Assembly: GCA_000002435.2 (NCBI GenBank)
Contig: CM018791.1
Strand: one strand, 5' to 3'
DNA: 64,000 nucleotides
Source of the DNA: Giardia intestinalis
Lineage: Eukaryota
Position 1 is the first letter of the stretch. Every line of letters begins with the position of its first letter. Position numbers and translations under genes: made by a program. Positions 1-64,000 of the stretch are shown here, one piece after another. Below the pieces are notes generated by a model. It searched no databases. It saw only the letters and a program-made list of their open reading frames with translations, and was not told the origin of the DNA.

Positions 1-438
1 CTTCGTCTTATCTGTGCCACGCTCATAATAGCGATCTATGATGGCTTCACCAACAAGAGCTTTGTTGGATAGGGTTAGCTCCTGCACTGACGTATCGCCG
101 TCTTCTGATGCTTGAGCGGCCCCCTGAGGCCCTAGTTGGTAAATGCACAAAGAGAAGTACATCACGGCCTCTAGCGCAAGGACAGCCATTGTGCCCATCT
201 TCTTATTAGGGGGAAACGACGCCACTTCATCAACTGTGTACTCTTTTGGAACAAGGATCAACTCAACCAGTGCCTTAATATCCTTCGTTAGAAGAGGCAG
301 CTTCTCGACAGACAGGCTCTTCGCGGATAGATACCCGCGCATTTCCGTGCCAAATGCCTCGAGAGAAGCCGTGAGTTCTTGTAACTCTGAGGGACCCAAC
401 AGTGAGGGAGAGTCCTTCAGAATCGGTTCGGTTCTCAT
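1..438 (-). CDS. Hypothetical protein, 5' portion only; the ORF runs off the left window edge. Predicted start MRTEPILKDSPSLLGPSELQELTASLEAFGTEMRGYLSAKSLSVEKLPLLTKDIKALVELILVPKEYTVDEVASFPPNKKMGTMAVLALEAVMYFSLCIYQL...
   Basis: I translated this manually; it is not in the ORF track, presumably because it has no stop inside the window. It stays open for 146 codons from the ATG at 436-438 (minus strand) to position 1. An AT-rich initiator, AGTAAAAATG, lies directly upstream. It sits 70 bp downstream of the stop of the neighbouring minus-strand kinase gene, which matches the spacing of the other genes here. Confidence 0.4.
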   Translation of the reverse strand, partial: MRTEPILKDSPSLLGPSELQELTASLEAFGTEMRGYLSAKSLSVEKLPLLTKDIKALVELILVPKEYTVDEVASFPPNKKMGTMAVLALEAVMYFSLCIYQLGPQGAAQASEDGDTSVQELTLSNKALVGEAIIDRYYERGTDKTK

Positions 439-509
439 TTTTACTTGAATCGACTTGTCCAAGAGAACTGAGCAGAGTGAGCTGGCACAAATCCGTGCAG
501 TGAATATAT

Positions 510-2093
510 TTACTTGGACCTGACAGCGGTGAGAAGCAAGGCCTTCTTGATTACTCGCAAACGTGCAGGATTCTTTTCGGTCATCTTTTCCACCAAAAGC
601 TGCTCGCGAGTCATATCTTGAGCTATCTGACTGGCCTGCTCGTACTCTTGTGCTGCTGCAGCCAGAATTTTTTGGCGTCTGGATAACGTACCTTTGGACC
701 CTTTCGGCCCCTTTGCAGGTTTTCCGCGTGGCTCCTTGGTCTTGGTTGGAGGTGATGCGCTAGGCCCGTCAAGATCCTCCACACAATCTTCCTGCTTGAG
801 TGTGTTGACGGGATCCACGGAGATCTGTGCACTTATGTTGAGCTCCGTGGAGTGAGTGTTGGCAGCATCGTTAGATAACGAATTTCCTCTGACAATGGTC
901 ACAGTCCCATACTCTCCATTCTCGTCGGCGCTGATAAGTATCTCCCCGTCTCCTATGGGAGTGTCGGTGGATCCGCTCCTGACGATAGTCCCGACGGGAA
1001 CATCGCTGCTTTCCCCCTGCCTAAGAACCTTGCCATGCATTATGACAGTCCCATCTTCGTAAACCATCGTACCGAAATTTGGATTAGGAAGATGTTGCTC
1101 TGGAGGTGCCATGACGATAGTACCACACTCATCGTAGTCTGTCTCCCCCTGGGCATCGTCGCCATCTACAACTACATCCACAAGGGAGCACTTATAGCGT
1201 TCTGCTATCAGCGTGGGAAGAGTTGACTTACTGACTATCCTGTCGTTTTCAATCTTGCAGTGCATAGTAATGAATTCATGCTGCAAAAGCTCTTCTACCG
1301 TCGCCCTATCTTCCTCTGCATGCTGCAAGCAACGATCAACGAAGTCAGCAAAGACGTCGCTATGTGGCTGCTTAGTAAAGGGGTTAGTACGGCCCTTAAG
1401 CTTCATAGGCGGCTGTCGTGGAATAACGATCATCGCCCGCATGCTCGTCAATTCGGAGTGCGGCGGCTTGCCCTCTGTGAGCTCTATTGCTGTAATACCC
1501 AAAGCCCACACGTCTGCCTTAAATCCATAAGGCTCTCCCTTTATCTGCTGGGGGCTGAGCCAATAGGGGGTTCCAATCGTCGAATTGCGCTGGGCAAAGC
1601 TATTCTGCATCTCAGCAGAAACGCCAAAGTCAGCTATGCGGACACTAGCATCCTCCGAAATGAGCAGGTTGTTGGCCTTTATGTCCCTGTGGATAACATG
1701 TTGCTTGTGAAGGTAGCGAAGCCCGAGGAGTGTACTTGCAAGTGTGTAGCTGCACTGCTCCTCGGTCAATGTCTTGTGGCAGCCGCGCATGAGATCAGAG
1801 ATGGCCCCTGCACTGCAAAACTCTAGTATTATCCAAAGCTCGTCGTCAACCTTGTCTACAAAAGACCCCAAGTACTTGACGATATTTGGATGATTGAGCT
1901 TCTTCATCAACTGGATTTCGAGGATTAGGGCACTAGTGTCCGACTCAAGGGGTATCCGCTTCACAGCCACTATTTCAGATGTCAAGACGGAAAATGCCTG
2001 CCAAACAGCGCCATAGGAGCCGCTTCCTATCGGAGAGAGAAGCTCAAAGCACTCGCGGGGGTTGCCCTCCTCGATGAGATCTGCAAGATTCAT
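510..2093 (-). CDS. STE20-family serine/threonine protein kinase (PAK/MST-like catalytic domain with a long C-terminal tail)
   Basis: Complete kinase motifs are present: GSGSYGAV, VAVKRI, HRDIKANNLL, ADFGVS and GTPYWLSPQ. The ORF track starts this gene at a TTG at 2105. The first ATG is at 2091-2093, which gives MNLADLIEEG..., and it is preceded by the AT-rich TTTTAAAAATG. Confidence 0.85.
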   Translation of the reverse strand: MNLADLIEEGNPRECFELLSPIGSGSYGAVWQAFSVLTSEIVAVKRIPLESDTSALILEIQLMKKLNHPNIVKYLGSFVDKVDDELWIILEFCSAGAISDLMRGCHKTLTEEQCSYTLASTLLGLRYLHKQHVIHRDIKANNLLISEDASVRIADFGVSAEMQNSFAQRNSTIGTPYWLSPQQIKGEPYGFKADVWALGITAIELTEGKPPHSELTSMRAMIVIPRQPPMKLKGRTNPFTKQPHSDVFADFVDRCLQHAEEDRATVEELLQHEFITMHCKIENDRIVSKSTLPTLIAERYKCSLVDVVVDGDDAQGETDYDECGTIVMAPPEQHLPNPNFGTMVYEDGTVIMHGKVLRQGESSDVPVGTIVRSGSTDTPIGDGEILISADENGEYGTVTIVRGNSLSNDAANTHSTELNISAQISVDPVNTLKQEDCVEDLDGPSASPPTKTKEPRGKPAKGPKGSKGTLSRRQKILAAAAQEYEQASQIAQDMTREQLLVEKMTEKNPARLRVIKKALLLTAVRSK

Positions 2094-2129
2094 TTTTAAA
2101 AGCAAAGGGATTTAGTTAATTACAGATCT

Positions 2130-5100
2130 CTATAGATCTTCAAATTCGGAGCCATCTTCGCCCAAATCGATGTCTAACTCATAGAAGTTGTCAGCCCCAT
2201 CGATATCCACATTGACAGAAAACCTTGTCTGTGCACGCGACGATCCCGATGAGCGATCTTTCAGTAACTTTTCTTCACTGATGGATGTGCTATTCAGATC
2301 AGGAATGTAGGACATGCTGCCTAGGAGGTCCAAGTCAGGGATGGTATCCAGCTCTTCGTCTAGGTTTGGCTGCATGTGCTTGGGGGCATTAGAATCAGTA
2401 GTGGCCACAGCTTGTTGTGGAATAGCAGGTGGTCTGGTGGCAACACCGCAGCTCTCTTCAGGAGATGGCTCAGACTCCGACGCAACTGGATTGACAGGGC
2501 CTGCTCCTCCAGGGAATCGGTTCTGTGGAAGAAACGTGAAGCTTGCTTTGCTGACCTGTGTAGGCTTTAGCGGTGATGTGGATTCAGTCTTAGACGAAAG
2601 CGATGCGACATTAAAGTCATCTGATGAGGAGGCTCTATCGCTCTGAGTTTGTACAATTGGCAATGTGGGCATGCTTGATGTAGCTCCATACACTTTTCGC
2701 TGGCCAGCACCAAAGCCTAGCCCGTGAGGAGGACCCTGGTTCTGGTTTAGAATAAGTGTTCTCTTGGGTGACGGAACACTCAGTGACGAGGCTAGAGAGG
2801 CACTGGCGCCCACTCCGTGCAGCTTCATATTGAAGACAACAGCCTCCTTTGTGGAGCTTTCTGGGAGCTCATTTGCGCAAGATGACGAGCCTGCAGTCTC
2901 CAGACTTACGTAGGGAACATCAACTCCCGATATGTAGTCCTCATTGTGAGCAGACCGGTCTTCACTGCATCCATCTTGAGATGTATCTAAGTCGATGTCA
3001 TCGTGTATGTCACCCTGCGTCACAATCTGATCTTGATTCTGAGTGCTTGGAACAGAACCCTCTATGTCCTCCAAACAATGTGAGGGGAATAGCTCAGGAT
3101 CCTCAACCATATATTCATCTTCAGGCGGCACAAATTCCGGCTGATACCCTATGATAGACGAATCGTTTGGTAAGAAGAGCTTGTAATCTCTAGGAGACTC
3201 CGTAGAATGAGTAAGGAGACTGTTTTGGCCACTGTTTAGACTGTGCCGAGACGAGAATGACATTGCACTGAGACCTTTTTGTATGGTGCTAAGAAGAGCG
3301 GTTGCAGTAAGAGGTGCCTTCGCCGAGCACACATCAGATGTCCTGGACCTTCTGTCAAAAGTCTCACTTAGTGAACTAGCTCTTTTATCAGCACTAAAGT
3401 CGAGCTCGTAGTCTTCTGGATCGAGGTGATTGTCCTGACTGGGGGGTCGTCGCAGCACTTGCTCCTGCTCAGACAGAGTACTCACCCCGTCAACGATTAG
3501 AGAGGCGTCATGGCTGCGTCGCAAGGCCTCCTCCAAGCTACGTTTGAACATACTGGCTTGATTTGAGACACTCTCTATGAGGCTATTCATTGCACCTAGG
3601 GACTGATTTGGCCCGCTGGTAGCAGACTCCTGTTGAATCTCCAACTCCAGATCAGCGAAATCACTCACTATGTCTCCTGAGCTACGAGACTCGTTATTCT
3701 GTGGTAGAGCTGCTTGATGCGCTGTGTCATGTGGGTGTGTTTTCGGCCCTGCGTTCGTGCCTTGCGGCTCCAGCAACGAGCTGGATATTTCTGATGGATT
3801 TGCAACTTTATCCATTGACGGCTCATTCAAAATATCACTCGTCCCAGACTTTCCGGACTTGGCTGCACTGGACTTTTGGCCGAAGCTTCTAGGGGAAAGT
3901 GAGCTAGGAAATGCAGGAGATACGCCGGTAATGTTAAGATTGGACCCTAGCCGTGGTTGCAGAAACGCGCAACCCTGGGCATCTAAGCTAGAGGAAGAAT
4001 CTTGCAATGTAGTATGCAATCCTGTAGGATTGGAGTTCTGGACAGCCTTGAACGCGTTTTTGTACTCCTCCTCTTCGTACTCAATCACCTCCACTGAAAC
4101 TGTGCTAGCCTTGCTGGCAGAAGACAGCGCTCCAGAGGAGCTAGTAGAACAGTCCATGAACTTAATGCGGCGCCCCTTTTGGTTTCTAGATGCTGAAGCA
4201 CTGTCATCCCTAGTTGGCTCCCTATCATATGATAGTTGGAGCGCATGAGGCGAGTCCGCTTCTCTGAGTTGCTCATGTGGATAGGATATCTTAGTATCAT
4301 ACTCAAGATTGGGCGCTAAGGGGTTGCTTTCCAGAGAAGAGCCTGAAGAAATTGGCGCCGGGCCGTGTTCATCCGTGGGGTAAGACAGCTTTAGATTGTC
4401 ATGCGCGTGGTTACTACTATTAGCACATTGGTCAGAAGAAAGTTTGAAGGAAATTCCTGCAGTCAGGGTCTCCTCAGTCTGCTCTATTAGCCTAGAAATA
4501 GAATCTGAAGAAGGCCAAGTTTTCTCATGAAGAGACTCGTGTAAGATGTTTTGCGTTGTAGTGTTACTACTAGCTTCATTTGCGGTTCCCTGAGAGCAAC
4601 CAATCTTGGTTCCAGAATGTTCAGAAGTAACCTCTGCGGATTTAATGGGCATAAGGTCCTTGGGAATATTAGAAGGAAAGTTGGTCGTCACAGTTGCTCG
4701 AGGAAATTGGAAAGAAGGATCCTTATCGGTAGAGACAGATATGGACTTGTCTATAGGAGAGGGCATGGCGAACTCTGCAGCCCTTATATTGTTATGAGAA
4801 GCACCTACTGGATTGTCTGAGATGAAGGTAGGTGTCTCTTTTGTCGCCTTCTTAACAGGTCGCGGAGGCAATCTAATGATATTAAAGGACTGAACAATCG
4901 GAGGCGAAAAGTCCGGTGACTCTGCCCGCAGTGCTTCACGATTAGATATCCTCGGGATTACCGTTGCTTCACTATATCTATCGTCAACTGGTAAGGGTGG
5001 GGGATCAGGCGGTATAGTCGTAAACACTTTTGCCCTAAAGCGCGTTCTCCGATGGCCTGCCTCGTCATCCGTATAGTCATCAGTGGTGAGAAACTTAGAA

Positions 5101-6443
5101 ATGGTAGGATTAATTTCTTGATCATAGGTAAGGTCTTCAGCTGAGACCGGTTGGGAAGTCGCCATAGATTCGAAATTGTCTACTTTAACTACAGGCTTAG
5201 ACAGAGAGTTATTAGTGCTACTGTCAATACGCGGGGCTTGAGATGGTGTAGCTACTTCAATATGCTGGCGGACCACGGGTCCTGAACTCTGATCCATAGC
5301 ACCTGGTTCGGGACCAGAGTAGACGCCAGGGTTGGGCGGCATTGAGTAATATGGCCAGTAAGGAGGAGCTGGACACGACGGGGCCGCAGCGATGTTGGGT
5401 GCACTGGGCATGGTGCCATGAGGCTGTAGTGGCATATGGGATGGAATAAAAGGGTGGACAGGAGCTGCCATTTGTTGGCGTCTCGTCAAGTCTTCAAGGT
5501 CTGCTATCCGTCTGAGCAACAGCTGGATAGCTTGCGCTTGCGCCTGCTCCCTCTGATCAGACTGTGCTCTTTCACTTTGGAGGACTGTCGCAAAGTGTGC
5601 GTATTGGGAGAGCTCTTTTTCCTTTTGTGATAAGTGCTCTAAGTTCAGTATGGATTGAGTGAATGTTTGCGACAGGTGTGCGTTTCTAGCCGCGATTTCT
5701 AATAGCTTCTCTTTGTCTTTACGCCGCTTCGAGGAGGATCGGATCTTCTTTGTGCGTTTAGGTTTTAAGAGCTCGGCAAAGATCTCTGCAGAATTGGTAG
5801 GGACATTGTGTACTTTTTCGTCTGAAATGCCACTGGAGGACGTTCTCTTCTTTCCTTCAGTGCCATTCGAAACAGGTGCATTGGTTGTAGTCGGAGCTGG
5901 GGACGTGGTAGTGTTCAGGTGGGAAGGAGGTAATGTGGAATATACGCTGCTGCTATTACTAGGAGCAGACGGCGGGAGTGCGCTGGGAATAGATACAACT
6001 GGGCACGGTATATCGACCGAAGAGTCCCTAGGAACTGACTTACTGAGATGCAGGATTGTCTCCATCACATGAGGGGCCTCTGGCTCTGAGGACGGCACGG
6101 ATGGGGGTGACGGAGCAAAGTTCATGGGCTCTGGAGGGCGGGACCTGTTTTCTGGCTCCAACAGGCCTGCTGCCGCCATTGCACGCTTGTTATCTGCTAT
6201 TGCTTCTGCCATATACCGCTGCAAAATATCGTCATTTTTCTGCTTGACTAGTTCAAAATACGATGTGTTGTGGACATCAGAACGCGAAGGCTTTGATTCG
6301 TGGGCTCTTGTGTATGCAGGTGGGAAATTTACCAGGGAGCTGGCGGGAGGAAGCTCTATGTCTACGGGGCGCCGCGTCAGATTGTGGGCGCTGTAGTATA
6401 TTCCGGCCGTCCCCGCTGGTCTAAGAAGTATGCGAGGCTGCAT
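2130..6443 (-). CDS. Large low-complexity hypothetical protein of 1437 aa, rich in Ser/Pro/Thr, with one Gln/Ala-rich coiled-coil segment
   Basis: This is an uninterrupted 4.3-kb ORF that starts with ATG. I recognise no conserved domain. Its stop is only 36 nt upstream of the downstream kinase's ATG. Confidence 0.7.
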   Translation of the reverse strand: MQPRILLRPAGTAGIYYSAHNLTRRPVDIELPPASSLVNFPPAYTRAHESKPSRSDVHNTSYFELVKQKNDDILQRYMAEAIADNKRAMAAAGLLEPENRSRPPEPMNFAPSPPSVPSSEPEAPHVMETILHLSKSVPRDSSVDIPCPVVSIPSALPPSAPSNSSSVYSTLPPSHLNTTTSPAPTTTNAPVSNGTEGKKRTSSSGISDEKVHNVPTNSAEIFAELLKPKRTKKIRSSSKRRKDKEKLLEIAARNAHLSQTFTQSILNLEHLSQKEKELSQYAHFATVLQSERAQSDQREQAQAQAIQLLLRRIADLEDLTRRQQMAAPVHPFIPSHMPLQPHGTMPSAPNIAAAPSCPAPPYWPYYSMPPNPGVYSGPEPGAMDQSSGPVVRQHIEVATPSQAPRIDSSTNNSLSKPVVKVDNFESMATSQPVSAEDLTYDQEINPTISKFLTTDDYTDDEAGHRRTRFRAKVFTTIPPDPPPLPVDDRYSEATVIPRISNREALRAESPDFSPPIVQSFNIIRLPPRPVKKATKETPTFISDNPVGASHNNIRAAEFAMPSPIDKSISVSTDKDPSFQFPRATVTTNFPSNIPKDLMPIKSAEVTSEHSGTKIGCSQGTANEASSNTTTQNILHESLHEKTWPSSDSISRLIEQTEETLTAGISFKLSSDQCANSSNHAHDNLKLSYPTDEHGPAPISSGSSLESNPLAPNLEYDTKISYPHEQLREADSPHALQLSYDREPTRDDSASASRNQKGRRIKFMDCSTSSSGALSSASKASTVSVEVIEYEEEEYKNAFKAVQNSNPTGLHTTLQDSSSSLDAQGCAFLQPRLGSNLNITGVSPAFPSSLSPRSFGQKSSAAKSGKSGTSDILNEPSMDKVANPSEISSSLLEPQGTNAGPKTHPHDTAHQAALPQNNESRSSGDIVSDFADLELEIQQESATSGPNQSLGAMNSLIESVSNQASMFKRSLEEALRRSHDASLIVDGVSTLSEQEQVLRRPPSQDNHLDPEDYELDFSADKRASSLSETFDRRSRTSDVCSAKAPLTATALLSTIQKGLSAMSFSSRHSLNSGQNSLLTHSTESPRDYKLFLPNDSSIIGYQPEFVPPEDEYMVEDPELFPSHCLEDIEGSVPSTQNQDQIVTQGDIHDDIDLDTSQDGCSEDRSAHNEDYISGVDVPYVSLETAGSSSCANELPESSTKEAVVFNMKLHGVGASASLASSLSVPSPKRTLILNQNQGPPHGLGFGAGQRKVYGATSSMPTLPIVQTQSDRASSSDDFNVASLSSKTESTSPLKPTQVSKASFTFLPQNRFPGGAGPVNPVASESEPSPEESCGVATRPPAIPQQAVATTDSNAPKHMQPNLDEELDTIPDLDLLGSMSYIPDLNSTSISEEKLLKDRSSGSSRAQTRFSVNVDIDGADNFYELDIDLGEDGSEFEDL

Positions 6444-6566
6444 GGAAAGGAGAGCTTCCTGGCGGGTTGAGTGAAAAGCACGAGGGTTTAAAAGTTAGTC
6501 TAAAAATTGATTCACGCAACCGAGTTAATTAATTAAAGAGCACAACTGCTTGGAGCTTGGGGCCCA

Positions 6567-8255
6567 ATGGACGAGAATGAAGATCAGATAGCTATTGAAA
6601 AAGCAACCTTTGGAACGCTGCACATCACTAAGCAGGCCAAGGCCATAAGGAGAAAGGATCTGTCCGTGCTGAGCACAAGTGAAAAGACAGGGGTCTTCGC
6701 CGCTGATGGAGAGTCTACCAACATTAGTCAAAAAGACCTCAAGCGCCTCCTTCCAGAACAGGCAGCCAGGAACATCTTCGAGCTCCGCCAGCCCTCGGGC
6801 CCTTATATTGGCAGGTACGACCGGATTGGAGCGCACATGTTGCTAGCCGGTTACCGCGGCCATCTGGCCATCATTCGAATGGCCGACAAGCACCTTTTAT
6901 CAGAGGTACATTTAGACAACGATATCATAATGGACGCCAAGTTTCTACATAACTGTACCATGTACGCTGTTGCGCGAAGTCGAGAAATCACTCTCTTTGA
7001 TGACAGAGGGATAGAGGTCCACAACATCAATCGGCCTCGCCCTACATTCGTAGATTTTCTTCCTCATCACTGGCTACTCACCAGTGTTTGCCAGGGCGGC
7101 CAGCTGCACTATCTCGACATATCTACTGGCAGCCTAGTGGCCCAGCTCCAAACACCCTTTACCAGTCCGTCTTCTCTAACGCACAATCCGCGGGATGCGC
7201 TCGTTTCCGTCAGTTCCACAACAACTGGGATCGTCAACCTCTACTCTCCCAATCTCGTTGATAAGCCAGTAATGTCCATCAACTGCAGCAACGTTGGAAT
7301 CTCCCGGCATTGCTTTTCCATGACCAGCCCACATATGTTGGTTGCGAACACGGACGGTTTGCTTAAGATATTTGATATGCGCAATTATGGCAGCGAACTC
7401 GCAGCTTTCTCTTTGCTCAATCGCACCCTGACAGATCTTTCTATTTCTCAATCCGGGGTAGTATGCGCAGCGTCAGCTCGCAGCGCCGACTTCTATAAGC
7501 TTTCAGATTTACTAGCATTTAGTTACGATTCGATCAGTCGACTGAGACAGCAGAATGACAACCTCCTCAGTGTGCTTGAGCGCAAGGCAACGGGGGACTC
7601 ACACTGCAGCTTGGCCAAGCTCGATCTGCTGTATATGTCACACAAATATGACGGCAGTGCATTCTCGTCTCACGACCACTCTCACGCCATCCAGCGCAAG
7701 GTTGTCCGGGGTGGCCGAACAGGCTCTGCCGGTGGTGCCAATGGCAGGCGCAGCGGTAATAGCAACTCCATTGTCAGCTGTGAGTTTAGACCATACTATG
7801 ATGATTGTGTTCTCGGCCTGACATCTGGGATCCAGTCGATTATTATCCCTGGCTCTGGGAGTGTGGACTATGACTTCCAGACTGTCAACTTGTTCGAAGG
7901 CAGCAAGCAGCGAAACAACGCAACAGTCCACAAGCTGATTGACAAGATACCATATACGCTTATAGGCAACAGAGACATTCTGACCAGCGTTCATCGTCCT
8001 ACCGACGAGGAGTGGATAAAAATAAAGTATGGTCTCATCAATGAAGCCCTCAGCAACAAGATCATCAGGCATAAGAAGAAGCGCTCTCTTAGAGCCAAGC
8101 TCAACGAGAGAGACTCGATGAAGAGAGTTGCCGAGGAAGTTGAAAAGCGCCTTAACGACATGAAGTGTGCACGTGCTGGTCAGTTGAGCGTGAAGAAGTC
8201 ATACGCTGGCATGCCTGTTCTGGAGCGATTCCGGATAGACGACCGTAAGAAATAA
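6567..8255 (+). CDS. WD-repeat nucleolar protein of the BING4/UTP7 (WDR46) type, a U3 snoRNP / SSU-processome component
   Basis: The C-terminal region IIIPGSGSVDYDFQTVNLFEGSKQRNNATVHKLIDKIPYTLIG matches the BING4CT signature (PGSGEPNFD...ANPFE..KQRRE.EV..LL.KI). A WD-like propeller region lies upstream of it. Confidence 0.55.
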   Translation: MDENEDQIAIEKATFGTLHITKQAKAIRRKDLSVLSTSEKTGVFAADGESTNISQKDLKRLLPEQAARNIFELRQPSGPYIGRYDRIGAHMLLAGYRGHLAIIRMADKHLLSEVHLDNDIIMDAKFLHNCTMYAVARSREITLFDDRGIEVHNINRPRPTFVDFLPHHWLLTSVCQGGQLHYLDISTGSLVAQLQTPFTSPSSLTHNPRDALVSVSSTTTGIVNLYSPNLVDKPVMSINCSNVGISRHCFSMTSPHMLVANTDGLLKIFDMRNYGSELAAFSLLNRTLTDLSISQSGVVCAASARSADFYKLSDLLAFSYDSISRLRQQNDNLLSVLERKATGDSHCSLAKLDLLYMSHKYDGSAFSSHDHSHAIQRKVVRGGRTGSAGGANGRRSGNSNSIVSCEFRPYYDDCVLGLTSGIQSIIIPGSGSVDYDFQTVNLFEGSKQRNNATVHKLIDKIPYTLIGNRDILTSVHRPTDEEWIKIKYGLINEALSNKIIRHKKKRSLRAKLNERDSMKRVAEEVEKRLNDMKCARAGQLSVKKSYAGMPVLERFRIDDRKK

Positions 8256-8275
8256 TTCACTGCTGTTAGTTCCAT

Positions 8276-9838
8276 TCAGTCCTGAAGTTCCTTATGGATC
8301 CTCTCTGCGGTGGCCTCAGAAATAAATCCCATAAGAACGTCTAGTCCATCCTTGCGCATCAGACATACTCCCAGGCGCTCGCTAATGGCAGGTCCAAAGC
8401 ACTCAATCACCCCATCTGTATACTGTATACATGTTATACCGTTATATAGAGCTGATGCTGACCTGATAGTCACGTGTGGAATTCGTTTGACAGACCGCAC
8501 TGCAGTGTGTAGAGGATTATAATATGCATTCTGACTTAAGGCCGTGCCTGGCGCGATAGTGGAGACAGCCGAACATGACTCGAGTAACCGTTGAATCTCT
8601 GAAGCAAGTGCATGGTGTGCCATGAATTGTACGACTAAGAGTGTTCCGTTTGTCATATGCATAAGTACATTCTTGTCTGCAGAGTGTGATGAAAACGAAA
8701 TGCTATGAATGGAGAGGACGGCAATCCCATCTGCGAGTGATCCAATTGTAACCGGGCAAACGGAGATTTCACAGTTTAGGTCGTCATACACCCAAGAATA
8801 GAGCGAGCCGTCATCGCCTAGGCCAATAACTGTAATATTCTTGGCCACTCTGTGCGCTACGCGCCATAGGATTTTGCTTGGGGGCGGAGAGAAGTTGTCT
8901 GAGGGCTTATATGGGACCTCGTAGAATCCCTCTAGGAATGGAACGGTGAGAATAGATATGTCGTTACTTGCATACGGTCTTTTTGGTTGAGTCGTGTCCT
9001 TCCCCATGTGGCTAATGCGCCGGGAGAACAAGACGATTCTTGGGGGTATATCGTTTTCACTTGGCACTAAAATAAAGTCGACTGGCATACGCTGCTGCGC
9101 GCCCGATCTCCCAGTGTAGATGTGTGTAACTGTAAGAGACAAATCACACGAGATAAGAAGAAATTGGTACATAAGGACTCTATTCAATGGATAGTAAACC
9201 TCCTCTTCTAAAGGATACGACTCCTCAAGCTCTTCCTCGAGAAGCTTTACGGCTATGAGTGCTACAAAGCCCCCAGGAAATGGCACGCACTGCTCCATCA
9301 GAAACCCCATCCTAGTCTCGCGAGTCCCCCGAGTGATGAGCTTCTCCTTCATCATATTTAAATTCCTCAGGATGGATTTGTTGCGTACCTGTGCAGTCTG
9401 CGCAGGCAGATCTTCCATGTCGCTACTCTTGGCCTGACCAGTCAAGGCAATGGTCATGAGAGACTCAGCCAAGGTAACTCCGCCCTGATCAAACCCGTGA
9501 TTGGTCAGGAGAGACGGCATCTGGACTCCTCTGGTGATAGACTCGGTAGCATGGTATGTGGAGGTTCCTCGAGAAACAAACTGTTGCAGCGTTCTGACAA
9601 ATTGTTCCTTGCAGATTCCTTCAATGCACTTCTTGCGATAGTCCATGGGGGGCTGTGAGAAGGCTATCGTTCCTTGTGAGATGGTGATATTTGATGGGGC
9701 CGTATATGCATTGCCCTTGAGCTCGAGAGCCTGGTACGCCTCCTTTAAAGTCTGCTGTGGACTATCTTGCTCAGAAGATGGATCAAAATCAGACTGATAG
9801 CTCAGGAAGTCGTCTTCATACTCATTTTCGCCACTCAT
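8276..9838 (-). CDS. Hypothetical protein, 520 aa
   Basis: The ORF is clean and starts with ATG. A 16-bp AT-rich divergent promoter separates it from the next gene. I did not recognise a domain. Confidence 0.65.
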   Translation of the reverse strand: MSGENEYEDDFLSYQSDFDPSSEQDSPQQTLKEAYQALELKGNAYTAPSNITISQGTIAFSQPPMDYRKKCIEGICKEQFVRTLQQFVSRGTSTYHATESITRGVQMPSLLTNHGFDQGGVTLAESLMTIALTGQAKSSDMEDLPAQTAQVRNKSILRNLNMMKEKLITRGTRETRMGFLMEQCVPFPGGFVALIAVKLLEEELEESYPLEEEVYYPLNRVLMYQFLLISCDLSLTVTHIYTGRSGAQQRMPVDFILVPSENDIPPRIVLFSRRISHMGKDTTQPKRPYASNDISILTVPFLEGFYEVPYKPSDNFSPPPSKILWRVAHRVAKNITVIGLGDDGSLYSWVYDDLNCEISVCPVTIGSLADGIAVLSIHSISFSSHSADKNVLMHMTNGTLLVVQFMAHHALASEIQRLLESCSAVSTIAPGTALSQNAYYNPLHTAVRSVKRIPHVTIRSASALYNGITCIQYTDGVIECFGPAISERLGVCLMRKDGLDVLMGFISEATAERIHKELQD

Positions 9839-9854
9839 TAATTAAAATCTTCCC
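9839..9854. promoter_or_regulatory. 16-bp bidirectional AT-rich initiator (TAATTAAAATCTTCCC) shared by divergent genes whose ATGs lie at 9838 on the minus strand and 9855 on the plus strand
   Basis: The two start codons lie directly on either side of it. Giardia promoters are known to be very short AT-rich elements just upstream of the ATG. Confidence 0.6.
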
Positions 9855-10895
9855 ATGTTCTGGATTCTCCTCATCGCTGCTACGCTCTCAGACCTCATCC
9901 AATATTCATACGCTGACCTAGACCGTCTTCCAGACAATGCAATTGCTGTCATCCACGACTCTTTCTTTACCAAGCGCGAAGCCCAGCTTGATATTGAAAG
10001 AATTGCAGAGGCATTTGGAACTGTTTATGTGATGGATAAGCAAAGCAAGCACAATCTCGAAAGCTTTCTTGAGAGAAAAGACGGCAAGCCCCTGTACGAA
10101 CCCATCCTGTTATATAGGAATGACGCCGCAGGCGGGATCGAACCCATGGACGATCAGTTCTCCTATGCTAATGCATTAGATTTTGTCATTCTTAAATCAA
10201 CGACCCCAGATCCGGATCTTTTGTTACCTTTCATTTCAACAACGGACATAGAGGAGAAGGCCAGAGAAATCGACAGGCTCCAAGGCAACATAACCAGAAG
10301 GCACATTAAGCTCGTTAAGGAGGGGAAGATGTCTGAAGAGCACATTGCATTGTTTACACCGCCGCAACTTTTCTTCTTTGAAGGCAGCGACTGCGAACCG
10401 TGCGCTGTTCTCAAGTATCAGTACATGCAGTATGTCACCAGAAACTCTAAGAACGTGGTGGGGTACCTGGTGAACTGCGACACCCATGCGGACTTCTGCA
10501 GGGCCCGCAACATCACGGGGATTCCCGCTCTGCGGATGTATGCAAAGAAGCAATGGTTTGCGTACAAGCCTAGTATGGATACAGGATACTCGATTGATCG
10601 CTTCGTTAAAGACAATGCAGTTAAAGAAGAGGACATAGCCTATGCTCGGGAGGTCTTCAATGTCTCAGCCACCGTCAAAGCAGACACTAAGGACGAGACT
10701 AATGAAACCAGAAGCACATCCGGAGAGGAAGTGAAAGAGGAGGAGCCACAAAGTACGAAAGTACAGAGGAAGAAGCGTCCCATACCAGTGTACCGCAATA
10801 TTACAGACGTGGGCGGAGATGACCTACGTCGCAGTCTACAAAAGGCCAAGACTGCAAGGGAAACACTCAAGGACGATCTTAAAAGAGAGCTGTAA
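9855..10895 (+). CDS. Thioredoxin-fold protein with a signal peptide, a non-canonical CEPC active site and a C-terminal KREL; a probable ER-resident PDI-like oxidoreductase
   Basis: The N-terminus MFWILLIAATLSDLIQYSYA is hydrophobic, like a signal peptide. The stretch FFEGSDCEPCAVLKYQYMQYV...VVGYLVNCDTHADFCRARNITGIPALRMYAKKQWFAY aligns with the PDI a-domain pattern (FYAPWCGHCK...VDCT...LC..Y.V.G.PTL..F). The C-terminus ends in KREL, which resembles an ER-retrieval signal. Confidence 0.65.
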   Translation: MFWILLIAATLSDLIQYSYADLDRLPDNAIAVIHDSFFTKREAQLDIERIAEAFGTVYVMDKQSKHNLESFLERKDGKPLYEPILLYRNDAAGGIEPMDDQFSYANALDFVILKSTTPDPDLLLPFISTTDIEEKAREIDRLQGNITRRHIKLVKEGKMSEEHIALFTPPQLFFFEGSDCEPCAVLKYQYMQYVTRNSKNVVGYLVNCDTHADFCRARNITGIPALRMYAKKQWFAYKPSMDTGYSIDRFVKDNAVKEEDIAYAREVFNVSATVKADTKDETNETRSTSGEEVKEEEPQSTKVQRKKRPIPVYRNITDVGGDDLRRSLQKAKTARETLKDDLKREL

Positions 10896-10962
10896 AGGTT
10901 CGCGGGGTGACCTAGTAGATAGTAAGCTAGGCGGACCTCCCGCTCGCACTAATTAGCGATAG

Positions 10963-11481
10963 TTAACTAGACTTATTAAACACATTGTTATAGCAAGCTA
11001 AGAGCCCAATATACCATAATCTGAAAAAGGCAGGTGGCTGGGTTTGCACTCGGACCTCACGTGGGGATCTATCTGCTATCAGTGCGCGGGGTGTTAGGCA
11101 TTGTATGTTATCAATTCCCTTGATGTCTTCCTCATCCTCCAGGCCAGACGGGAGGTCGCTTTTGTGTACACTCACCTGATTGTTTGTCTGCGTCTCGATT
11201 GACGAAAATGACGAAGCAGGGTTTGCATCCACAAGTTCATAGCAAAGCTCCAGACATGGCTCGATGCGGAGCTCAAGCGGAGAAATGAAGAGGCTATCTT
11301 CCGAGGAGGGCAGTATCGGGAAGCCAACGTTGTTATATCCGTAGGAGTAGTACAGGTCGCTCTCCACCGCTGTAAATCGCGTCACACACTGTCTATTCTT
11401 TTTCTTGAGTCTCAGTTCTCTGCATTCATTAAGCATAACACTCTGCGTCTCGTTGGGTGTGTCAGCATTTTCTGACGGCAT
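10963..11481 (-). CDS. Hypothetical small protein, 172 aa
   Basis: The ATG at 11479-11481 is preceded on its own strand by AAAATTAAATG, a strong Giardia-type initiator. No domain was recognised. Confidence 0.4.
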   Translation of the reverse strand: MPSENADTPNETQSVMLNECRELRLKKKNRQCVTRFTAVESDLYYSYGYNNVGFPILPSSEDSLFISPLELRIEPCLELCYELVDANPASSFSSIETQTNNQVSVHKSDLPSGLEDEEDIKGIDNIQCLTPRALIADRSPREVRVQTQPPAFFRLWYIGLLACYNNVFNKSS

Positions 11482-11495
11482 TTAATTTTAGGCCC
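11482..11495. promoter_or_regulatory. 14-bp bidirectional AT-rich initiator (TTAATTTTAGGCCC) between the divergent ATGs at 11481 on the minus strand and 11496 on the plus strand
   Basis: It is visible once the plus-strand ORF's start is moved from the track's GTG to the first ATG. Its composition is the same as the element at 9839-9854. Confidence 0.45.
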
Positions 11496-13604
11496 ATGCA
11501 AAGTGGCAATTATACATATCTTGCTTTATTGCACAAGACAGAGCATGAAACGGCGGTTCTTGCGCAGCAACAGCTAGATAACGAGCATGTCAGGCTCATA
11601 AGATTGATCCCTTTCAGTGAAGAGATACTTTTGACTATGAAGCTGCTTGCGGAGCTGAAACAGCAAGACAGCATTCGTACCTATCAGACTATCTCTACGC
11701 TTGAGGGTAATGGGCTCATACGCACAACAGAGGAGTTTTTGAAGGAAGTTCCTCTATGTGAGCGAATACTCCCTTATATCTTACGTGAAGAGTCTATGCA
11801 TGCAGAAGATGTTAAGCAATTGGCTCGGGGAATTGCTGATGCCTTAACTAGATGCTGGGAGCAACTGTCTAAGCTGATTGTCGACAAGTCCAAATTGTCT
11901 TGTGTCCTGTTATCGTCACTGACTCTACACAACGTAACTATCGCACCCTCAACTAGTGATGGGGTCCCTACCGTTCGCTGTGTCCTAAAAGCGCCGGGCC
12001 TTTATTGCACACAAGTAGAAGATACCACAGCAGCACCAGCACTCATTTCTACCAGGTTTGGCAGGCTATTGTATTGTTTACTAACTACATCGGTATGCGA
12101 TTCTCTGCCAACAGAAGCGATGGTAGAGTCCTTAAAGTTGTGTATGAAGGGAACAGATCCTCTGTGGCAGAACCTTGCCAATCTTGCCATCGAATGTCTC
12201 ACCAGATCAGACATGCAGGTCTCAGAAATATGGCATCGCCTGCATGCGAGCCATGATGTCGTTGATCATCCTATAAGCACACTAGCCTCTAATTCACCTT
12301 CCTTCATGCTCTCTCCTCCCCTATCTCCACAGAGATCACCTTCACCGTTACCCCTTTCTCTTTCTGAACTACTCTTGGACAGGCAACAACACTATACGCC
12401 ACTTATGATCGCTATCATTTCCAATCAGCTACATACAGCACGAATAGTGTATAAAGACTTTCTGCACAAGCGAGATGCCCATAGAAACACAGCACTAATT
12501 CTGGCTGTGCTGTGCAATAACATACCTTTGGTTGAATTGCTAGCAGAGCATGAGCACGGCTGCACCAATTCAAATGGTGATACCGCACTACTAGTAGCCA
12601 TCACAAATGGGTTCTATGAATGCTGTCTCCCTCTTTTCCAATACGAGCTCTCAATACCGAATGACATCTCAGGGATTCTGCCACGACAAATGGCTTTTGA
12701 GGCCTGCCAATATTCTATTCTCGATGCTATTATCGCCTTTCAAGGGGTTCCTCGGGATTCAGAGGGATGCACTGCATTGATGCGAGCTGCTATGGATGGA
12801 TATCCGGTTGATGACTTAGTCGACAAGGAATTTGGGTGCACACATGACGCATCCAATGGGTACACAGCGCTGATGTTTGCTATCATCAATGGGAACAATG
12901 ATGCATGCAGAAAGCTAGCAAGATACGAGGCGCTGATTAAAGATAGCACCGGTAAGTCTCCATTAGAGCTCGCAATCCTATCGCATCAAGCAGCGTGTGC
13001 TCTTACACTTCTCCAGAGTAGTCAGAATCCGCTGTTTGATACCGGTGTTAACGCTGATTTGGTAGCTGCAATAACTGCTGAGCAGTGGGGCGTCGCCGAG
13101 AAGCTTTTAAGACAGCTGATTGGCAAACGATTGGTGTCAAGAGGTTCAAAGCGTCGTCAATCTCAACAGAAGAATACTGTTTGTAACATAATCGAGATAG
13201 ATGGTGAAGGCAATACAGAGCTCATGAGATACTTTGCTACAGAGCTTATTACTAACATCGAAAGTAGGAGGAGTTACTGGCAAGCACTAATCCCCACTCA
13301 AGCAGGACATGTGAATAAGGCAGGAGAGACTGCTCTTCACATTGCAATTCGGAGGGGACTCGTGTCGGCTATTTCGCTGCTTGTTCCCTACGAGATGCAC
13401 ATTAGAGACAAATACGGATGTCTTCCACTTAGACAGGCTGTCAGCCTCCGTAACGAAAGTGCCGTCACAGCCATTTTGGATACCTTGCACCTTTTTCGAG
13501 ACACAAATCAACGACTGCACATCATCAAACTTCTAGAGCACAGGGACTGGGAAGCGCTAACATGCTTCTTTGAAGACTTTCCAGATACCAGCGCTCTCCT
13601 CTAA
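11496..13604 (+). CDS. Ankyrin-repeat protein of the Giardia 'Protein 21.1' family
   Basis: It carries repeated G-x-TAL(M/L)-x-A ankyrin signatures: GDTALLVAITNG, GCTALMRAAMDG, GYTALMFAIINGNND and GETALHIAIRRG. The track starts the ORF at a GTG at 11457. The first ATG, at 11496, gives MQSGNYTYL.... Confidence 0.8.
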   Translation: MQSGNYTYLALLHKTEHETAVLAQQQLDNEHVRLIRLIPFSEEILLTMKLLAELKQQDSIRTYQTISTLEGNGLIRTTEEFLKEVPLCERILPYILREESMHAEDVKQLARGIADALTRCWEQLSKLIVDKSKLSCVLLSSLTLHNVTIAPSTSDGVPTVRCVLKAPGLYCTQVEDTTAAPALISTRFGRLLYCLLTTSVCDSLPTEAMVESLKLCMKGTDPLWQNLANLAIECLTRSDMQVSEIWHRLHASHDVVDHPISTLASNSPSFMLSPPLSPQRSPSPLPLSLSELLLDRQQHYTPLMIAIISNQLHTARIVYKDFLHKRDAHRNTALILAVLCNNIPLVELLAEHEHGCTNSNGDTALLVAITNGFYECCLPLFQYELSIPNDISGILPRQMAFEACQYSILDAIIAFQGVPRDSEGCTALMRAAMDGYPVDDLVDKEFGCTHDASNGYTALMFAIINGNNDACRKLARYEALIKDSTGKSPLELAILSHQAACALTLLQSSQNPLFDTGVNADLVAAITAEQWGVAEKLLRQLIGKRLVSRGSKRRQSQQKNTVCNIIEIDGEGNTELMRYFATELITNIESRRSYWQALIPTQAGHVNKAGETALHIAIRRGLVSAISLLVPYEMHIRDKYGCLPLRQAVSLRNESAVTAILDTLHLFRDTNQRLHIIKLLEHRDWEALTCFFEDFPDTSALL

Positions 13605-13622
13605 CCAATCAATAACACCCAT

Positions 13623-14486
13623 TTACATACGACTCTGGACACGCTCGTCAGAGAGGAGGTCAGAGATCTGGGGCCTCTTATGGAGATCCGCTGAAAGCAT
13701 GCGACTCACCAGATCCACAACATCCGGACTGTATCCCAATAGCTGCAGTGGCATTTCAGTGGTTGTTATCTCTTTCAAAGCAAACTTCGGCGTTACAGCC
13801 TCGACATACTTCATACCTGTGCACATCTCATACAGAGTGCAGCCTATGCCCCAGACGTCGACACGTCCATCCCACGGCTTGTTCTCAATCGTTTCAGGCG
13901 CCATATAGGTAACATTTCTGTTCTTGGGTGTGCTATCAGGGGTCTCTGGAGGATTCAAGCCAGTCTCCTGCATCTCTACGCAATGACTGAACCCGGTGAG
14001 GACATAGTTGCCATCTTTATCAATTAGAACATTACTTGGTTGAATGTTTTTGTGAGCAATCGGCTTAAGAGTAGAGTTGTCCTTGGCATGAGATGAGTGC
14101 AGATATGCCACTGCCAAGATAAGACAGATTGCGCATCGCCAGACAGATTCTTCAGGAATAAACTGGCTGGCTTCCTTACACCTCTGGATATAGGTCAGAA
14201 GGTCACGGTCGCTATAGTAGCGCGTAATTTGAATCATGATGTGCTCTCCGTCGTCCATGGGGGACTTCATTGCATGGATAATATTGTGGTGTTTCAGCTC
14301 CAGTCCAATACGGCGAGCCAGTCTGAGGGATTGCCTCATCTCAGTGGAAATGTCAGCGAGCGATATACACTTTGCGACCACCTCTTCTCCGTCAGCCTTG
14401 TTGCGTACGAGATAAACATACGCATATGGCCCCGCATTGACTTGGCGGACCATTTCGTAGTTATGCGGTAAGATGTGCGCGGTCAT
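13623..14486 (-). CDS. NEK-like pseudokinase. The catalytic loop reads HKNIQPSN where HRDLKPxN is expected, and TGF replaces DFG.
   Basis: The kinase fold is recognisable from PYAYVYLV, VVAKCI, APETIENKPWDGRVDVWGIGCTLYEMCTG. The catalytic aspartate and the DFG aspartate are both substituted. Confidence 0.75.
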   Translation of the reverse strand: MTAHILPHNYEMVRQVNAGPYAYVYLVRNKADGEEVVAKCISLADISTEMRQSLRLARRIGLELKHHNIIHAMKSPMDDGEHIMIQITRYYSDRDLLTYIQRCKEASQFIPEESVWRCAICLILAVAYLHSSHAKDNSTLKPIAHKNIQPSNVLIDKDGNYVLTGFSHCVEMQETGLNPPETPDSTPKNRNVTYMAPETIENKPWDGRVDVWGIGCTLYEMCTGMKYVEAVTPKFALKEITTTEMPLQLLGYSPDVVDLVSRMLSADLHKRPQISDLLSDERVQSRM

Positions 14487-14531
14487 ACTCCCGATGATCT
14501 TTTTCAGCGCTCATTATAATTTCACTATAAC

Positions 14532-17483
14532 ATGGCATATTTAATTAAATGTTGCATCAAAGCTCTAAAAATGAAGCACAATTCTCCTTCTTGGGCGTTG
14601 AGCATCTTCGTAACCTGGGACAAGAACCGCGAGGCATGTCTGCAGGCGTTCAGCGATGAAGCTCTCAGCCGCATCGGCTCAAGTGATGTGTCTCAAGGGT
14701 ACCTGCTCTACCTCGAGAAGGTGAAGGACGTCTTCATTGAGCCATTCAGACTCAATGACAAGGTTACTAGCGTGCAACTGAAGGCTCTGCAGGAGTTTCC
14801 TCAGAGCGCATCTTCAAGCGGGCCGATCACAGTCCTGCAGGAGCCACGATTTGATATTTATGTCTCGAACTATCTTCAAAGCCTTGAATACACCCTGGAT
14901 CGCACATGCTTTAGCATTGATTCTTCTAAGATATGGCTCAAATACTACAAGGTCATTACAGCTCTAGCTGGCTGTCCTTGGAGGCACCAGAGCTCCTGCA
15001 TTGCTCTCCGAAAAGATCTGCTTCAGTGCATTTGTAAGCGGATCGTCTTGGATAATCCGACACTCTTCACTGACCTGTTCCAGGATAGGGTCTCGGCCGA
15101 ACTGGGACAGCCTCTGAGTGGCGTGGAGCTATACAACGCGTACAATAAGGTCTTGAGCATGGCCGTCAACTGTGAGCAGGTCCACGCTTCCTCGTTATAT
15201 TCTTTAACCGATATGTTTCGGGTCTTGTTGCATAGAGAGGACAAGGCACCGAGAAGTAGCAGAGTTCAAGGGAACCACCCTCTCGGTGTCTACCAAGCAT
15301 TTATCGCTTTATTCGACGAGACTACCAGCTTCTGCGCCACCAATGATATCTCAGACAGAATCACAGGCAGGTTTCTATACACACTGTACGAATCTGCTCT
15401 TTATTACCTAGGCAGGTTTCTTCCAGCCATCTACCTCGACATAGCTATCCGTATTTCTGGGCAGATTGTTTCCCCATCAATTATTCAGGAGCTATTCCAG
15501 CGTAGTGCGGCAGAGATTATCTTCGAGCGTCCAGTCCAAATCAAGAAGCCATTTGAAGACGCTGCAGACCTTGCGTGCAACATCCTGCAGCGCGGAGTCG
15601 CCATGCACCCAAAGGTAACCCTTTTGTATGTGAGTCTAATGGAGCTGTTGCGGCATCGCTCTTTAGAACACTATGGTTCGGCTGTCATTGCTCAGCTTTA
15701 CGACGAGTTGCTTCAGAAAGATGTGGACGCGTGTTGTGATATCACACAAGAAGCATTTGTGGCAACCAAATATATTCTTCGTTACACCCTTGAAACATCA
15801 GGTATTACTGCTATGATATCTCAGGTACAATTTATTTTGGAGCGCCAGATTGTTTTTAATACTGAGCTGTGGGACGCAGTGCTCTACATCATTTGCTCCT
15901 ACCTTGGGGATGCACAGGCTTTTTTGGCATTAACGTCGCATTATGATATACTAGGAATGCCGCTCATAGATTGCATCCTGAAAGATGTATATCGCTCAGT
16001 TTCACTTCTACAATTCCTTTGGCATACTGCGCACGCGTTTCTCAAGAAGGAGCTCCAGCTGGATTGCTATTTTAGAAGCCTGTGCAATGAGCACAATGTG
16101 TTCTCCTTCTGCTATCATGCCTTGAGTAGTAGCGATCTCTGTGATGCCAAAGGTTCGGTTGACGCCCTGCTCACTTCTCTAGTGACGCGCTTATCTGAGG
16201 GAGGACACGACAGCCCAGAGCGCAAGTCTTCCGTAGAGCTTGCCTATTCCTATAGTGTGATCACCTTGTTCCTTCTGTTACGTATTCATCTGGAGAAGCA
16301 CATCTTCAGCAGTGTTATGGATGACCTATCAAACTACAATGAGCAGGCCCAGCTATTAGAGGGCGTATTTGCGCCACTCGCGTACTGGAGCGGAGGTCAG
16401 CGGACAAAGTATACCGACCTTTCATCCTTCTGTCATCCGTCACCTCTTCTCCACTGCACATCAATACTGTCTCAGGACTTTGCCTTTTCATCTTGGGATG
16501 TCCATAATGCAATAGACCGTCTTCTTCTCTTCTTACGTGCTTCTCAGGATGGATTCAGCATTGTTGGTCTTCCGGCAACAGAGCCCCCGACGCCGGGCTC
16601 TCTCTTTTCTGATTCGTCCATGGCAACCCGGCTGAGTGGCTGCTCTCGACTTTGCATTCTTACCCGCGAGAGTGCAACGTCGTTCGTCGACGCTCGTTGC
16701 CTTGACCCTGCAAGCACTTATTTTTGCTTTGCGGCACTTTCACTTAGTGGCGCTACGGCGTCAGATACTGCGTTCAGGATGGCGGCCGGGCCTCAGGAGG
16801 GTGTTGTTGGCGCATTGGACTTTACACCCATTATTGCGCTGACAGCGGAGTCGCTCTCGGAGAGACCTGCAAATTTCATACTAAGCGGAGTCAACCCGGT
16901 GTTGGCAGACGCCGCATTGTTCCAGCAGCGATATCTGCCACTGTCTTCGCCATTTACTACGCCCGAGGTGTTTGGAATGAGCATCCGATCCATCAACGAC
17001 ATTGCGGTGCGTCCCGAGGCCCCACCGCCTGGAGTGCCTGCCAGACTTCTGTGTGGGGGCATCGCGAACCTTCAAGCGTACGATCGCCTTGTTAACAAAG
17101 ACACTGCTGAGCTCCAGCAGGAGGATCACGACGCAAGCCCCAAACAGAACACGCGGACTGTCCTGATTCATGGGCAAATTTCGCTCCCGGAGACCGTGGA
17201 GAAGAGGGTCGCCGCCGTCAGTAAGGCCGCTCTCCCGTTCACCACGCCTCTCGGGGTTGCGGCCTTCATCGAGAAGGTCTACGGGGAGAGCCCGACACAC
17301 CGGGTGCGGATCGACACGTGGAAGGTTCCTCTCCCAGACATCCGGTCTGTGTTCGACAAGGTCAAGCGGTACGACCCCGCGGGGGCGGTCCGAGAGGCGC
17401 CCCCGCACCTTCTCCAGCCGGTGGCGCAGCTGCCGACGAGCGAGCAGGCGGAGGCGGCCCTCGCCCTAGGCCCCACGGAGTAA
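14532..17483 (+). CDS. Hypothetical protein, 983 aa, with an extremely GC-rich 3' end
   Basis: This 2.95-kb ORF has an AT-rich 5' end. Its last roughly 100 codons are about 70% GC with strong GC3. It terminates in GAGTAAAC, where the stop is embedded in AGTAAAC. My own indexing places the initiating ATG one base earlier, at 14531, but I kept the track coordinates. Confidence 0.7.
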   Translation: MAYLIKCCIKALKMKHNSPSWALSIFVTWDKNREACLQAFSDEALSRIGSSDVSQGYLLYLEKVKDVFIEPFRLNDKVTSVQLKALQEFPQSASSSGPITVLQEPRFDIYVSNYLQSLEYTLDRTCFSIDSSKIWLKYYKVITALAGCPWRHQSSCIALRKDLLQCICKRIVLDNPTLFTDLFQDRVSAELGQPLSGVELYNAYNKVLSMAVNCEQVHASSLYSLTDMFRVLLHREDKAPRSSRVQGNHPLGVYQAFIALFDETTSFCATNDISDRITGRFLYTLYESALYYLGRFLPAIYLDIAIRISGQIVSPSIIQELFQRSAAEIIFERPVQIKKPFEDAADLACNILQRGVAMHPKVTLLYVSLMELLRHRSLEHYGSAVIAQLYDELLQKDVDACCDITQEAFVATKYILRYTLETSGITAMISQVQFILERQIVFNTELWDAVLYIICSYLGDAQAFLALTSHYDILGMPLIDCILKDVYRSVSLLQFLWHTAHAFLKKELQLDCYFRSLCNEHNVFSFCYHALSSSDLCDAKGSVDALLTSLVTRLSEGGHDSPERKSSVELAYSYSVITLFLLLRIHLEKHIFSSVMDDLSNYNEQAQLLEGVFAPLAYWSGGQRTKYTDLSSFCHPSPLLHCTSILSQDFAFSSWDVHNAIDRLLLFLRASQDGFSIVGLPATEPPTPGSLFSDSSMATRLSGCSRLCILTRESATSFVDARCLDPASTYFCFAALSLSGATASDTAFRMAAGPQEGVVGALDFTPIIALTAESLSERPANFILSGVNPVLADAALFQQRYLPLSSPFTTPEVFGMSIRSINDIAVRPEAPPPGVPARLLCGGIANLQAYDRLVNKDTAELQQEDHDASPKQNTRTVLIHGQISLPETVEKRVAAVSKAALPFTTPLGVAAFIEKVYGESPTHRVRIDTWKVPLPDIRSVFDKVKRYDPAGAVREAPPHLLQPVAQLPTSEQAEAALALGPTE

Positions 17484-17485
17484 AC
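17479..17485 (+). promoter_or_regulatory. AGTAAAC polyadenylation-signal motif overlapping the stop codon of the 983-aa gene
   Basis: The sequence GAGTAAACAAAC matches the Giardia consensus AGTRAAY. The same heptamer overlaps the stops of three other genes flanking the tRNAs. Confidence 0.55.
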
Positions 17486-17536
17486 AAACAGAAAGAAGAA
17501 ATATCACGTGCATGCTGCTGCCTGGCCCTGACGTGT

Positions 17537-17609
17537 GGCGTTGTAGCGCAGTGGTCCAGCGCATCGGGCTCATAACTCGAGGGTCGGAGGTTCGATCCCT
17601 CCCGACGCC
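17537..17609 (+). tRNA. tRNA-Met (anticodon CAT), elongator type
   Basis: I folded it by hand. The acceptor pairs GGCGTTG/CGACGCC. The D-arm is GCGC-AGTGGTCCA-GCGC, with the A-box TAGCGCAGTGG. The anticodon arm is TCGGG-CTCATAA-CTCGA, with anticodon CAT. The T-arm is GGAGG-TTCGATC-CCTCC, with the B-box GGTTCGATCC. The discriminator is A at 17610. No CCA is encoded. Confidence 0.9.
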
Positions 17610-17611
17610 AT

Positions 17612-17618
17612 GTTTACT
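17612..17618 (-). promoter_or_regulatory. AGTAAAC polyadenylation-signal motif (GTTTACT on the plus strand) overlapping the stop of the 492-aa gene, 2 nt from the tRNA-Met 3' end
   Basis: Plus-strand TGTTTACTCC is the reverse complement of GGAGTAAACA, with TAA as the stop codon. Confidence 0.55.
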
Positions 17619-19092
17619 CCCCGGGCCGACGGAGGTCTGCGAGCGCAGCCGCGGTGGCCCGCCGGTGCTCCTCGAGGCCTTTTTCAAGCGCGGCGCAGCG
17701 GGCGGCAAGGCTCTCAAGCCCCTCCTGGATGCCGGCGACGCTCCCCCGGAGCCGGGCCCCGCGCTCGTCTGCGGCTGCGAGCCCGCCCCGCAACACCTCG
17801 AGCTCTCCTCTGAGCTCTGCAACGGCGGCCTCCAGAGGAGAAGGTTCGTCTGCACGTAGGGGATGGAGGGTGTACGAGCCCTCTGCGATCATCTTTGTGA
17901 CTGAGGGAGGCCGTACCGGAAGCACGCGGTCTGAAAGCCTGGGGTGTGGCTCAGATTGAGTGGGAGACGATAGCTCCACAGTGGGGGCGGGAATCTGCAC
18001 AGAGATTTCCGAGAGAGGCTCTATGGGCGCAAGCGGAAGCGTGGCGGATCGGGAAACTGATGAGCTTGCCGTGGAGAAGATCTCGAAGTCATTCTCGATG
18101 ACCTTGTAACCAGTTGTCTTGACCACGTCTAGCAAACCAGAGCTGTGTCTATATACCTTTCGCCCAGTAGAGGGGGACGAGGGTATAGGAGCCTGCTCAT
18201 GTCTAGGCAGAGGGGTTTTCTCCTTCTTCACAGGGCTACCTCGTGTGCATTCAGAGGGTCGAATGTCCTGCAGCGTAAGTGGTCCTTGAGATGTCCACGG
18301 AGACTGCTCCAACAGCGAAGGCAAGTTGGCTGGCAATTCGACACTGGCATCGTTTGAGAGAAGGACCCTATCTTCCCAGACAATAAGGCACGCATGCGTC
18401 TTAGGAACCTCGTTGAAGGGCGAAGGGAAGACTTGCGTATGTGCTGTTTGAGAGTTATACACAAATAGGAGGTTTTTAAGATTGTGATGGTAGAGAAGGA
18501 GGACATACTTGCTCCTATAGACAAAGCCGAAGAAGAAGTCGTCGCACTTAGGCTGGTCCATCACTATGTTGCGCAACGAGAATGCTTTCCTATCCGACAA
18601 GAGCTTCTTGACAGTGATGTACTTTCCACGGTGGTCAAACCTAAATCCAAACAACAGCAGAGAGTTGCTGACCGTACAGCTGAATAGTGGGTATACGTTG
18701 ACGACACAACCCTGAGTGATTATTGCACGCTTTGAGGTATCATAGACGTAGGGCCGGCATTCCGTAATGACAGGCTTCTTTCCTTCAGAGCCCACGAGGA
18801 ATAAGTAGAGCCGCGATCGATAAAAGGTCATCGTGCCTGCCTCTGCCGCAGGTCCAGTCGCCAGATGCTCCACATCTGTATCCACGCGCATATGAAATAA
18901 ATTCCCGGTCGCGGGGTGGTAAATATAAGCTGTAGATGACGAGGAAGTGACAAGAAGGGTTGACGAATGCACACCTAGGAGCGCAGAGGGTATGCGCTTA
19001 TACGTCGCTTCCCATTGTCCAGTCCGATTATAGCGAGAAAGAATCGAGCAGCGATTATTCAATGAGTATAGGGTATTCTCTACGCAGAACAT
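17614..19092 (-). CDS. Hypothetical protein, 492 aa, with a possible beta-propeller-like N-terminal region and a C-terminal Ala/Arg/Leu/Glu-rich coiled coil encoded by about 72% GC DNA
   Basis: The ORF starts with ATG. Its stop, at 17614-17616, is 4 nt from the tRNA-Met 3' end. The C-terminus reads LRGELEVLRGGLAAADERGARLRGSVAGIQEGLESLAARCAALEKGLEEH. Confidence 0.6.
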   Translation of the reverse strand: MFCVENTLYSLNNRCSILSRYNRTGQWEATYKRIPSALLGVHSSTLLVTSSSSTAYIYHPATGNLFHMRVDTDVEHLATGPAAEAGTMTFYRSRLYLFLVGSEGKKPVITECRPYVYDTSKRAIITQGCVVNVYPLFSCTVSNSLLLFGFRFDHRGKYITVKKLLSDRKAFSLRNIVMDQPKCDDFFFGFVYRSKYVLLLYHHNLKNLLFVYNSQTAHTQVFPSPFNEVPKTHACLIVWEDRVLLSNDASVELPANLPSLLEQSPWTSQGPLTLQDIRPSECTRGSPVKKEKTPLPRHEQAPIPSSPSTGRKVYRHSSGLLDVVKTTGYKVIENDFEIFSTASSSVSRSATLPLAPIEPLSEISVQIPAPTVELSSPTQSEPHPRLSDRVLPVRPPSVTKMIAEGSYTLHPLRADEPSPLEAAVAELRGELEVLRGGLAAADERGARLRGSVAGIQEGLESLAARCAALEKGLEEHRRATAAALADLRRPGE

Positions 19093-19155
19093 GGAGCTGA
19101 TAAGGGCCCTGGAGCGGCGGACGGCTAGGTGTGGCTCTTAAAAAATCGGTAATCT

Positions 19156-22100
19156 ATGTCTTTCACAGATGCATTCTCCATGAATATAGAACCATATAGT
19201 AGCTTTGGACACTCTTCCATAGCATCTCCATTCTCATTTGCAGCCGATGAGTACACAGTTGGCTTTCTTATGGCCAGGTTTCTTGTGCTATTTTGCATTC
19301 CCCTACAAGAATACAAGTATATCCCATTGCCGGCAACCGTTGTAGAGCTTCGGGCTGTCTATCCTAACCATACTGGGGAGTATTTGTGCCTGGTTGAAGT
19401 CAATGAACAACACCAGGTTCAGCTCTCCATCTACCACTTACTGCGCACTGAGCGAGTGAGCACAATACTTCTCTCCGGCGTGGCCAGTGAAATGGTTAGC
19501 CAGGACGATGAATCTATAGAGCTGCAGCTTCCAACCAGTGTTCACTTTTCAGTTACATCCCGCGTTATCGCCGTGCAAATGCCCTTTCCAACATCTTCTC
19601 TCCTCATCATTAACTGGCAACGAGGAACAACAGAGTCGATTACTCTACCAGACAACACAGAGTTTCTTTCTCTGTGCCCCTTCTCAGGGACTGCCATGAT
19701 AAGCGTCCTCTCTAATCAGACGATTCGTCTTTGGCGTTCCATAGACGGAGCATTTAAGGATTTTACTCCGACAAAAATGCGGGCTTCCATTCCTACGCAA
19801 CCGGTTCTTCTTCCCAATGGCACAGAAGCAACTGTGTCCGTCAGGGGCTGCTTCTGGATGGGTAGTAGCCTCAGTGCAGCCATTACAAATCTTGGGGATG
19901 TGCTGATCTTTGCTGGGCCGTCCTTTATAGGGGCTATCCCAGTGGCCAGAGCAAGAGCAGAGGTCTCTCTCTTCAAAGAATTCAAGAGCAACGAATATTA
20001 TACTATCTATGGACAGGTGACCGCTCACTGTGTTCACAATAACCTCCTCATTATAGGCACAGACCTTGGAGAGCTTGTCTGCATAGAGTTTTGTCTTAAC
20101 TTAGAGGCAAATATGCGTCCGACATCGGGCACCCAGTCACATGCTCAAGAACAAGTTCCCTCAAAGAACCCTTATTCCATGGAGGCTACCGTACCCGTGG
20201 ACGATGAAGCAGATATAGACATCAGTTTGCCGTTCGTCAGTCAGTTTAAACAACCGAGTGCAGAGGCTGAAGAGGAAACGGGTCCGTTAGATATCATGGA
20301 GCTGGCTACGCTATTTTCGAAAACGTCATGCATAAGCCTTGGCGGATCGCAGGTTGCTGTTTATCCACACAAGGTACTCGGACTGTCCATCATTTCAAAT
20401 ACTGAAATATCAAACATAAGCTGTGCCACCCCCGAGTATGCACTTATAGAGACAGCAAGTAGTACTATGCATATCTGGCCCCTGAACTTCAATAATGTGC
20501 TGGTAATAGACAAAACTACACTCTCGCTAGTGCAGAAGAGTATCTCAAGCGCGTTTGGAGGTTGCTTTTCCAAGAAAAGGAAGGACGGACTAAGTTGTAC
20601 AGAGGCCGTCTTTCGTCCAAGAATGGCATTTACCGATGAAGTAGAGAAGGAGAGGCGGTCACTTGTTGATTCCATCAATGAATATATGAGCCAGCAAAGT
20701 GAGGTGGCTGTTGAGAAGTTTTACGAACTTATCAGCAGCGAGCTGGACCTTGAAATTCACAGCCTTACATTGGCTAGCGATGACGCCGTGATAGATACTG
20801 CTGGGATACAGTATCTGATTACTCTCCAGGGTATATTAGAGATCGTACGTGAGGATGCGCCTTTTTCCATTAAACGCGACACTCTATTATCACTAGTACC
20901 AAGCTCCACCACTACTCAGCCAGAGGCCCAACCAGTAAAGCAGCCATCTGATGCTGGTACTCAGAGTAGTGATGTCTCGCAACGGAAAAGTGGTTCCTTA
21001 GAGGAGGTATCAGAGATCCAAACTGCCATTGGTACACTGTTGCAGGGTATCACTAAGAAGTTAACTGATACTGGTGCTGGAGCAGTTGCTGATTCCACGC
21101 AGCTACCCACTGCAGACGTGCCTAGTTCTTCCAAGGACTCGGAAGAATGCGTCGACAATGTCCCCCTTCGGGCGATAATGAACGATGCTGATGTCGACTC
21201 CAACTCGTATCTGAACCGCTTTACCTCCATACAGCTCTGGAGTCAGCTCCTTCAAGGGTTTCCAGTTCCCAGCCTTCCTCCACCAAGTGTGTTTCAGCAA
21301 CTTTGTGGTCCACGGGCCACCCTCGCTGAAAAGAGTCTTTTGCGGCCAGGAGCTCGTGTAGGGCCTCCACTGCCTATGAATTTTGGGAAGCTTACCTGTA
21401 TGGACGCCAGCAGTGTCTGTGACATATATATTGTAGGAAGTTCAGAAGGATATATATATGCTGGTCGCACGTCCACAGGCAAGCTCTTCGCCTATCGGAA
21501 GTTCCGCAGTGCTATTCAGGGGCTCAAGCTCTATCCAAACGGATTATTCGGGGTAGCACAGTATAACGACGGCCTGGGAATATTCGTCATCAACGATCAC
21601 GATATCCTTGAGTCAATCTTCTTCACAGAGTCCGGCATACGTCAATTTGCACTATCCCATGGTGGGGGATACCTGGCTGCCAGCATAGAGTCAGATAAGC
21701 GACAAGCCGTACGGATCAGAAGTTTGGAGGGGTTTGATATTATTGCAGAGCTCTCTGTCTCCCAGTCCCCATTGGTACACCTGGAGTTTGTCCCTGGTGA
21801 CACCATGCTTATAATAGTCGAGAGAGATGGACTAGTTTCTGGGTATAGTCTGTTTACAAAGCAACGGTTGTTTGATTGCAAGCTGCGTGGAGTATGCCTG
21901 ACTTCTGCTGCAATCGCTATTGGGCGGCAGATTCCAGGTGACGCTATAGGACAGGCTTCCATGTATGGTATTTTAAACAAGGAGGAAGATGCTGCGCTCC
22001 ACGATGAATCTCTTGTACCACCGGCTCCGGGAAAACTTGCTACCACAAGCTTGCAGCAGATGAGGACAGCGCTTACAGACGAGACCCAGCTGCCCTATGA

Positions 22101-24675
22101 TATGCTGATTAAGCACGGGTCAGTGATTGACTCTGTGTGTTATGAACCTATTGTGGTTCTCTGCTATGATATTAGCGGCAGAGTTTACGAGGTGATCTCC
22201 AACAGGATCCTTCATGAGCTGCAATCCCCAGAACCCTTCACTGTCAACCTACTAGCGCTGGTTCCTCCTCCTGTCTCCAACGAAATCCTGATGTCTAACT
22301 GCTACATTGAAAAATTGGTTAAGATTAATCAAACCTCTGAAATAGAAGCTGCTATGCCTGTTGTGACAACCGCTACAGGCGCCATTTTTGGTATTGATCA
22401 GGAGGAGCTGATCGTCAAAGGTGAGGATGCAGAAGTAATTAGTGCACCAATTGACACAAAAATGGACTATTATGCGCACCATTCTACCACTCATGAGATA
22501 GCAGAGACGAACCTTGAGAATGCCCTTATTGATGCAGCCGGAGATATAGAGGCCATCACAGCCGAGCACTTGGAAGCCCGCCTCAACCAGAGTAAGAAGG
22601 ACTATTATATGGGGACAATAACGTCGACTAGTAACGACTCTGTTCTGCCGGAAACTCAGGGATTGGTGGACAGCATTATCAAGATGTCATCCAGGCTTTA
22701 CTCACAACGTCCTGTCTCTCTTTCCGAGCCAGAGTGCCAATTTGTTTTGGGGTTTACCGCTAACGGATGGATTACGGCCTTTGATTGGCCGTTCCGAATT
22801 CCGAAGGCAATCTACCGACGGAGATTGCATGGCTCGGATATCACTGCTGCAAAGCTTATTAGAGGCAGCACCTTGTTTACTCTGAGCGCAGACGAACTCA
22901 TCATTTCACACATTCGCTTCCTCATTCCTGCTAGCTCCATATTTTCCGGAGCAGATAAGTCGCAGCATTTTCGGATGCTGAAGTCAGCGTTTCAAGCCGA
23001 TGACGGCCTAGAGTCTTTGTTGCTAAAGCTTCCAATCACACAGTATCTGCCTGTAATGCCCTTTGACCATTGTTCAAGGACTGTGGCATACGGATCCAAC
23101 TTAGATAGCAAGTTCTTTAACATGCTTGTTAATGCAGCTGACATTTGGGTTTCAACAGACTATCGCGCTTCTCTCATCAAAGAAGCCACCAGAGACAAGG
23201 CAGGAAAGATCACAGCAAAGTTATCCCACATGAAGGCGACTATAGCGTCCGCGATTCAGCAACTAGACCAACAAAATTCTGGAGGTGATCAGGAAAATAG
23301 CAAAATGGAGGTAGAGTTTGATACAGACCACGAGCATGCCTTGGTGGAGACTCAGGAGAGATATCAGACGCGGATAGAACAGATTCGCAAGGATATTGCC
23401 GACCTGGAGCAAATGCTGAAAAATGAGGCCGAGCGATATGAGTCGTCCCGCTCCTCGCTTCAGAAGCGCTTTGAGAGCATCATTAATTACGAAGAAACCA
23501 TGCGAATGGCGACAGTTGCAAATCTAAACGCACAGATAGATCAGCAGGACCAAGCACTCAGTAAAATAGAAGCGGCATATAACGAAGAACTCCGTCAAAT
23601 AGACGACGAGCGGAGGGAGGCGTTGAAGGCTGTGGAGCAGATAGGGGAAACAGCGGTTGAGCGGGAGAAGAACGCCTCGGCGACTCTCCGGGGCTGGGAG
23701 AGTATGCAGAGGCGTCGTATAGCGACTATTATAGGCCAAGGACATCAGCTCAGTGCAGAGTATGACATGGAGGTCAAGAAAGCCCAGAAGTATAATGAGG
23801 AGCTAGCTAAAGTGATGGCAGACATCGAGGCAACAAGAAAAGTCCTGCAGAAGAAGGATGAACAGGTCGCCTTCGAGGAACGGAAGATCTACGACTTAAA
23901 CAAGGATATTAAGCGCCTGGGAAAAACGCAGTTTGTGCTGACGAACCAGATCTCAGAGCTCAAAGCAGAGATCCACCCCAGAGATGAGCTGATTAGTGAC
24001 ATGCGGGAGCGCGTAGACGGGCTCTCCGGGAAACTGGAGGACCTTAGCCATCAGTGGGACACCATCACAAATACTCTTGATGCAGAACAGGCAGCGGTAA
24101 AGGAGCTGACGACACAAATAGGCGAGGAAACCCGACGCTTGCGGTCTCGAGAGCGTGCTCTTGAAAATCTCAAGAAAGACATCATAGTTCTTGTGACAGA
24201 GAACAACCCCGGCGAGTGGATGGCTCGGCTGAAGGCCCTCTGGAAAAAATACCAAGCTTTCCACGACGATATCTCCAAGTCGGTGAGGGCCGCATCCAAA
24301 GCTTATGATAGCGACTCCACGGTGGCCAATGAACTCATAGAACACAAGGGTTATCTCAATAGTCGCATTGACGACCTGTACGCCGAGCTGAAAAAGGGCT
24401 CTCGCAACTTTACAACTGCTCAGGCCTTCTGCCTTGACGAGAATAGCGCTCTGTTAACAGAGTCGCACAGGTTGCGAGATGAGAACATTTCTCTGAAAAC
24501 ACAGCTCCAGCGGGTTGTTGCAATGCTCGAGGAGATCCGCCTCAATGAGCTGAGCGTCCAGACCCAGCGTCGCATGCGAGAGCGCGCGGCCTCGCAGAAC
24601 CGGTCGCCCTCCCTATCGGAGAAAGGCAAGTCGAGCAGTCACCCTACCGGAGAGAGGCTTTCAGTGGAGCAGTGA
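19156..24675 (+). CDS. Very large protein of 1839 aa with a propeller-like N-terminal two-thirds and a C-terminal coiled coil of about 480 aa; possibly an axoneme-associated protein of the CFAP43/44/57 type
   Basis: The C-terminal third has continuous heptad-like E/K/R/Q/L-rich sequence (IEQIRKDIADLEQMLKNEAERYES...LRSRERALENLKKDI). The gene starts at ATG 19156, preceded by TTAAAAAATCGGTAATCT. The CFAP assignment is a guess based on architecture alone. Confidence 0.75.
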   Translation: MSFTDAFSMNIEPYSSFGHSSIASPFSFAADEYTVGFLMARFLVLFCIPLQEYKYIPLPATVVELRAVYPNHTGEYLCLVEVNEQHQVQLSIYHLLRTERVSTILLSGVASEMVSQDDESIELQLPTSVHFSVTSRVIAVQMPFPTSSLLIINWQRGTTESITLPDNTEFLSLCPFSGTAMISVLSNQTIRLWRSIDGAFKDFTPTKMRASIPTQPVLLPNGTEATVSVRGCFWMGSSLSAAITNLGDVLIFAGPSFIGAIPVARARAEVSLFKEFKSNEYYTIYGQVTAHCVHNNLLIIGTDLGELVCIEFCLNLEANMRPTSGTQSHAQEQVPSKNPYSMEATVPVDDEADIDISLPFVSQFKQPSAEAEEETGPLDIMELATLFSKTSCISLGGSQVAVYPHKVLGLSIISNTEISNISCATPEYALIETASSTMHIWPLNFNNVLVIDKTTLSLVQKSISSAFGGCFSKKRKDGLSCTEAVFRPRMAFTDEVEKERRSLVDSINEYMSQQSEVAVEKFYELISSELDLEIHSLTLASDDAVIDTAGIQYLITLQGILEIVREDAPFSIKRDTLLSLVPSSTTTQPEAQPVKQPSDAGTQSSDVSQRKSGSLEEVSEIQTAIGTLLQGITKKLTDTGAGAVADSTQLPTADVPSSSKDSEECVDNVPLRAIMNDADVDSNSYLNRFTSIQLWSQLLQGFPVPSLPPPSVFQQLCGPRATLAEKSLLRPGARVGPPLPMNFGKLTCMDASSVCDIYIVGSSEGYIYAGRTSTGKLFAYRKFRSAIQGLKLYPNGLFGVAQYNDGLGIFVINDHDILESIFFTESGIRQFALSHGGGYLAASIESDKRQAVRIRSLEGFDIIAELSVSQSPLVHLEFVPGDTMLIIVERDGLVSGYSLFTKQRLFDCKLRGVCLTSAAIAIGRQIPGDAIGQASMYGILNKEEDAALHDESLVPPAPGKLATTSLQQMRTALTDETQLPYDMLIKHGSVIDSVCYEPIVVLCYDISGRVYEVISNRILHELQSPEPFTVNLLALVPPPVSNEILMSNCYIEKLVKINQTSEIEAAMPVVTTATGAIFGIDQEELIVKGEDAEVISAPIDTKMDYYAHHSTTHEIAETNLENALIDAAGDIEAITAEHLEARLNQSKKDYYMGTITSTSNDSVLPETQGLVDSIIKMSSRLYSQRPVSLSEPECQFVLGFTANGWITAFDWPFRIPKAIYRRRLHGSDITAAKLIRGSTLFTLSADELIISHIRFLIPASSIFSGADKSQHFRMLKSAFQADDGLESLLLKLPITQYLPVMPFDHCSRTVAYGSNLDSKFFNMLVNAADIWVSTDYRASLIKEATRDKAGKITAKLSHMKATIASAIQQLDQQNSGGDQENSKMEVEFDTDHEHALVETQERYQTRIEQIRKDIADLEQMLKNEAERYESSRSSLQKRFESIINYEETMRMATVANLNAQIDQQDQALSKIEAAYNEELRQIDDERREALKAVEQIGETAVEREKNASATLRGWESMQRRRIATIIGQGHQLSAEYDMEVKKAQKYNEELAKVMADIEATRKVLQKKDEQVAFEERKIYDLNKDIKRLGKTQFVLTNQISELKAEIHPRDELISDMRERVDGLSGKLEDLSHQWDTITNTLDAEQAAVKELTTQIGEETRRLRSRERALENLKKDIIVLVTENNPGEWMARLKALWKKYQAFHDDISKSVRAASKAYDSDSTVANELIEHKGYLNSRIDDLYAELKKGSRNFTTAQAFCLDENSALLTESHRLRDENISLKTQLQRVVAMLEEIRLNELSVQTQRRMRERAASQNRSPSLSEKGKSSSHPTGERLSVEQ

Positions 24676-24956
24676 TTTATGGGCAGAGGCCCACGTAGCC
24701 TGTGGGGTCGATCTGATTAAAAGAGGATACGTAAAATAACGTTAAGTATATTAAAATTAAACCTATCAATTGAGTGTTGATTTGCAGATTGGCGCAGAAT
24801 AATAGAACTTTGTATTCTAAGTATATACGTAAAAATCTTGGGATAGAAGCAAAATAACTTGCTGTTCTCTGATGTTAGAGAAGCTTGTGCAAAACGGCTT
24901 CAACATATTAGTTGCCTCGTTTTTGTAGTGTAAATAAACTACAGCTCATTCTTAGA

Positions 24957-27900
24957 ATGGAAGCCACTCTCTTTGACCCCAAGAGGTGTCAGGGAGTGGA
25001 CCATGACAATGGGGTATTTGTGTCAAGTAGCAAGGGCGTATCTTCTTCGGGTAAGATGTTGATTCCCAGATGCCAACTGGTTAACGACGCACATGGTTAT
25101 GACATCAAGGCGGCAGATGCCGTGGGGGAAGTGGCTTCAGAATCAGCGCTCCCTTCTCCTAAGACATGCAATCTCTCAATGGCAGACTTTACGGGCAGGG
25201 GCGTAAACAAGGACAGCTTTCCTTTCACGCCCCCGTCCCGGAGCCTTTCGTCTAGTGGAGTCACTTCACCTGTATACTGCAATCCCTTAGCATGCATGTC
25301 TACCAGACTCTCTCGTACACACCTGCGTAGCAATCCAAAAAATGTAAAAGAAGGAACAATGTCTACAGGTAACAGCGATTATACTATTGAAGAAAGTAGC
25401 TCGATGCTAGCCGTCACCAATGAGGAGCAATACACGATAGAGATGGATTCGCTAGTCAACCCGGACATCTCGTGTACCAGTGTCTATACCGAGTACGATG
25501 ACTACCTGGGGGATCTGGATGATCCTGCACAGCTGTACGAATGCAGACCCTACTATATACCGACCAACATACGGATCTCTGCTACTCTTTGTGGCTTGAT
25601 CTCGAACCTTACTGTTGACGAGCTGGAGGCACAGGCTCCGAAGCTTCCTTTGTTATTTCCAAGTGGTTGTCACAAAGCCAAGCATATCTGGGGGGCAATT
25701 TACCAGGAAGCCCGTGAAGTTCTCCGAGGAACCCAGGTCTCATCGCAGCTTCCTCCCTTTCACCTGCTCTTCCCCTGCCTCTTTCCCGAACCTCTCTCCA
25801 AGCCCGAAGTAATGGAGCTATGGGTGCACATTATCATTCTTTTGCACTACTCCATTACTCACGAGGCATGGTTTAGTGTTCTAACTGCTGATTCCGAGAG
25901 TCCTCTGGAATGTGACACACCCATAGATGATTCTTTTACGGGTCTACGTCAGCTTACCAATGTAGAGAGGTTCCTAGAGTGGCTACATATTGAGAGCCGA
26001 CACACCAGTTCTTTGAGTCGTACTGAAAAACACAGTATCTCTGGACTGCTTCTTAGGAATAAAGCTGGTAGCACCGCCCCGAGCATCCCTAAGGCCTCCA
26101 GCTCAAGTCAGCTTCTCTGGTTTCAAGGCGCACAGTTCCAACCTTGTCAACAGCAGCTATTTGGTAAGTTTAAAGGAAAGACCAAGACTCCTTTGCCCGA
26201 TGAGCGGCTAGATTCAGAGCGGGCAAGCCCATGTCACACTAATGGTTTGGTAGATAACCCTGGTGCATTCTACTTCGACACAGACCTGGGCACTAGTCTT
26301 CAGGGATCATATGAAGAAAAGTGTGCAAGCACTGGAGCACAGATCAGCCGGGAGCCTCGACGTAGCACTATTCCAGACCATGATGATAGAAGCAGCGATC
26401 TTTATTTCCGTGTGTTCTTTTCTGGTATATTTGGCCTCAAATACCTTAAGCCCATCAACCGGGGAGATCTCAAGCTCTTAGAAGAAAAGTACTTCCGATC
26501 TATTGTTGTTGATGGGAGCATCTTGCTCCTCGTACTTAAGGCACGAGGTGCCTTCACGCTCGGCTTTTCATTCTTGATGACATACAGGCTTCAAAGACTT
26601 GCACTGTCTTTGCACTGGGAAGATGAGCTCCTACTCCCTAATGTAGAGATCCTCTTAAGTTCGCAGTCGCCGGCAGTAGATTTGGACTTTGCAGACTTCA
26701 GTCTAATCAAGCAGACGAAGCCCGTTTTTACCAATAGATCGTCTCTCAACGATAACAGCGTAGAATCAGACCCTGTGTGCGAAGATGTTGGACTGACAGT
26801 AGACAACCTTTCTGTCTATCCCATTTCCTCGGACACCTCTCTTTCAGCGAAAGTGTTTAATTCACGGATAACCTATGCCATACAGGACGTGCTCGAGGGA
26901 GGGATGTACGATGTCCTTTCTAAGCTCACAGACTTGGACCTTCTGGCAAACAGGCCCATCTCGCTCATTTCTAATATGTCTAAGCAAGGCAGGAGCAAGA
27001 CAGACAATACAGTCTTGCGCTCTGTTTGCCAGACTGTCGCTATTCCTAAGCTGATATGCTCCACAGATCTGTTCGTTCTGGAAAGGAATGTACTTCCAAT
27101 TGTGCAAAACATGGACACCGACCCCACGCTTGTACAGCATTTGATTCGCCTGATCGAGACCTTGCGGGCGCCACTAAACTTCGAGACTTCGTCTAGCCCC
27201 AGAACAGTCCAGTACCGCTACGCTGGAGAGAACATCACCTTGCCGTCTGTTCCCGGGTGCTACCTTATCTGCCAATATCTATGCAAGGGACATTGGCGTA
27301 TATCCATTACGCCACCTGGTCAAGCGCTGTCTATTTTGCCGCGCTTTTTCGGGTTCTATGACTACGTCTATATCAAGCCGGACTTCACTAGTGTGATTAG
27401 CAATCCGTTCCTATCTCTTCTATCTAAGGACTACTCAAGGGAGCAAGAGTGGCATCGCATAATGATAATACCAAAGCTACGGTCTGCAATGGTGCACTGC
27501 GCTGCAACTCCTGCAGCCATCGCGGCTGTTGTCAGAACTTTGTCTGGTGTTCAGCGGCACAGGCAGATTCTTAAGTATCTTCTAATTGAAAATCTATTTG
27601 ATCCTATTCTATCTACAGTTGAGTCTCCTGTCATAGGGCCAGCGGATTCTGGTTCAGTTAAGCTGAGCTTGAAAAAGGAAAAGCCTGGAGGTCTAAGGAT
27701 GATCAACGTCAAAAGCAAAAAGGACATGTCTGGAGCTGAATCCAAACATACCTCACCGCATGCTGAGCACATGGAAATGCCTTCTAATTTGCAGCAATCT
27801 TTACCACTGCCTTTGCCACTGCACCCGGCGTCTCCACATCAAGTTATATCTCCTCGTGTGCTCGATAACGACATCCCTGAAGTGATCAAGACTCCCCCGA

Positions 27901-30900
27901 AGCTACAGATGCCAGAACACGATACGTTGGGGACACCATACTACACCAGCAAGAAAAGATCCTCCCACATTAACCATATTGATACCGAGAATACGCAGTC
28001 TGTTGCATCTGTGATCAGCCGCACTATCCCGTCGTGGAAGGTGAGCAGTGCGTGGTCCAATCCGCCAAGCGTTACGTCACAGGAGACAGAGGTGATTTCT
28101 ATGATGACAACGTTGAAGAAAAATGACATACGCTCCGTGATCACATTCGATCTCATGCTGCCGCTCTCGACCTCCACGATAACAGATCTCCCTAAGCGCT
28201 ATGCTGAGTGTATGCGGAAGTGTGACCGCGTTGTGAAAGCGGGGCTCACCAATCTTCGTGTTTCTCTTCCACAGAGCACTATTAGTTATTACTCATGTCT
28301 CAAGAAGACACCTACCACACTGACCACAGTGGGATCATCGGGCTCGTTATCATCGAATTCACAAACTGCAGCTGCAAACCTGACTCCGAAAATTCTGATG
28401 TCAAACATTTGCGACTGTACCACACCGACTCAAACACAGGCAGCTGGAGGATCGCCAACAGATAAGATAACTCGTTTGCTTCTAGACTATTCCAACAACA
28501 AGACATGGACACTGTTACTGGATGAGTTGTTCATAATACACTATAAGTACGGCTTTGCAGGGGTGGTGCTTCGTGGGATTGATTACCCGTATTTTCTATC
28601 CCAGCCTCTACTGCCATCCATTAAGCTATCTCTTCTAAGAAAACTTACCATCGACATCTGGTCGCGCGTGCCAAACTTGATCTTATTTGCATTTGCTGGT
28701 GATGCAACACATGCCTGCACTCTGATGAAGGCGGGAATAATACCTATCGTGAGGGACTACAACAAGTGCGATCTTAATGAGCTGGACAGATTTACCATCC
28801 AGGGGATGAACGAGCCCGTGAATTTGACTGCAGAAGCCATACGGCACTCCATTGTATCAGTCAGTGCTCATAACTTCAACAGATCAGCCTCTCAAGACCA
28901 ACTTGTCAATATATCGCAGAGCAATTCAAGAGATGGGCGACTAACCCCCTTCTTTAAGGAGCCATTTAGTTTTCACTCCATCTGTAGCATGTTTCTCCAC
29001 AAACCATTGTCGCTTTTCACGATAGATGATATTAATATGAAATCAGGGATTGACGTTCACCGTGCCATCGAGTCCATGCACCGCGCAAACAATACGATAT
29101 CGTTTTGCAAGGCTATACACAACACCATGGCTGCACCAGATCCGGCCTACACCAAGGAGTCATTGAAGCAGCAGAAGCCGTCTCTCTACACTCAGATGGA
29201 TTACCCTGCCATCCTTGATCTTCTTGGACAGATAACCATGGCGGAGTTTGTGCGGCACGTCTGCGTTAACGATATCAACCAGATGTGTGGTTCCGGTCTC
29301 TGCTACGGCGTATATAAGGATTCCCCATCTACGCTGACAGTGATAATCTCAAATGTAGGCAGTACACGTCCATTTCTAGTCTCCATCCCAGACATTTGCA
29401 CAATAATGGGTTGCGACCCCATGTCATTCATTCAACTAACATATAGGTATCAAGGGTCTGTGCGCACGAGTGTAGCATACAATGCAGTGTACGACGAGCC
29501 CATTCTAAATTTCAACAAGCCCCTAACAACAGACAAGACAAATAGAAAAGGGAAGAAAACTGGCAATAAGTCCACTACTCAGAGCAGCGACACATTTGAA
29601 GGAGAGTCGAAAGATGACGAACTGATGCATCCATACAGATCATACACCGCATCTCATGTAGACCTCTCCAGCATGACCATGGCCGATCTCCGCAGGACAT
29701 CCTACCTTAATGGGAGCTACGACTATTCAGTGGCCAAGTTTCAGAAGATAAAAATGTTATCAACTCATTGGAACTGCTCTATATTAACAGCAGGGGTTGT
29801 TGCATATGGTGGCGTAGTTGTTACGGCTCCCTCGTGTAGCATCTTTGCGATTAAAATTAGCTTGGTTCCAGATAGTGCCCTTCGGTTTGTACGGCCCACT
29901 AAATCAGCAGAGTCTTGCTACGACTCGGAATCCTTCGTTTGCAGCTTGCTTAATGCCTTCATGACAAGCGCTGTTTTCGCTGACAAGCAGGCAATCTCAT
30001 CTACGAGCCAGTCTTTCAAGTTACAGCCTACGCAGCATGCGTGTTCAGCACAGGATCTAGAACTGTACATCCGCGATATGTGCTGTTGCTTAACCGACAC
30101 TATTCTATGCATGTCTGACGCAGACACGATTCAAAAGTCCCAGTCGGTGATCAACGTAGTAGCACACTCCCAATTTGCAGTGCTTCTGCTTGCTGCGTCT
30201 CACCGCTTAGTATACCATGAAGGCAAGGAGGACTCGCTGATCTCTAATAGTTTATCACGGCAAACAGCAAAGCGTGGAGTCAGAAGTCTACTTCTCATGA
30301 AGTCACCCTTGGGGAAGGAAATTGTTGAAGCTAAAAGCCACACGTCTAACTTACCAAACGTTAAGAAAGGTATAGATATGATGGAGCTAATGAGGATTGT
30401 TCCAAGATATATATTAGAGCTCCTTGCAGGGGCACTTGAGGCCAATTCCCCCACCATATGGTCAATACCCATGCACGCTCTTGTCGACGGGGCTCGTTCT
30501 ATCTTGTCGTTCTTATATCCTCACATCAAGAAGTCTGCCAAGTATTCAGAAAACAGGGACTCATCTGGCCTGCTTCTTAAAAGTATTCACATACCCGACG
30601 TCATTATCATTGCATCTCGCTTAAGCAACTTTATAGCAGTCAAAGCTCTTTTTCTAGCTGAATCAGGATACTCTGTCTCCCTTTATGCGCCGCTCTATGA
30701 GACCCCGCAAGGTCAAGAGTCTATTCCGAGCCACATCCTCGGAGACATTTCATATACAGGTGAAACATATAGGAATGAGTACCTTTGGCATAATTTCGGA
30801 ATCCATTACCTGCGGAGGCGCCTGTCCATGGGTACTACTTTGGAGGTCACCCTCCTGCATAGCTTTGAGTTCTTTTACGACTCTCTTCACGACAAGAACA

Positions 30901-31712
30901 TCGCCCTAAATGATAAGGAGAAGTGTCTCAGCGAGATTGTCATAGATGAAGAGACAAACAACGTCTACTCTGTCTATAAATACAAAGAACACATTGTTTA
31001 TAACGACAGCAGTGACGACCGGTCCATAGACACACCAATTAATAATGGTGGTGGACTGGTCCCCCTCCTTGATGGAAACGAAGGACAGCAATTTGCAGAG
31101 AAGTCTCTGTTGCGTGCAAAGGTCCTTGCAGATTTTGTTAAGCACAAATACAGACTCTACGAAAATCAAACCGGAATAGCCCCTCGGATGATCATCTCTA
31201 CACCCGGCATAGGAGCAAACGCTGCACTGTCCCTGGCCATTGCATTTGGCTCACAACAGGTTCGGAGTCTTAAGTTGACAGACGGAGCCAACGAACACAG
31301 CACTTGTGACATTGACGAATCGTGCGGAGTTACATCCGAGTACACATTTATATCTCGGCCAAAGATGGTGCTTTTGATGACCCCGAACGTGCGCTCCCTT
31401 CTAGAGTATATGTATGATCTTTTGGGGGTGAAGTTTCTTGACTATGGCAAGATTTTCGACTTGATTAAGCAGTTAGGCATCCCAGACACGGGGATCTTGG
31501 ACTCTTTTCACCCTTACATTCTGTACAATTTGCGGGCCGCGGTACTGGACTTCGACGTCATATGCGGGGACTTTGATTCAATCAATGTACTCAAGAAGAC
31601 CCCGTGGATCAGCTGGGCGCTCTCCAATAAAGAAATCGTCGTGAATGACGATGAGACTGCGCTCCTGATCAAATACGTTCAGTTATTAACGGACCTCATT
31701 GAAAAGCAGTGA
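24957..31712 (+). CDS. Giant hypothetical protein of about 2251 aa
   Basis: This is a 6.8-kb uninterrupted ORF. The track starts it at a TTG at 24912. The first in-frame ATG is at 24957, giving MEATLFDPKR.... I recognised no domain. Confidence 0.7.
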   Translation: MEATLFDPKRCQGVDHDNGVFVSSSKGVSSSGKMLIPRCQLVNDAHGYDIKAADAVGEVASESALPSPKTCNLSMADFTGRGVNKDSFPFTPPSRSLSSSGVTSPVYCNPLACMSTRLSRTHLRSNPKNVKEGTMSTGNSDYTIEESSSMLAVTNEEQYTIEMDSLVNPDISCTSVYTEYDDYLGDLDDPAQLYECRPYYIPTNIRISATLCGLISNLTVDELEAQAPKLPLLFPSGCHKAKHIWGAIYQEAREVLRGTQVSSQLPPFHLLFPCLFPEPLSKPEVMELWVHIIILLHYSITHEAWFSVLTADSESPLECDTPIDDSFTGLRQLTNVERFLEWLHIESRHTSSLSRTEKHSISGLLLRNKAGSTAPSIPKASSSSQLLWFQGAQFQPCQQQLFGKFKGKTKTPLPDERLDSERASPCHTNGLVDNPGAFYFDTDLGTSLQGSYEEKCASTGAQISREPRRSTIPDHDDRSSDLYFRVFFSGIFGLKYLKPINRGDLKLLEEKYFRSIVVDGSILLLVLKARGAFTLGFSFLMTYRLQRLALSLHWEDELLLPNVEILLSSQSPAVDLDFADFSLIKQTKPVFTNRSSLNDNSVESDPVCEDVGLTVDNLSVYPISSDTSLSAKVFNSRITYAIQDVLEGGMYDVLSKLTDLDLLANRPISLISNMSKQGRSKTDNTVLRSVCQTVAIPKLICSTDLFVLERNVLPIVQNMDTDPTLVQHLIRLIETLRAPLNFETSSSPRTVQYRYAGENITLPSVPGCYLICQYLCKGHWRISITPPGQALSILPRFFGFYDYVYIKPDFTSVISNPFLSLLSKDYSREQEWHRIMIIPKLRSAMVHCAATPAAIAAVVRTLSGVQRHRQILKYLLIENLFDPILSTVESPVIGPADSGSVKLSLKKEKPGGLRMINVKSKKDMSGAESKHTSPHAEHMEMPSNLQQSLPLPLPLHPASPHQVISPRVLDNDIPEVIKTPPKLQMPEHDTLGTPYYTSKKRSSHINHIDTENTQSVASVISRTIPSWKVSSAWSNPPSVTSQETEVISMMTTLKKNDIRSVITFDLMLPLSTSTITDLPKRYAECMRKCDRVVKAGLTNLRVSLPQSTISYYSCLKKTPTTLTTVGSSGSLSSNSQTAAANLTPKILMSNICDCTTPTQTQAAGGSPTDKITRLLLDYSNNKTWTLLLDELFIIHYKYGFAGVVLRGIDYPYFLSQPLLPSIKLSLLRKLTIDIWSRVPNLILFAFAGDATHACTLMKAGIIPIVRDYNKCDLNELDRFTIQGMNEPVNLTAEAIRHSIVSVSAHNFNRSASQDQLVNISQSNSRDGRLTPFFKEPFSFHSICSMFLHKPLSLFTIDDINMKSGIDVHRAIESMHRANNTISFCKAIHNTMAAPDPAYTKESLKQQKPSLYTQMDYPAILDLLGQITMAEFVRHVCVNDINQMCGSGLCYGVYKDSPSTLTVIISNVGSTRPFLVSIPDICTIMGCDPMSFIQLTYRYQGSVRTSVAYNAVYDEPILNFNKPLTTDKTNRKGKKTGNKSTTQSSDTFEGESKDDELMHPYRSYTASHVDLSSMTMADLRRTSYLNGSYDYSVAKFQKIKMLSTHWNCSILTAGVVAYGGVVVTAPSCSIFAIKISLVPDSALRFVRPTKSAESCYDSESFVCSLLNAFMTSAVFADKQAISSTSQSFKLQPTQHACSAQDLELYIRDMCCCLTDTILCMSDADTIQKSQSVINVVAHSQFAVLLLAASHRLVYHEGKEDSLISNSLSRQTAKRGVRSLLLMKSPLGKEIVEAKSHTSNLPNVKKGIDMMELMRIVPRYILELLAGALEANSPTIWSIPMHALVDGARSILSFLYPHIKKSAKYSENRDSSGLLLKSIHIPDVIIIASRLSNFIAVKALFLAESGYSVSLYAPLYETPQGQESIPSHILGDISYTGETYRNEYLWHNFGIHYLRRRLSMGTTLEVTLLHSFEFFYDSLHDKNIALNDKEKCLSEIVIDEETNNVYSVYKYKEHIVYNDSSDDRSIDTPINNGGGLVPLLDGNEGQQFAEKSLLRAKVLADFVKHKYRLYENQTGIAPRMIISTPGIGANAALSLAIAFGSQQVRSLKLTDGANEHSTCDIDESCGVTSEYTFISRPKMVLLMTPNVRSLLEYMYDLLGVKFLDYGKIFDLIKQLGIPDTGILDSFHPYILYNLRAAVLDFDVICGDFDSINVLKKTPWISWALSNKEIVVNDDETALLIKYVQLLTDLIEKQ

Positions 31713-31815
31713 GTCATATTAATAAGTCATATCAATAAGTGAATCTTATCTCGAATAGACGGATTGACTGCTTGTGGACCTGAAATCACAAAAGGTCAGT
31801 TTTAAAGTTTAAAAA

Positions 31816-33105
31816 ATGTTTGCGGCAGACTCTCAAAACTCCCTTCTCCTAGAGCTTCTGCGCCGCGTTGATCTGCTGCAATATCAAATAGACCAGAAGA
31901 GCCAGCGCGAAGCTTATCCAGAATCTGCTGCACACCACCCGAGCCTTTTTGCATTAAGTCAGAGACCCTCGGTTCGGACCTCGTATTCTGTCGGCCCTCT
32001 GCCGAAGAGACACTCTGTTTCGATGCACGAGCCGCGAACAGAAGAGCCCTTTGAGGCTTACGACGGGTTCTTCATCCACACCGGGATCTCCTACGTTCCA
32101 TGTTATGTCTCATCGTCCAGTGGTGCTTTACTTCTTCGCTTAGCTACTGACAGTTTTGTATTCTCAGTGCCATTCTTGGCCATAACTGGTATAGCCTGTG
32201 ATGCAATTCAGCTCCCCGACACGTCTAAGCTGCTCTATATGTCACGCATAAGCTATTTGGACGAGGGCCAGAGCTTGCACAGTTACAATGCCTTAACGGT
32301 GTATTCTCCCTCCAAGAGCTTATCGGAGCAACTAGTCAACTATTTAGTACGAGAAGCCAGGCTGATGTCGCGGGATCGCATTGAGACCCATCCTGCTCAC
32401 ATGGGTCTAGACAACCTGGGCAGGGGAAGAAGCCAGTCCTATTCTCGGCCTTCTTTTAGTGGAAAACGATCCTATACAAACCCCGCATGGAAAGACGTTC
32501 CATTCCCCTATCCTGATGGGCGCGAAATGTCTCTAGGAAGCATAGCTCCCTCAAACTTCGCCTCTGGAATCAATGTTCAAGCTTCTAGCCTGAAGACGCC
32601 GGTAGAGTCTGCGCAAAAGTTTTGGCCGGAGCTTGTGGCTCGAAGACAGTCCTACATGCACGATTCATACTCTGCCTATAGCGGGAAGCAGTACGATACC
32701 GAGCGAGACATGGGATTCTACTCCTTCACAACCAATGCTAGCATGTATGACCGCCCCATTTCTCAGTCTGAGAATCTTCGCATGGCGACAGGAACGCAGG
32801 CCTCGAATCTCCTCAGCTTTGGACAGGGTTGCACTGGCGCCGCACACCTCGCCACACATTCTAGCTCGCCTAAAAGGAGCTCTCAGATGCAGTCGGACAC
32901 TGCGAGCGTTTTCCAGCAGAGCGGCTACGCGAATCCGTCGAGCCAAACCGAGCCGTCCAAGAAGCTGGACGGAATCACGGAAAAGTCCCTGAACAGCATC
33001 TGCAACGAGTACGAACGGGTGATCGAACAGCAGAACGAGCTGGTGACAAACCTCTGGGGGATCGTTGGGGAGCTCAACAGGCGCTTGAGGGAGAAGGGCG
33101 AGTAA
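31816..33105 (+). CDS. Hypothetical protein, 429 aa
   Basis: The ATG is preceded by TTTAAAGTTTAAAAAATG, a classic AT-rich initiator. The gene ends in GAGTAAAC, 3 nt from the 3' end of the antisense tRNA-Pro. Confidence 0.65.
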   Translation: MFAADSQNSLLLELLRRVDLLQYQIDQKSQREAYPESAAHHPSLFALSQRPSVRTSYSVGPLPKRHSVSMHEPRTEEPFEAYDGFFIHTGISYVPCYVSSSSGALLLRLATDSFVFSVPFLAITGIACDAIQLPDTSKLLYMSRISYLDEGQSLHSYNALTVYSPSKSLSEQLVNYLVREARLMSRDRIETHPAHMGLDNLGRGRSQSYSRPSFSGKRSYTNPAWKDVPFPYPDGREMSLGSIAPSNFASGINVQASSLKTPVESAQKFWPELVARRQSYMHDSYSAYSGKQYDTERDMGFYSFTTNASMYDRPISQSENLRMATGTQASNLLSFGQGCTGAAHLATHSSSPKRSSQMQSDTASVFQQSGYANPSSQTEPSKKLDGITEKSLNSICNEYERVIEQQNELVTNLWGIVGELNRRLREKGE

Positions 33106-33107
33106 AC
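33101..33107 (+). promoter_or_regulatory. AGTAAAC polyadenylation-signal motif overlapping the stop of the 429-aa gene and abutting the tRNA-Pro 3' end
   Basis: In GGCGAGTAAACGGG the TAA at 33103-33105 is the stop. The tRNA-Pro discriminator base is at 33109 on the opposite strand. Confidence 0.55.
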
Positions 33108-33108
33108 G

Positions 33109-33180
33109 GGGGACCACCGGGGATCGAACCCGGGACCTCTCGCACCCAAAGCGAGAATCATACCACTAGACCATGGTCCC
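33109..33180 (-). tRNA. tRNA-Pro (anticodon TGG)
   Basis: The reverse complement reads GGGACCATGGTCTAGTGGTATGATTCTCGCTTTGGGTGCGAGAGGTCCCGGGTTCGATCCCCGGTGGTCCCC. This is nearly identical to the conserved eukaryotic tRNA-Pro(UGG) that I remember. The acceptor pairs GGGACCA/TGGTCCC, the anticodon loop is CTTTGGG and the B-box is GGTTCGATCC. Confidence 0.9.
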
Positions 33181-33204
33181 ATACGCGCGGAAAAATCCAC
33201 ACAA

Positions 33205-33222
33205 TAAATATTATATGTGTGT
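33205..33222 (-). promoter_or_regulatory. TATA-like AT-rich element about 25-40 nt upstream of tRNA-Pro, a candidate Pol III upstream element
   Basis: The reverse complement of 33190-33225 reads CATATAATATTTATTGTGTGGATTTTTCCGCGCGTAT, directly 5' of the tRNA. Confidence 0.35.
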
Positions 33223-33480
33223 TTGCCTGTTCAGACGCGCGTCTCGGTCGTTTACTTTCTGCGCGCTCCCCGGCAGCGGCGGCCCGGGGGCTGCGCGCCC
33301 TCAAAGCCCGCGCTGAGCACTAGGCCCGGAAGCGACCGTCCGCGGCTCCGGACCCTGCGTCGGACTCTGCGCCGCCGTGGAGACTCTGTGCGAGATCGCG
33401 CAAGCTCGCCTGGGAGAAGCGCAGGTTCTTGGGTTTCCTCAGACGTAGAAGCGCTTCCTGCGTCGGCTGTATAGATATCG
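33217..33480. other. Second GC-rich island of about 68% GC, on the 5' side of tRNA-Pro, covering the 3' coding end of the kinase-like gene 33252..34649
   Basis: The sequence is GCGCGCTCCCCGGCAGCGGCGGCCCGGGGGCTGCGCGCCC.... It gives the spurious ORFs 33217..33474 and 33320..33553. Confidence 0.65.
33250..33256 (-). promoter_or_regulatory. AGTAAAC polyadenylation-signal motif overlapping the stop of the kinase-like gene 33252..34649
   Basis: Plus-strand CGTTTACTTTC is the reverse complement of GAAAGTAAACG, with TAA as the stop. Confidence 0.5.
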
Positions 33481-34649
33481 TTCCGCGCTTTTTCCAAGCT
33501 GTGTACACCCTTCTGTGCAGCAACGGGCTTCTCTGTTTCCACGTCGGAACCAAAGTCGAAATCTGCCTCTGCTTCTGCCACGGCGGCCAAAATAGAGTGG
33601 AACACCTCTGCAGACTGGTGACTGATCCGGTCTGTGATCTTCATGCTCTGAATATCAACGGAGGGCTTATGCTTCTCAAAGTCTCTGGCATTTGGATCTA
33701 GGTAGGTAGCCTCGTTTGCAAAGGAAACCTCGTGTGGCCGCCTGAGGAGCCGAGGATGAGGTTGAAGCATAGAATTGAGCTCAGGATAGGCTTCTCTAAC
33801 GACTGGTAGCATGGCGATCTCAAGCACTGATGGCCTGTTCGCTGGATTAAGACTCAAGCACTTCAGAAGGAGGAGCCTGATATCCGTTGGACAGCTCCTT
33901 GAGTATATACTGACGCCTCGTCGAAGCTCCCTAGGAGCAAACTGCGGAGGCTGCAATATGCAAAGAGAGTATAGTACACACCCGAGACACCAAACATCCA
34001 CTGCTTCTGTATATTCAGCGTCAGGGCCTTGGAGTTCTGGGGCAAGGAACGACGGGTATCTATTCTTTTTCCCAAACAGCGGGCGAATATAGTAAAGACC
34101 ATAGTCTGAAAGCATCACAGTTCCATGAGAGTCAAAAAGTATATTAGAAGGCGTAAGGGAACCATGCAAGAGATATGTCATTTCGCCATAGTCATCCGAG
34201 GCTCCTGTTGAACCGTAAAGCTGAAGCAACCCTGCAACAACCTGGGCAAATAGCTTCCAAATGCTCAACGGGCTGAAGGGCGTGGTGCTAGATCGGCGTT
34301 CGTACAGCAGCGTTTCCAGGCTGCCGCCTACACAATAAGGATGTGTGATTTCATAGGTTGCATGCGAGGCATAGTACTGCAGAGAAGAAATCTCTAAGAT
34401 GTTCGGCCCTGAGGCCTTGGTTATCCGCATCAATATTGCATGTACACCGGCAGCATCAAATCTCCGCAAACCTGTTACAGGATACTTCTTAATTACAATA
34501 TCGGGTAGGCCCCGGGTATTAAATTCTATGATTGCAGAACCTGCATCTAAGGTGGCGGGGGACTCCTTGTAGACCTCAGCTACGTCCTCGAGAGCGGCCA
34601 TAGAAGGAACGGTTAGCTCAGAGAAAGATAGGTCTGCACAGTAGTCCAT
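33252..34649 (-). CDS. Kinase-like protein with degenerate catalytic motifs, a probable pseudokinase; its C-terminal tail is encoded by GC-rich DNA
   Basis: The catalytic loop is LHGSLTPSNILF in place of HRDLKPxN. The DFG position reads SDYG. The activation segment and helix F are conserved: FLAPELQGPDAEYTEAVDVWCLGCVLYSLC. The gene starts at ATG 34647-34649. Confidence 0.7.
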   Translation of the reverse strand: MDYCADLSFSELTVPSMAALEDVAEVYKESPATLDAGSAIIEFNTRGLPDIVIKKYPVTGLRRFDAAGVHAILMRITKASGPNILEISSLQYYASHATYEITHPYCVGGSLETLLYERRSSTTPFSPLSIWKLFAQVVAGLLQLYGSTGASDDYGEMTYLLHGSLTPSNILFDSHGTVMLSDYGLYYIRPLFGKKNRYPSFLAPELQGPDAEYTEAVDVWCLGCVLYSLCILQPPQFAPRELRRGVSIYSRSCPTDIRLLLLKCLSLNPANRPSVLEIAMLPVVREAYPELNSMLQPHPRLLRRPHEVSFANEATYLDPNARDFEKHKPSVDIQSMKITDRISHQSAEVFHSILAAVAEAEADFDFGSDVETEKPVAAQKGVHSLEKARNDIYTADAGSASTSEETQEPALLPGELARSRTESPRRRRVRRRVRSRGRSLPGLVLSAGFEGAQPPGRRCRGARRK

Positions 34650-34802
34650 GTGGTTCTCCAGCTAGAGCTGTACGAGCTGGTTCTCTAGTGTGATTCAAGG
34701 CGCAGCCCTCCAAGGCCCTCTGTTGCTAAAAGAAATACTAAGTAAAAAGGGACATTTCACTTAAAAGTTGGTCGTTTGCTCCTGTATCGGTTTTGCAGGT
34801 GT
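34650..34802. promoter_or_regulatory. Shared divergent promoter region between two paralogous kinase-like genes
   Basis: This is a 153-bp interval between head-to-head ATGs. It contains A-rich stretches (CTAAAAGAAATACTAAGTAAAAAGGGACATTTCACTTAAAAG). Confidence 0.4.
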
Positions 34803-37706
34803 ATGTTATGCCCAGCACTGGCAGAGGAGTTCTATATAGGACGCACGCTTGGACAAGGGTCCTACGGCGCCGTCAGGGTTCTCAAAGACAAGGTTACCTC
34901 GACTGTTGTTCTGTGCAAAGAATTTAACCTTTCTGATCTCGATGATGCTGCGTTTTCCTCTCTAATGTATGACCTTTCTCTAGCATCTCATCTTGAGTAC
35001 CAGTTTTTGCTTCACTACGAACGTCTCATTATATATGATGAAGGGAGTACTCTCTTTGCTATTAGTTCGCAGATTGGGGCCTACAATCTGGCCGACTTAA
35101 TTAGCAAACACCAGTGTGCCAAAATGTCCATTCCAGAAGCATGCATTTTAACCATCCTGCGGTCGGTGGCCCAGGCCTTGGCCTTTCTTCACAAGGAAGC
35201 ACGGCCGCTCCTCTTTGCCCGAATTGGGGGTGAATACACCGAGACCCCTGTTCTGCACAATGATTTAAAGCCGAGCAACGTTCTTGTAATGAGCAATAAT
35301 CAGTTGCTGGTTACAGATTATGGCACCGCTAGGTCATATAAGTTAAAAAGATTGGCATCCACGTTTAGCAGCTCTTTGCCGTATATCGCACCCGAGATTC
35401 TGCATAAAAAAGAGCCCACAGAGGCTTCCGACGTCTGGTCTCTCGGGTGTCTTATTTACGAGCTTTGCACACTCAAAAGGTTTGTGGAGCGGGCCAACAC
35501 TGTCTCTGAAGCAAGTTCCTTTATAGCTAGTCTTAAGGACGTTACCATTCCGAAATCTTATTCAAAGCACCTTGCCAAGTTAATCAAGCACATGCTTTCT
35601 ATCAACGCAGACGACAGGCCTAGCGTCGATGACATTCTCAAAGACAAGCTGCTAGAGTCTGCCAAGCCCAGCATCCATCTGGAGCACTTGACAGGAAGCA
35701 TGACCGCCAGCTACAAGACCGCCAGCATACCCAATATAACGGCCAGACTGGACATAGAACCTTGTAATATTATCACTGCTTCTTCCTCTACCTTTGGGGA
35801 TTCCTCTCTCTATCCGTCAGGGGGCGGTGTTGATCTGTCCTCCGGGCGAGGGAGTCGCATGGGTAGCAGGTCAAGCAGCACGGCAATGGGAAGAAGAAAT
35901 GTAAAGTCAACTAAGATCACTCGGTCATTGGCTTCATCGCTAGCCTTTAACAGAAGCCTGCTGGCATCATCAGCCCGATCCCATATTGGCAGCGGAATAG
36001 ATCCTCAAGATCTCAATACTAATACTATCAGCTCTCCAAACTTTTACGCACTTGCTGATACTGATGTTGGAGAGTCTGCAACGGGATGTGCGAGCAGCGT
36101 TCATGAAACTCAGCGCACACCGAGCGCAGCAATGGCAGACTCCTCACTTGCTTATTTGCGATTGCTGAAGAAGAATGTTTGTTCAGAGGCATCTAATAGG
36201 CTCACATCTCAAAAGCCATATAGACTCCGGGGTTCTTTGGAGGGTGATAAGAACGCCGCAGAAAACACCCCTACTGGCATTGCTGGACTGTCAGCAGGTC
36301 GCTCTGTCAGCCTCCGAGCTGCAGCATCAAAGCTAAGCGACGGGCCCTACTCTACGCCTGGGCCTGATACACGGATCTCCACTCGGCTTCCGGACTCCCT
36401 ACGCCGCTCGACATCCACTCATGTCAGTCTTTACGAAAACTGTACTAAAAATGATACAGAGCGCATCACCGATTTCATTTCAGAAAGCAAGTCAAAGCTT
36501 CAACTGTTGGATAGTATCTGTCTTTCAAGGCACACGCACACATCTGTGCAGCGCACATCATCCGCTGAGTCGAGACCCAACAACCAAACCATGGCAGTAA
36601 CCCCGATCTTTAGCGCAGGCCAGAGTTTTAGTTCTCCGTCATTTACTATAGACTTGAGCCATCCAGATAACATAAGGAAGGTCGCCAATGAGTTTACAAG
36701 CTCTATGATTGAAGTTTTGGTCCCGAATCAGCAGAGTCCTAGCCCACATATATTTCTTAACGACGGCCTTCCTCCAGTGTCTCCTACCAATCTCACTGCA
36801 TCCCACGGAAACGCTCGTCAACATATTGGTAGCAGGGAGGCAATGGGATCTGGAGTTAACATTATCCTTTCTAAGCCCATTGACTCAATGATGCCGGCTA
36901 CACCTCCAAACCAAGACAAGATACCTAAATGGAGAGGCTTTTCTAGGCGCAAAGCTATTGCTAAAGATGATAACAAGGCCACCTATAGCACAAATGAGCA
37001 AATTAGCAACGTGCTGATCAGTAAGCTGGGAAATAGCTTGATAGCGAAGAAATTGCACAATGCAGATCAGAAGAAGCGGGGAAGAACTCCTCAGCATGCT
37101 ACCTCCGACCAAAAAAGTAATCATAAAGAGATCAAGTGCCTTAATTCCGGGACACAATTCGATATCATCCCCAATGCAGCTCCAGCAATGGGACCAATGC
37201 CAATGCCAAGTGTGCCTACCATAACAGCCTGTCAAAGAAGAACACCAAAGCAAAAGACGCGCCTGATGCGTAGCCGAAGCAAAAGCATAGGTGGAAAACC
37301 TCAGAACAAGCCACATGAGTACACTCCCCCTGTACCCGCGCCTCCTCGGTTGTCCCTCCCTGCAGCAGATGATAAGTACGCACTAAGCGTTTTCCTAGGA
37401 GACAATAGCAACTTCAACATCGAAAGCAGCTCCTCGTCAAATATAGTCCCAGACTTTGCCTCTACTGTGCACACTCCGAAGAAGCTGCAGGTTCCTAAGG
37501 TACCTCAAATAACAGTCCAGAGGCGAGAGAAAATCCTGCAGAATACAGCTATGCCTACTGCCCCCACGGATAGCGTTCAGCATGAAGATGGAGTTAGAAA
37601 CCTGGCTACTCCGATTAAGAAGAGGACGTTTGTGCCCAGTCCACCCCCCTTGACTAAGCCACATTTACTGGAAAAGGGACGCAATCTCTACGGGCAATCT
37701 ACTTGA
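34803..37706 (+). CDS. NEK-like protein kinase with an N-terminal kinase domain and a long Ser-rich tail
   Basis: Motifs present are LGQGSYGAV, VVLCKEF, LHNDLKPSNVLV, TDYG and YIAPEILHKKEPTEASDVWSLGCLIYELCT. The track starts the gene at a TTG at 34776. The first ATG, at 34803, gives MLCPALAEEF.... Confidence 0.8.
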   Translation: MLCPALAEEFYIGRTLGQGSYGAVRVLKDKVTSTVVLCKEFNLSDLDDAAFSSLMYDLSLASHLEYQFLLHYERLIIYDEGSTLFAISSQIGAYNLADLISKHQCAKMSIPEACILTILRSVAQALAFLHKEARPLLFARIGGEYTETPVLHNDLKPSNVLVMSNNQLLVTDYGTARSYKLKRLASTFSSSLPYIAPEILHKKEPTEASDVWSLGCLIYELCTLKRFVERANTVSEASSFIASLKDVTIPKSYSKHLAKLIKHMLSINADDRPSVDDILKDKLLESAKPSIHLEHLTGSMTASYKTASIPNITARLDIEPCNIITASSSTFGDSSLYPSGGGVDLSSGRGSRMGSRSSSTAMGRRNVKSTKITRSLASSLAFNRSLLASSARSHIGSGIDPQDLNTNTISSPNFYALADTDVGESATGCASSVHETQRTPSAAMADSSLAYLRLLKKNVCSEASNRLTSQKPYRLRGSLEGDKNAAENTPTGIAGLSAGRSVSLRAAASKLSDGPYSTPGPDTRISTRLPDSLRRSTSTHVSLYENCTKNDTERITDFISESKSKLQLLDSICLSRHTHTSVQRTSSAESRPNNQTMAVTPIFSAGQSFSSPSFTIDLSHPDNIRKVANEFTSSMIEVLVPNQQSPSPHIFLNDGLPPVSPTNLTASHGNARQHIGSREAMGSGVNIILSKPIDSMMPATPPNQDKIPKWRGFSRRKAIAKDDNKATYSTNEQISNVLISKLGNSLIAKKLHNADQKKRGRTPQHATSDQKSNHKEIKCLNSGTQFDIIPNAAPAMGPMPMPSVPTITACQRRTPKQKTRLMRSRSKSIGGKPQNKPHEYTPPVPAPPRLSLPAADDKYALSVFLGDNSNFNIESSSSSNIVPDFASTVHTPKKLQVPKVPQITVQRREKILQNTAMPTAPTDSVQHEDGVRNLATPIKKRTFVPSPPPLTKPHLLEKGRNLYGQST

Positions 37707-38563
37707 ATTAATTAGTCTTGGATAGAAAGTACACAAGTTTTGTGGTTTATGAATGAGATTCACTACTACCTTTATATGTACTAACGTGGGCTGCTGCAAA
37801 GGCGCTTAGAAGGCAGCGGATATGCGTCAAAGTCTCCATCTGTGGAAATAATGATTGGCCCTTCTTGTTCTTATTGCATAGTATAGACTCACTTTGCACC
37901 TAGTGAAGACGATCCCACACAGCTAGAGTGCCTTATCTGTCACATACAAAGCATGGTTACAGATGTTGAACTTACTATGAAGAGACCAACCATTGACTGG
38001 CCACACAACTGACGAGACTATCCACTGCTAGTTCTCAGTCAGAGTTCTCCGTCAGCCGTTTGCAATATCTATCGTTGCTCGAAGGCGACTATCAAAAAGT
38101 GCACACCGGCAAGTCTTCCTGATGTTACGCCATTGAAGGTTGTATGCATGTTTTTCGCGACTAGTGTCATTGTAGAAGCCAGCAGTTGTTGTGGACGTTC
38201 TCAGAACGAAGTACTTTAGTTCACTGGGATGAAGATGCTCGAAGACCTATGCTTTAAACATTATTCAGTTCCAAAAATCTAACGAAAGATACAATCATTC
38301 TATTGAAAATATTAACTGTCTGATTACAATCAGCTATATACATGGCTCTAAGTGGACAAGTTCTGCGATGCTTCTAATTTCTTGACGCTAGGCTGTTGTG
38401 CTCAGCAAAGCAATTTTTCACAATCAATTTACCATAAGGCCACGAAGATTATAACTTCTTGGCAGTCACATCTTATTATAAGTTCTTTCACGCTCTAATA
38501 AAGTAAATATGGCCGAAATCAAATGGGAAAACACGGGAAATCGAATAAAAATCAAAAAACCAC

Positions 38564-39199
38564 ATGCCTGCGGCCAAGACCCGAACGATTAAGGTCACAA
38601 AGACGGATAAGGGGGGCCTACAGGAGCTCACCGTTGAAGAGCTAAAGGATCTATTCCAAGACTTTATTCCAGGAGACATTATGGACAGCGTCACCTTGCC
38701 CCCAGGTGAGGACCTTAACGAATGGCTAGCTGTCAATGTGTACGAGTTCTTCGAGTCCATACAGCTGATATACTCCACGTGCGAGAAGGTCTGCAATGAG
38801 AAGGCGATAACTTGCGTAGAGATGAATGCAGGAGAAAATTGCAAATATCTTTGGCAAGATGGTCGGGTGTACAAGAAGCCGACCCCCGTGACAGCACCCA
38901 TGTATATTACCCTTCTCTTCCAGTGGGTGCAGGGCCAGCTAGAGGACGAAGCAATCTTCCCCACAAGTCCCACGACCCCGCTGCCCAAAGAATTTCCAAA
39001 GATTGTTCGCAATATATTCCGTCGTCTTTTCAGAGTCTATGCTCATATATTCATGTGCCATTACGGGACACTCGTGGAAAAAAATATCGCACAAACTTTT
39101 AATACATGTCTCAAGCACTTTCTACTCTTCGTCCGGGAATTCCAACTTATCGAGGCCAACGAGCTTGAGCCATTGCGAATTATTCTGGACAAGATTTGA
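38564..39199 (+). CDS. MOB1: Mob1/phocein-family kinase activator (MOB1-like)
   Basis: Mob1 signatures are present over the whole 211 aa: LNEWLAVNVYEFFESIQLIYSTCEKVC, CVEMNAGENCKYLWQDG, KKPTPVTAPMYITLLFQWVQGQLEDEAIFPT and FPKIVRNIFRRLFRVYAHIF. Confidence 0.85.
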   Translation: MPAAKTRTIKVTKTDKGGLQELTVEELKDLFQDFIPGDIMDSVTLPPGEDLNEWLAVNVYEFFESIQLIYSTCEKVCNEKAITCVEMNAGENCKYLWQDGRVYKKPTPVTAPMYITLLFQWVQGQLEDEAIFPTSPTTPLPKEFPKIVRNIFRRLFRVYAHIFMCHYGTLVEKNIAQTFNTCLKHFLLFVREFQLIEANELEPLRIILDKI

Positions 39200-39256
39200 T
39201 GTTTGCATTAATAAATATTGAATTTGATTTCGAACTTTATTTTCTGGATAGCGTAG

Positions 39257-40237
<981 letters not shown>

Positions 40238-40277
40238 TCTTCTTTTGGTAGTGAATTTGGCGTTGGATATTTACTAC

Positions 40278-43007
40278 TTATGGTAGTACAGCCGTTTGGT
40301 GCGGGGCGGAGAACGTGTCGATAACCACCCCGGCGAAGTCACTACTTCGGTATGTGTCAGACAGGCCCGTGCTTGCAAGACTGCGGATGAGTAGGGACTG
40401 AGTTGCCCTGACTTCTTGCTCCAACTTTAGAAAGTCGTCATCTCGCTGGTCTCCCGTATCCATGTCGTACAGATATGAACTATTGGACATCAATGATCCA
40501 GAGGAGGCGAGGGGCTCCGGTGCACGAGATGCCTGTGGGACCACGAGCGATTCTTGGGCCAAAAATGTCACATGAGGGCCTGCAGGCGCTATTACAGCTG
40601 GCTTATTCTGCTCAAATACAGTTTGCGCAGGAGAAGCCGACATGGGTGTGTGAGATCCGCTGACCATCAAGGGGTGACCTGGAGCTGCCTCTACTGAGTC
40701 ACTCCGGGACGAGCTGGGTGATGGCAAGTAATCATCGTGTAGGGGTGTGTCGGTAGAATATGCTAGAGGAAGAAAAGTATTGACGGAGGGAGGCTTTGGT
40801 GGGATTGTTCCAGACTTGGCCACTGTAGACAAGGCCAACTTAAGGTGGGAGGTCCCTAGTTTTGAGGTTGTGAGCTTGGATGAAAGAGACGACTGATCTT
40901 CTGTGAGACTTATGCTACGATCTGTATATGTGTCTGATGTTGAGCTGACGCTTATGCTATAGTGCAGAGAAGGACGTAACTTGGATCCAGAATGAACAAT
41001 TGTCTGCACTGATGCAGGGCTGAGACTTGAACAGGTATCTTCTGGATGTGTGACACTGGCTAAAATAGCAGTACTCGAAACAGGCAAAGCCGAAACTTGG
41101 AGCGAGTCACTCTCAGCAGGCCTCGGTAACGGTGTATTGCACTTGTCTGGCAACTCTACTCTATCACTAGTAGACCTATTACCAAAGCGGATATCCTCTT
41201 CCGTTATCGAACTTGTTTTATCAGGTAAAGTAGAGATTAGTGAGATAGCAGCAGATGTGGTAGCGGATGTCATAGACTTTACGGCAGCCAAGTTGCGGCG
41301 CATTTCCATTATCTCTGCGTCCTTCTCCTTTATAATTTGCATTGCCTCCTCCCTTGTACGTGCAAGCTCAGCCTTCAACTCAGCTAAGTTTCCTGTTGTA
41401 TACTCCTTGATAAGGTCTGGAGATTCCGAAGTCTGCTGTTTGTTTGGGGCAAGAGTGGTTGGCGGCTTAGCATAAGATTCGGGAATCCCTGATGTGTCCA
41501 CAAGGGACACGCCTGGCAAAGTGTTACTAATGCTTGAAAAGCAATTTTCTATCATTTCCGGCGTGACGATGAGAGCTCCAAGATCTGAAGATGTCAAGGG
41601 AGTAGAGTACTTGTTCTCATGATCGTTAGTAGAGATCTCCGTAGAGCCCAGTTCAAGAAATGTTTCCATGGCATTTGAATTAATACTGAAAGGACTGGGA
41701 AATACTACTTTAACGGCTGAGTCATCAATATGCATCTTTTGGCTACTCTGATAATGTAGATTATTCGGGATAGCGCCTTCCTTTAATGATGACGCCCGCT
41801 GCTCACGATCTAGCTTCAGAGACCGTATCTCTTTACCAAGACGGGCAAGCTCTGCATCTCGTGCACTTATGTTCAGATTCATGTACCGCCTAATGGCAGA
41901 AATCTCATACTGTAATCGCTGGAGATATCCCTCGTCAATGGGAAAGTACTTCCCGGGATCTATTTTATTTATAAACAGATTGTCTAGATGCTCAATACTT
42001 GAAAAGTAATCTTCAACTGTTGGTAAGGGTAGATTGTCTATTTGCACAGTTGTACCTGGCTTCCACGGAAGTCTAGATAAAGATGCAGAGGGGGCTGCGC
42101 AATGCGAAACTTTGGGAAGGGAGGAGAGGATTTCCTGCTGTGGAACTGTTGGCGGAACTATAACTTCGTCTGGAAGCTCGCGAATTGGGGGCGGCCGCAG
42201 GTGTGCCTGCCCAGTGGAAAGTATTGACTGGAGTGACACGCTATGTGGACGCATAAACGTTGGCTCTGGTGTCTCAGTGTAAGGCCCAAGGGAATGGGTG
42301 ACTGTTGAGTGAACATCGCCCTGGCAAATCTCCTTAGCGCAAAACGTGGTCTGCAAGGGTGAGGCGCCAGAGGGACTTGCTTGTTTACCAGTTGGAGTAA
42401 GTGCATACGTAGATACAGTAACAGAAGGATGGGAAAGAGTGTCTGATTGCTGCTGATAAAGAAGAGGTTGCTTAGAGCCTAAAGACTCAGTGAATTCCCT
42501 TGTAGAAGAAATGTTGACACTACTTCTATGCCCACTTTTAGACAATGCAGTGTCAGGGAGATCAGTCTGCTTATCTGAATTCCCAGTGCTTCCAGTGCTT
42601 GAGTCAGAAACGCCGTCGAGGATAGCCTTCATGTTTCCCAGGGCTGCCACTGAATTTGCAGACGCAGATAGACTCAGTGTATGTTTTGCTTGCTCTACAT
42701 ATTTGGACATAGCTTGGCTGTCCGTAGAAATGAGACTGGCAAGCCTGGATACAGTATTGCAGTTAGACTCTAACTCACCAATAAGTACACTGCTAGAACG
42801 CTCCTGCCGCGTTTCTTTAACTAGTGGGGGAGCATAAGCAACAAGGCCATGAGACGTCAGGCCTGGCGCAGAGGAAAGCAGAGATGTGTTGAACTCCATG
42901 GGAGCGCGGGGCACCAGCTTCTTAGCTGTGTCGTAGTCTACATAAGAGATCTCAGATGCTGATGATAGGGTTCTTGTTAATGTATCAGCACCTTGTGCAT
43001 CATTCAT
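40278..43007 (-). CDS. Hypothetical Ser/Thr/Pro-rich protein of 909 aa with a central coiled-coil segment
   Basis: This is a 2.7-kb ORF starting at ATG 43005-43007. It is low-complexity and no domain was recognised. Confidence 0.65.
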   Translation of the reverse strand: MNDAQGADTLTRTLSSASEISYVDYDTAKKLVPRAPMEFNTSLLSSAPGLTSHGLVAYAPPLVKETRQERSSSVLIGELESNCNTVSRLASLISTDSQAMSKYVEQAKHTLSLSASANSVAALGNMKAILDGVSDSSTGSTGNSDKQTDLPDTALSKSGHRSSVNISSTREFTESLGSKQPLLYQQQSDTLSHPSVTVSTYALTPTGKQASPSGASPLQTTFCAKEICQGDVHSTVTHSLGPYTETPEPTFMRPHSVSLQSILSTGQAHLRPPPIRELPDEVIVPPTVPQQEILSSLPKVSHCAAPSASLSRLPWKPGTTVQIDNLPLPTVEDYFSSIEHLDNLFINKIDPGKYFPIDEGYLQRLQYEISAIRRYMNLNISARDAELARLGKEIRSLKLDREQRASSLKEGAIPNNLHYQSSQKMHIDDSAVKVVFPSPFSINSNAMETFLELGSTEISTNDHENKYSTPLTSSDLGALIVTPEMIENCFSSISNTLPGVSLVDTSGIPESYAKPPTTLAPNKQQTSESPDLIKEYTTGNLAELKAELARTREEAMQIIKEKDAEIMEMRRNLAAVKSMTSATTSAAISLISTLPDKTSSITEEDIRFGNRSTSDRVELPDKCNTPLPRPAESDSLQVSALPVSSTAILASVTHPEDTCSSLSPASVQTIVHSGSKLRPSLHYSISVSSTSDTYTDRSISLTEDQSSLSSKLTTSKLGTSHLKLALSTVAKSGTIPPKPPSVNTFLPLAYSTDTPLHDDYLPSPSSSRSDSVEAAPGHPLMVSGSHTPMSASPAQTVFEQNKPAVIAPAGPHVTFLAQESLVVPQASRAPEPLASSGSLMSNSSYLYDMDTGDQRDDDFLKLEQEVRATQSLLIRSLASTGLSDTYRSSDFAGVVIDTFSAPHQTAVLP

Positions 43008-43236
43008 CTATGCTACGGCCACTCCAATTTTTTGTCGAATTTATCTCTTTTCTGTTGAATTTTTCTATCAATGATAGTTTAAGTAATGCCTAGCAAGTAA
43101 ACAGCTACATTCACTAGTTGCTACTGCATAGAAAGAAGCTGATTTCATAAAGAAACAGACTATTCACTGTTGTCGAGGCAATCAAACATATTGGATGGTA
43201 GGTCAACGTATGATTGCTCCAGTAAGTCATGTATAA

Positions 43237-44202
43237 TCAGTACTCAAAAGGCTCATTATAGACGTTAGGGTCATGAGAATATTCTTCCAACCTCCTAAGT
43301 TTTTCCTCCATTTCTTCCAATTTTTTCTTTAGTGTTCTGATTTCGAGCATGCTTGATATGGAAGAAAATTCATCCTGGGGCTTCAAGACCTGCATAAGCA
43401 TGCTTGCTGTAAGGCGTTCCTTAGGGTTTAGTACCAAGATATGCTCCAGGATACTCCTAATGGTCACGTCCTTGATAGCAGAAAGATTCGGGGTCCAGCC
43501 CGCGACGTATACGGTCCTTGGTTGCTTAGCTTCAAGAAGGAAAGGGGTTTTCAGCTTTGAAGAGAGCTCATAGAGCACAATCCCGAGGCTCCACATGTCG
43601 GCAGCCGGAGTTAGCTTGTCCCCAAGCAGAACCTCTGGTGCAATGCAGTACATCAACGCAGTCGTTGCGTTCTGATCTCCAAAGCCCAAGTCAGTCAGGA
43701 CAAACTTTGTTTCTTCCTTGTTGACCAAGATGTTGGCGAGCTTAACATCGCCGTGAACAATCTCTTGTCGTTTATCCTCGTTATGGGCGTCCGCGGAATT
43801 GTGAAGATACTCTAAGGCGCTCCCTATTTGCTTTGCCACGTCTATGACTTGAGCAGTGGAAAAGCTTCTGTTGGTACGCTTATATGCTCTAACGGTACTT
43901 TCTAGAGAGCAAGCATAGCGTGCCATTGTCATATAAATAGCATTATTAGATTTATAGATACCCTCATATCTGATAAGGTTGGGGTGAGACAACTCCGTAA
44001 GAGTGATAATACCCTTTTCAAGAGCCGCAACGGAGTGTTCCGAAAGGTCAAGAGTGCTGATTTCCTTGACGACTTTGTCCTGCTCTCCATCAATAGAGTG
44101 AACAGTCCCGTAAAGGCCTTGACCCAGCTCCTGGCCCAATCTGCTTATTAACGCATTAACTGCCGCAGGATCCGTTACGATTTCCTTGGCCTTGCAATTC
44201 AT
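43237..44202 (-). CDS. NEK-like protein kinase with a C-terminal coiled coil
   Basis: Motifs present are LGQGLYGTV, VVKEIS, VHGDVKLANILV, TDLGFG and IAPEVLLGDKLTPAADMWSLGIVLYEL. The C-terminus reads LKKKLEEMEEKLRRLEE. Confidence 0.8.
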   Translation of the reverse strand: MNCKAKEIVTDPAAVNALISRLGQELGQGLYGTVHSIDGEQDKVVKEISTLDLSEHSVAALEKGIITLTELSHPNLIRYEGIYKSNNAIYMTMARYACSLESTVRAYKRTNRSFSTAQVIDVAKQIGSALEYLHNSADAHNEDKRQEIVHGDVKLANILVNKEETKFVLTDLGFGDQNATTALMYCIAPEVLLGDKLTPAADMWSLGIVLYELSSKLKTPFLLEAKQPRTVYVAGWTPNLSAIKDVTIRSILEHILVLNPKERLTASMLMQVLKPQDEFSSISSMLEIRTLKKKLEEMEEKLRRLEEYSHDPNVYNEPFEY

Positions 44203-44416
44203 GACTTTAACTTTTTTAGCGCGATTGGGTTCTCAGTCAATCTACTTGACTATTAATTGTAGCGTGTAATGAAATTAAAATATAAACTAAAAATGATTCC
44301 ATTATTTATAGGCTTATATGTATACAAGGTCCCGCATTTGGTTCTGTTGGATTCACTTTAAAACATGCACCCCACACTATATATCTTTAGATAGATAGTT
44401 ATTTACTCTTATGTAC

Positions 44417-47029
44417 TTACTTTGTTGCCTTTTCCGTTATTCGCTTCGGTATATCCTTCACACTCATTGCAAGGCTTTCTGGTGTGAAAGTAACGTGGTG
44501 CTGCTTTATTCGGGCTATGTCACGGAGTCTTTCCCATTTCGAGTCTTCTGTTGTAACCCGAAATGTAAGGCCTGACTGAGCGTTTAGGTAAGTTAGTAAA
44601 GTGTGGGAGAGGTTGTGCATACCACTTCCACCTCCTATAAACACTACTTCAATTGGTGCCTGGGGAAGATCAGAAACACGCTCCTGATCTTCCTGAGGCT
44701 CACTAGATGGGCCGCATGGCAACTTGTTCCACTGGGCCAAAACATTACTTTCTGCGGAAAATATACCGGAGCCCTGTGTCTGTGTGATGTAGCTGTTAGT
44801 TTCCCTGGCTACAGATAGCACTAGGTCTCCAATTCCGGAGACGCTAGAGCCCATTAACCGTGGATAGAAAAGCATCTGGGACGGAAAGATATGCTCATTG
44901 AATAGGAAAAGGCATACGCGCAGAGTTTTAGGGTCATCGGCCTCAAGAAAGCTGCTTAATGAGAGGTTGTTGAGGTACGCTTCTTTAAAGTACCCTGGAA
45001 CGCACTTCTTGTAAGTTATTGTAGGATGGGAGATATAAGGCCATATGATCGATGCATTTCTGTCAAAGTCTTGCACACTAACACCTAATTCTGCTAGCTT
45101 AAAAATTACCATATCCACCGCTTCGGTTGAATTAAGTAAGTATGTGTGTAGCTGGCGGATGACCTTTGCAGAAGATAGCTTCTCCATTGACGTGAAGCCG
45201 CTGAATTCTATTGCAGTGTCTACAAGCAAGTCTATATTTTTTCTTGTGCAGAAATTATTGTAATTGTACCGATCGGTTTGGAATTGAGCCTTCAATCGTG
45301 CATACAGCCGTGTTAAAATGGTAACAGCCTGGCTACGATCTAAAACGTTTCGATACACGTCCTTTGATGTCTCCGCAGAAGTTCGTACGGTGCTAGTGGA
45401 TGGAATACGCTTTATTTCTGGCTCATCATGCTCTGACTTGAGAGCGTTGTTAGATGGAAGAGTAAGTGGCTCCATGGAGATCAGCATGTCTGTGCTGCTA
45501 GTTACTATGTCATCTGTTTCTTCTTCTGCCTGTGCTTCTATTACCTCGTCACTCTCGTTTTCTTCCTCTACTATTGAACTATCGCCCTCAGGCTGATCAG
45601 AGTAGTCAGTATCAGAGCCAGCACGATCAACTTTATTCAGCTTAAATGCATCAGATCTATTCTTCTTTCTGTGGTTAGTCAACGGATTGCTCTCTGATGA
45701 ATTAGGTGTCTCCTGTTCATTACCGTGTACTCTGCTGGCACGCAGTCGTGCACGTTCCCTATTTGCCCAGACATTTCTTATGGAACTTCGCGAAATGCGT
45801 GCATTGATTAGTCCGAGCGTAGTGCTTCTGGCTTGCTTCTCTTCAGGGACTTCGGCCCCGTAAGAACAAGTATCTTGAAGTGCATTCAATTCGGCGATGC
45901 TTCCATGGAGCAGTCGAGCTGCTTCATGATCGCGTACCCCGTGGATAAGCTTAGTAAGGGTAGTGCGGCGGGCTTTTACAATAAAGCTTTGCCGTGCTTG
46001 AAGAAGCTCATTCTGCCGCGCTCCCTCAAAAAGCTCAATTAACAGTATTCCCGTGTGGATCATATTAGAGTGTCCCTTGGGATGAACATACGCTTCAGGG
46101 AACTTTGCTGAAAGAGACTCCATAACCTGCAGATAGCAGTTATATGCATCCATGGACATAGACAGATCAGAGTACCGTGTCTCCTGATAGAAAAGGGACT
46201 CCTTGTGCTGCTTGCACTTATTAAAGTGGTGGAGCATCTCTGCACACAGTTCATGATAAGTGTCTATTGAAAGAGCCACGCAGATGTGTGAGAGGACATA
46301 CTCTATAAACGTATTAGTAAACAAATGAGTGAATAGAGGGTAATGAATGTTTAGAAACTTGAGCAGCCAGAGTTGCACTGCTTGCATGCCGACAGGCAGC
46401 ACCTTAATAAGATGAGCGCTAGGAATGGAAAAGGTCTGCCTGGTTGTAGAGTAGAAGAGCGGATAGGCAGTAGTGCAACTATACCCTAGGTGAAGAACTA
46501 TCTGGAAGGGGTTCTTCGAGGAAAAGTAGAGCTCAGAAGGGGCAAATGAGACAGAAGTGGCTCCAAAATAGTGTAAGAAGATATCCGCTAGGATTATCAG
46601 TGAAAGCCGTGGGGTGCAGTAGGGAACAGTCACAAAAACAGGTATGCCTAGTACCTTCCGTGTCTCCTGAGCATCACTAGGAACCTGGGGCAAGGCAAAG
46701 GAAAACATATACTCCAGTATGTTCTGAACCAGTTCATAGTGAAGAAGCAGTCCACCCTTCCACTGCCCTTGCTCTTTTCCTCCATAAACGAACGGTGATC
46801 GAAAAGTCCTTCTCACAAAGTCTGCCTCTGTCATTTCGTTTCCCATCCTAAAGCATGAGTTCTTATTACGCGACTTGCTGACAGCAGTCCTCATTACATA
46901 GCGAGGCTCATCCTCCCCTAGAAATCCCAGCTGTATGGAGTGTGTCCCTAGATCGACTAAAAGCGTGTCGCTCTCAGGAATTGGGGATCCAGCGTACTTT
47001 CCACTAAAGGCAAAACGGCTTTGATCCAT
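44417..47029 (-). CDS. Divergent actin-related protein (ARP) of 870 aa with large insertions, including an acidic block
   Basis: The N-terminus LLVDLGTHSIQLGFLGEDEPRYVMRTAV aligns with the actin [28 protein letters not shown]. Later segments (IPVFVTVPYCTPRLSLIILADIFLHYFGATSVSFAPSELYFS and VVFIGGGSGMHNLSHTL) follow the actin fold order. The insert is EEENESDEVIEAQAEEETDD. Confidence 0.55.
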   Translation of the reverse strand: MDQSRFAFSGKYAGSPIPESDTLLVDLGTHSIQLGFLGEDEPRYVMRTAVSKSRNKNSCFRMGNEMTEADFVRRTFRSPFVYGGKEQGQWKGGLLLHYELVQNILEYMFSFALPQVPSDAQETRKVLGIPVFVTVPYCTPRLSLIILADIFLHYFGATSVSFAPSELYFSSKNPFQIVLHLGYSCTTAYPLFYSTTRQTFSIPSAHLIKVLPVGMQAVQLWLLKFLNIHYPLFTHLFTNTFIEYVLSHICVALSIDTYHELCAEMLHHFNKCKQHKESLFYQETRYSDLSMSMDAYNCYLQVMESLSAKFPEAYVHPKGHSNMIHTGILLIELFEGARQNELLQARQSFIVKARRTTLTKLIHGVRDHEAARLLHGSIAELNALQDTCSYGAEVPEEKQARSTTLGLINARISRSSIRNVWANRERARLRASRVHGNEQETPNSSESNPLTNHRKKNRSDAFKLNKVDRAGSDTDYSDQPEGDSSIVEEENESDEVIEAQAEEETDDIVTSSTDMLISMEPLTLPSNNALKSEHDEPEIKRIPSTSTVRTSAETSKDVYRNVLDRSQAVTILTRLYARLKAQFQTDRYNYNNFCTRKNIDLLVDTAIEFSGFTSMEKLSSAKVIRQLHTYLLNSTEAVDMVIFKLAELGVSVQDFDRNASIIWPYISHPTITYKKCVPGYFKEAYLNNLSLSSFLEADDPKTLRVCLFLFNEHIFPSQMLFYPRLMGSSVSGIGDLVLSVARETNSYITQTQGSGIFSAESNVLAQWNKLPCGPSSEPQEDQERVSDLPQAPIEVVFIGGGSGMHNLSHTLLTYLNAQSGLTFRVTTEDSKWERLRDIARIKQHHVTFTPESLAMSVKDIPKRITEKATK

Positions 47030-47290
47030 GGAGTCAGAAAGACTGGAGAGAAAGAGCCCTGGGGAGAAATTTTAAACGCGGACACCCCATCATCGGGAAT
47101 ATATTCACACTAGCATTGAAACTCTCTACCAGATAAGATGCACAATAACTGGCGACGTGCTAAGAGACTAAGGCCCGAGGGCCTCTACGATACACATACC
47201 GGAGAAGCTTGTCTTTCTTTCAGAATAGAAAAAGAGTCGATAATTATAACAATGGACGCAAGTGTGCATAGAACACACCCAGTCTCAGCC

Positions 47291-47755
47291 TCAAAGCTTG
47301 TACATGGCACTGATACGATCAAACAGAGACGTGGACTCTGTGTTTTCAATATATTCGCTTTCTGATGGGGCGGCTGAATCATCTTCGCAGAGTAGCTTGT
47401 CATTAGTTGTGCTGGAATGTGCATTTTTAGGCGTTGCAGCAGCATAGGGCACTGAGTCTGTGTCCGCCGACAATTGACTCTCTGTAAATGCCCGAGGCTG
47501 AATGGTCTGAGAGCTGCTAAAATCTCGAGGAAGCTTCTTAGTCACAGAGTATGGCTGCCGATTCAAGATTGGATTCTGTGATTTGTTTATTACCGATAAG
47601 TGTCTACTGCCAGCTTGGCTCGTTGTGAGTCTGCCGGGTCCAGGGCTTTTTGTCCGCTGCCTGGTAAGGATGGATGTTGAAATAGAGGGCTGTGAATCTG
47701 TCGATGCGAGGGAAACCGGTTTTTGTGGTAAATTGAGAAGTTCGGGAAGAGGCAT
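47291..47755 (-). CDS. Hypothetical Ser/Pro/Thr-rich small protein of about 154 aa
   Basis: The track starts this ORF at a GTG at 47866, which would overlap the upstream gene. The first ATG, at 47753-47755, is preceded by AGTAAATACAAAATG. This is low-complexity sequence and I am not sure it is coding. Confidence 0.3.
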   Translation of the reverse strand: MPLPELLNLPQKPVSLASTDSQPSISTSILTRQRTKSPGPGRLTTSQAGSRHLSVINKSQNPILNRQPYSVTKKLPRDFSSSQTIQPRAFTESQLSADTDSVPYAAATPKNAHSSTTNDKLLCEDDSAAPSESEYIENTESTSLFDRISAMYKL

Positions 47756-47822
47756 TTTGTATTTACTTGTGGGTGGACTTGTGGGTGGCCTGCTGTATCT
47801 GCCAGGTGCATAAGGCTGCAAC

Positions 47823-50800
47823 TCATAGGGACGGCCGGATTCCGGCGACACTAATGCCACTCTCACTTTCTTCTGTCCTTTCGACCCGGTATGCTTTTAT
47901 CTCGGTGTCCACAGTCTTGGTTAATCCATGGGGCGATTCTTGTGGAAAGGGGAAACCTGCACCACTAATAGATGGCATATTAAGACCACTGTCGCCATCA
48001 TTGCCAACTGTTCCAGTGCCAAGCATGGGGGCATAAACGACAACACCTTCTGGATCATCATCGTTGCTTGTATCGGGAGTTGCCCACAGTGCTTTTATCT
48101 CGGGGACCTGAAGAAGATCCTTTGCTCCAAGTCTTGTCCTTGGCGATGGTAGCAAAAGGAGGTTGATAAACGTAAGTAGCTCTACAGAGTAGACAGTACC
48201 ATCAGCGTCAGTTGACACATTGGAAAGGTCTAGGCCCGTGGGCTGGATAGAGGTCACTCCGGTAAATCCGTGACCAGTCTGCTTCAGCATTGGAAAGTCG
48301 TCAGCCAAAGGCCTGAGTGTGCAAAGCTCGTACAGAACAGATCCTAGAGACCATATATCACACTTCTCATCATACCCGTCGGTGGCTGGGCTCTGGTCTT
48401 GGTCAGTGCTCTGCATAGCAAGAACTTCTGGAGCCATGTACCCGATGGTTCCTGCTGATGCGTATATCCGATCCTTTATTGTGCCATGTCGTGCTCCAGG
48501 CGATGATATAGTCTTTGCCAGGCAGAAGTCGAAGATGTGCACCTTTCCATCTTTTGTTAGAAATAGTGCTTCGGGACGGATGTTTCTATGAACTACCTTA
48601 AGCCCAGTAAGCTCTGCTTTTTCAGTAGAGTGGAGATACTCCAAACCCTTCAGGGTTTCACATGCAATGCCCCATATGGTAGCCTCTGGTACAGGCGCTC
48701 CTTTCTCCAAGTAGCGTGTTATGAGCGATGCAACGTTCCCAAAAACGAAGAACTCAGTAATGATATATGCAGAGTACTGGTCTCCGTCGTAGAAGTAGTC
48801 TAGTAAAGGCGCGATGTTCTCGTGCATTACCTTCCTTAAAATGGTAGTTTCAGAGTCCAGTAGCTGAACGACATATGCGTCGATTGACGTGAACCTTGTC
48901 TCCTTGCAGGTGAGTATATGTCCATTTAACAAGTTCTTTATCTTGTATAGTTTGGAAATATTCATGTCGCAGAGAAAGTCCAAGATTTCATAGTCATCTC
49001 TTAGACGCCTCTTGGGCATCTTAGAGTTGAGGAGCCGCATGTTTTGCAGGGTGTCTGATGCTGCAGTCATAGCTGCCAGCAGGGTAACCTTAGTCTGTTC
49101 TTTGAGCATAACAGATATAAGAGTATTCAAGGCAGGAGTATAGTTTCGTGGTGCAGCCCATATATCATGCTTGAAATTAATATCAATACAGGAGACATCA
49201 TAGCAAGCCATGTCTGCATTGAAAAATGTGGCGTAAACTTGCTTTAGTGTGGCCATTTCGTACAAAACAGCCCCCACCGACCAAGTGTCCTGCAGAAGGG
49301 CATCATATGTCTGTCTGTAGCCATACTTGGTGCGAAGAGCATCCTGGGACATGTACATATCATCTGTAGAGAGTATTGCTGTCTGACTATTGAGCTCCTG
49401 CGACCCAGTTGGGTCTCCCAAATAGACACAGCACGTGAAGTCACATAGTTTCAGCGTTCCAATCCTAATTTCAGAGTCGTCTGTAAAACAAAACCTGAGA
49501 TTGTTAGGGGAGATTGCTAGGTTAGCAAAGGTACCAACTTGACCCTGTGAGTTCTTGAACTCCTGTATGTAAGAGAGCGCTGCAAGAAGTTCTTCAGCAC
49601 ACTTCCATATGCTGTACTCTTCTACTGGCTTATTTGCATCTGAGTATAACAGTAAGACATCAGCCAAGGTGAAGTCGGAAAGCCGCTCACTGATAACACA
49701 TAACTTCTTAACCTCTTTGTCGTAGAAGGCGTCTATGAATCTGTGAATATTGGGATGGTTAAAGCTCAGGAGAAGCTGTGTCTCTAGAATGATAGCGTTT
49801 CGAAGCTCTGGAGGCTTTATATTTAGCAAATCAATGTACTGGCATCTAAACAGTTCCTTTGCAGCTATAGATGCATTCAGGGGCCTTACTAAAATTGTGT
49901 CACCATGCAATGTGCTGGATTCTTCGTCAGTCATTATTATATATTTGCTGCGAAGCACCGATGAGCCAAACTTCTTCTTCACGAGCTTTATGAGTTTATC
50001 TTGCTCTTCTTCTTCTTTCGATTGCTCCACTTGTGGCTCTAGATGCTCCAAAGCAGGGGTGCTGGAGTACCGATCTTGCTCCTTTTCTAGTTCCTTTCCG
50101 GCTAGTAGTGAGTTCTCAGTTACACCTACAAGCAGCGTTTGCGTAGAGGGCTCTGTTGAATTAATGTTAGATCGATGAATGACTGAATCTACCAACTCAC
50201 TAGTATCATCACGCAGCGTGAGTTTTCTGCTATCTGCAAAGCTCAGAGAATGCTGAGCTTGAAGAGGTGCATCTTCTTCTATCTTTCCAGAAGCAGACAG
50301 ATCAACTGCGGCTTCGTCTTCATTCAGTTTTTCCTCTACAAGCGACTCTATCTTAGCGAGCTCAGGATTGATTATGCACCGCATAGAGAATAGATCTGCC
50401 AAAGGGTCCGTTGTACCACAAAATAGCATTCGAATAATCTTTGTTACATTGATATGTTCCTTCGTTGCCTTTAGATGATTAAGGTAAATGGGAAGGGAGA
50501 AGTCTATTAGCTCCTCTAGGGGCGTAGTTTGAAGCGTTTGCAGTATAGTACTGGACAACTCTGGTTGTTGACGCAACGATCCTTTCGTGTTCTTGTTGGA
50601 TAAGTAGCTCGATAAAGCGGTGCAGAAAGCTTTATGGGTATAAAGAGTAAAAAGCAATACACCGAGACACCAGAAGTCCAGATTATAATCTATAGTTGCA
50701 TAGGAGTCGACATAGGCATCTCCAAGAATCGCCTTTGTTTGCGCACTAACCGGGAGTCCGAGAGAGTAGAGAGCATGAAAGATGTTCAGCTTAATGCTCC

Positions 50801-53800
50801 CCTTGCTCAGCAGCATGACATTTGATGAAAGCAAACCACCATGGCAGAACTTGAGATTTAAGGGCTTTGGCATGGTTGCAACGTAAAAAGGAACGGGCAT
50901 ATACACTCTTTCCAATGCCTGCATCAGCTGGTCGCAAATGACAAAGAACTGTGCTTGTGAAAGTCCGGTAGATGAAGCCCGCAAAGTGACCAATAGGTCA
51001 TCCACTGTGCCATCATCTGTGGCTTCGGTAATGAGACACATGCATCCTCTTTTCAGGTCATCATACACGTCCACCAAGTTAGCAAGAAACGGGAATTCTA
51101 GCCCGGTTTGCTTCGAACTGGTAGGCCTGGGATGTTCAACGGCCGAAACGGCCTTCTGTTGGTAGAAGAAGAGCGAGGCTCCCAGCAGCAAAAGTTGATG
51201 AATTATGCGCTGATTTTTCGGGACCAGCTTTACCTCTTGACAAAAATACACTGTATCATCAGAATCGGGGTCGTAGTCATAGGAAGGCTGAATCGAGCGG
51301 TTACGTGTAAGGGTTAGAGCAGTTGGAGTGGCTGATTGAGCAGTCCTCCTTACCTTTAGTAAGCTGCAGCCATTGTCTTTATCCTCAGAAATAACTTTCA
51401 AAGTAGAGTACTGGTTTAGATTTCTGCATGGAATGGGAAATGGAAGCACAAAGTTGGAGAGGCCAACAGTCCCAACGGCGCTGAAGATAGAAGAGAATCT
51501 ATGCAGAAGCTGTTGTGCTGTCTGTCTTCTAGAGCTGTCGACTACAAGCATCATTCGAATCATCTCAATTAGCTCTCGAGAGTAGGGAGCTACTGGGACT
51601 TTGAATTGCTTTCCTAGCCGTAGTGCAGAAGCCGCAGACTCGTTCTCCATTAAGTACTGACTGAAGGATATATTGAAGCACATCTCAAAAAGAGTGGCTC
51701 CAGCGGCCCAAATATCGGAGGTCTTTGTGAAGAAGATATCACTTGTTGATTTCCCAGCCAGCACCTCTGGAGCTAAATAAGGTTCATAGTTAGGCAGAAT
51801 GGTTCGCGTGAAATGGTCTCCATAGAGATGCGCCATACTATAGTCAGATAGAATTGCAGAGTAGTCACTTCGTAGACTTGCGTAGTCCGGGGACTCAGGT
51901 TCCGAAGCCTTTCCGCTCGAAATCAGTAATATGTTCGCAGGACTGATGGCTCCATAGATATAATTGTGATCACATGCGTGCTGGATAACAGATAGAAGCA
52001 TACAAGCAACTTTCCAAATAGTTCTTTCCGGTATGTATGCACGCTGCTCTCTGTTGAGCTGCAGAAGAGTAGATAGGGGAAAGTCGTGGGCGTACTCGGT
52101 TATAACGTAGACATAACTATTGTCTATAAAGCTATCGACAGGCTTCTCAAGTAGATCGCAAGACAGAGTCCGCATAGCTGTAATCACTTCGCAAAGCTCT
52201 TGCACAGACAGCGGAAGCAACTTATTCACCGGGAACTCTTTCACCATGAAGTGCTTTGTTTCGTCCTTCTTGAGGGTGACCTTTAAGGAAACAGTGGTAG
52301 ACGTATCTATAGTGCAAGTGGACAGTTGCTGTGTCTGCTGTGCCATAAGCGGGTCGACAGAGGGATGAGGTAACTCAGATGTGGAGGTGGTTTTTGAAAG
52401 GTTCATAACGGACATATCTTCATGAGAAAGTAGGTCCCCATCAGCAGAAAGCAATGTTTCATCCATGAACTGGTCTAAAACCAAGTATCGCCGGTCAAAT
52501 TTCTTCTGCGTTAAGACTAATGGGAAAGGCCCTATATATGGCAAGATAGCCTTGGTAAGATAAGGATATTCCAGCAGAACGTCAGCAGATGGCCTTTCTG
52601 TCGGTAAAACTGTCAGCATCAGCTCCATGAACTTAATAAGCGAGTCGCTCCACTGAATAAAGCCCTCAATAAGTATGCGTATCTGCTTGCTGGAAATAAC
52701 TGTACTTCGATGCTCGTTGTACTCGTCATAGAAGGAGCGTCCATCGCTGCAGAGCTTATAAAGAATGCACCCCAATGCCCAGATATCATTCTTTTCGTTA
52801 AAGCCATCAATTCCAATACTGGGCTGGCCTATAAGGCCAAGCTTTTCTGGAGCAGAGTAGGGTATTGCTCCTGCAAAGGTCGCTGATAGAGAGCCGGCTT
52901 GTTCGTGTTCCTGTGCATGCCCTGTCAGAAGCACTCTTACGCTACCATCCAATCCAATAAAGATGCTATCAGGTGTCAGATTAGTGAGATAGATAGAGCC
53001 CAGACGGAGCCCATTGCTTGAAAAGCTGTGTGCTTTAGCAACAGCGACAAGAACCTGCGCCATAATGGACCAAATCTCCTGCTCAAGAAACGTGTGGTTA
53101 TGTTGAAAGCGTTGCTCACACAGAGAAGAAAGCGACATAGCCGGGTTACAGTCATAGACAAGAATGAGGCCAAGCTGTGGGTCAAAGAAGGTGTCTATCA
53201 CTGGAACAAAGCAATCATCCGTTAACAAGCGAGAAAATTTGATCTGGGAAAGTACATATGGTGATAAATCCCCAGAGATAAAATTCTCTGGGGATATACG
53301 AAGGGCTCGAGCAACAAACCGCTTATCCTCCGGCTGGCTGCGGTTTATCGTCAAGTCTGTGAATTGAAGACTTTGAAATGCTAGTGAATATTCAGTGGCG
53401 CCGGTTACCTCTGTCGATAACAAGACAAACTCTTGAAAGAGAGGGGTGTCGGCGAGCACCGCCTCAAGTGAATATGAAGACGAAAGGCTTCGCTGCTCAA
53501 TGCTAGTGGGCGAGCCGAAGATGCTCTTTTCCAACCACGATAAGCTGATTTTCTTAAGCAACTGTGATGCACCATAGCGCGCTTCGGGATCCTTCACTAG
53601 AAGCAGTCGAACGGTTGTTTCAAGAGTCTTAGAGTAAGGGGTGTAAGAGAAGACAAACTTGTTATCAAATGTGATATTTTTCAGATGTCCATAGCTTGCC
53701 TTGGCTCGATTAAAGTAGCGGGAGTAGAAAGGCAAGTAAGTCATCATTCGGTACATAACACAGCCAAGACTCCACAGATCGCATTTGTTAGTATACGTAT

Positions 53801-55514
53801 GATGAGAGGGGAAATGATAGAGCTTAGTTTCATTGATGCTCCCCATTTGTACCTCTAGCTTGTTTTGCACCTCTGGAGCCATGCACTCAATGCTGCCAAC
53901 CCGCCCACTGGGGTAGCGGTAGAGTGTGGAGAGTCCAAAATCAAATATCTTGATGGCGTGAGTCACTGGGTTTATCAGTATTGTCTCCAGCGAAAGGTAA
54001 CGAAATACGATTCGCTTAGTGTCATGGAGCCACTCCAAAAGCCCAAGAAGCTGCAGTATAATGGTCCAGATGATGTACTCGGGTAGCTGCTGTTTCTGCT
54101 CACGATTATACTTTATGAACTCGTCCAGGAAGACCATGTTGCTGAGCTGGGGCTTACCAATTTGATGCTGCTCGAAGCACATATCGCTGTTATCATAGAT
54201 AAATAAAATACGTCCCGTTGTGCTGCTATATATGCTGCAAATACAGGGTATTACTGCAGGATGTTCCAGACCTTTCTGATATAAAATATGCTCGTGCGCT
54301 GTGGCAACAATTGTGTTGCCTGTATCATCCTCCACGCGTATCTCCTTTGCCCAAAAGAGTGCGCCACTAGTGTGCTTTTTAACTATCACGTGCGTTCCTG
54401 TCCTATTCCTATACAATCTGCGGATAACCTTGTATTGAAGCACAGCGTCATCGCAAGTACACTCCTTGAGGTAATCAAGAACAATGTTAGTCGTTTCGGA
54501 GAGATATCGCCGAATAGCAGCCACAACAGGGGTTGCAAGAAGCAGACTAGCAGAGGCTCTGTTCTGAGGATTAACCTGGAGCATAAGACGGAGAGTGTGA
54601 TGTAGATCTTGGCTGTATGGGGTTGTGTCCTTTGATGAGCGACAGGCTAAACTGATGCTGGTTATGAATTCTTGCACATATATAGGGTTCCTAGCGTCTT
54701 TGGCGGCCTCTATCCTAGAAGAGGACGGCTTTGGGCAAAGAGGACCAATGGACTCTAACGTAACAGGGACTAGATTAGCAGTAGCAGGATTGGGTAGATT
54801 ATTTGTAACATTGTGCTCTTCCTCCCATTGAAGGGCGTCTGTAATTAGTGGAACTAAGGTGCATAGCTCATAAATGACAGCCCCCAGCGCCCAGATGTCA
54901 ACCCCCTCTTTATACTCTTTGCGCGCAAGCATCTCTGGAGACAGGTAATTCCTGCTTCCACAGAGTTGCTTAAGAAAGTCGTCTTTATACTTTTCCTTTG
55001 CAATACCAAAGTCAGTGAGCATACCGACGTAATTAGAATCCATCAATATATTGTCAGGTTTTATTGATCTGTGCACACAGCTCTTTTCTATGTTATACGT
55101 CTCGAGGTATGCCAACGCCTCCAAAACGCCAACTAGCACCTTCCAAATGATGTCTTCTGGGACGCGCTTCTTATTGGCGCGTGCTCGACGCATGTAAACG
55201 CTCAGTGGGCCATTTGGGCAGTATTGCATCACGTGATAAATCTTGTGTTCATCCTCGGCATAGAAGGTTTCTATGACTTGCGGAATCCGGGGGCAGTGAA
55301 GAGCCGTCAGCATATGTATCTCATTCAGCATTACCATATACATGGGCTTATCGAGCTTGGCGCATTGAAATTCCTTTACCACGACTTGAGAGTACTTTAG
55401 GTCTTTCGCCTTTGGCTGGGCCAAGAGTACCCGTCCACTAGCTCCTGTATGGAGTATTTTAAGGCACTTGTACTTGGCATCAAAAGTTGCGCGAGAAAAG
55501 CTGTCGACGTCCAT
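47823..55514 (-). CDS. Giant protein of 2563 aa made of about seven tandem NEK-like kinase or pseudokinase domains
   Basis: There are seven separate activation-segment and helix-F units. The first is YLSPEM...GVDIWALGAVIYELCT, with HRSIKPDN and DFG upstream. The second is CMAPEV...CDLWSLGCVMYRMMT, with IFDFGLS. The third is YSAPEKL...NDIWALGCILYKLCS. The fourth is YLAPEVLAGK...SDIWAAGATLFEMC. The fifth is LDFWCLGVLLFTLYT. The sixth is DTWSVGAVLYEMATL. The seventh is YMAPEVLAMQ...CDIWSLGSVLYELCTL, with HRNIRPEA and IFDFCLAK upstream. None of the seven has an aspartate in the HRD position. Confidence 0.85.
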   Translation of the reverse strand: MDVDSFSRATFDAKYKCLKILHTGASGRVLLAQPKAKDLKYSQVVVKEFQCAKLDKPMYMVMLNEIHMLTALHCPRIPQVIETFYAEDEHKIYHVMQYCPNGPLSVYMRRARANKKRVPEDIIWKVLVGVLEALAYLETYNIEKSCVHRSIKPDNILMDSNYVGMLTDFGIAKEKYKDDFLKQLCGSRNYLSPEMLARKEYKEGVDIWALGAVIYELCTLVPLITDALQWEEEHNVTNNLPNPATANLVPVTLESIGPLCPKPSSSRIEAAKDARNPIYVQEFITSISLACRSSKDTTPYSQDLHHTLRLMLQVNPQNRASASLLLATPVVAAIRRYLSETTNIVLDYLKECTCDDAVLQYKVIRRLYRNRTGTHVIVKKHTSGALFWAKEIRVEDDTGNTIVATAHEHILYQKGLEHPAVIPCICSIYSSTTGRILFIYDNSDMCFEQHQIGKPQLSNMVFLDEFIKYNREQKQQLPEYIIWTIILQLLGLLEWLHDTKRIVFRYLSLETILINPVTHAIKIFDFGLSTLYRYPSGRVGSIECMAPEVQNKLEVQMGSINETKLYHFPSHHTYTNKCDLWSLGCVMYRMMTYLPFYSRYFNRAKASYGHLKNITFDNKFVFSYTPYSKTLETTVRLLLVKDPEARYGASQLLKKISLSWLEKSIFGSPTSIEQRSLSSSYSLEAVLADTPLFQEFVLLSTEVTGATEYSLAFQSLQFTDLTINRSQPEDKRFVARALRISPENFISGDLSPYVLSQIKFSRLLTDDCFVPVIDTFFDPQLGLILVYDCNPAMSLSSLCEQRFQHNHTFLEQEIWSIMAQVLVAVAKAHSFSSNGLRLGSIYLTNLTPDSIFIGLDGSVRVLLTGHAQEHEQAGSLSATFAGAIPYSAPEKLGLIGQPSIGIDGFNEKNDIWALGCILYKLCSDGRSFYDEYNEHRSTVISSKQIRILIEGFIQWSDSLIKFMELMLTVLPTERPSADVLLEYPYLTKAILPYIGPFPLVLTQKKFDRRYLVLDQFMDETLLSADGDLLSHEDMSVMNLSKTTSTSELPHPSVDPLMAQQTQQLSTCTIDTSTTVSLKVTLKKDETKHFMVKEFPVNKLLPLSVQELCEVITAMRTLSCDLLEKPVDSFIDNSYVYVITEYAHDFPLSTLLQLNREQRAYIPERTIWKVACMLLSVIQHACDHNYIYGAISPANILLISSGKASEPESPDYASLRSDYSAILSDYSMAHLYGDHFTRTILPNYEPYLAPEVLAGKSTSDIFFTKTSDIWAAGATLFEMCFNISFSQYLMENESAASALRLGKQFKVPVAPYSRELIEMIRMMLVVDSSRRQTAQQLLHRFSSIFSAVGTVGLSNFVLPFPIPCRNLNQYSTLKVISEDKDNGCSLLKVRRTAQSATPTALTLTRNRSIQPSYDYDPDSDDTVYFCQEVKLVPKNQRIIHQLLLLGASLFFYQQKAVSAVEHPRPTSSKQTGLEFPFLANLVDVYDDLKRGCMCLITEATDDGTVDDLLVTLRASSTGLSQAQFFVICDQLMQALERVYMPVPFYVATMPKPLNLKFCHGGLLSSNVMLLSKGSIKLNIFHALYSLGLPVSAQTKAILGDAYVDSYATIDYNLDFWCLGVLLFTLYTHKAFCTALSSYLSNKNTKGSLRQQPELSSTILQTLQTTPLEELIDFSLPIYLNHLKATKEHINVTKIIRMLFCGTTDPLADLFSMRCIINPELAKIESLVEEKLNEDEAAVDLSASGKIEEDAPLQAQHSLSFADSRKLTLRDDTSELVDSVIHRSNINSTEPSTQTLLVGVTENSLLAGKELEKEQDRYSSTPALEHLEPQVEQSKEEEEQDKLIKLVKKKFGSSVLRSKYIIMTDEESSTLHGDTILVRPLNASIAAKELFRCQYIDLLNIKPPELRNAIILETQLLLSFNHPNIHRFIDAFYDKEVKKLCVISERLSDFTLADVLLLYSDANKPVEEYSIWKCAEELLAALSYIQEFKNSQGQVGTFANLAISPNNLRFCFTDDSEIRIGTLKLCDFTCCVYLGDPTGSQELNSQTAILSTDDMYMSQDALRTKYGYRQTYDALLQDTWSVGAVLYEMATLKQVYATFFNADMACYDVSCIDINFKHDIWAAPRNYTPALNTLISVMLKEQTKVTLLAAMTAASDTLQNMRLLNSKMPKRRLRDDYEILDFLCDMNISKLYKIKNLLNGHILTCKETRFTSIDAYVVQLLDSETTILRKVMHENIAPLLDYFYDGDQYSAYIITEFFVFGNVASLITRYLEKGAPVPEATIWGIACETLKGLEYLHSTEKAELTGLKVVHRNIRPEALFLTKDGKVHIFDFCLAKTISSPGARHGTIKDRIYASAGTIGYMAPEVLAMQSTDQDQSPATDGYDEKCDIWSLGSVLYELCTLRPLADDFPMLKQTGHGFTGVTSIQPTGLDLSNVSTDADGTVYSVELLTFINLLLLPSPRTRLGAKDLLQVPEIKALWATPDTSNDDDPEGVVVYAPMLGTGTVGNDGDSGLNMPSISGAGFPFPQESPHGLTKTVDTEIKAYRVERTEESESGISVAGIRPSL

Positions 55515-55593
55515 GTCTCGGCGTTCTCTTGTGCGCAGAGACTAAAATTTTATTGCCAACTCCTTTTAACAGCACAAGAGAGTCAGGATTGCC

Positions 55594-58500
55594 ATGGATC
55601 AAGACAAGCAGGGAGAGTTCGAAAGCTGCGATGAGACAGCAAGCATCCAAGTTGAGACACCGTCGCTGGTGGAGACTCCCGATATTCAGTTTACCATAGT
55701 AGAGAGATCTACACTTGAGCAGGCTTCTTCTGGGGTATCCTTTAGTGTTTCCAGCATCTCGGTTGAAACTCCGTCCCTCAATGTTCAGGAATCTATAACC
55801 AGTGCGTCTGAGGTGCTTTCCACACCAGCCACTATTGACCAAGTGTGTCCTCGTTCTGCACAGTCTCCAGCCGCACCACTTAGCATACTATCATTCAAAA
55901 ATACTAACCTTCGTCCGCTACCACCAAATGACAGTCGTTTTAGCGCTTCCAGCTCCACTGCTCTGCTTCCGGACCCCTCTCTCACAGGTGGTTCTGACAG
56001 CAGGACATCGCGATCATCACTCCTTCCTCGTGAAAGCATTTCAGTTAATACAATTACTGAAGAGAATAGCAAAAGTACGCAAAGCCTGGTCTCGCTTGGA
56101 GAGGTTTTGGAAGGGCCTATCAATTCCCAGCCCTTGGATGATGATCGCTTTCGGACGTATCCATTTGTAGATGTTGAACGGCAGATGCTATCGAATAAGA
56201 TAGAAGCTCTAGAATCTGAGCTTCTTCTAGCTAGGAGCGAAGCAGATGAGCTTATGCTCCAATTAGAGATAGAGAGGCACCAATTTGAACTTATTTCTCA
56301 GTGTCTTTGCCAAACCCTAACTACGGAACGGGCCATTTCTCCTATGTTGATCCCCTCCCCTTCAAATGCCGTGGAACCCCCTGCCGCCTATGCAGATGTT
56401 GACGTTCAAACCATTAGTAACAATGAGACAATGGTTGAGCTTAACAAGCAAGAATATGAGTCCTTTATGGTCATCGCTATGAAGCTCCAAGATGAAAATA
56501 GCACCCTCTGGGAACAGGTTTCGTCCAAAGATAAAACCATAGCTCTCACGACTGAGGCCGTTGATACACTCACAGATGACGTAAAGCATTTGACTGACCA
56601 GCTTTCGATAATTGGCGAGACTAATCTCTCATTGCAGATTGCTTTGCAAGAGAAGGCTTCAATTATAGAGCAATATGAATTAGAGCGAGCAAAGGCTGCA
56701 CTCTCTGATAGCTGTCAACAAACAGACAACCCAGAGTGTGTTTCAAAAGAGGTCTCTGCAACCGAACCGGTAGAGCTCCCCCTTAGGGCAGATGTAGAGC
56801 AACAAACAAGCCTTACATCAACTCAGTCATCTGAGTTATCGGGTGATGCACATTCCGTACACGATGAACCTAAGGATATGACAGGCACTCCTTTGAAGGC
56901 TCTAGCTGAGATCAGCGAACAGATCTCTGTCAAGAAGGAAGAATTAGTAGGAGTTATGGCAAAAATAGACGCTCTTGGGTCGTGGTATAGCAAAGAAGTA
57001 GAGAGGTTGGAGGGCATTAAGTACGTCCAGAGTGAAGCAGATAGCTTGCTTACTGCATCGAAGCAGGAAGGCAAACAGTCAACCTTGTTAGAATTTGCAG
57101 GAAGCGTCCTACCAGCTCCGTCTCACGATGGAAGCCGTGAATCTCGAACAATAACACGCCTCATTGAGGTGCTAAACTTTCAGCCATACAAAGACTCCTG
57201 TACTTCCGGTGATCTATCTGATTGTATTCTTACTTATGCGTCCGAAGTTTTGCCGCACATAGTAGACATACAGCGCATGTTACGGGCCCTGCAGAAGGAG
57301 TACTATGCGTATCTAGAGCAGCTAAGGGCGGATACGAAGACTATTGCAACTCTAAGCGCCGATAATGAGGTCCTTCGTGCTGCCAATGCAAGCCTCCAAG
57401 AATCTGTTGAGGCCCTAAAGGCGCAAGTAGATTCTGATGGGCTAACTAAGAATGATCTTCCCACGGAAAAGGATATTCCACTTCATAGCGCCTCAGTTAA
57501 CACAAGGACCCCAGCTAATGGTCTTCTCGGTCAGTTACTACCATTTCTAAACGATGAGCTCACGAAAAAGAAGGCTCTAAACATCGATGCACTTGAAAAA
57601 ACAATTAGCAAGCAAACAGAGCTCCCACTCTCACGTACTTTAAGGCCAGACCTTTCAAAGATGGCGGACGACTTTTCTGTTTCGGCCGATGTGTCGCTAA
57701 CTGAAGACTCAATGAATCAGCTGCGAGAAATGATCGATGCAAATGATCAGCCTACACACGAGCATGGGGCTTCCAGGTGGAAGGACTACGAGCCACTTTT
57801 GATAGCCATGCAAGCCAGGCACCAAGCCAAACGATCTCTGACGCGTGATATAGATGTTGTATCTGGCCAGCCAGACTACAAGTTGCACTATTTGCGTAGC
57901 AAGTTGGACGCCTTTATGCTCCGACACCAGGTGTTAAAGATCTTTAATGTGCTAGGAACTCTTTTGGAGGAGAACAATTTGCAGCAAGGATCCAAAGACT
58001 CCTTTTGCTCTACTGACCTATCTAAGCTCATCGAGGTCTTAGACCACAAAACCAGGCGTGTGAATGAGCTGGAGACAATTCTTCTAGCTCTCTATCAGCA
58101 GTCGACACACTTTTTCCGAACCTATAGGAGTGTGCTGGACATGGCCACTGTCTCTCTCATTAAGCAAGACTCGTTATTGATGCACAGCGATATGGGTGCA
58201 ATAAGCATGATATTGCTGCATGCAAAGGTTTGCTTGGAAAACTCGAGTAACGAGACAATTAAGGACGCAGTTCTAAGAGCGTTTAATGAGCAACCGTGCT
58301 CACAAATCACACCCAATTCTCATGCGAATGTACTTGCTTCTGCAGACCTTCTAGATGGTAACAAGGAACCAACCAATCCCTTGACAATGACAGTATTGCA
58401 AACTAACCCAGAGCCAAGCTTGCGGTCTCTACTGCAAACAGATATACGACCATCGTTTTTGTTATCCCACTGTGATCCTGCGGCATCTCAAGGTCAGATA

Positions 58501-59559
58501 CCGGAGGATACGTCTAAACATACTCCCCTAATGCGGGCGGTTATAGAAGGAAACTACAGCAGCATAACAGCCGCCCTCATAACCAAGTACGCTTGCAAGC
58601 AGGACGGTGCAGGCATGACTGCTCTGATGCACGCGGTGGTGCATCGAAGGTTCGGCCTCATATCAAAGTTGGCAGCGGCAGAGGCAGGCATGGCTCTACC
58701 AGATGGCCGCACTGCACTATTCCTAGCGATTGAATTGAAGTACATGGACATAGCGGAGGAGCTTCGGCCATACGAGGGTATCCCAGTAGCCAGAATCCCT
58801 GTTCTGCACAGAGAGCAGAAACATGCGCATACAAAGAAGGGTGCTCAATCTAGAAGAGAGTCACTTGGGTCTTCCAATTTGGAGACAGGTCATGGGGGAA
58901 AAGTCACCGGGCTTACCAACTTAATGGCAGCGGCTGAGAAGAACGACCTAGTGACTGTTTGGATATTAATTCCCAATGAGGGATGCATACAAGACTCCAG
59001 GGGGCGGACAGCGCTCATGTATGCGGCTTACGCTGGCAATCTGCGAGTCGTGGAACTCCTCCTGCAGTTCGAGGCCCGCATGCAAGACTCGAACGGATGC
59101 ACAGCCCTAATGTATGCAGTGCAGGCGGGAAACATCGAGATAGTTAAGCTCTTAGCAAGTACAGAGGCACGCATCATCAACAACACATTTTCAACCGCCC
59201 TGATGATGGCTGCTCGTCTTAAAAGTGAGCAAATGATGAACGTATTGGCTCCACTGGAGTGTGGTATTCAGGGTTACAGCTCTAGTACCGCACGCCTTTT
59301 ACCGATGTCTCCCAGAGCGCGAAGAGGATCTATAAACCCTCAGAACTTCTTCACGGCTGATGCAAATGGATCAGGAGTGACAGCGTTAATGATTTCTGCG
59401 AATGTAGGATTTAAATATGGGGTGTCACTTCTTCTGAATGAAGAGTTGTCCCTTCGAGACAGAAACGGGTACAGCGCCTACGACTATGCCGTTTATGGTA
59501 AAGGTGACGGGCACTTACAAAAAGAAATAGCACATTTACTGCGAGAAGAGGTGAACTAG
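55594..59559 (+). CDS. Coiled-coil plus ankyrin-repeat protein of 1321 aa, Giardia 'Protein 21.1' type
   Basis: The N-terminal two-thirds is coiled coil. The C-terminus has TAL(M/F) ankyrin signatures: GMTALMHAVVHRRFG, GRTALFLAIELKY, GRTALMYAAYAGNLRVVELLL, GCTALMYAVQAGNIEIVKLL and STALMMAARL. Confidence 0.8.
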   Translation: MDQDKQGEFESCDETASIQVETPSLVETPDIQFTIVERSTLEQASSGVSFSVSSISVETPSLNVQESITSASEVLSTPATIDQVCPRSAQSPAAPLSILSFKNTNLRPLPPNDSRFSASSSTALLPDPSLTGGSDSRTSRSSLLPRESISVNTITEENSKSTQSLVSLGEVLEGPINSQPLDDDRFRTYPFVDVERQMLSNKIEALESELLLARSEADELMLQLEIERHQFELISQCLCQTLTTERAISPMLIPSPSNAVEPPAAYADVDVQTISNNETMVELNKQEYESFMVIAMKLQDENSTLWEQVSSKDKTIALTTEAVDTLTDDVKHLTDQLSIIGETNLSLQIALQEKASIIEQYELERAKAALSDSCQQTDNPECVSKEVSATEPVELPLRADVEQQTSLTSTQSSELSGDAHSVHDEPKDMTGTPLKALAEISEQISVKKEELVGVMAKIDALGSWYSKEVERLEGIKYVQSEADSLLTASKQEGKQSTLLEFAGSVLPAPSHDGSRESRTITRLIEVLNFQPYKDSCTSGDLSDCILTYASEVLPHIVDIQRMLRALQKEYYAYLEQLRADTKTIATLSADNEVLRAANASLQESVEALKAQVDSDGLTKNDLPTEKDIPLHSASVNTRTPANGLLGQLLPFLNDELTKKKALNIDALEKTISKQTELPLSRTLRPDLSKMADDFSVSADVSLTEDSMNQLREMIDANDQPTHEHGASRWKDYEPLLIAMQARHQAKRSLTRDIDVVSGQPDYKLHYLRSKLDAFMLRHQVLKIFNVLGTLLEENNLQQGSKDSFCSTDLSKLIEVLDHKTRRVNELETILLALYQQSTHFFRTYRSVLDMATVSLIKQDSLLMHSDMGAISMILLHAKVCLENSSNETIKDAVLRAFNEQPCSQITPNSHANVLASADLLDGNKEPTNPLTMTVLQTNPEPSLRSLLQTDIRPSFLLSHCDPAASQGQIPEDTSKHTPLMRAVIEGNYSSITAALITKYACKQDGAGMTALMHAVVHRRFGLISKLAAAEAGMALPDGRTALFLAIELKYMDIAEELRPYEGIPVARIPVLHREQKHAHTKKGAQSRRESLGSSNLETGHGGKVTGLTNLMAAAEKNDLVTVWILIPNEGCIQDSRGRTALMYAAYAGNLRVVELLLQFEARMQDSNGCTALMYAVQAGNIEIVKLLASTEARIINNTFSTALMMAARLKSEQMMNVLAPLECGIQGYSSSTARLLPMSPRARRGSINPQNFFTADANGSGVTALMISANVGFKYGVSLLLNEELSLRDRNGYSAYDYAVYGKGDGHLQKEIAHLLREEVN

Positions 59560-59567
59560 AATAGGCT

Positions 59568-60239
59568 TCATTGGCCCAAAAACGCTAGTATGCTATCCTT
59601 CACTTTGCGGAGTACATTCAGCTTATCTTGAAGCGCCTTTTTAATAATTTTATTGCTATGTTCTTGCATTAGCTTTTTGTACGTTTCTAGCGTCTCTGTT
59701 AGTGCATTGCAATTCGGCAAAGGCGACTTCACGAGAAATTCGGCCCCTGGAGTATCTCTCAGCAAAGTCAAAAGTTGTTTCATCTCGTATGAGTCTGAGC
59801 TGATCTCGACGGATGCTTCGACAAATTCCTTTGTCTCTGCGTCCAATGTAAAGGCCTTAAAGTCCAATATACCAAACTCTAGCATATATGGGTCTAGCGT
59901 CAATAGGAAAACAAAATCAACAACGCAGTTACCTTCTACGAGGTTTCTGACGCAGTTCTTGCATGTGTTTTGAAACGTATCGTCACGAAGGTAGAGGTGG
60001 TCCGGAACCGTCACAAAGTAAGCCACAGGGTCGCTGTCACCGCACAATGCACGGAGAGTCGACTGCAGAGGGGCCGTGTTGTCCCCTAGACGTGAGACCT
60101 GAAGGAATTCACTGGCTCGCGTCTCGGTTTCTGAGGATCGTGCCCCTAAGAGAACTCCATAGGCTGTGCCTGGAATGCTCTTTGTCGCACTCCCAACTAG
60201 TTGAAATACAACGTCTATATCAAGCGTCAGTGTGCACAT
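59568..60239 (-). CDS. MPN (Mov34/JAB) domain protein with no JAMM metal-binding motif; possibly eIF3f/h, Rpn8 or CSN6-like
   Basis: The N-terminus DIDVVFQLVGSATKSIPGTAYGVLLGA fits the MPN core pattern (V.VHPLVLL...........VVGVLLG). I see no HxH...D motif. It is 223 aa long. Confidence 0.45.
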   Translation of the reverse strand: MCTLTLDIDVVFQLVGSATKSIPGTAYGVLLGARSSETETRASEFLQVSRLGDNTAPLQSTLRALCGDSDPVAYFVTVPDHLYLRDDTFQNTCKNCVRNLVEGNCVVDFVFLLTLDPYMLEFGILDFKAFTLDAETKEFVEASVEISSDSYEMKQLLTLLRDTPGAEFLVKSPLPNCNALTETLETYKKLMQEHSNKIIKKALQDKLNVLRKVKDSILAFLGQ

Positions 60240-60326
60240 ATCAGCTGTGTTTTTCGTTGCCTCATTAGGATATGTGAAATTTTAACAAAACTTTGTGAAC
60301 TGATAACTGATTTTATTACATGTTAC

Positions 60327-61370
60327 ATGTCGGGTAAGCCTGGACAAACCATTACAGGCCACTCACAGTCACGTTTACAGCGGACCGTCGCACAAAAGGG
60401 TGAAGCTAACGAATCTAAAGCCAACCCGTCCTATCTAGATAAGCTTCCCAATGACATGTTGATCAATCTGTACAATCCTACTAAGCAGAAACAACGGCAA
60501 CCACCTGCAGATATTCATGCCTTGATATTTTCTCGGCTGAGGGAGATAGACCGGCAGTATCATAGGGAGACGAGCGCCGAGATTGTAAAGGACCTGCAGG
60601 AGCTCGTCAATCAGAACCCTCAGGCCTTATCTCTGAACGATGCACACTCTAGTCTAGATCAACAGCATGACAGAATAACTAAGAAATCTAACAGTAAGGT
60701 GAAAAGACCCATCTCTGCAAAGCCGCAGAAAACCCCGTTTGCAATCACAAATTCCTCTGGAGAGACAAGGACAAAAAACAGGGGTGCTCAGGCCAAACTT
60801 TCCCAGTTATTTGGTGACGACTATGTTGGCTCCGGGGCTTCCATCAGCCTTACTGAGGTATCTGACTATCTTACCGGTAAAACCGAATTAATGCAGAAGA
60901 ACGTGAGTAGATGCATTGCAGAATACACTAAGAAGAAACAAGCTGATGCTTTTGAAGTAAAGCTAACAAAGCTAGCACCCCCTGTAGCTCCCTCGAAGAG
61001 TAGGCAGACCCAATCCATAAACCTTGTGGGCAGTCTGAACTACAATGACATGGAGGCGCATATAAGTAGCAAAGCAATCATGAGCGATGACATAGAGTGT
61101 ACTACACTTTCGTTAGCAGACTTCCACGATCAAATTTTCCACAATGGATACTCCAAAAGCTCCGCATGTCGGTCCAGCGCCGGAGAGACATTGGACGAGC
61201 CTGCAGAAAAGGTGAGGGTGATCCTACACGGAAACCTCCTGGGTCCAGTAGAAAGGGAAAAGAGGCTCTTAGAAAGCAAAAGAAGACTCCTTCTTCAGGC
61301 ATTAAAGCGCACAAACAGCTACACAGAAAAGGAGGTGATAACAAAGAAGTTACAGCACATGATGAACTAG
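60327..61370 (+). CDS. Hypothetical protein of about 347 aa
   Basis: The track starts the ORF at a TTG at 60201, which would overlap the divergent MPN gene. The first ATG, at 60327, gives MSGKPGQTITG... and is preceded by the AT-rich GATTTTATTACATGTTAC. Confidence 0.5.
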   Translation: MSGKPGQTITGHSQSRLQRTVAQKGEANESKANPSYLDKLPNDMLINLYNPTKQKQRQPPADIHALIFSRLREIDRQYHRETSAEIVKDLQELVNQNPQALSLNDAHSSLDQQHDRITKKSNSKVKRPISAKPQKTPFAITNSSGETRTKNRGAQAKLSQLFGDDYVGSGASISLTEVSDYLTGKTELMQKNVSRCIAEYTKKKQADAFEVKLTKLAPPVAPSKSRQTQSINLVGSLNYNDMEAHISSKAIMSDDIECTTLSLADFHDQIFHNGYSKSSACRSSAGETLDEPAEKVRVILHGNLLGPVEREKRLLESKRRLLLQALKRTNSYTEKEVITKKLQHMMN

Positions 61371-61468
61371 GTATTGCGGACCTAAAAGGTAAATCTACCC
61401 GGTATCTGGATCTAATTTTGGTCTGTTTCCTTTTAAAATCATTTGGGAGCTTGAGGTGCTTTCGGCAC

Positions 61469-64000
61469 ATGTACTACCTCACGCAAATAGTCAAGCCGTG
61501 CCCGTCCACTCTCTGCTCTCTGCGTGCACGTGCCAATAAAAACGCGATTATTTGGCTCTCGGTCTTCATAACTACGTCCGAGAATGACTCACAGACTCGC
61601 CAGGCCCAGGATCCGGCCAAATCTGAAACTGACCAACACTCTAAATACATTAGTGAGACGTCCCAGGCATCCACCAGCTGCGTAGGTATTCCAAGGCCAC
61701 AAGAATCTATGTTGTTAAATTCAAAATTTCACCGCATCACCGTAGGTTCTGCAAAGACGGAGCCTGTCAGCACAAAAGCTTCTAAAGAGATTGATACCAA
61801 TGTGCACATGCCAAGTTATTTATCCATTAGTACTGCTGAGCCGTCGAGCAATGGGACAACCACGACTATTCAGGAAGACTTAAATAGTCAAATAAGCACC
61901 ACGTGTGAACTCATTAAACTGCAAGATTACTCCCTCCCACATTACAAGAGCACTGTGCTGTTAGAGCGGTTGAACTTTATGGCTAATCCATCTGATAAGA
62001 CGCCGACCACCCCTACTACTCGAAAGATCATAGGCTGTCCCAGTACAGCAGAAAAGCTGCAGATTGCTATGAATGGACCTGATTTACCTGCAACTCCAAC
62101 ACTTGTTTCGAGGCGTGACGTTACGCACTTGGACCTGCAAGAGTCCCTCACACCAGAGGAGGAGTACTTCATCACTAATTGCGAGCTAAAGAAGCTTGAT
62201 TATATTATGACTACCATCAAGGACTACTTCCTGACTAAAGGAGCAACAACCCACCAGCAGTCTCAGACCTCTTTGACCCGGGACTATATCACCATGTCCT
62301 GCTACAACATAGAGCTGACGGCAAGCTACTACTATAAGCGGTTCTTTCTAACAGGAAGTGTTCATGACTACGATACGTTCTACATCCTCTTGGGGTGCGT
62401 CCTCCTTGCAGCAAAGGTATCTGGAGCTCCCAGGACATTCAACTGCACCAAACCATCGTTTTTTGCAAAGCTGTTTGCGAGTTCCACCAATCAAGGAACA
62501 GATCACTTCGAGAAAACCCTCAAAGAAACAGAGGAGTGGATATACATGCGACTTGGATACGACCTTTGCACAACAAGCCTGCTGGATCTCTTTGTCTCCG
62601 AAGGGTGCCAATTGTTTTTTGCCATTAACGACGATGGAAGTGACATCTCTCTAGCCTCTGACGACAGCTCAATGAAGAAGTCTACTGACGTCCTTGGCCC
62701 CAGCACACTGATGGGTAACGAGACACTCTCGCCAGCTGTCTATGGAGAGCTAGACATCAAAGGCAGTGATCAGCATCCTAAGTCTATTGAATCTTTTCAA
62801 GAAGGCCAGCAGAACTTAGGCCAGATTTGCGTTGCTGCAGATACCGACCTACGCGTATCTTCTCTCAACATAGTGCCCTCTAAAATCATCTGCAGCAATA
62901 GTGAAAGCAAGGAATGCAAGTCAAGCACATGCAAGGCTTCCTCTAAGAGTCCGATCTTCGAGTGTCACGGTAGACTTGAGTCTAGCTCTCCCAGCGCAGT
63001 TGCTTCCTCAGGACGGGAGTGCTCTCAGACAGGGGGGATCAGTCCTCGTAAGTGGCCTAAACTGGATACAAACTGCATACCGGTCAGTAGTGCGCTTTGT
63101 TCCCCATCCAAGCCGATCTCACCCCACATTAGTCGTCGACTTCACTGTCAGCAGGACAGGTGTTCTTCTTGCGCACTGGCACCTTCATCCTTCATAAATC
63201 CGTCATCTATGAATGTCACTAAAGACACTGTGGAACACAGCTTACTGTCCTCCACCATTGAAAAGGAATCAACCAGCAGCCGCAAAATACCTAACCAGCA
63301 GAGTCCCGTGCGTGCCAATCGCGCTAACATCATCTCAGATGCGAATATGAACATATCTGATTTAAATCTGAGCAACAGCATTGACAGTCAATTGAGTAGC
63401 TCTCTACTAGACCAAGCATATCTTTTCCCAACCTCTTTCTCGTTAAAGGGTGTCAAATTTGCTAAGCTTCTACACACCGGAAAACGATCCAAATCTGCCG
63501 GCGCTCTCCAGCTTCTAGAGCTTGGACACGGTCCGCAAAACAATAAACTTGTTCACACTCAGAACTTTTATGTGCGTCCCTTTGCAAAATCTGCTACTTC
63601 TTCACCTTCCAATGCATCAACTTTCACGTATGAGACCACGAACACACAGATGTCACCGACTTCTAAACAGAGCAACAAAGACCCTTCAGTTTCTATCTCG
63701 TCATCTTTCTCCACAGACTTCCTTCCATGGGACGGCAGTAAGTTCGAGGAAAACCTGTCTGGCACTATTAGAAACAAGCCTCTATTGAACATTTCTAATA
63801 AGGACAGATTGACTATAGCATCGTCACATACTAAGCCCATGCCGGATGATATGCTTGCACCTCACGTACTCCTGCACAAAGCCTATTCCAATCAGAAGAC
63901 GCACACCTTCCCGTGTGAAACAGCACTACTGGCCCCAGTTCAACTGCCTAGAGATTCTAATTTAACAGTCAAGCTTGCCAATTTTGCCAAGGAAGTCACT
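61469..64000 (+). CDS. Cyclin-box-containing protein, 5' portion only; the ORF continues past the right window edge
   Basis: I traced this frame by hand; it is not in the ORF track. It is open from the TGA at 61088-61090 through 64000, more than 840 codons. The in-frame ATG at 61469 is the first one downstream of the previous gene's stop at 61370. The region YITMSCYNIELTASYYYKRFFLTGSVHDYDTFYILLGCVLLAAKVSG...KTLKETEEWIYMRLGYDLC has the spacing and hydrophobic pattern of a cyclin box. Confidence 0.5.
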   Translation, partial: MYYLTQIVKPCPSTLCSLRARANKNAIIWLSVFITTSENDSQTRQAQDPAKSETDQHSKYISETSQASTSCVGIPRPQESMLLNSKFHRITVGSAKTEPVSTKASKEIDTNVHMPSYLSISTAEPSSNGTTTTIQEDLNSQISTTCELIKLQDYSLPHYKSTVLLERLNFMANPSDKTPTTPTTRKIIGCPSTAEKLQIAMNGPDLPATPTLVSRRDVTHLDLQESLTPEEEYFITNCELKKLDYIMTTIKDYFLTKGATTHQQSQTSLTRDYITMSCYNIELTASYYYKRFFLTGSVHDYDTFYILLGCVLLAAKVSGAPRTFNCTKPSFFAKLFASSTNQGTDHFEKTLKETEEWIYMRLGYDLCTTSLLDLFVSEGCQLFFAINDDGSDISLASDDSSMKKSTDVLGPSTLMGNETLSPAVYGELDIKGSDQHPKSIESFQEGQQNLGQICVAADTDLRVSSLNIVPSKIICSNSESKECKSSTCKASSKSPIFECHGRLESSSPSAVASSGRECSQTGGISPRKWPKLDTNCIPVSSALCSPSKPISPHISRRLHCQQDRCSSCALAPSSFINPSSMNVTKDTVEHSLLSSTIEKESTSSRKIPNQQSPVRANRANIISDANMNISDLNLSNSIDSQLSSSLLDQAYLFPTSFSLKGVKFAKLLHTGKRSKSAGALQLLELGHGPQNNKLVHTQNFYVRPFAKSATSSPSNASTFTYETTNTQMSPTSKQSNKDPSVSISSSFSTDFLPWDGSKFEENLSGTIRNKPLLNISNKDRLTIASSHTKPMPDDMLAPHVLLHKAYSNQKTHTFPCETALLAPVQLPRDSNLTVKLANFAKEVT

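Follow-up and report, generated by a model that had tools for sequence, protein, structure and literature searches.

Which task can be carried out by a protein that is built of seven protein kinase domains and lacks the catalytic aspartate in every one of them? This question is raised by a gene of Giardia intestinalis, located in a stretch of 64,000 nucleotides of contig CM018791.1 (assembly GCA_000002435.2), referred to as the window throughout this text:

47823..55514, (-) strand: whole gene, 2563 codons plus stop codon (ORF list and translation, exact-sequence look-up, Manning 2011 Table S1)

Proteins with more than one kinase fold per chain are represented by JAK (JH2-JH1) and plant tandem kinase proteins (WTK/Pm24), in which the dead domain has a regulatory or decoy role. 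As far as is known, the number of domains in these proteins is two and seldom three, at least one of them being competent in every case. The Giardia protein differs from them in having seven domains, none of which retains the full catalytic triad, and thus lacks a competent partner.

Identity of the gene and earlier records

The 2563-aa product was found by exact look-up to be identical to G. intestinalis WB protein XP_001710057.1 (UniProt A8B2V2), and the gene bears the names GL50803_87945, GK269 and "Kinase, NEK". As GK269, the same protein with identical sequence is present in Manning et al. 2011 (Genome Biol 12:R66, Additional file 1, Table S1), where it is classed as Nek-Unclassified, described as "Dead Nek - missing D166" and entered with "7 Kinase domains", together with SAGE data (R-value 1.95, maximum 5.2). 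Because of this entry, the seven-domain architecture must be regarded as known since 2011, whereas an earlier sequence-only reading of this DNA knew of no described seven-fold array. Catalytic residues were scored there for the first domain only, and the entry contains neither a per-domain table nor a G. muris comparison or a function. New in the present analysis are the residue states domain by domain, the comparison with G. muris, and the data on synteny and selection. According to the same work, all but 56 of the 198 Giardia Neks are likely pseudokinases. In a 2025 kinome re-annotation, most Giardia "Neks" were moved to "non-core protein kinases" with ambiguous affinity.

Searches of the literature on function with the gene number and the UniProt and RefSeq accessions gave no main-text mention in the searchable literature. 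One apparent hit, PMC12669663, was discarded, as the matching number is a PMCID in its reference list. GL50803_87945 is not included in the encystation proteome supplement and is absent from the disc-associated protein table of PMC3243723.

Seven kinase folds in one chain

A Pfam search of the whole protein returned 7 Pkinase (PF00069) stretches (511 bits), rather than two or fewer, and the D-x-W-x-x-G motif is present exactly 7 times. All families matched are kinase families, and no match falls in the linkers or the tail. The segments were also scanned one by one, and six of them exceed the curated Pkinase cut-off of 31.7 bits on their own. The domains (D1 to D7), the longest linker and the tail are listed below, with Pfam scores of the separate segments:

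54525..55466, (-) strand: D1, aa 17-330; Pfam 140 bits; best PDB match NEK2, E 6e-26, HRS aligned to HRD
53550..54401, (-) strand: D2, aa 372-655; Pfam 82 bits; best PDB match NEK7, E 1e-11
52545..53438, (-) strand: D3, about aa 693-990; Pfam 62 bits, profile positions 61-263; best PDB match NEK2, E 6e-12
51501..52274, (-) strand: D4, aa 1081-1338; Pfam 70 bits; best PDB match NEK7/NEK2, E 3e-11
50352..51248, (-) strand: D5, about aa 1423-1721; Pfam 19 bits, E 1e-3; hhalign, AlphaFold2, Foldseek
49863..50351, (-) strand: D5-D6 linker, aa 1722-1884, the longest linker; acidic by composition (20% D+E, 27% hydrophobic)
49089..49805, (-) strand: D6, aa 1904-2142; Pfam 54 bits; best PDB match NEK7, E 8e-7
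48108..48959, (-) strand: D7, aa 2186-2469; Pfam 117 bits; top five PDB matches all NEK2, E 3e-20
47826..48107, (-) strand: C-terminal tail, aa 2470-2563; Ser/Thr/Pro/Gly-rich by composition

The segment of D5, scanned alone, stays below the Pkinase cut-off, and no significant match was found for it among PDB sequences. A profile of D5 orthologs was aligned by hhalign with D7 at 97.8% probability (E 1.3e-12), with D1 at 95.4% and with D6 at 95.6%. The AlphaFold2 model of D5, whose input alignment included the sibling kinase domains, reached pLDDT 78.7 and pTM 0.80. When this model was compared with the PDB by Foldseek, 50 of 50 among the matches listed were structures of protein kinases or pseudokinases (TM 0.34-0.57), and 1761 matches had E <= 0.001. 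Profile comparison and modelling thus support homology of D5 to the kinase fold, although its Pfam score is below the cut-off, and the count of seven kinase units made in the sequence-only reading is borne out.

A relationship to the NEK family is apparent in six of the seven domains, with NEK2 (D1, D3, D7) or NEK7 (D2, D4, D6) as the best solved-structure match. Pairwise identity between the domains is 12-27%. In phmmer comparisons, each domain scores higher against canonical kinases of other organisms than against its siblings, so that pairwise scores do not separate internal duplication from fusion. The architecture typical for Giardia Neks, an N-terminal kinase domain followed by TALM-ankyrin repeats and in some cases accompanied by a coiled coil or RING, is not found in this protein; ankyrin repeats are absent.

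State of the catalytic residues

Alignment with NEK2 and NEK1 places HRS, FRY, LTN, YGA, HGG, NLA and HRN (D1 to D7) at the position of the HRD motif. The aspartate is missing in all seven, as the sequence-only reading had stated. The triad Lys72/Asp166/Asp184 (PKA numbering) is therefore complete in none of the domains: besides the general loss of Asp166, Lys72 is missing in D3, D5 and D6, and Asp184 in D3 and D5.

The extent of degeneration differs from domain to domain. D1 is the most canonical; it keeps the beta3 Lys, the alphaC Glu, Asn171 and DFG, and its C-lobe carries an insertion of about 70 aa. D2 keeps Lys, Glu and DFG, and its catalytic loop, FRYLSLET, is devoid of both Asp166 and Asn171. 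In D3, the active site is fully degenerate (Lys to Arg, Glu to Gln, DFG to LTG). Lys, Glu and Asn are kept in D4, where DFG is changed to DYS and the stretch from the catalytic loop to the DFG equivalent is lengthened by an insert. The most degenerate domain is D5 (Lys to Gln, Glu to Leu, DFG to NIF). D6 has retained Glu, with Lys replaced by Gln and DFG by DFT. Finally, D7 has kept Lys, Glu and the DFG Asp (as DFC), while its Asn171 is changed to Ala and its glycine loop is unrecognisable in WB (CDMNISK).

Several finer statements of the sequence-only reading need to be adjusted in the light of this alignment. It had assigned both an APE-type motif and D-x-W-x-x-G to every unit; the latter is present in 7/7 domains, the [AS]PE motif in five, D5 and D6 being without it. 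Loss of DFG in five units holds for the literal tripeptide only, as the DFG Asp itself is kept in 5/7 domains and lost just in D3 and D5. Glycine loop, VAIK and DFG equivalents had been ascribed to units 1 and 7; D7 lacks a recognisable glycine loop, and D2 also possesses the VAIK Lys and DFG.

Conservation, selection and integrity of the gene

The ortholog in G. muris comprises 2411 aa, with 36% identity over 97% coverage and colinear domains. Its HRD positions read HRS, LRY, LVN, YGA, HGA, HLA and HRK (D1 to D7), again with Asp166 in 0/7 domains, and the catalytic loop of D1, VHRSIKPDNI, is identical in both species. The D5-D6 linker is the least conserved region (23-24% identity), and the C-terminal tail is mostly missing in G. 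muris (75/93 positions gapped). These comparisons show, at the level of sequence, that both the array of seven domains and the dead state of their catalytic loops are older than the split of G. intestinalis and G. muris.

Every domain and linker has a dN/dS of about 0.02-0.10 (about 0.05-0.07 in linkers, about 0.06 overall), these figures being only approximate because dS is saturated. The underlying proportions are pN 0.05-0.18 versus pS 0.62-0.74, again in every domain and linker. As judged from this substitution pattern, each domain and each linker is under strong purifying selection. Kinase folds that have lost an essential catalytic residue and are conserved under selection are what is understood as pseudokinases, and all three traits are found here. 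Together with the colinear G. muris ortholog, the low dN/dS supports the earlier view of an old and maintained array, and the low identity between the domains agrees with its statement that they differ too much for a recent internal duplication.

Giardia Neks are numerous and sometimes arranged in tandem, and one might suppose that the long reading frame arose when neighbouring Nek genes were fused in assembly or annotation, or that it represents an array of pseudogenes in decay. The strong degeneration of D5 would fit this supposition, as would the fact that some multi-kinase models elsewhere resemble fusions; the Tritrichomonas cluster, for instance, is divided in NCBI into a 502-aa and a 1942-aa protein. 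Against it stand the uninterrupted ORF of 2411-2582 codons in four independent genomes, the presence of the exact protein on 108 contigs, the longest of 1.97 Mb, the low dN/dS even in linkers, the colinear order of domains in G. muris and the SAGE values on record. Because the protein is found on so many contigs and each of its orthologs is likewise encoded by one intact ORF in assemblies made independently, concatenation during assembly, named in the sequence-only reading as a possible objection, is refuted, and we regard an artefact of either kind as highly improbable and effectively refuted.

A word-indexed search and an exhaustive HMMER search (query aa 1-1015, 1.84 billion representatives) found orthologs in Giardia only. 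Other diplomonads were not encountered among the top HMMER matches whose source was looked up, and a very diverged ortholog in Spironucleus or Hexamita is possible. Predicted proteins with 4-10 Pkinase domains exist in Tritrichomonas, Achlya/Thraustotheca and Erigeron, and one ENA protein has 10, with canonical HRDxxxxN in 2 domains only. These unrelated multi-kinase proteins, which follow next after the Giardia sequences, are not orthologs: they reach at most 240 bits in the HMMER search with aa 1-1015, compared with 944 bits for G. muris. They are predicted gene models, most of them keep several intact HRD/DFG motifs, and none is known to be all-dead.

Genomic neighbourhood

The gene is transcribed divergently from a gene for an ankyrin-repeat protein, across a gap that had been put at 80 bp and measures 79 bp:

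55515..55593, no strand: intergenic spacer, 79 bp, with A/T-rich stretches inside
55594..59559, (+) strand: divergent neighbour, 1321-aa ankyrin-repeat protein (exact look-up XP_001710060.1, "Ankyrin repeat protein 1")

The ankyrin repeats of XP_001710060.1 lie in its C-terminal part (Pfam Ank_2, 128 bits). The order of ankyrin gene, seven-kinase gene, small ORF and actin-like gene is kept in four genomes, so that the syntenic ortholog sought in other Giardia is present in G. muris with its seven domains, Asp losses and gene order. The divergent pair also occurs at the locus of an ortholog of 80% identity and in G. muris, there with a gap of 20 bp. A special status of the spacer as a shared promoter was considered and rejected: the short divergent gap recurs at every ortholog locus, and the spacing between genes is similarly tight throughout the window. 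A shared promoter and a cytoskeletal link of GL50803_87945 might at most be conjectured.

Could any of the domains be active?

D1 keeps every residue of the ATP site and lacks just the catalytic base, so that residual or non-canonical catalysis is possible. D1 (HRS) or D7 (HRN) might weakly phosphorylate substrates or autophosphorylate, and the other domains would then regulate the activity or recruit substrates. HER3/ErbB3, which has an HRN catalytic loop, retains weak activity. D7 resembles it in the same change of Asp to Asn with beta3 Lys and DFG Asp retained. The likeness is limited: HER3/ErbB3 is a single-domain member of the receptor tyrosine kinase family, and D7 has neither Asn171 nor the glycine loop. 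Moreover, G. muris has HRK in D7, with Lys at the position of the base, which argues against a conserved chemistry there. In favour of D1, its catalytic loop is the same in both species. As to activity in general, it is not in every case abolished when catalytic residues are lost (Hagen et al., PMC3243723). The absence of the base from 7/7 domains and the scoring of the protein as dead in Manning 2011 speak against this reading, and we consider weak kinase activity unlikely.

A probable non-catalytic scaffold

GL50803_87945 is an expressed single-exon gene, and its product strings together seven pseudokinase domains of NEK derivation that diverged long ago; we consider it probable that this protein serves as a non-catalytic scaffold. 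From the residue states, a phosphotransferase role is not expected. More likely, the protein is a large scaffold or an allosteric platform without catalysis of its own, with each diverged domain offering its own binding surface. D1 (Lys, Glu, Asn, DFG) and D7 (Lys, Glu, DFG Asp) may bind nucleotide as a conformational switch and D2 and D4 may do likewise, while D3, D5 and D6 would be purely structural. The short D1-D2-D3 and D6-D7 linkers and the long acidic D5-D6 linker would give two compact modules with a flexible spacer; this arrangement is suggested by linker lengths only, because the AlphaFold2 model of aa 1-1015 (D1-D3, 4-ortholog alignment) reached a mean pLDDT of 34 and pTM of 0.26.

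The binding partners would probably be cytoskeletal, by analogy to other Giardia Nek pseudokinases. The ventral disc and lateral crest of Giardia are sites where Nek pseudokinases and ankyrin proteins are found (PMC3243723). Three of the proteins described there (Hagen et al. 2011), DAP24321, DAP13981 and DAP17231, likewise carry Giardia-specific NEK-derived kinase domains without catalytic residues, and a structural or regulatory role in the cytoskeleton of disc and lateral crest was proposed for them. They differ from GL50803_87945, which has seven kinase domains and lacks ankyrin repeats, in having one kinase domain each, followed in two of them by ankyrin repeats.

The dead domains could also act as a sponge, sequestering activators, substrates or regulators of active Giardia Neks and thereby buffering Nek signalling. 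Their NEK-like character and the preserved substrate-side motifs of the C-lobe (DxWxxG in 7/7, APE in 5/7 domains) are in accord with such a role, and pseudokinase domains as decoys are a known idea for plant tandem kinase proteins. An inter-domain identity of 12-27% is more easily reconciled with seven different partners than with the titration of one, and a decoy function therefore seems quite unlikely to us.

Returning to the scaffold, we tentatively suggest, as a possible and still doubtful extension, that the seven dead domains are non-redundant, each of them kept since before the split of G. intestinalis and G. muris for a different partner, and that the protein works as an assembly platform or molecular ruler, modular and possibly nucleotide-gated, for a Giardia-specific cytoskeletal structure. 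If true, this would make it the first functionally defined multi-domain scaffold composed entirely of pseudokinases.

Seven dead kinase folds in one chain, all under purifying selection, illustrate the reach of pseudokinase evolution in a parasite whose kinome consists of about 70% diverged Neks. Conservation in G. muris and the per-domain residue map provide a rational basis for the design of constructs, and GL50803_87945 is a direct test case for Giardia pseudokinases as structural scaffolds.

Locus and conserved gene order

GK269, the product of GL50803_87945 (the 7xPK gene), was identified by exact-sequence look-up as the Giardia intestinalis WB protein "Kinase, NEK" (XP_001710057.1, KAE8303050.1, UniProt A8B2V2); the identical protein is found on 108 contigs, the longest of 1.97 Mb.

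Genes at the GK269 locus
44417..47029, minus: actin-like protein, 870 aa, weak N-terminal Pfam Actin match (30.8 bits, residues 19-192)
47291..47755, minus: small Ser/Pro-rich ORF, ~154 aa, directly downstream of the kinase gene
47823..55514, minus: GK269 gene, 2563 aa (ORF list and translation)
55594..59559, plus: "Ankyrin repeat protein 1" (XP_001710060.1, exact-sequence look-up), upstream of and divergent to GK269

The start codons of GK269 and the divergent gene are 79 bp apart, and ankyrin repeats detected by Pfam in XP_001710060.1 are confined to its C-terminal part. A common order of divergent ankyrin gene, 7xPK gene, small ORF (~155-165 aa) and actin-like gene (~850-870 aa) is present in all four Giardia loci, namely those of WB, of an ortholog 80% identical to GK269 and of two G. 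muris-type proteins. The product of the actin-like gene, syntenic in 4/4 loci, may be an actin-related protein that is divergent and carries a long extension.

The small ORF has no Pfam match. Its counterparts in the 80%-identity ortholog locus and both G. muris-type loci are placed alike and have conserved motifs at the N- and C-termini; the WB sequence begins MPLPELLNLP and ends LFDRISAMYKL. In the mechanical ORF list it was extended to a GTG at 47866, within the end of the kinase gene, whereas from the conserved ATG the two genes lie 67 bp apart.

Other features of the window
2130..6443, minus: long ORF without Pfam match (E <= 1e-4)
14532..17483, plus: long ORF without Pfam match (E <= 1e-4)
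19156..24675, plus: long ORF without Pfam match (E <= 1e-4)
24912..31712, plus: long ORF without Pfam match (E <= 1e-4)
34776..37706, plus: 976-aa protein with N-terminal kinase domain (Pkinase 132 bits)
43237..44202, minus: stand-alone kinase domain, 321 aa (Pkinase 112 bits)

The four long ORFs code for 983-2266 aa. At the position of 43237..44202, the 80%-identity ortholog locus carries a gene for 444 aa with ankyrin matches. G+C content is locally higher at 16-18 kb (0.585) and 32-34 kb (0.541), being ~0.47 elsewhere.

Seven kinase folds related to NEK

The whole GK269 protein matches Pfam Pkinase with 511 bits in seven stretches, D1-D7 from N- to C-terminus. It was further divided into nine segments, each run singly against Pfam (Pkinase cut-off 31.7 bits); neither the linker from D5 to D6 nor the C-terminal tail had a match. 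For the residue map, D1-D7 from the four orthologs were aligned with the kinase domains of NEK2 and NEK1.

Kinase-like domains of GK269 (Pfam Pkinase score; best solved-structure match; WB states of beta3 Lys, alphaC Glu, HRD, Asn171, DFG, APE)
D1: 140 bits; NEK2, E 6e-26; K, E, HRS, N, DFG, SPE
D2: 82 bits; NEK7, E 1e-11; K, E, FRY, T, DFG, APE
D3: 62 bits; NEK2, E 6e-12; R, Q, LTN, S, LTG, APE
D4: 70 bits; NEK7/NEK2, E 3e-11; K, E, YGA, N, DYS, APE
D5: 19 bits (E 1e-3); none significant, best E 0.12; Q, L, HGG, N, NIF, none
D6: 54 bits; NEK7, E 8e-7; Q, E, NLA, N, DFT, none
D7: 117 bits; NEK2, E 3e-20; K, E, HRN, A, DFC, APE

Separate evidence was obtained for D5. Its four-ortholog profile aligned with that of D7 at 97.8% probability (E 1.3e-12) and with those of D1 and D6 at ~95% each. 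An AlphaFold2 model, whose input alignment contained sibling domains, reached pLDDT 78.7 and pTM 0.80. Foldseek comparison of this model with the PDB gave 1761 matches at E <= 0.001; TM-scores were moderate (0.34-0.57), and all 50 matches listed are protein kinase or pseudokinase structures, including WNK1, NEK2, PAK1 and MST. The individual Pfam scans together with this evidence therefore support seven NEK-like kinase folds, as proposed by the sequence-only reading, and a count of two or fewer does not hold.

Pairwise identity between the domains is 12-27%, at or below the "~25-30%" quoted in the kinome paper of Manning et al. (2011, Genome Biol 12:R66), and for every domain, canonical kinases of other organisms outscore its siblings. 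Six domains have NEK2 or NEK7 as best solved-structure match, which fits internal duplication and fusion of separate Neks alike; judged from sequence, the array is compatible with either origin.

Loss of catalytic residues

The catalytic HRD aspartate is absent from all seven domains, as had been read from the sequence; in D6 the position is NLA, or ANL at a one-residue register shift, with no aspartate either way. The DxWxxG motif of helix F is likewise found in every unit. Other details needed correction: DFG, read as lost from five domains, in fact keeps its aspartate in five and not in two, the APE-type motif ascribed to all units is present in 5/7 (D5 and D6 are without it), and the glycine loop reported in the seventh unit is not recognisable in D7.

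Conservation and selection

Homology search returned one ortholog of 2582 aa, 80% identical to GK269, and a G. muris-type pair of 2411 and 2412 aa (35-36% identity, 97% coverage). Throughout these orthologs all seven domains are colinear with D1-D7. WB and G. muris share 31-49% identity in the individual domains and 23-24% across the long linker. Catalytic loops of the G. muris domains read HRS, LRY, LVN, YGA, HGA, HLA and HRK; as the aspartate is missing from all seven, the dead state is older than the split of G. intestinalis and G. muris. Inserts totalling ~33 aa lie between the catalytic-loop and DFG equivalents of D4 in the G. muris-type proteins, G. muris itself included; aligned to WB aa ~1195-1225 and missing from G. 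intestinalis, they are a lineage-specific loop expansion within a dead active site.

For WB compared with the 80%-identity ortholog, Nei-Gojobori counts gave pN of 0.05-0.18 and pS of 0.62-0.74 across every domain and linker. The resulting dN/dS of ~0.02-0.10 (D5 0.098, long linker 0.054) is only approximate, because dS is saturated. Colinearity with the same dead domains in G. muris, synteny and low dN/dS bear out the view of an old, maintained gene. SAGE values tabulated for GK269 by Manning et al. are R 1.95, with a maximum of 5.2. That the seven-domain ORF is an artefact, such as several genes concatenated during assembly, is effectively excluded and the last of three rival explanations: the four ortholog coding sequences are intact, with no internal stop codons.

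Multi-kinase proteins in other organisms

In an exhaustive HMMER search with GK269 aa 1-1015 against 1.84 billion representative proteins, the only true ortholog was the G. muris protein (944 bits); the next matches reached at most 240 bits, and other diplomonads were absent among those whose source was looked up. Next-best matches are predicted proteins with 4-6 Pkinase domains from Tritrichomonas, the oomycetes Achlya and Thraustotheca, and a plant, all unrelated to the Giardia protein and known as predicted gene models only. Such predictions recur across parabasalids, oomycetes and one plant: P0049, P0056 (clustered with Tritrichomonas musculus proteins), P0050 (Tritrichomonas foetus), P0062 (Erigeron canadensis), P0048/P0047/P0061 (Thraustotheca) and P0034 (Achlya). 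NCBI splits the Tritrichomonas locus into two neighbouring gene models for 502 and 1942 aa, and part of these predictions may therefore be fused models.

Another of the next-best matches, likewise unrelated to the Giardia protein, is P0064, a larger and mostly degenerate kinase array. This predicted ENA metagenome protein (2911 aa) strings ten tyrosine-kinase-like domains together back to back (PK_Tyr_Ser-Thr, 2214 bits, 10 stretches), and its cluster members lie on contigs of up to 801 kb. HRDxxxxN and DFG are kept in two of its domains, the rest having HLS, HGN and similar. Seven is thus no longer the largest predicted kinase-domain array.

Prior record

Manning et al. list GK269 with identical protein sequence in Additional file 1; the architecture of seven dead Nek domains is on record already, though solely in a supplementary table. 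A 2025 re-annotation of the Giardia kinome numbers PK domains by within-protein position and reports 293 domains. In the searchable literature we found no main text that discusses GL50803_87945 and no localisation or functional study of it, and the gene is missing from the encystation proteome supplement. The sequence-only reading therefore stands as observation, with minor corrections, and largely as interpretation; its claim that no seven-fold array had been described falls. What we add is the per-domain residue map, the conserved synteny, the evidence of purifying selection and the conservation of both architecture and dead state in G. muris.

Possible function

GK269 joins seven kinase folds in one chain, none with a catalytic base and all parts strongly constrained. 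Its probable role is that of a scaffold or an allosteric platform without catalytic activity. Of the ATP-site residues D1 has lost only the base, and G. muris has the D1 loop VHRSIKPDNI unchanged; nucleotide binding by D1 and D7, and perhaps by D2 and D4, could work as a switch. D3, D5 and D6, having lost ATP-site residues, would probably be pure interaction modules. Of the three rivals, the likeliest is that D1 or D7 retains some non-canonical catalysis, followed by a role as decoy or sponge for Nek regulators. Linkers are short between D1-D2 (~29 aa), D2-D3 (~39 aa) and D6-D7 (~25 aa) and longer between D3-D4 and D4-D5 (~75-85 aa) and in the acidic D5-D6 segment (164 aa); these lengths suggest two compact blocks with flexible segments between them.

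Several Nek pseudokinases of Giardia, like many of its ankyrin-repeat proteins, are found at the ventral disc and lateral crest (PMC3243723); GK269 is not among the Nek pseudokinases of that study, and by analogy only we infer that it may associate with the cytoskeleton. Of modest interest and no discovery, GK269 is an odd, unstudied protein with a clear experimental path.
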